Below, one piece after another: positions 1 through 38,628 of a stretch of DNA of 38,628 bases. Under the pieces are notes generated by a model. It had not been told where the DNA came from and ran no database searches. It was given only the letters and a program-made list of their open reading frames with translations. Positions within the stretch are counted from its first letter, which is position 1. Each line of letters opens with the position of its first letter. Origin of the DNA: Lachnospiraceae bacterium UBA7481 (GTDB lineage: Bacteria > Bacillota > Clostridia > Lachnospirales > Lachnospiraceae); assembly GCA_002478505.1 (NCBI GenBank), contig DLOP01000022.1:28919-67546 (forward strand), given 5' to 3'. A program made the position numbers and the translations under genes.

Positions 1-22
1 TCACATCATATCCTGCCTGCGT

Positions 23-166
23 GGCATGTGCCTGAAACCGGGATGCCCGGCGATTACGAAGCAGGCAGACGGCACTGTGAAAATTGATGAGACGATGTGT
101 AACGGATGCGGTCTTTGCAAGACGCAGTGTAAGTTTGAGGCGATTGAGACTGTGCCGATTGCATAA
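23..166 (+). CDS. iorA: indolepyruvate ferredoxin oxidoreductase alpha subunit, C-terminal ferredoxin end (partial)
   Basis: Frame 2 reads GMCLKPGCPAITKQADGTVKIDETMCNGCGLCKTQCKFEAIETVPIA* (CxxCxxCxxxC 4Fe-4S motif) directly upstream of iorB. Bases 1-22 look chimeric. Confidence 0.85.
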   Translation, partial: GMCLKPGCPAITKQADGTVKIDETMCNGCGLCKTQCKFEAIETVPIA

Positions 167-213
167 GCGGGACGGACATAAAATACATGACAGAGAGGAG
201 CAGGACGATCCAT

Positions 214-789
214 ATGGAACAGACAAAAAGTATCATGATCGTAGGCGTAGGCGGACAGGGAACGCTGCTGACCAGCAGGATCCTCGGCGGTATCACGACG
301 CAGGCAGGATATGATGTGAAATTATCAGAGGTACACGGAATGGCACAGAGAGGCGGTTCTGTGGTGACCTTTGTGCGGTATGGAAAAGAAGTGGCGGAGC
401 CGATCGTAGAAGAGGGTTGCGCAGATGTTTTGATTGCATTTGAACGTTTAGAGGCGCTCCGTTATGCGCACTTCCTGAAAAAGGACGGTGTGATCATCGT
501 GAATGACCAGCGGATCGATCCGATGACGGTGGTGACCGGAGCGGCGGAATATCCGGAGCAGATCATTGAGAATCTGTCAAAGGAATATCAGGTAGTTGCG
601 GTGGACGCTATGGCGGAGGCAAAGAAACTCGGCAACGCCAAGGTTTTTAATACCATTATTATCGGCGTGGCGGCTAAGCGGATGAATTTTACAAAGGAAG
701 AATGGCTTCAAGTGATTGAGAAGACGGTCCCGCCTAAAACGGTGGAGATCAACAAGGCGGCATTTGAAGCAGGGTATGCAGGTGCATGA
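214..789 (+). CDS. iorB: indolepyruvate ferredoxin oxidoreductase beta subunit
   Basis: GVGGQG, SEVHGMAQRGGSV and AFERLEALR motifs. Start taken at ATG 214 (ORF is open from 187). Confidence 0.93.
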   Translation: MEQTKSIMIVGVGGQGTLLTSRILGGITTQAGYDVKLSEVHGMAQRGGSVVTFVRYGKEVAEPIVEEGCADVLIAFERLEALRYAHFLKKDGVIIVNDQRIDPMTVVTGAAEYPEQIIENLSKEYQVVAVDAMAEAKKLGNAKVFNTIIIGVAAKRMNFTKEEWLQVIEKTVPPKTVEINKAAFEAGYAGA

Positions 790-1118
790 TGATTGATAAT
801 ATGATGACGCACATCAAGGTAAATAATGAAGTGGATCTGTGTGAGATCATTGCCGTGAACGATAAACGCAGAAATGTGGTAAGGCACAAGATAGAAGCGG
901 CGCTGCAGTACGCAAGAGTTTCCTATTTTCTTCGGTGGCAGGAACCGGGGTTTTTGCAGAGAGTTTTGCTGAAGGAGAAGACAAGGCTGATCATCTGCGT
1001 CAATGAAGCGCAGATGGAGGAGGCGCTTCGGGTCATTGATGGACTACAGTTGACAGAGAAGGATGTGCTGCTTTCCGGAAAGAAATCGAAAAATCGATAT
1101 ATTTATGAGAATAAATGA
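786..1118 (+). CDS. hypothetical protein
   Basis: 110-aa ORF with ATGA overlap on the iorB stop. Confidence 0.7.
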   Translation: MMIDNMMTHIKVNNEVDLCEIIAVNDKRRNVVRHKIEAALQYARVSYFLRWQEPGFLQRVLLKEKTRLIICVNEAQMEEALRVIDGLQLTEKDVLLSGKKSKNRYIYENK

Positions 1119-1155
1119 AGGTTCGGGAGCATATAGGGACATGCCACATTGATTA

Positions 1156-1182
1156 AGTTCACATAAATATATTATGGTAAGT
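1156..1182 (-). other. dif-like (Xer) site with 5-bp spacer
   Basis: Minus strand ACTTACCATAA-TATAT-TTATGTGAACT resembles Bacillus dif ACTTCCTAGAA-TATATA-TTATGTAAACT; spacer is one base short. Confidence 0.45.
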
Positions 1183-1185
1183 AGA

Positions 1186-1217
1186 TTGAAAAATAAGATT
1201 GATATCTTATTTTTCAA
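1186..1217. repeat. perfect 14-bp inverted repeat
   Basis: TTGAAAAATAAGAT-tgat-ATCTTATTTTTCAA. Confidence 0.8.
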
Positions 1218-1304
1218 CCAGCAATTTGAGTCAGAGCCTCAAATTGCTCTGACATGAAAGATTCGTGGGATATAACATATTAGAAATGCAGGAGGTAATG
1301 CAGT

Positions 1305-1505
1305 ATGGGACTTCGTTTCAGAAAGAGTATTAAGGTTGCGCCGGGAGTAAAAGTGAATCTCGGATCGAAAAGCGTAGGAGTCAGCATCGGCGGCAAGCAT
1401 GCCGGAATTTCCATCAATTCCAAAACAGGCACTACGGCAAGAGTTTCCGCAGGGCACGGAACCGGTCTGAGTTATGTCACAAAGATAGGCGGTAAAAAGA
1501 AATAA
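1305..1505 (+). CDS. stand-alone DUF4236-like small protein
   Basis: MGLRFRKSIKVAPGVKVNL..SVGVSIG..GTGLSY pattern typical of DUF4236; AGGAGG RBS. Confidence 0.75.
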   Translation: MGLRFRKSIKVAPGVKVNLGSKSVGVSIGGKHAGISINSKTGTTARVSAGHGTGLSYVTKIGGKKK

Positions 1506-1560
1506 GGGGATCGTGGAATCGACTGATTTCATGGACAGAAAAAGGTAAAAAATAAAAGGA

Positions 1561-1594
1561 AGGGGAACCGGTAATGCCAGTTCCCCTGATTTTT
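1561..1594 (+). terminator. intrinsic terminator
   Basis: AGGGGAAC...GTTCCCCT stem followed by a T run. Confidence 0.65.
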
Positions 1595-1772
1595 ATGTTA
1601 TTTTGCAACTTAAACCTTTGGCACTGCAGCTTAGGTAACGACATATTGAAAAAAGTGAGAATATGATATTCTGGGGTCAAAGTAAAGACAATGAAATCTA
1701 TTGATTTTAAAGTCAAAATGCCAGACAGATCAAAAATAAAAAAGCCCGGTATTTTTTTAATTTCAAATTTCC

Positions 1773-1800
1773 TTGCTAATTTAAAATAAAATGATATAAT
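1773..1800 (+). promoter_or_regulatory. sigmaA promoter (extended -10) for rhuM-fic
   Basis: TTGCTA-N16-TATAAT with TG extension. Confidence 0.55.
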
Positions 1801-1840
1801 GGAAATAGATTAAAAACGAATCATTACGAGGAGAGTGTCT

Positions 1841-2836
1841 ATGGAGAGAAGCGAAGTTCTCATTTATGTAACTGAAGACGGAACTGTTAAATTAGAGGTT
1901 ACGATGGAGTCGGAGACAGTATGGCTGAATTTAAATCAGCTGTGCGAGCTGTTTCAGCGTGACAAATCCGTTATATCAAGACATATAAAGAACATATTTG
2001 CAGAAGGAGAATTGGAGCAAGATTCAGTTGTTGCATTTTTTGCAACAACTGCAGAAGATGGAAAAACATATCAGGTTGCTTATTACAATTTGGATGTGAT
2101 TATTTCTGTGGGCTACCGTGTAAAATCTCTCCGTGGTACGCAGTTCCGAAAATGGGCGTTGAAAGTCTTGAAAGAATATATGGTAAAAGGTTTTGCGCTG
2201 GATGATGATAGATTAAAAAAACTTGGTGGTGGTAATTACTTTGAAGAATTGTTGTCACGAATCAGAAGTATTCGTGCAAGTGAAAAAGTATTTTGGAGAA
2301 AGGTTTTGGATATCTATGCTACCAGCATAGATTATGACCCGAAGTCAGAAATTTCCGTGCAGTTTTTTAAACAGGTGCAGAATAAGATGCATTGGGCGGC
2401 GCATCGTCATACTGCGGCGGAAGTGATTTATGAGAGGGCTGATAGTGAAAAAGAATTTATGGGTCTGACAAGCTGGCGTGGAGAATTCCCAGAGAGAACA
2501 GATGTAGAAATTGCGAAAAACTATTTAAGCAGAGAAGAACTTGAGATATTGGACAGGCTTGTTTCTGCTTATCTGGATATTGCAGAACTGCGGGCAATGA
2601 ACCGTGAACCTATGTATATGAAAGATTGGCTTGAAACAATAGATGATTACTTAAAAATGACAAGACGTGATATTTTAACACACAAAGGAAAGATATCACA
2701 CAGACAGGCACTGGAGAAAGCGCATAAAGAATATGAAAAATATTCAGAGAAGGCGAAGCAGTATTTATCAGCAGTAGAAAAACATTATTTGGAAGCTATT
2801 TCCACCTTGGAAGGAATTGAAAAGAAACAGGAGTAG
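1841..2836 (+). CDS. RhuM-family (virulence RhuM) protein
   Basis: ETVWL..Q..ELFQ..KSVISRHIKNIF, YNLDVIISVGYRVKS.RGTQFR.WA, IRSIRASEK, VQNKMHWA motifs. ATG 1841 follows GAGGAG. Confidence 0.9.
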   Translation: MERSEVLIYVTEDGTVKLEVTMESETVWLNLNQLCELFQRDKSVISRHIKNIFAEGELEQDSVVAFFATTAEDGKTYQVAYYNLDVIISVGYRVKSLRGTQFRKWALKVLKEYMVKGFALDDDRLKKLGGGNYFEELLSRIRSIRASEKVFWRKVLDIYATSIDYDPKSEISVQFFKQVQNKMHWAAHRHTAAEVIYERADSEKEFMGLTSWRGEFPERTDVEIAKNYLSREELEILDRLVSAYLDIAELRAMNREPMYMKDWLETIDDYLKMTRRDILTHKGKISHRQALEKAHKEYEKYSEKAKQYLSAVEKHYLEAISTLEGIEKKQE

Positions 2837-2844
2837 TTTATATT

Positions 2845-4005
2845 ATGGAAGATATTGACAAATATGCATGTCATGACGAAGCAATGCAGTGTATGGAAAA
2901 GAATAATGCCGGAGAATATGAAATTATTCGTAATGCTGCAGGAGTACAAGAAGCGCACAGCAGATTATATTATCGTACTTATATGCCTGCTCCATTACAA
3001 CACGTAGATGAGCAGCAATTTCTGATAGATGAATGGGGACACCGGCTAAATGTCATTTATAGAGAAATCGGGAAAATGCAGGGGCTTAGCTTTTATGAAA
3101 CAGATTTCAAAGCTAGAAACAGACAGCTTTATAAGCAGGAATGCATTTCTGTTTTGGAAAATAATGATATAGAGATACAATTAACAGATGTATTTAGTAT
3201 TCGGTTATCAGAAGAAATTTTCAAAAAAAAGGTTTTATATGAATGCATGGAAGAACATCAAGACCGGATTTGTAGTAATATTCTTAGGGGAAAATTTAAA
3301 ATAAAACATCTGAATGCGACATTCCGACGGAATCAAATATGGGAAAATTCAAAATTTAAGAAAGTAAGTTTGTTGGAGTATAATCCACCAGCACCGGAAC
3401 AAGTACCTGAGTTGATGCGGGACTTGGAACTATATTGGAATGAAGCTATAAGGATAGATCCGGTTATAAAAGCGGGGCTTCTGGCGTATCAATTCTTAAC
3501 AATTATGCCGTATGAGCAAGATAATGAAATTTGGATCAGCATTTTGTTAAACTTCTTTTTGAGACAGAAGGGTATGGGAAGTGATTATTACATTCCATTT
3601 GCCAGATATTTTGTAGAGCAGGATGCGGAGCGGAAGTCGGCAATGCGTCAAGTTAGAGAAAGTGGAGATTACAGTAAATGGATTTCATTTTTTATACATG
3701 TTGTAGAAATGGCGGTTGCCAAAACGAATCAGGCGATTATGCAGTTGGAACAGATTCATAAGAATACCTTGATTTCTATCGAAAATGAAAAACAAAAATC
3801 ATTATTGCAGGAGATATCTGCATTTATGGAAGAAAATCCGGTTTTTGTCATTCATGATATCGAGCAGGAGTTTCATACAGCATATAATACCGCTGCGAAG
3901 TTAGTTGCTATTTTAGAAAAACATGACTTGATAAAGGAAATTTCAAATAAGAAGAGATACAGAGTCTATTGTTATGAGAGGTATATTAGGGAGATTCTGA
4001 GATAA
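2845..4005 (+). CDS. Fic/DOC-family protein with degenerate active site and C-terminal HTH
   Basis: YNPPAPEQVPELMRDLE..IDPVIKAGLLAYQFLTIMPY matches the Fic fold, but HPFxDGNGR is replaced by MPYEQDNEI. C-terminal YNTAAKLV..L HTH-like segment. Confidence 0.8.
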   Translation: MEDIDKYACHDEAMQCMEKNNAGEYEIIRNAAGVQEAHSRLYYRTYMPAPLQHVDEQQFLIDEWGHRLNVIYREIGKMQGLSFYETDFKARNRQLYKQECISVLENNDIEIQLTDVFSIRLSEEIFKKKVLYECMEEHQDRICSNILRGKFKIKHLNATFRRNQIWENSKFKKVSLLEYNPPAPEQVPELMRDLELYWNEAIRIDPVIKAGLLAYQFLTIMPYEQDNEIWISILLNFFLRQKGMGSDYYIPFARYFVEQDAERKSAMRQVRESGDYSKWISFFIHVVEMAVAKTNQAIMQLEQIHKNTLISIENEKQKSLLQEISAFMEENPVFVIHDIEQEFHTAYNTAAKLVAILEKHDLIKEISNKKRYRVYCYERYIREILR

Positions 4006-4120
4006 AAAGGATTGTAAATATTTTTTATATAATTACATAGCGGCAATGCGGATAACACTGTTTTTGACCTGAATGGGTTAAAGACGGTTGCAATCAAGCG
4101 GTATGTGGGAAATAAAATCA

Positions 4121-4153
4121 TAGGGGCAGGTAATACCTGCTCCGATGTTTTTT
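4121..4153 (+). terminator. probable intrinsic terminator
   Basis: GGGGCAGGT-aat-ACCTGCTCC stem, T run shortly after. Confidence 0.5.
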
Positions 4154-4257
4154 CTAGAAAGGTTTCATATAAGGGCGTTCTGCCATTGCTTAGACATAGG
4201 GATATCTAGGGTTTGAAATGGAAACAATCTCATGATTGCTGCATTTGATGTTTTGGT

Positions 4258-4323
4258 CGATTTCTGCAAAATATAGACGATTTCTGCAATTTAGTTGACT
4301 AATGTGATAAGGAAAAATACGAT
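4258..4323 (+). promoter_or_regulatory. LytTR-type direct repeats plus sigmaA promoter upstream of agrA
   Basis: CGATTTCTGCAA at 4258 and 4278 (20-bp period), then TTGACT(4295)-N17-TACGAT(4318). Confidence 0.65.
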
Positions 4324-4482
4324 AATGAGGGGGAATTTAGATTTTTAGTATGTCGTTTTTCTTACTTATTAATGTAGAGAAAAGATTAGTGGTTTTAGTA
4401 CGATATGTCGAAATGCAAAACGGTGGAGCATAAAATATCAGAGACAGACTGCTATTAATTAGCAGGAGAGGAGGCAAAACAG

Positions 4483-5208
4483 ATGTTCAAAATTGCAATA
4501 TGTGATGATGAAAATCTTTTTGCAGAAGAACTAAAAGAACTGATCTCCGGCTATTTGATGGAAAAAGGTCTTGTTTTTGAAATAGATACATATAGCTCCG
4601 GAGAGGCATTGGTAGAATTAGGCATTGAGATGGCACAGTATACTATCGTGTTTTTGGATATCAATATGGATAAAGTTGATGGTATCATGGTTGCTGAGAA
4701 AATCAGAGAAATAAGCCGGGATGTATTTATAGTATTTGTGACCGCATATGTGGATTATTCGCTGGAAGGATACCGATTAGATGTTGTAAGGTACTTGCTT
4801 AAGGGCAACGCCCATTTTCAGAGTAACATTAATGAATGTATGGATGCCATAATTAAAAAGTTGAATTATTCCGTGACAAAAAGGAAATTTGACTTTAGGG
4901 AAGGCAGAAAAGAATTATCCTTGGAAAGATTATTGTATATTGAGAGTAATCTTCATATACTTAGGTTTCATATTATGGAGGATGATATGAAAGAATACAC
5001 CATGTATGAAACATTAAATATATTTGAAACCAAACTGCCAGAGGATGATTTTATAAGGATACATCAGAGTTTTCTTGTAAATATAAAACATATCAAAAAT
5101 GTTGCCCGTTATAAAGTGATACTGACAAACGGGGTTGAGTTGACCATACCGAAAGCAAGGTATACAGGAGTTAAGAAAAAGTTTATAAAGTGTCAGGGAG
5201 AAATATAA
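4483..5208 (+). CDS. agrA: LytTR-family response regulator (AgrA-like)
   Basis: IAICDD, VFLDINM receiver; YIES..H and FIRIHQSFLVN LytTR domain. Confidence 0.92.
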   Translation: MFKIAICDDENLFAEELKELISGYLMEKGLVFEIDTYSSGEALVELGIEMAQYTIVFLDINMDKVDGIMVAEKIREISRDVFIVFVTAYVDYSLEGYRLDVVRYLLKGNAHFQSNINECMDAIIKKLNYSVTKRKFDFREGRKELSLERLLYIESNLHILRFHIMEDDMKEYTMYETLNIFETKLPEDDFIRIHQSFLVNIKHIKNVARYKVILTNGVELTIPKARYTGVKKKFIKCQGEI

Positions 5209-6501
5209 ATGTTTGATTTAATGCAGAATGTATTGTTGATATTTATTGAAACAATGTGTTGTAAGAGCTTTTTTGAAACTTTTGGTAAAATACGGCATAA
5301 AGGGTGGATTAATTTAATACAGGTTTTGCTGTTGCTTAGTAGTATGTGTTTTTATTCGTATGTATTATCTGAATATTTCGTACTAAGACAGATTATTGCG
5401 ATTTCTGTATTTTCAGTATTTATGCTTTGGTATGTTAAAATCAGCTTGAAAAAATCTTTTGTATTGGCAATACTATTTGACGCATTGCTGCTGGCAATGG
5501 ATTATTTGACATATTTAATTGGTAGCTGTCTGCATTTGGAAAGTGAGAGGTTAGGGCAACAGTATGTGGTTGTTTTGGTATATCTATTGGGAAAAGTCGT
5601 ATTATTTCTTCTTATTCTTATTATAAGAAAACAGTTTGGAAAAAAGACGATGGAAATGATGCTGGATACAGAATGGTTAAGGTTTTTGTTTTTTCCTGTT
5701 TTTACCATTGTAGCTATTTTGGCAATGGTATCTATTTTTGGATTTGTGCAGACAGTGGAGCAGGCAAATTTGCTTGCTGTCATAGCTTTTGGAATGGTGG
5801 GAATGAATATTGTTGTATTTTATTTAATTAACGATATCGTGGAAAGGGAAATGAAATTGCATGAAAACAGGGTTTTTCAGATTCAGGCGAAAAATCAGTT
5901 GGAAATGTACAAGTCTATTTCTGAAAACTTTGATAACTTAAAAAGAAAGACACATGAATATAAAAACCAGATTTCATGTATAGAATCCTTGCTGGAAAAA
6001 AAGCAATATTCCAAATTAGAAGAATATGTAAAAAAGATTTATGGTTCTCTGAATAATGTACCGGATGCCATTAATACCAATAATGTAATCATAAATGCCA
6101 TACTTAATACAAAGTATCAGGAGGCAGACGCAAAGGGAATTGTGTTTGCGTTCAGGGTAAATGATCTTTCAGAACTGAAAATGAAAGATGAGGATGTGGT
6201 TACTGTCCTTGCAAACCTTCTGAACAATGCCATTGAAGCATGTGAGTCATGTGAGGATAAAAAGGTAATTAAGTTCAAGTTCATTAAAGAAGATGATATG
6301 ATAATCATTGCGGTTAAAAATACCTTTAATTATGATGTTGTATATGAGAATGGTGAGATAAAAACTACGAAAACCTCAAGCGTTGAGGAACATGGTGTAG
6401 GAATCAAGAATGTGTTAAAAATTATTGAGAAATATGGTGGTGCATATGTCATTGAAGATAAGAATAAAGAATTTTACTTTTCAATTATTATTCCTGCATG
6501 A
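5209..6501 (+). CDS. agrC: GHKL sensor histidine kinase (AgrC-like)
   Basis: Multiple N-terminal TM segments, HEYKNQI H-box, NLLNNAIEA N-box, HGVGIKNV G-box. Confidence 0.92.
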   Translation: MFDLMQNVLLIFIETMCCKSFFETFGKIRHKGWINLIQVLLLLSSMCFYSYVLSEYFVLRQIIAISVFSVFMLWYVKISLKKSFVLAILFDALLLAMDYLTYLIGSCLHLESERLGQQYVVVLVYLLGKVVLFLLILIIRKQFGKKTMEMMLDTEWLRFLFFPVFTIVAILAMVSIFGFVQTVEQANLLAVIAFGMVGMNIVVFYLINDIVEREMKLHENRVFQIQAKNQLEMYKSISENFDNLKRKTHEYKNQISCIESLLEKKQYSKLEEYVKKIYGSLNNVPDAINTNNVIINAILNTKYQEADAKGIVFAFRVNDLSELKMKDEDVVTVLANLLNNAIEACESCEDKKVIKFKFIKEDDMIIIAVKNTFNYDVVYENGEIKTTKTSSVEEHGVGIKNVLKIIEKYGGAYVIEDKNKEFYFSIIIPA

Positions 6502-6539
6502 AAACGATATTAAAAAATTGTCTCTAAAACTTTTTTGTG

Positions 6540-6585
6540 CCGTTTTCTGCTATATACAGTCCGTTTTCTGCAAAATAACTTGATT
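6540..6585 (+). promoter_or_regulatory. LytTR-type direct repeats upstream of agrB
   Basis: CCGTTTTCTGC at 6540 and 6561 (21-bp period), then TTGATT at 6580; same motif as upstream of agrA. Confidence 0.7.
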
Positions 6586-6623
6586 TTTTCATTATATTAT
6601 TCATATTAAATAATCAAGGAGGC

Positions 6624-7214
6624 ATGTCTATGATAGAAAAGATGGCATTAAAGATCGTCAATCAAATGGAGGCGGAGAAGATAATAAGCAAATCAAACTG
6701 TGAATATTATGAATATGCATTAATAGGTGTGGTGGAACGTACTATAACAGTTGGAACCATGCTGCTATTAGGATTGATATTCAGGCTAGTTTTACCCACG
6801 ATTTGTTTTATGGTGTTCTTTTTTTCATTGAGAAAACGGACAGGAGGATTTCATGCGAACGAGTTTTGGCAGTGTTATCTAGGGACAGTCATATTTTATA
6901 TTGCAATTATGCAGATTGTACCTACACTCTGTAAAAAGCTGACTGTTATGTATGTAATGCTATTTCTTGCAATACTTTTAATCTGCATAATGGGGACAAT
7001 AAACCACCCTAATATGGATATGAACAAAAGCGAATTACAAGAGTCTAAGAAAGCGGCAAGACTGATAGTTTTAATGGAAGTAATGATAATTGCTGTCATG
7101 ATTTATCTGAAAGCTGGTATTCTGTATATTGGCTATATGTCGGTGGCTATTATATTATGTGCATTCTTGATGTGTCTGGCAAAAATCACTAAGCAGGAGG
7201 TAAAGGTAAAATGA
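6624..7214 (+). CDS. agrB: accessory gene regulator B family peptide-processing membrane protein
   Basis: EYYEYAL, LRKRTGGFHA....C motif, hydrophobic segments. Confidence 0.92.
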   Translation: MSMIEKMALKIVNQMEAEKIISKSNCEYYEYALIGVVERTITVGTMLLLGLIFRLVLPTICFMVFFFSLRKRTGGFHANEFWQCYLGTVIFYIAIMQIVPTLCKKLTVMYVMLFLAILLICIMGTINHPNMDMNKSELQESKKAARLIVLMEVMIIAVMIYLKAGILYIGYMSVAIILCAFLMCLAKITKQEVKVK

Positions 7215-7360
7215 AAGGAAAAGAAAAAATTCGTGTAAGGGCTTTAAGAGTTGTGGAGAGAATGCTCCGCAATGAGGTTGAAAAGGTTAGTTGTGGGTGG
7301 CCTCCAATCTGTTCTGGACTTACTCATCAGCCGAAGAGACCGAAGAGGGAAGAGGAATAA
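7211..7360 (+). CDS. agrD: AgrD-like cyclic autoinducer precursor (49 aa; missing from ORF track)
   Basis: MKGKEKIRVRALRVVERMLRNEVEKVSCGWPPICSGLTHQPKRPKREEE*; ATGA overlap with agrB, AGGAGG upstream, C-x4-HQPxxP pattern. Confidence 0.85.
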   Translation: MKGKEKIRVRALRVVERMLRNEVEKVSCGWPPICSGLTHQPKRPKREEE

Positions 7361-7511
7361 GATTTAATAATTGATGTGGCAATAATCGTTAATTAAAGCT
7401 TGCGTTGATAATTTTATTAAGTTTAAGGGGGATCTAGGATTGTTAAAGTGACTCTGTTGAACTCTTAAATCGTAGGAAAGTGTACGAGAACTAGAAGGAG
7501 AGAAATTAAAT

Positions 7512-8615
7512 ATGAAGAATTTCATTCGCAGAGTAGTAGGTTTAGCATTGGCATTGGTGTTAGTATGTGGCAGCGGTATGCCTGCAAGAGCTGCCACGAT
7601 TAACGATTTATCAGGCAAGGAGTTTATATCTGGCAGTAATGGCACGATTGATCAATATGTGAATGACATTGCACCAAGGCATGTAGCGGTTTTGGCACAA
7701 TTAGGTAGTATTGATGTGTGCGCAGAATATGGTGTAAGCAGCGGAATTCAGCAGTTTACCCTTGACGGAGATCAGTTAGTACCAGATAATATCTACTATT
7801 ATCTTGTTTACGGGGATGATAGAATTGTAGGGGTAATTACGGCACATCAAGATGAGAACGGAAATATAGTTACAGGTTTGGTAACAGGATATGTGGATGT
7901 ATTAAATGCTGAACTTGTAGACAGTGATGAAAAATACATATTTGTTTCAACGGGAAGCGCATTATATTTAGTAAAAGGAAAAGATAATGCTTATATGTTG
8001 GAGCATCTTGATGAATATGAAGAAATATCTGATATGCAAAATATTGGATATGGAGACTTTAATTCTAAAGAAATTGGAAATGCAATAAATGCGATTGATG
8101 TTGCAAATATACCTGTAGCGCAAGCTTCTTCTATTGATCTTAATGTTCCGATTGTAAGACAGTATAGTAACCCGATATGCTGGGCAGCATCAATGGCATC
8201 AATATTGAATTATGTGAATGGAACAAGTTATACAGCTGTAAATGTTGCAAATGCGACCGGGAAGGGGCTCAATGGCGCATCTTATAATGAAGTAAAGAGT
8301 TATTATACAGGGACATATAAAATGTCAGTAACGGGAACTGGGGCTATGACTTCATCAAAAGTATTTGAGTGTCTTAACAATGGTCAGCCAATACAGGTAT
8401 TCCACTTGCCATCATCAGGAGTTGGACACTCTTTAGTTTTAACAGGAGCGTTTCAAATTTCATCTGATGTGTTTTATGTTTACATGGATCCTAATTACAG
8501 TAGTTATCGTTCTATAGAGGTCGTGGCAGCGGCAAAGTCCGATGGAACAAAGATGGGGATAGACGTAGGCGGAACTACAATGTACTGGAGTAATTCAATT
8601 TATGACATTCATTAA
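7512..8615 (+). CDS. secreted papain-like cysteine protease (pre-pro-enzyme)
   Basis: Signal peptide ending PARA; VPIVRQYSNPICWAA (Gln/Cys), GHSLVLTG (His), YMDPN. Confidence 0.8.
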   Translation: MKNFIRRVVGLALALVLVCGSGMPARAATINDLSGKEFISGSNGTIDQYVNDIAPRHVAVLAQLGSIDVCAEYGVSSGIQQFTLDGDQLVPDNIYYYLVYGDDRIVGVITAHQDENGNIVTGLVTGYVDVLNAELVDSDEKYIFVSTGSALYLVKGKDNAYMLEHLDEYEEISDMQNIGYGDFNSKEIGNAINAIDVANIPVAQASSIDLNVPIVRQYSNPICWAASMASILNYVNGTSYTAVNVANATGKGLNGASYNEVKSYYTGTYKMSVTGTGAMTSSKVFECLNNGQPIQVFHLPSSGVGHSLVLTGAFQISSDVFYVYMDPNYSSYRSIEVVAAAKSDGTKMGIDVGGTTMYWSNSIYDIH

Positions 8616-9243
8616 ACGTAAAACTGGTTTAGTTTTGTTTGTGTTGATATTTGTGCTTTCTGGATGTGGCAGTAAAGACAATAGCTATGTGGATAATTCG
8701 CCGTCATATGTAGCTGAACAGCCTAATATTAGTGATGAGAAAACAATAATCAGCAGAACAAGAAGCATTAGTGAGAATATGGACGATTATTTTGAAAAAG
8801 TAAATACAGAGTCAAAGTTAGAGATCAATGATATTCTGGACGGTGAAAAAGAGTTCTTGGTTTCCGATGAATGGGAGATGCGGATTGTATATATTTATTT
8901 GCTCTCGGATAAAGGATATGAAAAGTACATATTCTCCGTAAATTATTCAGAGCAGCAAAACGTAACAATTCATTTGCAAGACAATATAACAGAGATGTAT
9001 GTTTTGTGTCCAGAGTATACGAATGTGGAAGTATTAACAAAATCTGATTCATTGACAGCAAAGGAGTGTAGCTTATATGTGGTTGATGAAGAAGAAAATA
9101 CAGAAAAAGTGGGTGGTAATCTACGCTATCGGATATTTGATGTTGATGTTTCTGCAGGGGGAAATATCAAGTTTGTACTTTGTGATGCACTTGAATCGGA
9201 TGATTATGAGACATATGGAGGTTTTGTAATTCAATTTGAATGA
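8602..9243 (+). CDS. lipoprotein, possible protease inhibitor/immunity partner
   Basis: Lipobox LSGC; overlaps the protease stop by 14 nt. Confidence 0.75.
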   Translation: MTFIKRKTGLVLFVLIFVLSGCGSKDNSYVDNSPSYVAEQPNISDEKTIISRTRSISENMDDYFEKVNTESKLEINDILDGEKEFLVSDEWEMRIVYIYLLSDKGYEKYIFSVNYSEQQNVTIHLQDNITEMYVLCPEYTNVEVLTKSDSLTAKECSLYVVDEEENTEKVGGNLRYRIFDVDVSAGGNIKFVLCDALESDDYETYGGFVIQFE

Positions 9244-9310
9244 TTTAGAGGGGATAAAGACTGGCAAGTGTAATTAATATTCCTAATAAAGAAATATTTA
9301 AATATAAATA

Positions 9311-9350
9311 GATCAGACAACAGATTATATCTGGAGTCTGGTCTTTTTTT
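9311..9350 (+). terminator. probable intrinsic terminator
   Basis: GATCAGAC..CAGAT/ATCTG..GTCTGGTC imperfect stem followed by a T run. Confidence 0.5.
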
Positions 9351-9499
9351 CTTTTTATCTGACTATGCTTATGCAGGGATAAAGGGGTGGCAGAATCCCG
9401 TTTTGTCTCAATTTTGTACTTGCCTGCCGCATAGCGTCATAATATGCAGCCACAAATGATTTTGATTTACTAAGCATGCATTAAATAAAATCTAAAAAT

Positions 9500-9539
9500 C
9501 AATTGTAAAAAGATATATATTAAGATGTTATACTGCAAG
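9500..9539 (+). repeat. ~40-bp direct repeat copy 1 (contains TGnTATACT)
   Basis: CAATTGTAAAAAGATATATATTAAGATGTTATACTGCAAG; near-identical copy at 11530-11568. Confidence 0.75.
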
Positions 9540-9597
9540 AACGGAAAAGATGAATTATCCGTATATAATTAAAAGAGGTTAGGGAGGTGGATTGATT

Positions 9598-10407
9598 ATG
9601 AATGTATCTGGCGTTAGCAATATTTTGGATATGACTGCCACAAATCAGGGGAATCATACCCAGACAAAAGAAATTGCATGGGTAACTATGGAACTCAAGT
9701 TTCTGGAATTAGACCATTCGGTTGAACTTACGATATCCAAAGAGTCTAAGGAGCAGTATCGGAAAATGATACAAATGATACAACCTAATCAGATGGATAT
9801 CAAAGAGTTAAACATTACTAGAAACGGAACACTTTTGTCGCCGGGTTGGGGTCTTGAACCGACATTATCGAAATTATATACTTCGATGAATGGACCGGCT
9901 GCAGCCGAGGGGTTAAAGATTGAGAAGAAAGCGGAAAATCTCCTTGGGGCATATGCAAAGCTGTATGACGAGATCAGCCAAGGGTATGATAACGGCACAA
10001 AGGCGTTCTATGTCTACAAAAATGGGAAGCCGACCGAACTGACAAAGGAAGAAGCCCTTGCGGAACTGGACAGATCCTATGGAAAAATATCTGAGCGTAT
10101 GGAAGCAGAGGAAAAGGTCCGTCGGAGGGAGGCTGATTGGTATGATGATTCGGTTAAATGGCGGATGGAGATATTTGATGTGAAAGAAAGCAGGGGCAGG
10201 GATGCGACTGAGGAAAGAGATTTGCTCCGGGATTATGAACAGAAGAAACAACGCAATAAGGCATCTGATGATATTGAAATTAAAGGATTTAGTAAAAAGA
10301 TGTTAGATGTTATCAATGATTTTAAGGAGCAGTATGGAAAAAACGATATCTTTACAATATTATCAGGGATCGGGTTGTTTGAAAGATTAAAAGGTGACAG
10401 GGATTAA
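9598..10407 (+). CDS. hypothetical helical protein, tandem paralogue 1
   Basis: GGAGG RBS; long identical stretches with 10556-11359 (e.g. YAKLYDEISQGYDNGTKA). Confidence 0.8.
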   Translation: MNVSGVSNILDMTATNQGNHTQTKEIAWVTMELKFLELDHSVELTISKESKEQYRKMIQMIQPNQMDIKELNITRNGTLLSPGWGLEPTLSKLYTSMNGPAAAEGLKIEKKAENLLGAYAKLYDEISQGYDNGTKAFYVYKNGKPTELTKEEALAELDRSYGKISERMEAEEKVRRREADWYDDSVKWRMEIFDVKESRGRDATEERDLLRDYEQKKQRNKASDDIEIKGFSKKMLDVINDFKEQYGKNDIFTILSGIGLFERLKGDRD

Positions 10408-10446
10408 TATTTCATACCCAAAATAGTCATTTTATGCAATTCGGGT

Positions 10447-10473
10447 TAAGGAAACAGGCGTAACAGCCGATAA
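10447..10473 (+). promoter_or_regulatory. sigma28 (SigD/FliA) promoter
   Basis: TAAG-N15-GCCGATAA. Confidence 0.7.
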
Positions 10474-10555
10474 ATTATATAAAACTACATATTTTATATG
10501 CAGGTCAAGGATGGCAAAAGAATATTTTTATCAAGTTCAAGGAGGAGAATTGATC

Positions 10556-11359
10556 ATGAGTGTATCTGGCGTTAGCAATATTATGGGCAATCTTATCGAT
10601 ATGACTGCCACAAATCAGGGGAATCATACCCAGCCAAAAGAAATTGCAGGGGTAACTACGGAACTCAAGTTTCTGGAATTAGACAAGCCGGTAGAAATTA
10701 CGATATCCGATGAGGCTAAGGTGCAGTATCGGAAAATGGCACAATCTTATACGCAAGATTTCAGCGGGCAGCTAAAGGAGTTAGAACTCACCAGAAGCGG
10801 ACAACTTTTGACTGGTTTCGGCTTTGACCCGGCATTAAATGCTGCAGCCGGGAGAGGGGTAAAGATTGAGGAGAAAGCGGAAAATCTCCTTGGGACATAT
10901 GCGAAGCTGTATGACGAGATCAGCCAAGGGTATGATAACGGCACAAAGGCGTACTATGCCTACAAAAATCTGAAGCTGACCGAACTGACAAAGGAAGAAG
11001 CCCTTGCCGAACTGGACAGATCCTATGGAAAAATATCTGAGCGTATGGAAGCAGAAGAAAAGGTTCGTCGGAGAGAGGCTGATTGGTATGATAATTCGGT
11101 TAAATGGCAGATGGAGATATTTGATATAAAAGAAAGCAGGGGCAGAGATGTGGCTGCGGAAAGAGCAGATTTTCTCCGACAGGTTGAGCTTGATAAGAAA
11201 CGAATGAAAAATGAGTCTTCTGATATTGAAATTGAAGGATTTAGTAAAAAGATGTTAGATGTTACCAATGATTTTAAGGAGCAGTATGGTACAAAAGATA
11301 TCCATACAATATTATCAGAAGTAATATCAGAGATCGGGTTGTTTAAAAGATTAAAATAG
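10556..11359 (+). CDS. hypothetical helical protein, tandem paralogue 2
   Basis: GGAGGAG RBS at 10541; start aligned with paralogue 1 (MSVSGVSNI). Confidence 0.8.
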   Translation: MSVSGVSNIMGNLIDMTATNQGNHTQPKEIAGVTTELKFLELDKPVEITISDEAKVQYRKMAQSYTQDFSGQLKELELTRSGQLLTGFGFDPALNAAAGRGVKIEEKAENLLGTYAKLYDEISQGYDNGTKAYYAYKNLKLTELTKEEALAELDRSYGKISERMEAEEKVRRREADWYDNSVKWQMEIFDIKESRGRDVAAERADFLRQVELDKKRMKNESSDIEIEGFSKKMLDVTNDFKEQYGTKDIHTILSEVISEIGLFKRLK

Positions 11360-11392
11360 AATATTAATTCAAATTTTTTTCCACTGTTCCAA

Positions 11393-11525
11393 TCAGAACC
11401 ACCGGCTTAGCCGGTGGTTTGTTCTGGTTCTATTAGGGTCTGTTACCGGCACTGATATTTGATGGTATACTTTTTACATAGATTTGTACCCTTTCAGTTA
11501 TGATAGTTGCAGGTTTGAGAAAGCC
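11393..11525 (-). mobile_element. IS200/IS605-like remnant (end hairpin, no tnpA)
   Basis: Perfect hairpin AACCACCGGC-TTA-GCCGGTGGTT (11397-11419), preceded on the minus strand by GCCGGTAACAGACCC; recalled resemblance to clostridial IS200 ends. Confidence 0.5.
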
Positions 11526-11529
11526 AAAA

Positions 11530-11568
11530 CAATTGTAAAAAGATACGTATAAGATGTTATACTACAAG
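11530..11568 (+). repeat. ~40-bp direct repeat copy 2
   Basis: CAATTGTAAAAAGATACGTATAAGATGTTATACTACAAG. Confidence 0.75.
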
Positions 11569-11711
11569 TACATCTTTTTATTTGCTTGAAATGATGTTTA
11601 TATGGTAATATTTAGTTGCAAAGATAAAAACACAATGTTTGACTGTGAGCTGCGAACAATGTAAAGCAGAGAAACAGCGACAATGGCTTTTATTCGTGAG
11701 GGAAAAGGATT

Positions 11712-11987
11712 ATGACGGATTATATTGTTTATGGTATAGATGAATTAATGATTGATGGGCATCGGTGTAAAAAACTGGATCAGGGGATCTATGAGACTTG
11801 TGATTCTTATATAGTAACTAAAGATATATGGGAGAATGATAAGAGAAATAAAGGGCTGGTTCTGATCACGATTAGAGAGAACAGGACAGAAGACAGGGTT
11901 ATTTATGTAGTGACACAGGATTATCAATCCGGTATTAGAGAATTGCAAGATTCCATTGACGGCGATTCGATATACTGTATTGTATGA
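11712..11987 (+). CDS. hypothetical protein
   Basis: 91-aa ORF with purine-rich RBS; no recognisable motif. Confidence 0.55.
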   Translation: MTDYIVYGIDELMIDGHRCKKLDQGIYETCDSYIVTKDIWENDKRNKGLVLITIRENRTEDRVIYVVTQDYQSGIRELQDSIDGDSIYCIV

Positions 11988-12080
11988 ATGGGGTTAGGAA
12001 GGGTTTGTTAGTGTGAAATTTGAGCTGCCAAAGGCGTCATGGATAATTATTAGAATGATGGAAGTATGTGAGGTATATAT

Positions 12081-12821
12081 ATGGAAGATTCTACAAATAG
12101 GGAAGTCATAAATTTCCTTTTGCAAAGGTTCAAAATAGAAAGAAATAAATTTGACAGATCAGGTGTATATGCATATACACAGCGTCTGCTTGCTTACAAT
12201 TCAAATAAAATTGAAGGAAGTACGCTTACTGAGGAACAGACGGCATCTTTGTTTGATCATGGAACTTTGCCAAAATCAGATGATTATTATCGTGCGAAAG
12301 ATGTTGAGGAAATGAATGGTCATTTTTTGATGTATAATAAAATGCTGGATACGCTGGATGAACCATTGTCAGGAGAGTTAATAAAGAAGTTTCATTATGA
12401 GTTGAAATCAGGCGTTTTTAAAGATCGTGCTAATGGATACGCTATAGGTGAATATAAAAAGCGTCCGAATATGATCGGGATATATCAGACTGTAAAACCT
12501 GATGATGTAGAGCAGGAAATGAATTTACTGATGGATTGGTACATTCATCAGGATGTAAATATTTCTAAATTGGCTGAGTTTCACGCAAGATATGAGAGTA
12601 TTCACCCATTTCAGGATGGAAATGGCAGGACAGGCAGGTTGATCCTGTTTAGAGAATGTTTGAAGAATGAAATTGTGCCGATTATCATTGAGGATGCAAA
12701 TAGAAACGAATATCTGGATGCATTAAAGGAATATAGGGAAGAAAAAAGTTTGGATAAATTGACTGCGCTTTTTGAGAAAGAGCAGCAGTTTTACATGGAA
12801 AAATGTAAGTATTTTTTGTAA
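12081..12821 (+). CDS. Fic-family AMP transferase (class II)
   Basis: Intact HPFQDGNGRTGR; N-terminal inhibitory SNKIEG motif. Confidence 0.92.
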   Translation: MEDSTNREVINFLLQRFKIERNKFDRSGVYAYTQRLLAYNSNKIEGSTLTEEQTASLFDHGTLPKSDDYYRAKDVEEMNGHFLMYNKMLDTLDEPLSGELIKKFHYELKSGVFKDRANGYAIGEYKKRPNMIGIYQTVKPDDVEQEMNLLMDWYIHQDVNISKLAEFHARYESIHPFQDGNGRTGRLILFRECLKNEIVPIIIEDANRNEYLDALKEYREEKSLDKLTALFEKEQQFYMEKCKYFL

Positions 12822-12835
12822 AGGAGGGGTAATAG

Positions 12836-13009
12836 TTGCAGGCAAAACAGGCGGTCAGAGAGCAAAGGATTCCATTTGAGGTTTCTATGAATATACCTAA
12901 TGAAGAAACTAGAGAAGCGGTAGAAGAAGTAAGGAAAATGAAACAGGATTCTTCTATCGGAAAATCTTATACAGATGTTGATGAAATGATGAAGGAGTTG
13001 CTAGCGTGA
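12836..13009 (+). pseudogene. dinJ: N-terminally truncated RelB/DinJ antitoxin
   Basis: (TTG)QAKQAVREQRIPFEVSMNIPNEETREAVEEV..KSYTDVDEMMKELLA*; AAGGAGG RBS; most of the RHH N-terminus is missing. Confidence 0.75.
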
Positions 13010-13036
13010 ACAGGCTCACATAGCGATTTGTTTTAA
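13010..13036 (+). pseudogene. yafQ: YafQ toxin C-terminal remnant
   Basis: ACAGGCTCACATAGCGATTTGTTTTAA = TGSHSDLF*, the YafQ terminal motif, directly after dinJ. Confidence 0.7.
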
Positions 13037-13038
13037 GT

Positions 13039-13083
13039 AAAAAAAATAAGCCTATGTATCTTTTGGCTAAATACATGGACTTA
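13039..13083 (-). terminator. terminator downstream of tRNA-Thr
   Basis: TAAGCCTATGTAT/ATACATGGACTTA imperfect stem with a T run on the minus strand. Confidence 0.5.
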
Positions 13084-13100
13084 TTTAGGGGGATTTTCAG

Positions 13101-13173
13101 AGCTGCTGACGGGAATCGGACCCGTGACCTCCGCACTACCAATGCGACGCACTACCGACTGTGCTACAGCAGC
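13101..13173 (-). tRNA. tRNA-Thr(GGT)
   Basis: Minus strand GCTGCTGTAGCACAGTCGGTAGTGCGTCGCATTGGTAGTGCGGAGGTCACGGGTCCGATTCCCGTCAGCAGCT forms a cloverleaf; anticodon GGT; no encoded CCA. Confidence 0.95.
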
Positions 13174-13272
13174 GTCGGAAACATTTTTCAATGTCCACGG
13201 ATAATCTTATCAAATGTTATTTGCTATGTCAAGCAAACTTTTGAACCAGTAAAAGACAGGAGGATAAAAAAT

Positions 13273-13737
13273 ATGTTATGCCCGGTATGCGCAACAGAGA
13301 TGAATAACAGCCCCAAATGCCCATTTTGCGGGCATGTGTGTTCGCCCGATGAAGATAATACGGTGACGTTAAATGGTGAAGTGATTAGTACGGGACACCG
13401 TAATCATTGGTGCCAGACTACGGATGATAAGCATCTGGCGGGGAAAATGGTAGACGGCACACACTATCATCCGCAGGATATATCTATTAATGGTGATCTC
13501 ATTCCGTATAATCCTAATCAGGGAATTCCCGATCAGGAGATTACCTACACATGGTCACCCATATCCGGTATGCAGATGCATCTGCCAGGGGCTGAGGGAG
13601 AGGCCGGGCGGCGGAAGGAATATAAAGCTGCCAGATGGGTTTTGCTCATTTTTCTTATGATTGGGTGGGGACTGCCTTTTCTTGTCTTTATTATCGGGCT
13701 TATTATCAGTGTTGTCGGTAGTATGATTGCCGGTTAA
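13273..13737 (+). CDS. zinc-ribbon protein with C-terminal transmembrane segment
   Basis: MLCPVC..KCPFCG; AGGAGG RBS at 13258; hydrophobic C-terminus. Confidence 0.75.
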   Translation: MLCPVCATEMNNSPKCPFCGHVCSPDEDNTVTLNGEVISTGHRNHWCQTTDDKHLAGKMVDGTHYHPQDISINGDLIPYNPNQGIPDQEITYTWSPISGMQMHLPGAEGEAGRRKEYKAARWVLLIFLMIGWGLPFLVFIIGLIISVVGSMIAG

Positions 13738-13762
13738 CGGCGCCGTATATTTCTTTTCTGAT

Positions 13763-13791
13763 GTATAAAACATTTTCTGACGTTTATACTA
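13763..13791 (+). promoter_or_regulatory. possible SigG/SigF-type forespore promoter
   Basis: GTATA-N17-TATACTA upstream of the ferritin-like gene. Confidence 0.35.
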
Positions 13792-13868
13792 GAGAAAGGG
13801 AAGGAAAAAATATCCATAAGTGAAGGATATCTTCCGTTTTCCCTAATAACAGGAAATGAGGTAGAAAC

Positions 13869-14327
13869 ATGGCATTAAGTCAGAAAGAGATGGATGTGAT
13901 CAAAGACCTTCAGACACAGGAGCAGTGCTGTATCGAGAAGTACAAAAGATATGAAAAGGAAGCGAAAGATCCGGTGCTTAAGGGGCTGTTTGGTACATTG
14001 GCACAGAAGGAGCAGCAGCATTATGATTCTTTGGTGCAGGTAGCTTCCGGTAAGACACCTTCCTGTAACTGCAACGATCAGGACGGCAAGAATTATTCTC
14101 CGGTGGCAACGTACGATACCATGAGCGAATCGGCGGATAAAAAGAACGACGCTTTTTTGGCAACCGACTGTATCGGTACGGAAAAAATGGTTTCCTCCGA
14201 GTATAATACCAATGTATTCTCCTTTGCAGAAAGCGCAGTCCGTAAGCTTCTGGGCGATATCCAGATCGAGGAGCAGAATCATGCGGAGATGCTTTACAAA
14301 TATAAGACAGTAAATGGAATGGCGTAA
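13869..14327 (+). CDS. ferritin-like (spore coat/rubrerythrin-like) protein
   Basis: Two E..KY/EY...EExxH-type halves (KEQQH, EEQNH). Confidence 0.8.
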   Translation: MALSQKEMDVIKDLQTQEQCCIEKYKRYEKEAKDPVLKGLFGTLAQKEQQHYDSLVQVASGKTPSCNCNDQDGKNYSPVATYDTMSESADKKNDAFLATDCIGTEKMVSSEYNTNVFSFAESAVRKLLGDIQIEEQNHAEMLYKYKTVNGMA

Positions 14328-14346
14328 AAAAATAAGTGATTTTGTT

Positions 14347-14382
14347 AAAAGGCAGTACCTGTAGTTCAGGGACTGCTTTTTT
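14347..14382 (+). terminator. intrinsic terminator
   Basis: AAAAGGCAGTACCTG-tagtt-CAGGGACTGCTTTTTT. Confidence 0.7.
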
Positions 14383-14530
14383 GCCGTTGACAAATTCGCC
14401 TATGTAAGAAAATTCTAAAATCCGGAATACATTTTCCTTGCGGCAGATAGCCGAATCACTTATAATAAGTTCCATAAGGACAAATATGCATTGGGGAATA
14501 GATATTAAGATAGATTCAGGAGAGGAACAG

Positions 14531-15613
14531 ATGTTTCAGATAAAAGGGAAAAAAATTCTGCAGCAGGCTGGCAGGAGGCTGTTCTGCCTGCTGGTCTGCG
14601 CGGCGCTGCTTGCCGCTTTGAGTGGATGCAGGGACGATACGGAGTTTGTGCTTACTACGGGATTCTATGAAAATGAGGTATTCCGTATCGAGAGGATGAG
14701 CTGTTACACGCCGGAGGTCATGATCTATCTGAACAATATCAGGAATCAGTATGCAGATGTTTTTGGAGAGGAGATCTTTGCCCAGAGCATCGACGGACTT
14801 CCGATTGAGGAGAGCATTAAGCAGACTGTCTTGGCAAGGATTGCAAAGATCAAAATGATGAATCTGATGGCGGAATATTATGAGATTACATTGGATGAGC
14901 GGGAACAGGAGCTGGTTGAAAACGCTGCGGCGGAATATTATCAGTCATTAAGCGCTGATGAGATAGCTGCCATGGATGGGGCGACGCAGGAAACGGTGCG
15001 GCAGCTTTATGAAGAATATGCTCTTGCCAATAAGGTGTATCAGAGTCTTGTGCAGGATGTGGACCGGGAGATCAGTGATGATGAAGCGCGGACGGTGACA
15101 GTGCGGCAGATATTCCTCACGACCACATACGATAGGGGCAATGGAGAACGCGTTGCTGTTTCAACGGCGGAGCGGGAGGCGGTCTACCGGCAGGCGGAGA
15201 GCATTTGTGAGCGGATTGCGGCAGGAGAGGATTTTAATGCATTGGCATCGGAATATAGCGACGCAGAGGAAGTGGAGGCATATTACCGCAAAGGGGAGCA
15301 TGAAGAAGCTTTGACGGAGGCGGTCTTTAACCTTGCAGAGAACGAAGTCAGCGGTATCGTGGAAGGAGATCAGGGATATTATATCTTCTGGTGCATCAGT
15401 ACCTATGATATGGAGCAGACGGAGGCAGCCAAACGTGAAATTTTAAAAGAGCGGCAGCAGGAGATGTTTGGACAGATCTACACGATGTTTATAGGAGACA
15501 AGAAGTGTTATTTAAATGAAGAATTATGGAACACTGTCAGCTTCACAGAGCAGGCATCCGGCGCAACCTCCAATTTCTTTGACATTTATGCGAAATATTT
15601 TTCTGCTAATTAA
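14531..15613 (+). CDS. parvulin-type peptidyl-prolyl isomerase lipoprotein (PrsA/SurA-like)
   Basis: Lipobox LSGC; GEDFNALASEYSD and VSGIVEGDQGYYI rotamase motifs. Confidence 0.85.
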   Translation: MFQIKGKKILQQAGRRLFCLLVCAALLAALSGCRDDTEFVLTTGFYENEVFRIERMSCYTPEVMIYLNNIRNQYADVFGEEIFAQSIDGLPIEESIKQTVLARIAKIKMMNLMAEYYEITLDEREQELVENAAAEYYQSLSADEIAAMDGATQETVRQLYEEYALANKVYQSLVQDVDREISDDEARTVTVRQIFLTTTYDRGNGERVAVSTAEREAVYRQAESICERIAAGEDFNALASEYSDAEEVEAYYRKGEHEEALTEAVFNLAENEVSGIVEGDQGYYIFWCISTYDMEQTEAAKREILKERQQEMFGQIYTMFIGDKKCYLNEELWNTVSFTEQASGATSNFFDIYAKYFSAN

Positions 15614-15622
15614 GTGTATAAG

Positions 15623-15682
15623 CTGGTACATAAACTGGCATATTAACTGTTACATTATCTGGTACATTATCTGGCACATGAG
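15623..15682 (+). repeat. 5 x 12-bp degenerate tandem repeat
   Basis: CTGGTACATAAA CTGGCATATTAA CTGTTACATTAT CTGGTACATTAT CTGGCACATGAG. Confidence 0.85.
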
Positions 15683-15780
15683 GTTTACATAACCTGCAGT
15701 TTTATAATTCAAGTTCCAAAAATGATTTCATTTATGATGTTTTTGGAACTTGAATTATAAAACAAAGAGTTATGTAAACC
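15682..15780. repeat. 99-bp palindromic element, copy A
   Basis: GGTTTACATAA..24-bp inner stem..TTATGTAAACC; core 15713-15749 is identical to the reverse complement of 33414-33450. Confidence 0.9.
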
Positions 15781-15795
15781 GTATAAAACAAATTA

Positions 15796-15822
15796 CTAGC
15801 ACTCATTCAAAATGAGTGCTAA
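15796..15822 (+). promoter_or_regulatory. CIRCE operator (HrcA)
   Basis: CTAGCACTC-N9-GAGTGCTAA. Confidence 0.92.
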
Positions 15823-15829
15823 TTTTTTC

Positions 15830-15858
15830 TTGACATTTACTGCTGGCAGTATTAAACT
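15830..15858 (+). promoter_or_regulatory. sigmaA promoter of htpG
   Basis: TTGACA-N17-TAAACT. Confidence 0.75.
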
Positions 15859-15906
15859 ATATTTTATGTAAGATAAAATATTTCAGAAGGAAGGACGTGA
15901 CGTAAG

Positions 15907-18003
15907 ATGTCAGCAAAGCAAGGAAGTTTATCTATTAATAGCGAAAACATATTCCCGATCATTAAGAAGTGGCTGTATTCCGACCACGATATCTTTTTCC
16001 GGGAGTTGATCAGTAACGGTTGTGACGCGATTACCAAATTAAGGAAGCTGGATATGATGGGAGAGTATTCCCTGCCTGCGGAGTATAAGCCGAAGGTGGA
16101 AGTGATCGTCAGCCCGGAGAAAAAGACGATCCGGTTTATTGATAACGGTCTTGGCATGACAGCGGACGAAGTTGAGGAATACATCAATCAGATCGCATTT
16201 TCCGGCGCTACGGATTTTATTGAGAAATATAAGGACAAGGCCAATGAAGACCAGATCATCGGTCATTTCGGACTGGGATTTTATTCCGCGTTTATGGTGG
16301 CGGATGAGGTGCAGATCGACACATTATCTTATAAAGAAGGCGCGAAAGCAGTCCATTGGGCATGTGACGGCGGGACGGAATATTCCATGGAAGACGGCAG
16401 CAAGTCGGAGGTTGGTACGGAGATCACACTGTTTGTGAATGAGGACTGCCTGAAATTTGCTAATAAATATGAGGCGGAATCCGTTCTGAAGAAATATTGT
16501 TCTTTCATGCCGTATGAGATCTATCTGAGTCAGGAAGGCGAAGAACTGACGCAGATGATCGACCCGGAGGAAAAACTGGATACGGATATCGTGATCGAAA
16601 CGGTCAAGCAGGAGGCGAAGGAAGGGGAAGAACCGAAGGAGCGTTTAAAGATCAAAAAACGTCCTGAGCCGATCAATGATACCACGCCGCTCTGGGCGAA
16701 GCATCCCAATGATTGTACTAAGGATGAGTATATCGCATTTTACCGGAAGGTATTTAATGATTACAAGGAGCCGTTGTTCTGGATCCACCTGAATATGGAT
16801 TATCCGTTTAATCTGAAGGGTATCTTATATTTCCCGAAGATCAATATGGAATATGAATCCATCGAGGGCGTGATCAAGCTCTACAATAATCAGGTATTTA
16901 TCGCGGATAATATCAAGGAGGTCATTCCGGAGTTCCTGATGCTCTTAAAAGGCGTGATCGACTGCCCGGATCTGCCGCTGAATGTATCCAGAAGTGCGCT
17001 GCAGAATGATGGGTTTGTTAAGAAGATTTCCGAATATATCAGCAAGAAGGTTGCCGATAAGCTGTCGGGCATGTGCAAGACGGAACGGGAAGAATATATT
17101 AAATACTGGGATGATATCAGTCCGTTTATTAAGTTTGGCTGCTTAAAGGATGATAAGTTCTGCGAGAAGATGACAGACTATATCCTCTTTAAGAATCTGG
17201 CGGGCGAGTATCTGACACTGCCGGAGTGTCTGGAGGTTAAGCCGATCGACACAGAAGACGAAGAGAGTGCTGCCGAGGACGGCAGCTCAGAGAGTGGAAA
17301 AGCTGTGGATGCAGACGGCAACGCAGTCGAGGCGGAGATTGTAGATGCCGATGAAGAAGATGCCGAGGAGGATGCCGCAGCAGAGGAAAAGAAGGAGAAG
17401 ACCGTTTATTATGTGACGGATGAGCAGCAGCAGAGCCAGTATATCAATATGTTCAAAAAGGCAAAGAAGGATGCCGTGATGCTGACGCACAGTATTGACC
17501 AGCCGTTTGTGACGCAGCTGGAGAGCAAGAATGAGGGCATTAAGTTTATGCGTATCGACGCTGACCTGACGGATGACCTGAAAGCCAAGACAAGCAAAAA
17601 GGCGCAGGAAGAACTGGACAAGCAGACAGAGGAGCTTGAGAAGATCTTTAAAAAAGCCATCAAGAAGGATAATATCAAAGTTAAAGTGGAAAAGCTCAAG
17701 AACAAGGATATCTCTTCTATGCTTACAGTCTCCGAGGAGAGCCGCAGGATGCAGGATATGATGAAGATGTATTCCATGCCCGGAATGGATATGGGGATGT
17801 TCGGCAAGGAAGGACAGACGCTGATCCTGAATGCGAATAATAAGCTGGTGCAGAAGATTTTAGAGGAAAAGGAAGGCGACAAGGTACAGCTTCTCTGTGA
17901 GCAGCTTTACGATCTGGCGCTTCTGCAGAATGCGCCGCTGGCGCCGGAGGCGATGACGAAGTTTGTGGCGCGGAGCAATAAGATCATGATGATGCTGGCT
18001 TGA
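15907..18003 (+). CDS. htpG: Hsp90 chaperone HtpG
   Basis: RELISNG.DA, DNGLGMT, IGHFGLGFYSAF, DLPLNVSRS motifs. Confidence 0.97.
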   Translation: MSAKQGSLSINSENIFPIIKKWLYSDHDIFFRELISNGCDAITKLRKLDMMGEYSLPAEYKPKVEVIVSPEKKTIRFIDNGLGMTADEVEEYINQIAFSGATDFIEKYKDKANEDQIIGHFGLGFYSAFMVADEVQIDTLSYKEGAKAVHWACDGGTEYSMEDGSKSEVGTEITLFVNEDCLKFANKYEAESVLKKYCSFMPYEIYLSQEGEELTQMIDPEEKLDTDIVIETVKQEAKEGEEPKERLKIKKRPEPINDTTPLWAKHPNDCTKDEYIAFYRKVFNDYKEPLFWIHLNMDYPFNLKGILYFPKINMEYESIEGVIKLYNNQVFIADNIKEVIPEFLMLLKGVIDCPDLPLNVSRSALQNDGFVKKISEYISKKVADKLSGMCKTEREEYIKYWDDISPFIKFGCLKDDKFCEKMTDYILFKNLAGEYLTLPECLEVKPIDTEDEESAAEDGSSESGKAVDADGNAVEAEIVDADEEDAEEDAAAEEKKEKTVYYVTDEQQQSQYINMFKKAKKDAVMLTHSIDQPFVTQLESKNEGIKFMRIDADLTDDLKAKTSKKAQEELDKQTEELEKIFKKAIKKDNIKVKVEKLKNKDISSMLTVSEESRRMQDMMKMYSMPGMDMGMFGKEGQTLILNANNKLVQKILEEKEGDKVQLLCEQLYDLALLQNAPLAPEAMTKFVARSNKIMMMLA

Positions 18004-18035
18004 ATGCAGCAGATAATAAAAGAACTTTGATAAAC

Positions 18036-18065
18036 GGAAGCCGATCTCGAAAGAGGTCGGCTTCC
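18036..18065. terminator. hairpin terminator between convergent genes
   Basis: GGAAGCCGATCTC-GAAA-GAGGTCGGCTTCC. Confidence 0.75.
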
Positions 18066-18108
18066 TTAGATAATATCGTGATTTGTGGTGGAAATGTTCG
18101 TCAATTAT

Positions 18109-19506
18109 TTAATATGCAATATCGCTGATTTTCCACTCCCCGTCGATCCTGACAAAGTAAAAGTGTCCGTCTGTGGGAACGATCTCAGGATCGCGCTGGG
18201 AGGAGAGCTTCATATTCTGTTCAAGATAGACCTCGCAGTAATAAGCGTCTTCATTATAGGCAATAAATTCCCTGATTTCCACATTCTGGATCTCCGGCGT
18301 CTGATGGGAAGCATAATAGAGTCTTGAGGTATTGGCTTTGATCAGTGGCAGCAGGGTACTGTCCGACGGGAAATACGGATCCAGCGCATTGTCCGTCGTA
18401 TCATTTGATACATAATTGGCATACATGGTTACCGCTTCCACCGCATATGCTTTCATGTCTTCGGCATCCGGGCAGTCTGAGGGATAGGGAATGATATAGT
18501 GTCCTGTTGTCTCTTCCGGTAGGACGACATATTCTGTGCCGAAGCTGTTGACGGCAGTAACGGTGGGGGTGATATACAGCCCCTCGCCCTGATAGGTCTT
18601 TATGTCGGGAAGCGTCTGATAGGGCTCCACGAACGTATTTTCCGTGGGAGAGGTGCGGCTGACAAAATAATCCTGATCCAGTTCGATACCGTTGACATAG
18701 ACCTTATAATTTTCCGGAACTTCGATATGAAAATGTTCTAACGGCTGCGTATAAAAGGTGAAAGAGGAGACATACCAGACAGGAAAATCGTAATCAAGAT
18801 GATCGGTTTGTGATTTCCGGAGAGAGACGGTTGCCACGACATACCCGTCGGCAAGGATCTGATATTCCGGAAAATCATCCGTATAAGAAGACGTTTGTTC
18901 ATAGGAAAGCGTCTTTTCTTCCAGAAGTTCTGTCATATAAAGTTTGACGCTTTCTTCCGTTTCAAATTCCGTAATGACGGGAAGAGCTGTCTGCATTTTA
19001 TAGACGGTGTCCATATCCATGTCATAGAAGGACTGCATGACATTGTCCATGGTATGATAAGGCAGGGATGTCTGATATGCGGTCTCATAGGCATCCAGGA
19101 AATCATAAAAATAACCCAGAGCAAAAGCGATCGCGATCGACAGCAGACCAAGCCATATGATCAGAAAGGTTCTGAAGTAATGTGTTTTCTTTTTGACGGC
19201 AGTCTGGCTTTGCCGAACGATTTCAGCGGCCGTTCTTGTATCCGCTATATCGGAGGGATTTTCCGTATAGGGAGATCTGGTCTTGCCGGAAGAATCATTC
19301 GATGGGAGATCCCCGGCGGAATGTTCATCAGGGGTTTCCAGCTTCAGATTGGTCAGTTCCCCGTCATCCGGTTTCCAGCCGCCCTCCGGATAGACAAGCG
19401 CAACGTCGTCCGCCCATCCGTCGTGGATATCTACGGTATAGTTTACCCAGTCGCTGTCTTTAGGATATGTGGAAGAGTTCCCTTTGTTATTCTTTTTCTG
19501 ATTCAT
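18109..19506 (-). CDS. single-pass membrane protein, C-terminal NTF2-like (TcaA-like) domain
   Basis: Disordered N-terminus, one TM, KVYVNG segment, terminal FVRIDGEWKISDI. Confidence 0.7.
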   Translation of the reverse strand: MNQKKNNKGNSSTYPKDSDWVNYTVDIHDGWADDVALVYPEGGWKPDDGELTNLKLETPDEHSAGDLPSNDSSGKTRSPYTENPSDIADTRTAAEIVRQSQTAVKKKTHYFRTFLIIWLGLLSIAIAFALGYFYDFLDAYETAYQTSLPYHTMDNVMQSFYDMDMDTVYKMQTALPVITEFETEESVKLYMTELLEEKTLSYEQTSSYTDDFPEYQILADGYVVATVSLRKSQTDHLDYDFPVWYVSSFTFYTQPLEHFHIEVPENYKVYVNGIELDQDYFVSRTSPTENTFVEPYQTLPDIKTYQGEGLYITPTVTAVNSFGTEYVVLPEETTGHYIIPYPSDCPDAEDMKAYAVEAVTMYANYVSNDTTDNALDPYFPSDSTLLPLIKANTSRLYYASHQTPEIQNVEIREFIAYNEDAYYCEVYLEQNMKLSSQRDPEIVPTDGHFYFVRIDGEWKISDIAY

Positions 19507-19554
19507 AAATACAACTGAGCCTTTCCTGTAAACTATGTTACATATGGATGGAGA

Positions 19555-20652
19555 TTACGGATTCCGTTCCACGACAAAAGCGGTAGGGATCCGTCTGGCA
19601 TAACCGTGCACGCAGTTGCTGATAATCTCCTCGCCGTCGTAAACCATGGAGGAAGACATGCCGCCATCCAGATTATAAGCATTGACTGCGCCATATTCCG
19701 TCATGATTTCAATCAGGTCCGCCATGGAAGCTCCCATGGAGGAAGTCTGTCTGCCTTCAATGACCAGAAAGAGCACTGCACCATCTTCACGCTGGCCAAT
19801 GGCGGTACGGGGATTCAGTCCGCCTCCGGTACCGGAATAGCTCGCAGATCTGCCGTTGATAATGATAGCCGGACCAAAAGATACGGCGTCCCGCATGCCG
19901 ATGGAGAGAGCGTGGGAGGCGGTCATGGTGCCGACCACAAGCACATTATCATTGGTAAAACCACAAAGTCCGTATGCTGTATCGGGTTCTCCGATCAACA
20001 GTTTTCCCTCGGAGATGACGATGCCTTCCGGAAGGCTGCCGCTGCCCAGACCGGACTGATCTTCATATTTTCCGCCGTTGATGCCCGCAATGCAGTCATA
20101 TTTGTCTACCATGTCCAAAAGGGTGATGCCACGGCCTTCTATGGAAAAATGGTCGATGACGGCGAGCTTTACCCGTGAAGGGTCCTGTATGATCATTATT
20201 TTGCCATAATACATACGTCCGTGGACTTCATAGACTTCGATTCCGTCTTCGCAGATTTCGGCGTCAGAGGGGACGCTTACTTCGGCAATATTGGAAGAAG
20301 CGCTTGCAGCCTCCTGCTGCGCGACAATATTGATCAATGTCGTGTCTGTTACTTCATTAAAAGCAACAGTATTATTTTTGGCTTGTATGGCAGCAATTTC
20401 CTCGTCGGATAAATAGAGCTTTGCCATGATGCCTCCGGCGCTGGATTCCATGACGGAAGCCACAAACAGGTCACGTACATAAGGAGACGGGCCTTTATTT
20501 ATATATAGAAGAAAAACATACAGACCGGCAAGCAGTACAAGCAATGTGGAAAAAAGCCACAGGAAAAAACGTCCGGTGATCATCAGCAACATATGCAGAA
20601 CGGGTCTCTCTTTTTTTTCCAATTTATGGGATTTTTTCATGTTTGTACTCAT
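19555..20652 (-). CDS. phosphodiester glycosidase (NAGPA/EpsL-like) family protein
   Basis: AGINGG, NPRTAIGQ, NAYNLDGG.SS motifs; N-terminal TM. Confidence 0.9.
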   Translation of the reverse strand: MSTNMKKSHKLEKKERPVLHMLLMITGRFFLWLFSTLLVLLAGLYVFLLYINKGPSPYVRDLFVASVMESSAGGIMAKLYLSDEEIAAIQAKNNTVAFNEVTDTTLINIVAQQEAASASSNIAEVSVPSDAEICEDGIEVYEVHGRMYYGKIMIIQDPSRVKLAVIDHFSIEGRGITLLDMVDKYDCIAGINGGKYEDQSGLGSGSLPEGIVISEGKLLIGEPDTAYGLCGFTNDNVLVVGTMTASHALSIGMRDAVSFGPAIIINGRSASYSGTGGGLNPRTAIGQREDGAVLFLVIEGRQTSSMGASMADLIEIMTEYGAVNAYNLDGGMSSSMVYDGEEIISNCVHGYARRIPTAFVVERNP

Positions 20653-21017
20653 GTTGCGAGTCTCCTTTAAAGCAGCTAATATACCAATTAATGGATCAAC
20701 GTCTGTGCTACAACTGCTTTTTGGGGTACTGCTTTGTCAGCCACAAAAAATAAAAAGTCCCCAAAAGGGCTGACTATTTATATTATATATAAGCGTAAAC
20801 ATATGTATTTATATCACATTTAAATAATTTTTGCAACGACAAATATTGACAATAAAATAATAAACCCTGATATCTAAGGAAAATCACCACATTATGTATT
20901 CTTAATGTATCTTTTTTGAAAAAAGATTGACGTGCTATGAAAAAAAGCATATAGTGTTTATTTGAAGAAGTTTTTATTTTAAGTATGGAAACATACATAT
21001 TGAGGAGGAAAAGCAAA

Positions 21018-21605
21018 ATGAAAAAGAGCTTAGTAGTATCAGTAGCAGTAGGACTAAGCATGCTGCTGCTGGCAGGATGCGGAGAGAAACAGGGGTTTGA
21101 GGACGCTGAACATTATACTTTGAACAAATGTGATGCCTCAAGTGAAAAACTTGTTGAAGTAAGTGTAGGCAGTCCATGGAGTTATGACGATAAAAATTCC
21201 CACGATGAGAAAGATATGTACCTGGATCATGAGGACGGCGGTTATATTTATATCAGTAACGAGGCGTTTGAACCGTTATATACTCATGCGGCTGCGTATG
21301 TTAGCGGAAAAAGTGTAGACTCCTCCACTAAGGAATATTTTGAGGAGAATGGTTATCTGGATTATAAATGTAACTTTGAGGTGATCGGCTCTGCGTTTGA
21401 CAGAAGCGATCTGATCCTTGCGAAAGAATCTTATACTTATGATAACGGCAGTACAAAGTCAGATGAGAAATGTACCTATCTTCTGCTCAAGTATAGTGAT
21501 GACGGGCTCATTGAATTTTTGACAGTCGCTTTTTATGGTGTGGATATCGACGACTGGGAGGATGAGGATTTTGAGGAACTGGCAAGAAACCTGTTTGGCA
21601 GATAA
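21018..21605 (+). CDS. lipoprotein 1 (C-terminal module only)
   Basis: Lipobox LAGC; mature part is highly similar to the C-terminal domain of 21705-23273; GAGGAGG RBS. Confidence 0.8.
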   Translation: MKKSLVVSVAVGLSMLLLAGCGEKQGFEDAEHYTLNKCDASSEKLVEVSVGSPWSYDDKNSHDEKDMYLDHEDGGYIYISNEAFEPLYTHAAAYVSGKSVDSSTKEYFEENGYLDYKCNFEVIGSAFDRSDLILAKESYTYDNGSTKSDEKCTYLLLKYSDDGLIEFLTVAFYGVDIDDWEDEDFEELARNLFGR

Positions 21606-21704
21606 TAGCTGGTGATTTTTGTTTCATTCTGGTTATTTAAGTGTAGAAGATGTGCATATTTGATGCGTAATCTATTTAATATTATATTTTTTGGAGGAAA
21701 AAAG

Positions 21705-23273
21705 ATGAAAAAGAAGTTGATGACGCTTGCGGTTGCATTAGGTCTTTCGCTGGCAGTGCTGACAGGCTGCGGCAAATCCAAACCCACTGTGGAATCTCTG
21801 GTCGATGGAATGTTTGAGGATGAGATTGAGTCGCTGACAATGGAAACGGAGGCGAATATTAAGCTTTCAGCGACTATAAAGGGGGACAGTGCTGATATCT
21901 CTACGGGTTTAGACGGTGAGATGAAGATTTCCGGTATAGACGGAAAAGGCGATCTGATATACTATTCTGATGGCAAGATGACCGCAGCCGTGGAGGCCAT
22001 GGGGAAAGAGAGTGTGGAGTTTGAGGGATACGTAGTAATGAATGACGAACTGTCGACGTCTTATCTGCATATTGATAATTCGGATGCATGGAATAAGATG
22101 GAAACGGATATTGATAAATCCGACTATTTATCTAACATTGATAAGTTCAAAGAGGCGTGGATGGATGTTTTGAAGGAGAATGGCGAACTTGCTAAAGATA
22201 CTGAGAAAGTAGAAGGCGAGGAGTGCTATGTGATTACTGCTACAGTCAAAGGTGATGATTTATCAGAGGTTTTAAAACTGTCTCAGACCAACTTCAAAGA
22301 TCAGATGGAAAAGTACGGAGACATCTACGAAGAAATTGTTAAAATGTGTGAAGAGGAAGGTATAAAATTAGATATTGATTGGAACGCCTTCGCCGAGTAT
22401 ATATCCGTGGATATTACTTGTTACATTTCCAAAGATACCGGCTATCCGGTAAAAATTGAAGTGGACGCATCTGACACAGATCTTTATGGATTGGTAGAGC
22501 AGATAGTAAAGGATACCGGTCTGGACAAATATGACATCATGGATGAGATCGAGGAACTCTCTTTTTCAAAGTTATATTTTTCCGCGGTGATTTCTAATAT
22601 TAATGATACAGAGGTAGAGGTTCCGGATGATGTGATAGACAATGCGATAGATCTAACAAATGAATTCAACAATCTCATGGGCGGTATCGCGGGCGATCCG
22701 GTTGAGCCTGACCCGATCGAAACAGATCCGGTTGAGCCTGACCCAGTCGAAACAGATCCGGATGAAAATGGGGAAGAATATCATACCTTAAACAAATGTG
22801 ATGAATCGAGTGAAAAACTTGTCGATGTCTACGTAAGCGGTTCATGGAGTTATGACAATGAATATTCTAAAGATGGGGTATATATGTACTTGGACCATAA
22901 GGACGGCGGTTATATTTATATCAGCAATGAGGCGCCTGACCCATTATATTCTTATGCTGTGGCTTATGTTATGGGAACAAGTGTAGGCTCCTCCGATATA
23001 GAATATTTTGAGGAGAATGGTTATCTGGATTATAAATGCGATTTTGAAGTGATCGGCTCCGCGTTTGGCAGAAGTGATCTGATTCTTGCGAATGAATCCT
23101 ATACTTATGATAACGGCAGTACGAAGTCGGATGAGGAATGTACCTATCTGCTGATCAGGTATAGCGATGGCGGTCTTATTGAGTTTTTGATGGTTGATTT
23201 TTATAATAAGACTACCGCCGGCTGGACGGATGCGGATTTTGAGGATTTGGCAAGGGAACTGTTTGGCAGATAA
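21705..23273 (+). CDS. lipoprotein 2 (DUF6612-like N-domain, Pro/Asp/Glu linker, C-module)
   Basis: Lipobox LTGC; EKVEGEECYVITATV and YISKDTGY..K..D pattern; 30-bp repeats at 22695-22761. Confidence 0.8.
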   Translation: MKKKLMTLAVALGLSLAVLTGCGKSKPTVESLVDGMFEDEIESLTMETEANIKLSATIKGDSADISTGLDGEMKISGIDGKGDLIYYSDGKMTAAVEAMGKESVEFEGYVVMNDELSTSYLHIDNSDAWNKMETDIDKSDYLSNIDKFKEAWMDVLKENGELAKDTEKVEGEECYVITATVKGDDLSEVLKLSQTNFKDQMEKYGDIYEEIVKMCEEEGIKLDIDWNAFAEYISVDITCYISKDTGYPVKIEVDASDTDLYGLVEQIVKDTGLDKYDIMDEIEELSFSKLYFSAVISNINDTEVEVPDDVIDNAIDLTNEFNNLMGGIAGDPVEPDPIETDPVEPDPVETDPDENGEEYHTLNKCDESSEKLVDVYVSGSWSYDNEYSKDGVYMYLDHKDGGYIYISNEAPDPLYSYAVAYVMGTSVGSSDIEYFEENGYLDYKCDFEVIGSAFGRSDLILANESYTYDNGSTKSDEECTYLLIRYSDGGLIEFLMVDFYNKTTAGWTDADFEDLARELFGR

Positions 23274-23365
23274 TAGCTGGTGGTTTCTGTTAAGTTTTGT
23301 ATATTAAAGATAGAAGATATGCGTATTTGATACTATAATTATTAAAATTTTCAGGAGGAGAAAAG

Positions 23366-24985
23366 ATGATAAAGAAGCTGATGCCGCTTGCGTTAGCAGT
23401 TGGGTTTTCATTGGCAGTTCTGACAGGCTGCAGCAAAAAACCTACAGTGGAGTCTCTTGTTGACGGCATGTTTGACAGCGAGATTGAATCGCAGAAAGCG
23501 GATATAGAGGCAGATATTAAACTTTCACCAACTGCACAGGGAGTTAGTTTTGATATTACCATTGGCGGAGATTTTGAGATGCAGGTTTCCGGCATGAATG
23601 GTAAAGACGATCTGACGACCTATATTGATGGCAAAGTAAGCATGAAAGCGCCGGCGTTCAGCGTTGACGAGAAACTGGGATTTGAAACATATTCGATCGT
23701 AGATGACGAAACGCTTACGTGCTATGCATGTGCTGATGATGGCGTATGGTATACGGAGGAATTGGATGATGTGTGGGATCAGGATGCCTATGACAAGATG
23801 ATCGAGGAGATGAAGGATGTCTTGAAAGAGAATGGCGAGCTTGCTGAAGACACTGAGAAAGTAGAAGGCGAGGAGTGCTATGTGATCACAGCTACGGTCA
23901 AAGGTCGTGACTGCGTTGCTATCTTTAAACCGATGAAGGGCATGATTGATGATGTGATTGATGAGGTGATTGATGATGCAATTCATGCTGCAATGAAAAA
24001 AGCAGGCATGAACGTTGGTATTGACATTGACGTTAATATTGATATGGTTTCTTGGTCTGAGTATTGGGCGGCAGATATCACTTGTTACATTTCCAAAGAT
24101 ACCGGCTATCTGGTAAAAACTGAGATTGACATGTCTGATACGGATATTTACGGCATGGCAGAACAGATGCTGAAGGATCTTGTCAGCGCGGCAGAACAGA
24201 TGCTGAAGGATCTTGGTCAAGAGGAAGGGCTCGACTTCGTCCAGGATGCGATTGACGATGCCCTGAATAGAATCGAAGATATCTCTGTATCAAAGTTTGA
24301 TATTTCTGTAGTGATCTATGATGTCGATGATACGGAAGTAGAGGTTCCGGATGATGTGATAGATGATGCGGTAGAGATATTTGATGCAGATGCTCTCGGC
24401 GATTTCATGGGCAGTATTGATGATGACGTGATCGAAGAACCGCCGGTTGAACCAGATAGAGATATAATCGGGACAGATCCGGATGATGGGGATAATATTG
24501 ACAGCTTTACATTTAATAAGGACTATGAAGATGATGAGTTCCTTTGTGAAGTAAAGGTTCCAAATGGTTGGACTGTAGATGTTGATTTTTTTGATTCTGA
24601 ATACGGTCTTGTATGTTTAGACACGGATAATAGCAATGGGTATATCTGGGTACAAAATTATTTGTCAGGGGCTATGTATTACTCGCTTCTGAATGGCGGC
24701 GAGCTTCCGGTTGATGAATATGACTGGCTGGATAGTTACAATTATAACTACAATATGGAGATCACGGTGATCGGTACCGCATTTGGCGGAAGCGACGTTA
24801 TGTTAGTTAAGCAGTCCTACGATAGTGAGGATGGATGGACTTCTAAAGAGACCTATGTCTGCATTGAGTATGATGATGGCGGTAACAGGCAATTCCTTTC
24901 AATTGACTGCGATAATATTTATGATCTGGATGATTGGACAGAAGATGATTTTCTGGATCTTGCCGTATCTTTGTTTGGCAGATAA
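23366..24985 (+). CDS. lipoprotein 3 (DUF6612-like N-domain, divergent C-module)
   Basis: Lipobox LTGC; paralogue of lipoprotein 2; 33-bp internal duplication at 24157/24190; ends LFGR. Confidence 0.8.
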   Translation: MIKKLMPLALAVGFSLAVLTGCSKKPTVESLVDGMFDSEIESQKADIEADIKLSPTAQGVSFDITIGGDFEMQVSGMNGKDDLTTYIDGKVSMKAPAFSVDEKLGFETYSIVDDETLTCYACADDGVWYTEELDDVWDQDAYDKMIEEMKDVLKENGELAEDTEKVEGEECYVITATVKGRDCVAIFKPMKGMIDDVIDEVIDDAIHAAMKKAGMNVGIDIDVNIDMVSWSEYWAADITCYISKDTGYLVKTEIDMSDTDIYGMAEQMLKDLVSAAEQMLKDLGQEEGLDFVQDAIDDALNRIEDISVSKFDISVVIYDVDDTEVEVPDDVIDDAVEIFDADALGDFMGSIDDDVIEEPPVEPDRDIIGTDPDDGDNIDSFTFNKDYEDDEFLCEVKVPNGWTVDVDFFDSEYGLVCLDTDNSNGYIWVQNYLSGAMYYSLLNGGELPVDEYDWLDSYNYNYNMEITVIGTAFGGSDVMLVKQSYDSEDGWTSKETYVCIEYDDGGNRQFLSIDCDNIYDLDDWTEDDFLDLAVSLFGR

Positions 24986-25009
24986 ATGATTTCAGAATAG
25001 GATCATGAT

Positions 25010-25038
25010 AAAAGAGCCGGAAATTCCCGGCTCTTTTT
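25010..25038. terminator. bidirectional terminator
   Basis: AAAAGAGCCGG...CCGGCTCTTTTT between convergent genes. Confidence 0.85.
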
Positions 25039-25087
25039 GTGTATTGAATAATGCGCTGTCCTGCGTATGGATCTGCTGACAGACGTG

Positions 25088-26350
25088 CTATGATGGTTCG
25101 GAAATTCGTGAGACTCCCACAAAGATCTGTGAGATCTTATACCATGTAGGAAAATCTACGACGCCGGTCTGGGGCAGCCCGAATACTTTCTGGAAAACTT
25201 TGACCGCTTCTTCTGTTTTGGGTCCATAGACGCCGTCCACGCTGACCTTGGGGATCAATGGATAGTTCTGCGAGATACGGTTCAACTGCTCCTGCATCTG
25301 TCGTACCTTGTCGCTGCGGGAACCGCGCGAAAGATTGCTTCCCGGCCATGAAGAAGGAACCCCGCTGACATAATCGGTAGAGTTGATATATACGTTGTTG
25401 CCGTAGTAATACCGCAGGATTTCGATTGCCGTATAACCCTCATCCCCAAGATATTTGGACCCCCACTGGGAAAGTCCGGAACAGGTGACGGTAGTACCGT
25501 TGCAGTATGAGGTAAATAAAGGCTGGCGGATACCGGGCCTGGAGACAAAGTTATTAAAGATGTTGTCAACGATCTGGCTGATATTCTCATAAATATTGCG
25601 GCCATACATAAATTTCTGGTCATAGGCAGTAGAGGACGTGATGGTAAAATTATATCCCTGATTGCGGTACCATTCCGTGTATACCCTGTTTAATGTAAAA
25701 CTCATGATCGCCAGCACATTGGCATAGATCGTATTTTCGGACCAAGTGGCATAGATCTCGCTGGAAGCCACATTTTTGATATAGTCGGTATATCTGATAT
25801 AATAATTTGGGGCGGAAGAGTTGGAGGGTACGCCGTCGTGCACTACTACATATTCCGGGAGGACGACCCTGCTGAGTACGATTTCTCCGCTTTCATCCAT
25901 GGGTTTTACTTCATCTTCCGGGATCTTTGGAGGGTAATCTCCGTAAAGCGTATGATCCGGGATGTTGATATTTTCCTGTTCATTGGATGTTTCAAACGGG
26001 TTCATCGTTACCGGCTGGACGGCTGTGACATCCGGCAGGATCTGCGCTCCCTCGATGAAGACCGGCTCATAGTTTGGCGCCGAGATCTCAAAATTATAGT
26101 CCGTATATGGTCTGGGTTCTTCCGGCTGTTCGCTGTACTCAAGTGGAGGAGCCGGAAGCTCGATCCGCTCGGTTTCTCCCAGATCATTTGTTTTTATCTG
26201 CTCGATCTGCCGTGTGGGATCTGAAGAAGAATAAATATTGATCGTCGCATTTTCGATTGGAATCAGTGCCTGAGTGGAGGTGATGTTAAAGACCAATCCT
26301 CCTTTAGAGGTATTGTCATTTGGATTGCTGCTGATGGTTCCACTGTCCAT
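25088..26350 (-). CDS. sleC: spore cortex-lytic enzyme SleC
   Basis: VVVHDG.P, YIKNVASSEIYATW, FTLNRVYTEWY, LSQWGS, C-terminal PG-binding domain. ORF is open from 26362. Confidence 0.93.
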   Translation of the reverse strand: MDSGTISSNPNDNTSKGGLVFNITSTQALIPIENATINIYSSSDPTRQIEQIKTNDLGETERIELPAPPLEYSEQPEEPRPYTDYNFEISAPNYEPVFIEGAQILPDVTAVQPVTMNPFETSNEQENINIPDHTLYGDYPPKIPEDEVKPMDESGEIVLSRVVLPEYVVVHDGVPSNSSAPNYYIRYTDYIKNVASSEIYATWSENTIYANVLAIMSFTLNRVYTEWYRNQGYNFTITSSTAYDQKFMYGRNIYENISQIVDNIFNNFVSRPGIRQPLFTSYCNGTTVTCSGLSQWGSKYLGDEGYTAIEILRYYYGNNVYINSTDYVSGVPSSWPGSNLSRGSRSDKVRQMQEQLNRISQNYPLIPKVSVDGVYGPKTEEAVKVFQKVFGLPQTGVVDFPTWYKISQIFVGVSRISEPS

Positions 26351-26380
26351 ATTTTGCCTCAATGAAATAATTCGTTATTT

Positions 26381-26409
26381 TATCATATGGTCTTTCAGGG
26401 AAAAATGTG
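26381..26409 (-). promoter_or_regulatory. SigK-type promoter of sleC
   Basis: Minus strand CACA-N16-CATATGATA matches mACm-N16-CATAnnnTA. Confidence 0.65.
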
Positions 26410-26530
26410 AATTGGATTAAAATGCAATTTTTTAGCATGTTTTTATGGGTTTTTTATGATATTAGTCTTGATTTTTCCAAAAAAAGGTGCTAAATTTAAA
26501 ATATAAAAATCTATCAAAGGAGTGATGATT

Positions 26531-27292
26531 ATGGCAGGTATTAGTAATTTAAACGGAATGTCCAACCTGTTTTCCTCTATGACAGGGACGTCGGGAACAA
26601 CAAACAGCTGGCAGAACAATACCTTATCCGGTTTATTTGGCGGTAACAATTCCAATTCCAATGCATCTTCCGGAATGCTCGGTATTGATTTCAGCAACTA
26701 CTCATCTATTAAGAGCGGAAGCTACTATAAGTTACTTAAGAAATATTATAGCTCGAATGCATCCGTTGACAGCAATTCCGAGGATGTAAAGAAATATCAG
26801 GCAAAGGTTGATCGGATGGCAGATGCATCTGCTGACCTTTCGTATTCCTTAAATGAGTTGATGCATTCTGATTTTTCAACTGAGAAAAGGGATGATCTGT
26901 TAAAGGATGTTGAGAAATTTATAGATGATTATAACAATACGGTAAGCAAAGCCGGTGATTCCGATTCCAAATCGGTTCTGCTAAAAGCAAAGTGGATGAC
27001 GAACATGACCAAGGAGTATTCCAATGTTCTTTCCGAGATTGGCATTTCTGTTGGTTCGGATAATAAGCTGAAGCTGGATACGAAAGCTTTTAAGGAAGCA
27101 GACAGCGATACTTTGCAGGGCGTATTTGGAACAAGCCCCAATTCCTATGCGAATAAGGTGCTGTACAAGGCAGAGCAGCTTTACTCTCTTTCCAAAACAT
27201 ATGGTTCTTCGGCTACGGCATATACAAGCGCAGGAACTTATAAAAAGGATAAAGCAGTTACAACAGCCAATGTTGTCGATGAGCTTCTGTAA
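26531..27292 (+). CDS. FliD C-terminal-like (flagellar cap-related) protein
   Basis: Ser/Asn-rich N-terminus; YSSIKSGSYYKLLKKYY, FIDDYN, LSEIGISV..DNKLKLD..F patterns. Confidence 0.6.
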   Translation: MAGISNLNGMSNLFSSMTGTSGTTNSWQNNTLSGLFGGNNSNSNASSGMLGIDFSNYSSIKSGSYYKLLKKYYSSNASVDSNSEDVKKYQAKVDRMADASADLSYSLNELMHSDFSTEKRDDLLKDVEKFIDDYNNTVSKAGDSDSKSVLLKAKWMTNMTKEYSNVLSEIGISVGSDNKLKLDTKAFKEADSDTLQGVFGTSPNSYANKVLYKAEQLYSLSKTYGSSATAYTSAGTYKKDKAVTTANVVDELL

Positions 27293-27320
27293 GTAAGATT
27301 ATCAGATACAAGGCATATAC

Positions 27321-27364
27321 AGACACATGGAATCGTGAACGGTTTCATGTGTCTTATTTTGTTT
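27321..27364 (+). terminator. probable terminator
   Basis: AGACACATGGAA..TTTCATGTGTCT followed by a T-rich tail. Confidence 0.6.
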
Positions 27365-27527
27365 GCAGGCAGAGAACATTTGGTCTGATAGCAGGCATGA
27401 TGCCGTTGACCGGGGAATAGGAAAGATAAAAATATTATTTGTGAAACGAAAAGAAAGATGATATACTAAATTGGGGATGCATGAGAAAAATCTTCGGTAA
27501 GTTACACGGGAAAAAGAGGTGAGTGCG

Positions 27528-30500
27528 GTGAAAAAGATCATTGACGCCATGCTGGCGGAAGATTACAGCTTCGGACATAAAAAAAGTCCGCTGTCTTTTT
27601 CGTGTACTTCTCTGGAATACGGAGTGGCTTTCGGCAAGACCGTAAGGGGATCATTTACTATCTTTGCGGATGAAAAGCTGAAACCGGAGGGATATGTATA
27701 TGCGTCTGATCTTCGGATGATGGTGTCGCGGAATCAGTTTGGCGGTCTGGAGATGGAGATTTATTTTCAGTTTGACGCGCATGGTCTGGAGGAAGGCAGC
27801 GTCTGTGAAGGCGTTTTTGCCATTGTGTCTAATCTCGGAGAGTATGAGCTGCCTTATCGCATAATGGTAGAAAGAAATCTTCCGGATACTTCCATGGGGA
27901 TGATCAGGAATCTGTTTCATTATGCCAATCTTGCAAAAGAGAACTGGCAGGAGGCGGTAAAACTTTTTTATTCTCCCGGATTTATCAATATATTAAACGG
28001 TAGTGAGCGGCAGTACCGTTCCATATACCGCGGGATGTCGGTCAACCAGGATAATGAACAGAATGTTGAGAACTTTCTTACGGTGGTGAAAAAGAAGGTC
28101 TCTCCCGTATATCAGGCAGATATCATGAAGATAGAAATAAATGCGCCGGCGGAGACTGTGATGCAGACGGTCAGCATCGTCAGGGATGGCTGGGGTTATA
28201 CAAAACTGAATCTTCGTGTGGAAGGTGATTTTCTTTCCCTGGAAAAGGAACGGGTATTGGAAGAGGACTTTTGGGGTAATGTATTCCGTTTGAATTATTA
28301 CATCCATGCAGACCGCCTGCATTATGGGAAAAATGAAGGGGCGGTAGTGGTAAAAGATATCTATGGAGATATCCGGATTCCGGTGGTGATCTGGCGAAAC
28401 GGGATGGAACGGGCAGAGGAAGAGAAGATCGAGCGGAGACAGCTGGTGCATCTGATGCATCTCTATATGGATTACAGAACCGGCAGGATCACAAAGTATG
28501 AGTGGGGCAAGGAATGTCATGCTATCGTGAACAGAATAGTATCTAAGGATGCCAATCATCTGGTGAGCAGGTTGTATCAGCTTCAGCTTCTTTTGACAGA
28601 GAAAAGATTTACGGAGGCGGACCGGATCCTGGAACGCGTCGGTATATTGATCGATGAGAATGACGTTCTTCCGGAGATTAAGGGATACTATTATTACATG
28701 AAATCTCTTCGCTCAAAAGATGAGGACCTGCTGCATGAGCTGGCGGAAAAGACGGAATACCTTTATGTGCGAAATACACACAATTGGCGTCTGGCATGGC
28801 TGTTGATCTATATGAAGGAAGAATATGCTTCTAATGATGAGAAGAAATGGGATCTTTTAAAACAGCAGTATGCTTACGGCAATGCCAGTCCTATTCTGTT
28901 CCTGGAGGCGCTGCACGCCCTGCTTAGGATGCCGGCCTTGATGTCTGAGCTGGGAGATTTTGAACTGGCATTTATTACATTTGCGATTAGGCAGAATACC
29001 ATGACCAGGGAGATCCGTAATCGTTTTGTATTTCTGGCGGGTAAGGCAAAGACTTTTTCGGAAGAATTATATTATCTGCTATGCAGATGCTATGAACTGG
29101 AGAAAAAAAATGAGACGCTGCAGGAGATTTGTGCGCTGCTGATCAAGGGCAATAAGATGGGACAGGAATATTTTGGCTGGTATGCGCTTGCGGTGGATCA
29201 GGAGCTTCGCCTGACCAGGCTGTATGAATATTATATCATGTCCATCGATCTTACATACGAAGGCCGCCTGCCCAAGATGATCGTAATGTATTTTGCATAC
29301 CGTTCAAAACTGGACTATGAAAGAAATGCATTTTTATATGCCAATATCATGAAATACCGGCAGGCATATCAGGATATTTATCAGGATTATTATCCTGCAA
29401 TCATGGCATTTGTCAGAGAACAGCTGCTAAAGGGACGCATCAATGATAATCTGGCATATCTTTATCAGCAGACACGGTATATGATCAAAGAAGATCCCGT
29501 GCTGATCACGGCATATCTGAAGCTGTTGTTTATGGCACAGGTTGATGTGGAGATGGATGGCGTCAAATATGTTGTGATTGTAAATGAGCATTTGAAAGAG
29601 GAAATGAAGTATCCTGTCTTCCAGAAAAAAGCGGTTGTGCCCATGCTCGGTACGGAAAGCACGCTGCTTTTAGAGGATGGGGACGGCAACCGCTTTGTGG
29701 ACCGCAGGTATTTTCATGACAGGCTGCTGCTGCCTAAGCCGGCTGATCTGGAGGAAATGATGGAACAGGCGGAGATTTCTTTAGACCTTGCCTTGTATCG
29801 TGCGGAAGAATCAGGGGAGAGTGTTTCCGCAGATGAACACAATGAAAAGTTTTTATACTGGCTTTCTGCGGAAGAGGCTATTACGGAAGAATACAGGATC
29901 CAGATCATGGTAAAGCTTGCAGAATACTATTTTGAAAATGATCTGCTGATTCCGCTGGATGATCTGCTGCTTCGCTTCGATCCTTTTGCTTTAAATGGTG
30001 CGCAGCGGGAGACTTGTGTACATATTATGGTGGCGAGGGGATTTTATGATAAGGCATTGGAGTGGGTACGGAACTGCGGGATTGAATCCGTCGGCGGCAG
30101 AACGCTGCTGCGCCTGTGCGATAGGATCTTGATGAGGACTGATTTTGAATATGAGGCGGAACTTCTTAAGATTTGTGATGGAATCTTTTGTCAGGGGATT
30201 TATGATGAGACGACGCTGCAGTATCTGCTGCTGTATAAGGAGGGATTGCTGACAGAGCTTAAGGCTTTGTGGCGGGCGGCGGATTCTTTTGATATGGATG
30301 TTCATAAATTTTTGGAGAGTATGTTGGTACAGATGCTTTATTCGGATACCTATGTGGACGAAGCGGAAAATATATTTATGGAATATATTGCAAAGGCTAC
30401 TGTGGCGGATATTGAGAAGGCATTTTTGGCAAAGTTATCTTATGACTATTTTGTAAGTGGTAAACCGTTAAGCAAAAAGCTGATCGATCGGACCGGATAT

Positions 30501-31103
30501 CTGCAGCAGCTGGGAGAAACGCTGCCTGTGGTATGCAGACTGGCTTATCTGAAAATGAACATGGAAAAGGCCGATCAGGGGATACTATCTGAGCAGGAGC
30601 AGGAGTATGCCGTACAGTTTATCGCCCAACTTTGGAAAAAGCAGATATTCTTCCCGATGTATTTGTGTTACCGGAGGTGGATCTCCAAATTGGATCTGAT
30701 GGATGACAGATGCTATATAGAGTATCGGGGAAAAGAAGACAGCAGGGTTGTTATCCATTATGCCATAGAACGGGAAGACAGACAGGAGAAAGAATATCGG
30801 AAAGAGGAAATGCTCCATATGTATGGCGGAATCTATGTAAAGTCCTTTGTCATATTTTATGGTGAGAGGATCCGCTATTATATTACAGAGGAGGACGGAC
30901 GGCAGGAGAAGCTGACGCAGTCCAGCTCCCTGCAGAGGGAAGCGATGAACGGCGCATCCCAGGATAACAGATTCCAGCTGGTGAACCATATGATCATCAG
31001 TCATGATATGCGGGATGATAAGACATACGGTAAGCTGGCTGAGGAATATGCTTATAAAGATTACAGGGTAAGACATTTATTTACGCCGGATTTAGATTAT
31101 TAG
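27528..31103 (+). CDS. large DUF5717-like protein
   Basis: ~1190-aa ORF; beta-rich N- and C-termini, long helical middle; upstream of the DUF5716-like gene. Family name from recall. Confidence 0.8.
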   Translation: MKKIIDAMLAEDYSFGHKKSPLSFSCTSLEYGVAFGKTVRGSFTIFADEKLKPEGYVYASDLRMMVSRNQFGGLEMEIYFQFDAHGLEEGSVCEGVFAIVSNLGEYELPYRIMVERNLPDTSMGMIRNLFHYANLAKENWQEAVKLFYSPGFINILNGSERQYRSIYRGMSVNQDNEQNVENFLTVVKKKVSPVYQADIMKIEINAPAETVMQTVSIVRDGWGYTKLNLRVEGDFLSLEKERVLEEDFWGNVFRLNYYIHADRLHYGKNEGAVVVKDIYGDIRIPVVIWRNGMERAEEEKIERRQLVHLMHLYMDYRTGRITKYEWGKECHAIVNRIVSKDANHLVSRLYQLQLLLTEKRFTEADRILERVGILIDENDVLPEIKGYYYYMKSLRSKDEDLLHELAEKTEYLYVRNTHNWRLAWLLIYMKEEYASNDEKKWDLLKQQYAYGNASPILFLEALHALLRMPALMSELGDFELAFITFAIRQNTMTREIRNRFVFLAGKAKTFSEELYYLLCRCYELEKKNETLQEICALLIKGNKMGQEYFGWYALAVDQELRLTRLYEYYIMSIDLTYEGRLPKMIVMYFAYRSKLDYERNAFLYANIMKYRQAYQDIYQDYYPAIMAFVREQLLKGRINDNLAYLYQQTRYMIKEDPVLITAYLKLLFMAQVDVEMDGVKYVVIVNEHLKEEMKYPVFQKKAVVPMLGTESTLLLEDGDGNRFVDRRYFHDRLLLPKPADLEEMMEQAEISLDLALYRAEESGESVSADEHNEKFLYWLSAEEAITEEYRIQIMVKLAEYYFENDLLIPLDDLLLRFDPFALNGAQRETCVHIMVARGFYDKALEWVRNCGIESVGGRTLLRLCDRILMRTDFEYEAELLKICDGIFCQGIYDETTLQYLLLYKEGLLTELKALWRAADSFDMDVHKFLESMLVQMLYSDTYVDEAENIFMEYIAKATVADIEKAFLAKLSYDYFVSGKPLSKKLIDRTGYLQQLGETLPVVCRLAYLKMNMEKADQGILSEQEQEYAVQFIAQLWKKQIFFPMYLCYRRWISKLDLMDDRCYIEYRGKEDSRVVIHYAIEREDRQEKEYRKEEMLHMYGGIYVKSFVIFYGERIRYYITEEDGRQEKLTQSSSLQREAMNGASQDNRFQLVNHMIISHDMRDDKTYGKLAEEYAYKDYRVRHLFTPDLDY

Positions 31104-31129
31104 ATGTTTGAAAGAAAGGAAACAGTGCT

Positions 31130-32443
31130 TTGATCGGGGAGAAAAAAGAATCCACGGAAAAGATTCCCAAAGATAAAGCGGTGATCGGCATAGACCTGAC
31201 GGAAGACTTTGCGCAGGTCTGTTATTGGACGCCGGAACAGGATGAGCCGGTGACGATGAGCGCAGTCAGTGGGGATGAGAAGCTGTGCATACCGACGGCT
31301 CTGGCAAAAAAATATGGCGAGCATATATGGACCTTTGGAGAAGAAGCGTTTCGGACTGAGCGGGAAAACGAAGGATTTTTATTCACCTCGCTGATCGCGA
31401 AGGCAAAAGAGGGCGTGCTGATCGAAGTGGAGACGAGAGATTATGATCCGGTTGATCTTCTGGCGCTGTTTATTAAGAAATGCCTGTCCATGCTTGCACT
31501 TGCGGCGCCTATGGAAAAGGTTGCGGCAATCGTGATCACGGTGGAAGAACCGGATACAAGGATGATACAGGTGTTGAATCAGGTGGTGTCGATCCTTAGG
31601 ATCAAGCCGGAAAAGGTGCATTTTCAGAGCCATCCGGAAAGCGCGTATCATTATATTTTACAGCAGTCAAGGGATTTATGGTCTCGAGACGTCCTGATTC
31701 TGGAGATACAGGGCGATCAGCTTAAACTGCTGCGTTTTAAGAGAAATCCGCATACCAGTCCGATGGTTGTATTGATGGATGAGAAGGTCTATGACGGATT
31801 TGGAAGCGGGGACTATCCTGAGGGCAGCGCGGCACAGGAGCTTGAGTATAAGAAGAAGGATCAGGCGTTGTTAAAGCATTTGGTAGAGCAGTGCAATGAG
31901 AATTATGTCTCTTCCGTCTATCTCTTAGGAGACGGATTCCGGGAAGAGTGGTGCAAGGAATCCTTAAAATATATGTGTAAGAACAGAAGGGTGTTTCAGG
32001 GCAGCAATCTGTTCAGCAAGGGCGCGTGTTATGGCGCAAGGGAGAAACTTATCGTATCAGAAGTGGAAGAAAAGCATGTGTTTCTGGGAAAGGACAAGCT
32101 CAAGTCCAATCTGGGCATGCGCGTGGTGCGCGAGGGAGAGGATGCTTATATGGCGCTTCTGGATGCGGGAAAGAACTGGTATGAAGTTTCTAAGGAGTGC
32201 GATCTGATCCTGGACAGCGAGGATACGATACAGATGCAGGTCACGCCTGTGGATGGCAAGAAGGTCAGGGAGCTGCAGTTTTATCTGGAGGGATGTCCCA
32301 TACGTCCGCCGAGGGCTACCCGGATCCATATGGAAGTCAGGATGCTGTCGGAAACCAGATTATATGTTAAAGTGACGGATCTTGGATTTGGCGAATTTTT
32401 TCCCGCCAGCGGTATGGAATGGGTCAGCGAGATAGATTTGTAA
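31130..32443 (+). CDS. DUF5716-like protein, divergent Hsp70/actin-fold
   Basis: VIGIDL, IPT, VITV, VYLLGDGF, FSKGACYGA occur in DnaK nucleotide-binding-domain order. Confidence 0.8.
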   Translation: MIGEKKESTEKIPKDKAVIGIDLTEDFAQVCYWTPEQDEPVTMSAVSGDEKLCIPTALAKKYGEHIWTFGEEAFRTERENEGFLFTSLIAKAKEGVLIEVETRDYDPVDLLALFIKKCLSMLALAAPMEKVAAIVITVEEPDTRMIQVLNQVVSILRIKPEKVHFQSHPESAYHYILQQSRDLWSRDVLILEIQGDQLKLLRFKRNPHTSPMVVLMDEKVYDGFGSGDYPEGSAAQELEYKKKDQALLKHLVEQCNENYVSSVYLLGDGFREEWCKESLKYMCKNRRVFQGSNLFSKGACYGAREKLIVSEVEEKHVFLGKDKLKSNLGMRVVREGEDAYMALLDAGKNWYEVSKECDLILDSEDTIQMQVTPVDGKKVRELQFYLEGCPIRPPRATRIHMEVRMLSETRLYVKVTDLGFGEFFPASGMEWVSEIDL

Positions 32444-32464
32444 CAGAAAGGCAAGAGGAGAAAC

Positions 32465-33340
32465 GTGGGAAGGATATACCAATGTGTAGGGCATTACGCC
32501 GAGACTGCATATACGATCAAAAGAACATGGATCCATGTCCACTGCGTGGAGGAACTGTGTTATTATATCTGCAATAATGCGTATCTGCTGGAGGGGGATT
32601 TTATCAATCAGGAGATGCTTCTGTGGCTGGATTCCGAATGTATGCTGCCTGCACTGGCAAAGACGCTTCGGGCACAGATCAGGCAGGGTGTCAGGCTGGA
32701 AGCTCAGATAAGGCTTTTGCTGGAAACGGTGCATTACTGTCCGGCAGAGGAGATCGATGCCATTGTCGGGATGATCGCAGCCAATGACAGTATGAACACC
32801 AAGCAAAAAAATAAGATACGCGCTGATTATTTTCTGAAGAATGAGCGGTATGCATTGGCGCTGCAGGCATATGAAGAACTGGCGGAGGAGCTGGAGGAAG
32901 AACAGAAAGAAAATGGGAATGAGAAAAATGGTAAGGATGAGAAAAATGATAAGCTGATGGCTTCCGTTTATTATAATATGGGCGTTATTTATGCGCATCT
33001 GTTCCTGTTTGGACAGGCTGGGGAATATTTTAAGATGGCTTATGAAAAGCAGGAGAAGGAGGAGTATCAGGTGGCTTATCTTGCCATCCGGCGGATACTC
33101 GGACCGGATGCGGAGTATCTTAGGCTGATTGGAGAAAATGAGGAGTATTATCAGGCTTCCAGAGTGCTGGAGCATATGATGGACAAGACGGATAAAGACT
33201 GGAAGACTTCGGAAGAACATCTTCGGTTTATGGAAATGCGGCGTCTGCGTGAAACGGGCAGCATAGAGGCGTACACCAGACAGGTGGAGCAGATGAACAG
33301 CGCTTATAAAGAGTTGTACAGAAATATGGTTATTGAATAA
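32465..33340 (+). CDS. TPR-containing hypothetical protein
   Basis: ASVYYNMGVIYAHL..A..YFKMA TPR consensus. Confidence 0.75.
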   Translation: MGRIYQCVGHYAETAYTIKRTWIHVHCVEELCYYICNNAYLLEGDFINQEMLLWLDSECMLPALAKTLRAQIRQGVRLEAQIRLLLETVHYCPAEEIDAIVGMIAANDSMNTKQKNKIRADYFLKNERYALALQAYEELAEELEEEQKENGNEKNGKDEKNDKLMASVYYNMGVIYAHLFLFGQAGEYFKMAYEKQEKEEYQVAYLAIRRILGPDAEYLRLIGENEEYYQASRVLEHMMDKTDKDWKTSEEHLRFMEMRRLRETGSIEAYTRQVEQMNSAYKELYRNMVIE

Positions 33341-33382
33341 AATTAATTTTATGTATAAGGTAATTGCGAAAGAGTTAAGTCC

Positions 33383-33481
33383 GGCTTACATAACTCTCTG
33401 CTTGAAAAAATATGTTCCAAAAACATCATAAATGAAATCATTTTTGGAACATATTTTTTCAAATTACGAGTTATGTACACC
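33383..33481. repeat. 99-bp palindromic element, copy B
   Basis: GGCTTACATAA..22-bp inner stem..TTATGTACACC; same core as copy A, inverted. Confidence 0.9.
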
Positions 33482-33566
33482 TCATGCGTAAAATTATAGA
33501 ACGAAAAACTATAAAGCTATTGTTTTGCAAATGCCTAATTTTATGTATTATAGAGAGGTATAAATC

Positions 33567-34778
33567 TTGGGTTTTATTAAAAAGATTAAAGAAAAATGGA
33601 ATAGCTGGTATTATCACGATCTGGACGACGGGATAGAGGAGAATGAGCAGGATTGGAACCCGGAAAAAGAGGAGGTTACTGTCGAGCTGCCTAAGGAGGA
33701 GCAGTTTTTTCTGGATTCGGACCAGAGGACGGTGTTTATTCTGGAATCTCTTGGGCAGATGGCGGAAGCGGAAAAGCGTGGAGAGCAGTATCAGGATGAA
33801 TATGATGCGGTTACGGCGCTGCTGATGGATATGGAGGAGATTGACGGTCTTCCCGCTGATATTAAAGGTATGATCGTGGAACAGGCGCAGAAAGTAGTTA
33901 TGCTGGAGGATGAGCGGCGGAAGCTCTATCCCAAGACAAGCCGGCTTTCGGATCAGGCGGTCAGGAGGTTGGAACGTCTGGAGGCGGAGATACCGGACGG
34001 TATCAAAAAGATGCAGGAGGCGGAAGATTACCGCAGGCTGATCAAGCAGGATCTTCGGAAGCTGAGCGCAGATAAAAAGAGCTGTATCTACCAGAAGCAT
34101 GAATATGCTTCTGCATTGGTGAATACCCGGGGGATCGCGATGATCAGCGTGGTGACCATGATCATGTGTATGATCTTTCTGCTGATCCTGCAGTTTAGTT
34201 TTGATATGGACGTCCGTATCGGCTACATTATCGCCGGAGGCGTAGGCGCCGTGGCGCTGACCTTTTTGTACCTGCGCCATATGGAGGCGGGGACGGAGTC
34301 TAAGAAAGCGCAGAAGAAGCTGAACAAGCTGATCACCCTGCAGAATACGGTGAAGATCAGATATGTCAACAATACGAATCTCTTGTCTTATCTGTATATG
34401 AAATTTGGCGTTGAGGATTCGTCGGAACTGGAAAAACTGTGGGATGTTTTTGTGGAGGAGACGGGCGCCAGGTTAAAAGATGAAAAGCTCAGGGAAGATC
34501 TGGAGTATTATTATGACAAGCTGGCAGCGACGCTAAGACAGTACAGGATCAAGGATCCGGATATCTGGACTCACCAGTGTCAGGCATTGATCGACCGCAG
34601 GGAGATGGTGGAAGTCAGACATGCGCTGATTGCCAGAAGGCAGAAGCTGCGGGAGCAGATCGAATATAATAATAATATTGTGAAAAGTTCGAAATTGAAG
34701 ATTGAGAAAGTAAAGGAAAAATATCCGCAGTTTGCAAAGGAGATCGACCAGCTGGTAAATCAGTACCGGCCGAGGTGA
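33567..34778 (+). CDS. coiled-coil protein with two central TM helices
   Basis: Heptad-rich halves flanking a TM hairpin; TTG start after GAGG. Confidence 0.75.
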   Translation: MGFIKKIKEKWNSWYYHDLDDGIEENEQDWNPEKEEVTVELPKEEQFFLDSDQRTVFILESLGQMAEAEKRGEQYQDEYDAVTALLMDMEEIDGLPADIKGMIVEQAQKVVMLEDERRKLYPKTSRLSDQAVRRLERLEAEIPDGIKKMQEAEDYRRLIKQDLRKLSADKKSCIYQKHEYASALVNTRGIAMISVVTMIMCMIFLLILQFSFDMDVRIGYIIAGGVGAVALTFLYLRHMEAGTESKKAQKKLNKLITLQNTVKIRYVNNTNLLSYLYMKFGVEDSSELEKLWDVFVEETGARLKDEKLREDLEYYYDKLAATLRQYRIKDPDIWTHQCQALIDRREMVEVRHALIARRQKLREQIEYNNNIVKSSKLKIEKVKEKYPQFAKEIDQLVNQYRPR

Positions 34779-34819
34779 ACATCAGAATGGAAAGCGCAAT
34801 AAAAGATCAGAAATCATGT

Positions 34820-34848
34820 TTGACATATAAGATAATAGAATATATACT
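34820..34848 (+). promoter_or_regulatory. sigmaA promoter of purC
   Basis: TTGACA-N17-TATACT. Confidence 0.75.
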
Positions 34849-34946
34849 TAGCAGGGGAATTGTTATTTGTTGGAAGAGTAATATTGAAGTCTGGGCATTA
34901 TGATGGCTTTTAAAAAGATAAATTACAGAAAGGTAAGGGAACGGAC

Positions 34947-35654
34947 ATGAAAAAATTGGAGCAGCTTTATGAAGGAAAAGCAAAGAAGGTATTTTTGACG
35001 GATGATCCGGATGTGCTGATTGTAGATTATAAAGATGATGCGACGGCATTTAACGGAGAGAAGAAAGGAACTATCGTCGGCAAGGGCGTGATCAATAACC
35101 GCATGACCAACCATGTATTCAAGCTTTTGGAGAAGGAAGGCGTGCCCACACATTTTATTGAGGAACTGAGCGAGCGCGAAACTGCCGTGAAGAAAGTGGA
35201 GATCGTGCCGTTGGAGGTTATCATCAGAAACGTGGCAGCAGGAAGCTTTTCTAAAAGGCTTGGTGTGCCGGAGGGTACCCCCTTTGAAGAGCCGACGGTG
35301 GAGTTTTCCTATAAGAACGATGAATTGGGTGATCCGCTCATCAATGATTATTTTGCAAGGGCGCTGAATCTTGCCACATGGGAAGAGATCGAGACGATCA
35401 AGAAGTATGCATTTAAAGTAAATGAAGTTCTGAAGGCGTATTTTTTGCAGGCAGATATCAAGCTGATCGATTTTAAGATTGAGTTTGGCCGTTATCACGG
35501 AAGTATTATTTTAGCGGACGAGACCTCACCGGATACCTGCCGTCTGTGGGACGTGAATACCAATGAAAAATTGGATAAGGACCGTTTCCGCAGGGATCTT
35601 GGCAATGTGGAAGAAGCTTATAATGAAGTATTCAAGCGGTTGGGACTGGCGTAA
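34947..35654 (+). CDS. purC: SAICAR synthetase
   Basis: [42 protein letters not shown]. Confidence 0.97.
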
Positions 35655-35677
35655 TTGCAAAACGATAGGAGAGAATT

Positions 35678-36271
35678 ATGGAACAGATGCAGCCGAAGTT
35701 TAAAGTGATTTGTATAGGTTGTGGAGCTACAGTTTCAACAGAGGTATGTCCATATTGTGGCAGGACTACCGATGTTAGTACGAAAGATGCCTATTTGGAT
35801 TATCCCGAGTACAAGTGTAAGTCAGCAAAATTAACTTTTCTCAATGTAGGCTTCAGTGCGATATTCGCCTTGGCTTTTGGATTTTTTGGAATTCTTTTGC
35901 CTATAGTATTTGATGGAGTTCCCGGAAAAAATGAAAAGTTATCCATGATCGTCATGTTCATGCCCTTTGCGCTGATAGGCATCATTGCGTTTGTGCTCTG
36001 CTTTAATTTTTTGTACAGATATATAATGACTTCGATGGCAGGAAAAGAGATTCAAGGCATTGTATATGGATATGCAAATTCTAACTACACAGTAAATAAT
36101 CAAAATACTAAGACAGTAAAAATACTCATACAGACTGACAGCGGACCAAGATATATTTTTTATGATACGCAAGATTTTAAAAAGGCTTACAGTGTTAATG
36201 AAAAAGTCAGGCTGAAAGTTTGGAAGCATTGCTTCTTAATAATAGAAGATGATAATGCAAGACCAATTTAA
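35678..36271 (+). CDS. zinc-ribbon two-TM membrane protein
   Basis: CIGCGA..CPYCG; two TM segments; GGAG RBS. Confidence 0.75.
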   Translation: MEQMQPKFKVICIGCGATVSTEVCPYCGRTTDVSTKDAYLDYPEYKCKSAKLTFLNVGFSAIFALAFGFFGILLPIVFDGVPGKNEKLSMIVMFMPFALIGIIAFVLCFNFLYRYIMTSMAGKEIQGIVYGYANSNYTVNNQNTKTVKILIQTDSGPRYIFYDTQDFKKAYSVNEKVRLKVWKHCFLIIEDDNARPI

Positions 36272-36292
36272 GAATGGAAAGCGAGGAATACC

Positions 36293-37726
36293 ATGGCAAC
36301 AGATGTATATACCAGCCCGCTGTCAGAGCGATATGCAAGCAAGGAGATGCAGCATATCTTTTCGCAGGATATGAAGTTCAGGACATGGAGGAAGCTCTGG
36401 ATCGCATTGGCGGAAACAGAGAAGGAACTGGGTCTGGATATCACGCAGGAGCAGATTGATGAGTTAAAGGCGCATCAGGATGATATCAATTATGAAGATG
36501 CGAAAAAGCGGGAGAAGGAAGTAAGGCATGATGTGATGAGCCATGTCTATGCTTATGGACTGCAGTGTCCGAAGGCAAAGGGCATCATCCATCTGGGAGC
36601 AACGTCCTGCTATGTAGGCGACAATACGGATATCATTGTGATGAATGAGGCGCTGAAACTGATTAAAAAGAAGCTTGTCTGTGTCATCGATGAACTTTCT
36701 AAGTTTGCTGACCGGTACAAAGGGGTTCCGACGCTGGCATTTACACATTTCCAACCGGCGCAGCCCACGACGGTTGGAAAACGGGCGACTCTCTGGATGA
36801 ATGAGTTTGTGATGGATCTCGAGGATCTGGAATATGTGCAGGGTACATTAAAACTTCTGGGGTCTAAGGGAACCACGGGAACCCAGGCGAGTTTTTTGGA
36901 ATTATTTAACGGGGATCAGGAGACCATTGATAAAATTGATCCCATGATTGCCGAGAAGATGGGATTTGCGGCATGTTATCCGGTGTCCGGACAGACGTAT
37001 TCCCGTAAAGTGGATACCAGAGTGTGCAATATCCTTGCGGGGATTGCGGCAAGCGCCCATAAGATGAGTAATGATATCAGGTTATTGCAGCACCTGAAGG
37101 AAGTGGAAGAGCCGTTTGAAAAGAGCCAGATCGGATCCTCGGCGATGGCGTATAAGCGCAATCCCATGCGTTCGGAAAGGATCGCGTCTTTGTCCAGATA
37201 TGTGATGATCGATGCGTTGAATCCGGCAATTACATCCGCGACACAGTGGTTTGAGAGGACGCTGGATGATTCGGCGAATAAGAGGATATCGATTCCGGAG
37301 GGATTTCTGGCGGCAGACGGCATACTGGATCTGTGCCTGAATGTTGTAGATGGACTTGTGGTCAATGAAAAGGTGATCGAGAAACATCTGATGTCGGAGC
37401 TTCCGTTTATGGCGACAGAGAATATTATGATGGACGCAGTCAAGGCAGGAGGCGACAGGCAGGAGCTGCATGAGGAGATCAGAACCCTTTCCATGCAGGC
37501 AGGGGAGAACGTAAAGAAGCGGGGACTGGATAATAATCTGTTAGAGCTGATTGCAGAGGATGACTGTTTCCCTCTTACATTGGAACAGTTAAAGGAATCT
37601 ATGAAGCCGGAGCTTTATATCGGACGTTCTGTGATTCAGGTGGAGAAATATCTTAGCGGTGTGATAGCGCCTATTCTTGATGCTCATAAGGAGCTGCTGG
37701 GTGCGAAAGCTGAGATTGTCGTATAA
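36293..37726 (+). CDS. purB: adenylosuccinate lyase
   Basis: RHDVMSH, THFQPAQPTT, GSSAMAYKRNP. Confidence 0.97.
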   Translation: MATDVYTSPLSERYASKEMQHIFSQDMKFRTWRKLWIALAETEKELGLDITQEQIDELKAHQDDINYEDAKKREKEVRHDVMSHVYAYGLQCPKAKGIIHLGATSCYVGDNTDIIVMNEALKLIKKKLVCVIDELSKFADRYKGVPTLAFTHFQPAQPTTVGKRATLWMNEFVMDLEDLEYVQGTLKLLGSKGTTGTQASFLELFNGDQETIDKIDPMIAEKMGFAACYPVSGQTYSRKVDTRVCNILAGIAASAHKMSNDIRLLQHLKEVEEPFEKSQIGSSAMAYKRNPMRSERIASLSRYVMIDALNPAITSATQWFERTLDDSANKRISIPEGFLAADGILDLCLNVVDGLVVNEKVIEKHLMSELPFMATENIMMDAVKAGGDRQELHEEIRTLSMQAGENVKKRGLDNNLLELIAEDDCFPLTLEQLKESMKPELYIGRSVIQVEKYLSGVIAPILDAHKELLGAKAEIVV

Positions 37727-37763
37727 AGTATAGAGATATGGTATGAAATGAGGAGGCTTATTT

Positions 37764-38628
37764 ATGGTAAAAGCAGTAGTCGGAGCTAATTGGGGAGATG
37801 AGGGAAAAGGCAAGATCACAGACATGCTGGCAGAAGACGCCGATATCATCGTCAGATTTCAGGGCGGCGCCAATGCGGGACACACCATTAAAAACAAATA
37901 TGGTAAATTTGCGCTGCATACGCTGCCATCCGGTGTATTTTATGATCATACCACCAGTGTGATTGGTAATGGCGTGGCGCTCAATATCCCCATTTTATTT
38001 AAGGAAGTGCAGGAGATCGTTGAGAAGGGAGTACCCAAGCCAAAGATTCTGGTATCGGAACGGGCTCAGATGGTGATGCCTTATCACGTTCTGTTTGACC
38101 AGTATGAGGAAGAACGTCTTGCAGGAAAATCTTTTGGATCAACAAAGTCCGGAATTGCGCCGTTTTATTCGGATAAATATGCGAAGATCGGATTTCAGGT
38201 ATGTGAACTTTTTGATGAGTCTGCTTTAAAGGAAAAGCTTGCAAGGGTGGCGGAGACAAAGAATGTCCTGCTGGAACATCTTTACCACAAACCGCTTCTG
38301 AATGTGGATGAGTTGTTTGAAACGCTGATGGAATATAAGAAGATGGTAGAACCTTATGTATGCGATGTGTCAGCATTTTTAGACAAGGCGTTGAAGGAAG
38401 GAAAGACTGTTCTTTTGGAGGGACAGCTGGGAACATTGAAGGATACGGACCATGGTATCTATCCTATGGTTACCTCCTCCAATACACTGGCGGCCTATGG
38501 CGCAGTTGGCGCAGGTATCCCGCCGTATGAGATCAAGGAGATCATCACAGTATGTAAAGCATATTCCTCTGCGGTTGGAGCAGGCGCTTTTGTATCGGAA
38601 ATTTTCGGAGAAGAGGCGGATGAACTCA
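37764..38628 (+). CDS. purA: adenylosuccinate synthetase (partial, runs off the window)
   Basis: MVKAVVGANWGDEGKGK, RFQGGANAGHT, LLEGQLG..D.DHGIYPMVTSS; not in the ORF track. Confidence 0.96.
   Translation, partial: MVKAVVGANWGDEGKGKITDMLAEDADIIVRFQGGANAGHTIKNKYGKFALHTLPSGVFYDHTTSVIGNGVALNIPILFKEVQEIVEKGVPKPKILVSERAQMVMPYHVLFDQYEEERLAGKSFGSTKSGIAPFYSDKYAKIGFQVCELFDESALKEKLARVAETKNVLLEHLYHKPLLNVDELFETLMEYKKMVEPYVCDVSAFLDKALKEGKTVLLEGQLGTLKDTDHGIYPMVTSSNTLAAYGAVGAGIPPYEIKEIITVCKAYSSAVGAGAFVSEIFGEEADEL

What the first reader, a model, noticed from the sequence alone, without database searches (positions are those of the whole stretch)
15682..15780. Two exactly 99-bp palindromic elements with an invariant core and XerD-arm-like ends (second copy 33383-33481)
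Seen: both copies are 11-bp arm + 20 nt + 37-bp core + 20 nt + 11-bp arm. The core GTTCCAAAAATGATTTCATTTATGATGTTTTTGGAAC, including its unpaired 17-nt loop, is identical in opposite orientation. The 20-nt linkers differ between copies yet stay self-complementary except for a 5-nt bubble, which suggests selection on fold and spacing. Known: the arms TTATGTAAACC/TTATGTAAGCC/TTATGTACACC resemble the Bacillus dif XerD(RipX) arm TTATGTAAACT; ACATAAC..bubble..stem..GTTATGT also echoes folded tyrosine-recombinase substrates (integron attC, CTX attP). Inference: possibly an undescribed dispersed element, i.e. a recombinase-mobilised miniature element, a XerD/nucleoid docking site or a structured RNA.
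Basis: partly seen in the sequence, partly recalled or inferred. Interest (0 to 1): 0.85.

Follow-up and report, generated by a model that had tools for sequence, protein, structure and literature searches.

The report
Mini-transposon with a self-correcting hairpin
The two 99-base palindromes are two of about 48 copies in this gut bacterium of the hairpin core of a gene-less mini-transposon; the hairpin's arms likely copy from each other, and its ends and tip stay nearly unchanged long after the transposon ends decay, so the host may now be using them.

Summary
The genome holds 48 loci, and the same hairpin occurs in 7 of 45 congeners and 0 of 400 other genomes of the order. Copy 2 lies inside a 181-bp element (33357-33537) with 16-bp terminal inverted repeats and an exact 11-bp target duplication. 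Relatives lack it at that site. The same ends bound autonomous ~1.75-kb DDE insertion sequences, so this is a MITE. The Xer/attC mobilisation model fails: empty sites carry no arm, there is no XerC arm, extrahelical base or integron integrase. Two things stay unusual. Mid-stem changes between orthologous copies are all compensated (29 of 29, 17 transversions), with interior flips and fold-back insertions, which points to template switching. Arms and tip stay 97% identical between species, against 78% at synonymous sites, even where the transposon ends have decayed. The tip hides a covarying 4-bp mini-stem. Why arms and tip persist is not shown; docking of a host protein, XerD being one candidate, is open.

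The parts
15682..15780 (+). 99-bp hairpin core, copy 1 (old copy, no recognisable transposon ends)
   Evidence: orthologous copies upstream of htpG in G024 and G016 with compensated stem changes
15682..15693 (+). left outer arm, 12 bp (reverse complement matches the B. subtilis XerD arm at 10 of 11)
15769..15780 (+). right outer arm, 12 bp
15713..15749 (+). 37-bp conserved core: 10-bp stem, asymmetric internal loop, mini-stem
15728..15737 (+). 4-bp mini-stem with 2-nt loop at the tip; outer pair covaries T-A, G-C, C-G, A-T
   Evidence: 53, 10, 3, 2 of 68; none unpaired
15678..15681 (+). ATGA leader, 76-88% conserved per position across 99 copies
15623..15679 (+). 12-bp tandem repeat (4.8 copies) where the left flank of the carrier would be; likely slippage at the hairpin foot
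   Evidence: similar 10-13-bp arrays flank other copies
15797..15821 (+). CIRCE-like inverted repeat (name recalled) between copy 1 and the htpG promoter; host feature, not part of the element
   Evidence: Hsp90 gene 15907-18003
33357..33537 (-). 181-bp MITE carrying copy 2
   Evidence: site empty in contigs of 3 of 4 runs laid (joint 33340-33554)
33383..33481 (-). 99-bp hairpin core, copy 2
33357..33372 (+). terminal inverted repeat of the IS right-end type
33522..33537 (-). terminal inverted repeat of the IS left-end type, 16 nt upstream of the AGAGG ribosome-binding motif of the next gene
33346..33356 (+). target-site duplication, left copy (11 bp)
33538..33548 (+). target-site duplication, right copy (11 bp, exact)

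Best explanation
The 99-bp palindrome is the internal hairpin of a 181-bp gene-less mini-transposon (MITE) with insertion-sequence ends, likely moved in trans by the DDE transposase of a ~1.75-kb insertion sequence, its arms likely kept complementary by polymerase template switching, and its outer arms and tip likely held constant because a host protein recognises them. Shown: the ends, the target duplications, empty sites, the matching autonomous element, landing about 10-26 nt upstream of ribosome-binding motifs, the all-compensated mid-stem, interior flips, and the slow change of arms and tip. Inferred: that this transposase moved it (about 0.85); that arm-to-arm copying at replication rewrites the stem (about 0.75); that selection at each locus on a folded or protein-bound form, rather than copy-to-copy conversion alone, keeps the arms and tip (about 0.5). 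The binding protein is not identified; XerD is the best-named candidate for the arms only.
For: Carrier: exact 11-bp duplication around 33357-33537; 5 of 15 copies with both ends intact show an in-register 9-13-bp duplication, against 1 of 120 shifted controls; empty site in 3 of 4 runs. Parent: 13 distinct 1.73-1.80-kb elements with the same ends, several with 10-12-bp duplications, encoding a 485-aa DUF772/DDE protein; the MITE keeps their left/right end asymmetry; G045 contigs end in sequence 81-87% identical to such an IS end over 52-80 nt. The end motif is abundant (28-112 matches) in exactly the 7 of 45 genomes that carry the hairpin and has 0-3 matches in the other 38. 38 of 48 ends with an outward ribosome-binding motif lie 10-26 nt from it (137 ends examined). 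Self-copying: 29 of 29 mid-stem differences in 22 orthologous pairs are compensated, 17 by transversion; interior inverted at 4 sites, tip fold-back insertions in at least 8 copies, several absent from their orthologues; bubble perfected in 2 of 99 copies. PMC8794818 (abstract) describes this mechanism. Constraint: arms 512/528 and core 790/814 identical, variable stem 513/572, four-fold synonymous sites 1988/2558; flanks 70-73%; mini-stem paired in 68 of 68; unpaired cells in the outer arm are mostly G-T on one strand, in both gene orientations.
Against: No gene for this transposase was found assembled in any of the 45 genus genomes; one non-carrier has two weak 31-32% matches, and the whole IS as DNA hit 0 of 5 carriers. 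The joint at copy 2 skips 213 bp, 21 more than element plus duplication, so it is not a perfectly clean empty site. 10 of 15 intact copies show no in-register duplication. Copy 1 and most sense-oriented copies have no recognisable ends (2 of 28 sites), so their MITE origin rests on end remnants and on insert sizes of mostly 150-205 bp. A more distant lineage carries the hairpin behind a different left flank, and other MITEs with the same ends carry unrelated hairpins, which allows a separately mobile hairpin. Relatives' copies were collected with a core pattern, so the core identity is inflated. Whole-copy and tip-only replacement at orthologous sites shows that copy-to-copy conversion probably also acts. 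Copies are often deleted, so selection per site is weak. The G-T bias may be inherited from a few master copies.
Confidence: 0.72

Rival explanations
1. Same MITE origin, but no host function: the hairpin breaks or stalls forks, and repair from other copies plus arm-to-arm copying keeps core and arms uniform (concerted evolution of selfish DNA).
For: Lineage-specific tip variants sit on different locus-specific stems: AAC loop in 9 of 20 G060 loci fetched, G-C pair in 6 of 9 G021 copies. Orthologous sites sometimes carry different subfamilies. Frequent deletion.
Against: Conversion starting at the tip should fade outward, yet the outer arms are conserved (97%) beyond a locus-specific mid-stem (90%). 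The tip's internal loop was never seen perfected in the copies listed, while the bubble was.
Confidence: 0.3
2. The hairpin with its ATGA leader is a separate REPIN-like unit moved as folded single-stranded DNA by an HUH-type enzyme, and it merely rides in the MITE.
For: Conserved ends, variable self-complementary spacer and fixed length resemble REPINs (PMC3337134 passages). One-strand G-T bias and a one-sided tetranucleotide. Different left flank in a distant lineage. An 84-bp single-arm MITE exists.
Against: No Y1 transposase in G000 or G016; the intact hits in G024 and G060 look like ordinary IS200-type TnpA (only the G024 protein was read; type judged from recall). Only UvrC-sized GIY-YIG proteins in 5 of 5. 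0 of 128 neighbouring frames match a transposase or recombinase family. At L424 the single-arm form is orthologous to full copies in four other sources, so it is a deletion. The arms are not themselves palindromes.
Confidence: 0.12
3. One reading: a folded substrate integrated by XerC/XerD or an integron-type integrase, like CTX attP or attC.
For: Arms match the XerD arm 10 of 11; xerD is present; the 84-bp form looks like a one-arm target with a 6-bp core.
Against: Empty sites have no arm. No fixed XerC arm, no extrahelical base. No IntI over cut-off in 5 of 5. DDE-type ends and duplications. Common arm variants change positions shared by the three dif sequences printed.
Confidence: 0.05
4. 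A structured RNA: the hairpin acts in polycistronic mRNA, for example as an RNase III site, like Correia and ERIC elements.
For: 63 of 74 classified sites lie between co-oriented genes; RNA fold of -39 to -50 kcal/mol on either strand; precedent in PMC10969869.
Against: Both orientations are common and the G-T bias follows the element strand, not the transcribed strand. Transversion pair swaps without G-U intermediates. A 2-nt loop is too small for RNA (established). No Rfam family. A side effect on mRNA is likely but does not explain the conservation.
Confidence: 0.12

Closest known systems
Bacterial MITEs (Correia/NEMIS, ERIC, RUP, Coxiella QMITE2; review PMC10969869)
   Same: Under 500 bp, non-coding, terminal inverted repeats, target duplications that fade with age, AT-rich intergenic sites, stable stem-loop, ends shared with an IS.
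   Different: Parent is an IS1182-like DUF772/DDE element below the family cut-off, with 9-13-bp duplications and landing upstream of ribosome-binding sites. The internal hairpin, not the ends, is the most conserved part and persists across species after the ends decay.
REPINs of Pseudomonas (PMC3337134)
   Same: Conserved outer ends, fixed spacing, spacer that differs between copies yet stays self-complementary, long vertical persistence.
   Different: Ends are not REP palindromes, no RAYT found, the unit is framed by DDE-IS ends and duplications, and it has a conserved structured tip.
dif / IMEX attP (CTX phage) and XerD loading sites of B. subtilis
   Same: Two inverted XerD-arm-like 11-mers on a fold-back strand with a mismatch bubble beside them.
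   Different: No XerC arm, no integration at a dif-like target, 84 dispersed sites. The XerD unloading paper could not be read (title only), so its site consensus was not compared.
Integron attC sites (features recalled)
   Same: Outer 7-mers fit the R''/R' consensus at 6 of 7; one strand folds better.
   Different: Symmetric 5/5 spacer, no extrahelical bases, no IntI, housekeeping neighbours, and the sequence beyond the would-be crossover is conserved in all copies.

Membership tests
Bacterial MITE | Short (<500 bp), non-coding, AT-rich intergenic, multicopy | tested here: met
   181 bp; 48 loci in G000; 179 copies at 84 sites
Bacterial MITE | Terminal inverted repeats | tested here: met
   16-bp repeats at 33357-33372 and 33522-33537; intact at 26 of 74 classified sites on the right end
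Bacterial MITE | Target-site duplication in young copies | tested here: met
   exact 11 bp at copy 2; 5 of 15 against 1 of 120 controls
Bacterial MITE | Ends shared with an autonomous IS | tested here: met
   13 IS copies in viral contigs; IS-like contig ends in carrier G045. Transposase gene not found assembled in carriers
Bacterial MITE | Filled and empty orthologous sites | tested here: met
   some empty sites are deletions
Bacterial MITE | Mobilisation in trans shown | not testable with these tools
   needs a transposition assay
IS1182 family (parent element) | NF033551 score over cut-off | tested here: not met
   68.4 bits against 270; DUF772 over cut-off, DDE_Tnp_1_6 below
dif / IMEX attP | XerD-binding arm | tested here: met
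   10 of 11 to B. subtilis dif; sequence likeness only
dif / IMEX attP | 6-bp centre followed by a fixed XerC arm | tested here: not met
   that stretch is the hypervariable stem, 54 variants in 99 copies
dif / IMEX attP | Integration into a dif-like target | tested here: not met
   empty sites lack the arm; single-arm form is a deletion at L424
dif / IMEX attP | XerD binding; position near the terminus | not testable with these tools
   no binding assay; assembly in 189 contigs
Integron attC | Extrahelical bases and asymmetric L boxes (recalled) | tested here: not met
   ungapped symmetric pairing
Integron attC | IntI integrase and cassette arrays | tested here: not met
   0 of 5 over cut-off; neighbours are housekeeping genes
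REP / REPIN | Conserved ends with variable self-complementary spacer | tested here: met
REP / REPIN | Each end a short palindrome | tested here: not met
   12-bp arms are not self-complementary
REP / REPIN | RAYT gene in the genome | tested here: inconclusive
   no Y1 hit in G000 or G016; IS200-like hits in 3 of 5; genomes 72-97% complete
Rfam RNA family | Score over gathering threshold | tested here: not met
   only tRNA in the window; sub-threshold microRNA hairpin hits

The most novel reading that the evidence does not exclude
A transposon-delivered hairpin has been domesticated in one gut Lachnospiraceae clade. The MITE seeded some 50 sites per chromosome, its ends were lost, and the remaining self-repairing hairpin now serves as a chromosome-wide landmark: two XerD-arm-like sites held 77 bp apart around a structured, strand-specific tip bound by a host factor (XerD, SMC-related or other). 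The arm 10-mer is also enriched outside the elements (20 seen, 8 expected), as a host binding motif would be.
Probability: 0.2. Interest if true: 0.78.

Novelty: new variant of a known kind. Interest (0 to 1): 0.47.

Why it matters
As a MITE family it is ordinary in kind. It is a clean natural record of template switching: dozens of orthologous hairpins whose arms co-evolve by double transversions, flips and fold-backs, which warns against reading stem covariation as proof of a functional RNA. The inverted conservation (core outlives the ends, about sevenfold fewer differences than synonymous sites) is unusual and makes domestication of a MITE interior directly testable with short oligonucleotides. 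The parent IS's landing upstream of ribosome-binding sites puts these hairpins inside operons of essential genes such as gyrB-gyrA, cmk-ispH and tRNA synthetases.

Tried and rejected
Rfam: nothing beyond tRNA at gathering level; only generic microRNA hairpin hits below threshold. Core pattern in viral contigs: 0. MITE against plasmids and phages: only short chance pieces, best E 0.01. Hairpin interior against 13 IS copies: no significant match with the common variant. The G-C tip variant aligns best to the IS left-end hairpin in 12 of 13 copies (22 of 28 identical to L136; null maximum 7 of 13), but this was 1 of 6 variants tried after the fact, its score barely exceeded the null maximum and the IS copies are related, so descent of the tip from the IS end is suggestive only; the parallel idea for the G014 MITE tip failed. 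A 9-bp duplication reading of copy 2 (my note) was replaced by the 11-bp one once the IS ends were known. A left-end remnant at copy 1 could not be placed; a joint 15611-15790 in one run has unknown letters between and is a weak hint only. RNA run X4 covers the region, but contigs cannot show transcription, strand or ends. A dif-like 19-mer in G000 was not found in the six other carriers, so the true dif is unsettled. The 2.8-fold excess of the arm 11-mer in 38 non-carriers (206 against 74 for the reversed pattern, summed) uses a crude control. The cluster look-up for the transposase's names could not be made. DUF772 hits in G045 and G060 had no pair of these ends. Literature searches returned 0 papers and search 52 one unrelated paper; the library lacks most subscription journals and ISfinder was not available, so 'undescribed' rests on these searches only. 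No supplements were read.

Full report
Observation. Both 99-bp palindromes are in the window as described and fold far better than shuffles. A profile search of the genome found 48 loci; 27 are gap-free and full length, and only one is visibly decayed by point changes. The same element is in 7 of 45 genomes of the genus by pattern and by covariance model, in 0 of 400 others drawn from the order, in 0 viral contigs and in 53 metagenome stretches. The two genome records returned are titled Lachnospiraceae. One carrier, G014, has only tip-and-stem remnants.

The carrier. Copy 2 lies in a 181-bp element, 33357-33537, with 16-bp terminal inverted repeats and an exact 11-bp duplication on both sides. 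Contigs from 3 of 4 runs join 33340 to 33554 with 3 letters between; the skipped 213 bp are 21 more than element plus duplication. Of 15 copies with both ends intact, 5 show an in-register duplication of 9-13 bp, against 1 of 120 shifted controls. A scan of viral contigs with the end motif gave 100 stretches, among them 13 distinct elements of 1.73-1.80 kb encoding relatives of a 485-aa DUF772/DDE protein, several with 10-12-bp duplications. The protein scores 68 bits on the IS1182 model against a cut-off of 270, so I call it IS1182-like only. The MITE keeps the different left and right ends of this IS. The end motif has 28-112 matches in the same 7 genomes that carry the hairpin and 0-3 in the other 38. 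The gene was not found assembled in carriers, but four G045 contigs end in sequence 81-87% identical to an IS right end, as expected for a multicopy element lost in assembly. Of 137 ends examined, 48 face a ribosome-binding motif with an open frame and 38 of these lie 10-26 nt from it. That targeting probably accounts for the orientation bias: the right end is intact at 18 of 35 antisense sites but 2 of 28 sense sites.

Old copies. Copy 1 has no recognisable ends. It is orthologous to copies upstream of htpG in two congeners. Across relatives, many bare copies keep end remnants, and filled sites mostly exceed empty ones by 150-205 bp, not 99. I infer that bare copies are decayed MITEs. Exceptions exist: one lineage carries the hairpin behind a different left flank, and sister MITEs with the same ends carry unrelated long hairpins. 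An 84-bp single-arm form lacks exactly the stretch between two 6-bp repeats; at L424 it is orthologous to full copies in four other sources and so is a deletion product.

How the stem evolves. In 68 aligned copies (one per site group from relatives, distinct-stem metagenome copies and the two window copies; 3 of 69 candidates with a 1-nt insertion were left out), 22 of 43 pairs change on both sides and 97.2% of cells pair. In 22 orthologous pairs all 29 mid-stem differences are compensated, 17 by transversion; 11 uncompensated differences lie near the bubble or the tip. The interior is inverted at 4 sites, at least 8 copies carry fold-back insertions at the tip, several absent from orthologues, and 2 of 99 copies have the bubble copied away. 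These are the products expected of template switching (PMC8794818, abstract and opening text; PMC8604942, search listing only).

What stays constant. In the same 22 pairs, arms are 97.0% and core 97.1% identical, the variable stem 89.7%, and four-fold synonymous sites of neighbouring genes 77.7% (19 pairs gave coding alignment). Flanks are 70-73%. The core figure is inflated because relatives' copies were collected by a core pattern; the arms were not in that pattern, and the unfiltered G000 set differs from consensus at 32 of 648 arm and 27 of 918 core positions. Arm-to-arm copying alone would not slow substitution (inference). The tip holds a 4-bp mini-stem whose outer pair is T-A, G-C, C-G or A-T and never unpaired in 68 copies, while its loop varies from 2 to 4 nt. 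Mismatches in the outer arm are mostly G-T on the element's own + strand, whichever way the genes run. At one site where the interior is deleted the arms have drifted. This points to sequence- and structure-specific constraint. Against a pure selection reading, tip variants spread across loci within a lineage and orthologous sites sometimes carry different subfamilies, and copies are often deleted.

The Xer and attC ideas. The arm matches the B. subtilis XerD arm at 10 of 11 (PMC3025954 passages) and xerD is present. The arm 10-mer is enriched outside elements (20 against 8 expected; the two common arm variants are not). But there is no fixed XerC arm, empty sites have no arm, no integron integrase passes cut-off in 5 of 5 carriers, only UvrC-sized GIY-YIG proteins were found, no Y1 transposase is in G000, and none of 128 neighbouring frames matches a recombinase or transposase family. 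IMEX integrate at dif (PMC9226527 passages); this element does not. XerD docking on the arms remains possible. The paper on XerD unloading sites was seen only as a title in a reference list.

Comparison and novelty. It meets the MITE definition in PMC10969869 (section 2.1 and passages) and behaves like a REPIN in its spacer (PMC3337134 passages). Searches found no description. Earlier scan notes report similar hairpin MITEs and ribosome-site targeting in other Lachnospiraceae; these are unchecked notes, and I tested only the targeting, on this family. Names recalled without a call: CIRCE, attC anatomy, IS200-type TnpA, UvrC. Verdict: a new MITE family with an unusually persistent, self-correcting core; interest 0.47; the domestication reading has probability about 0.2.

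Noticed in passing
window 15797-15858: CIRCE-like inverted repeat (name recalled) directly before a TTGACA-17-TAAACT promoter of htpG; copy 1 sits 16 bp upstream of it.
   Followed up: partly
L315-L342 (G014), L300 (G045), G000 C36:14089-14297, C53:5942-5991, C139:8093-8143: Other MITE families with the same IS ends: about 142 bp and about 210 bp with unrelated long hairpins and conserved tips, and a minimal 50-bp form; they form tandem and hybrid arrays with the 99-bp type.
   Followed up: partly
G000 C91:7306-7629; L057, L059, L062: A separate ~320-bp palindromic repeat with its own terminal inverted repeats, abutting several copies.
   Followed up: no
G000 C187 near 2132; L284 near 6936; L246-L257: A ~75-bp hairpin module flanked by a duplicated extended -10-like motif, so possibly a promoter-targeting element; in one lineage it is fused to the 99-bp hairpin.
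   Followed up: partly
L005 about 1080-1340 (G014): Four tandem imperfect hairpins with 8-bp arms between two remnant cores, in a spacer about 670 bp longer than its G000 counterpart.
   Followed up: no
G000 C103:3193-3211 (L395): 19 bases identical to the right part of B. subtilis dif; candidate dif, not found in the six other carriers.
   Followed up: partly
G000 C23:9886, C83:8220, C137:25111; L423, L433, L435; L222, L232: Solo arm-like 11-mers shared between species outside any element, some just downstream of promoter-like sequence; possible host binding motif.
   Followed up: partly
all 13 IS copies, positions about 19-46: A conserved short hairpin followed by a T run inside the IS left end, upstream of the transposase gene; terminator-like, and weakly similar to the 99-bp tip.
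   Followed up: partly
window 4483-8615: agr-like locus (LytTR regulator, GHKL kinase, AgrB) followed by a secreted-looking protein with a papain-like C70 match; no AgrD peptide looked for.
   Followed up: no
window 1835-4005, 12081-12821, 13100-13173: RhuM-family gene, two Fic-domain genes and tRNA-Thr(GGT); may mark an island inserted at the tRNA.
   Followed up: no
window 9592-11359 and 20985-24985: Tandem paralogous genes with 71-93% DNA identity in blocks; the second group looks like lipoproteins (weak DUF6612 match in one).
   Followed up: no
window 1-22 and 298-319: Perfect 22-bp inverted repeat 275 bp apart at the window's start.
   Followed up: no
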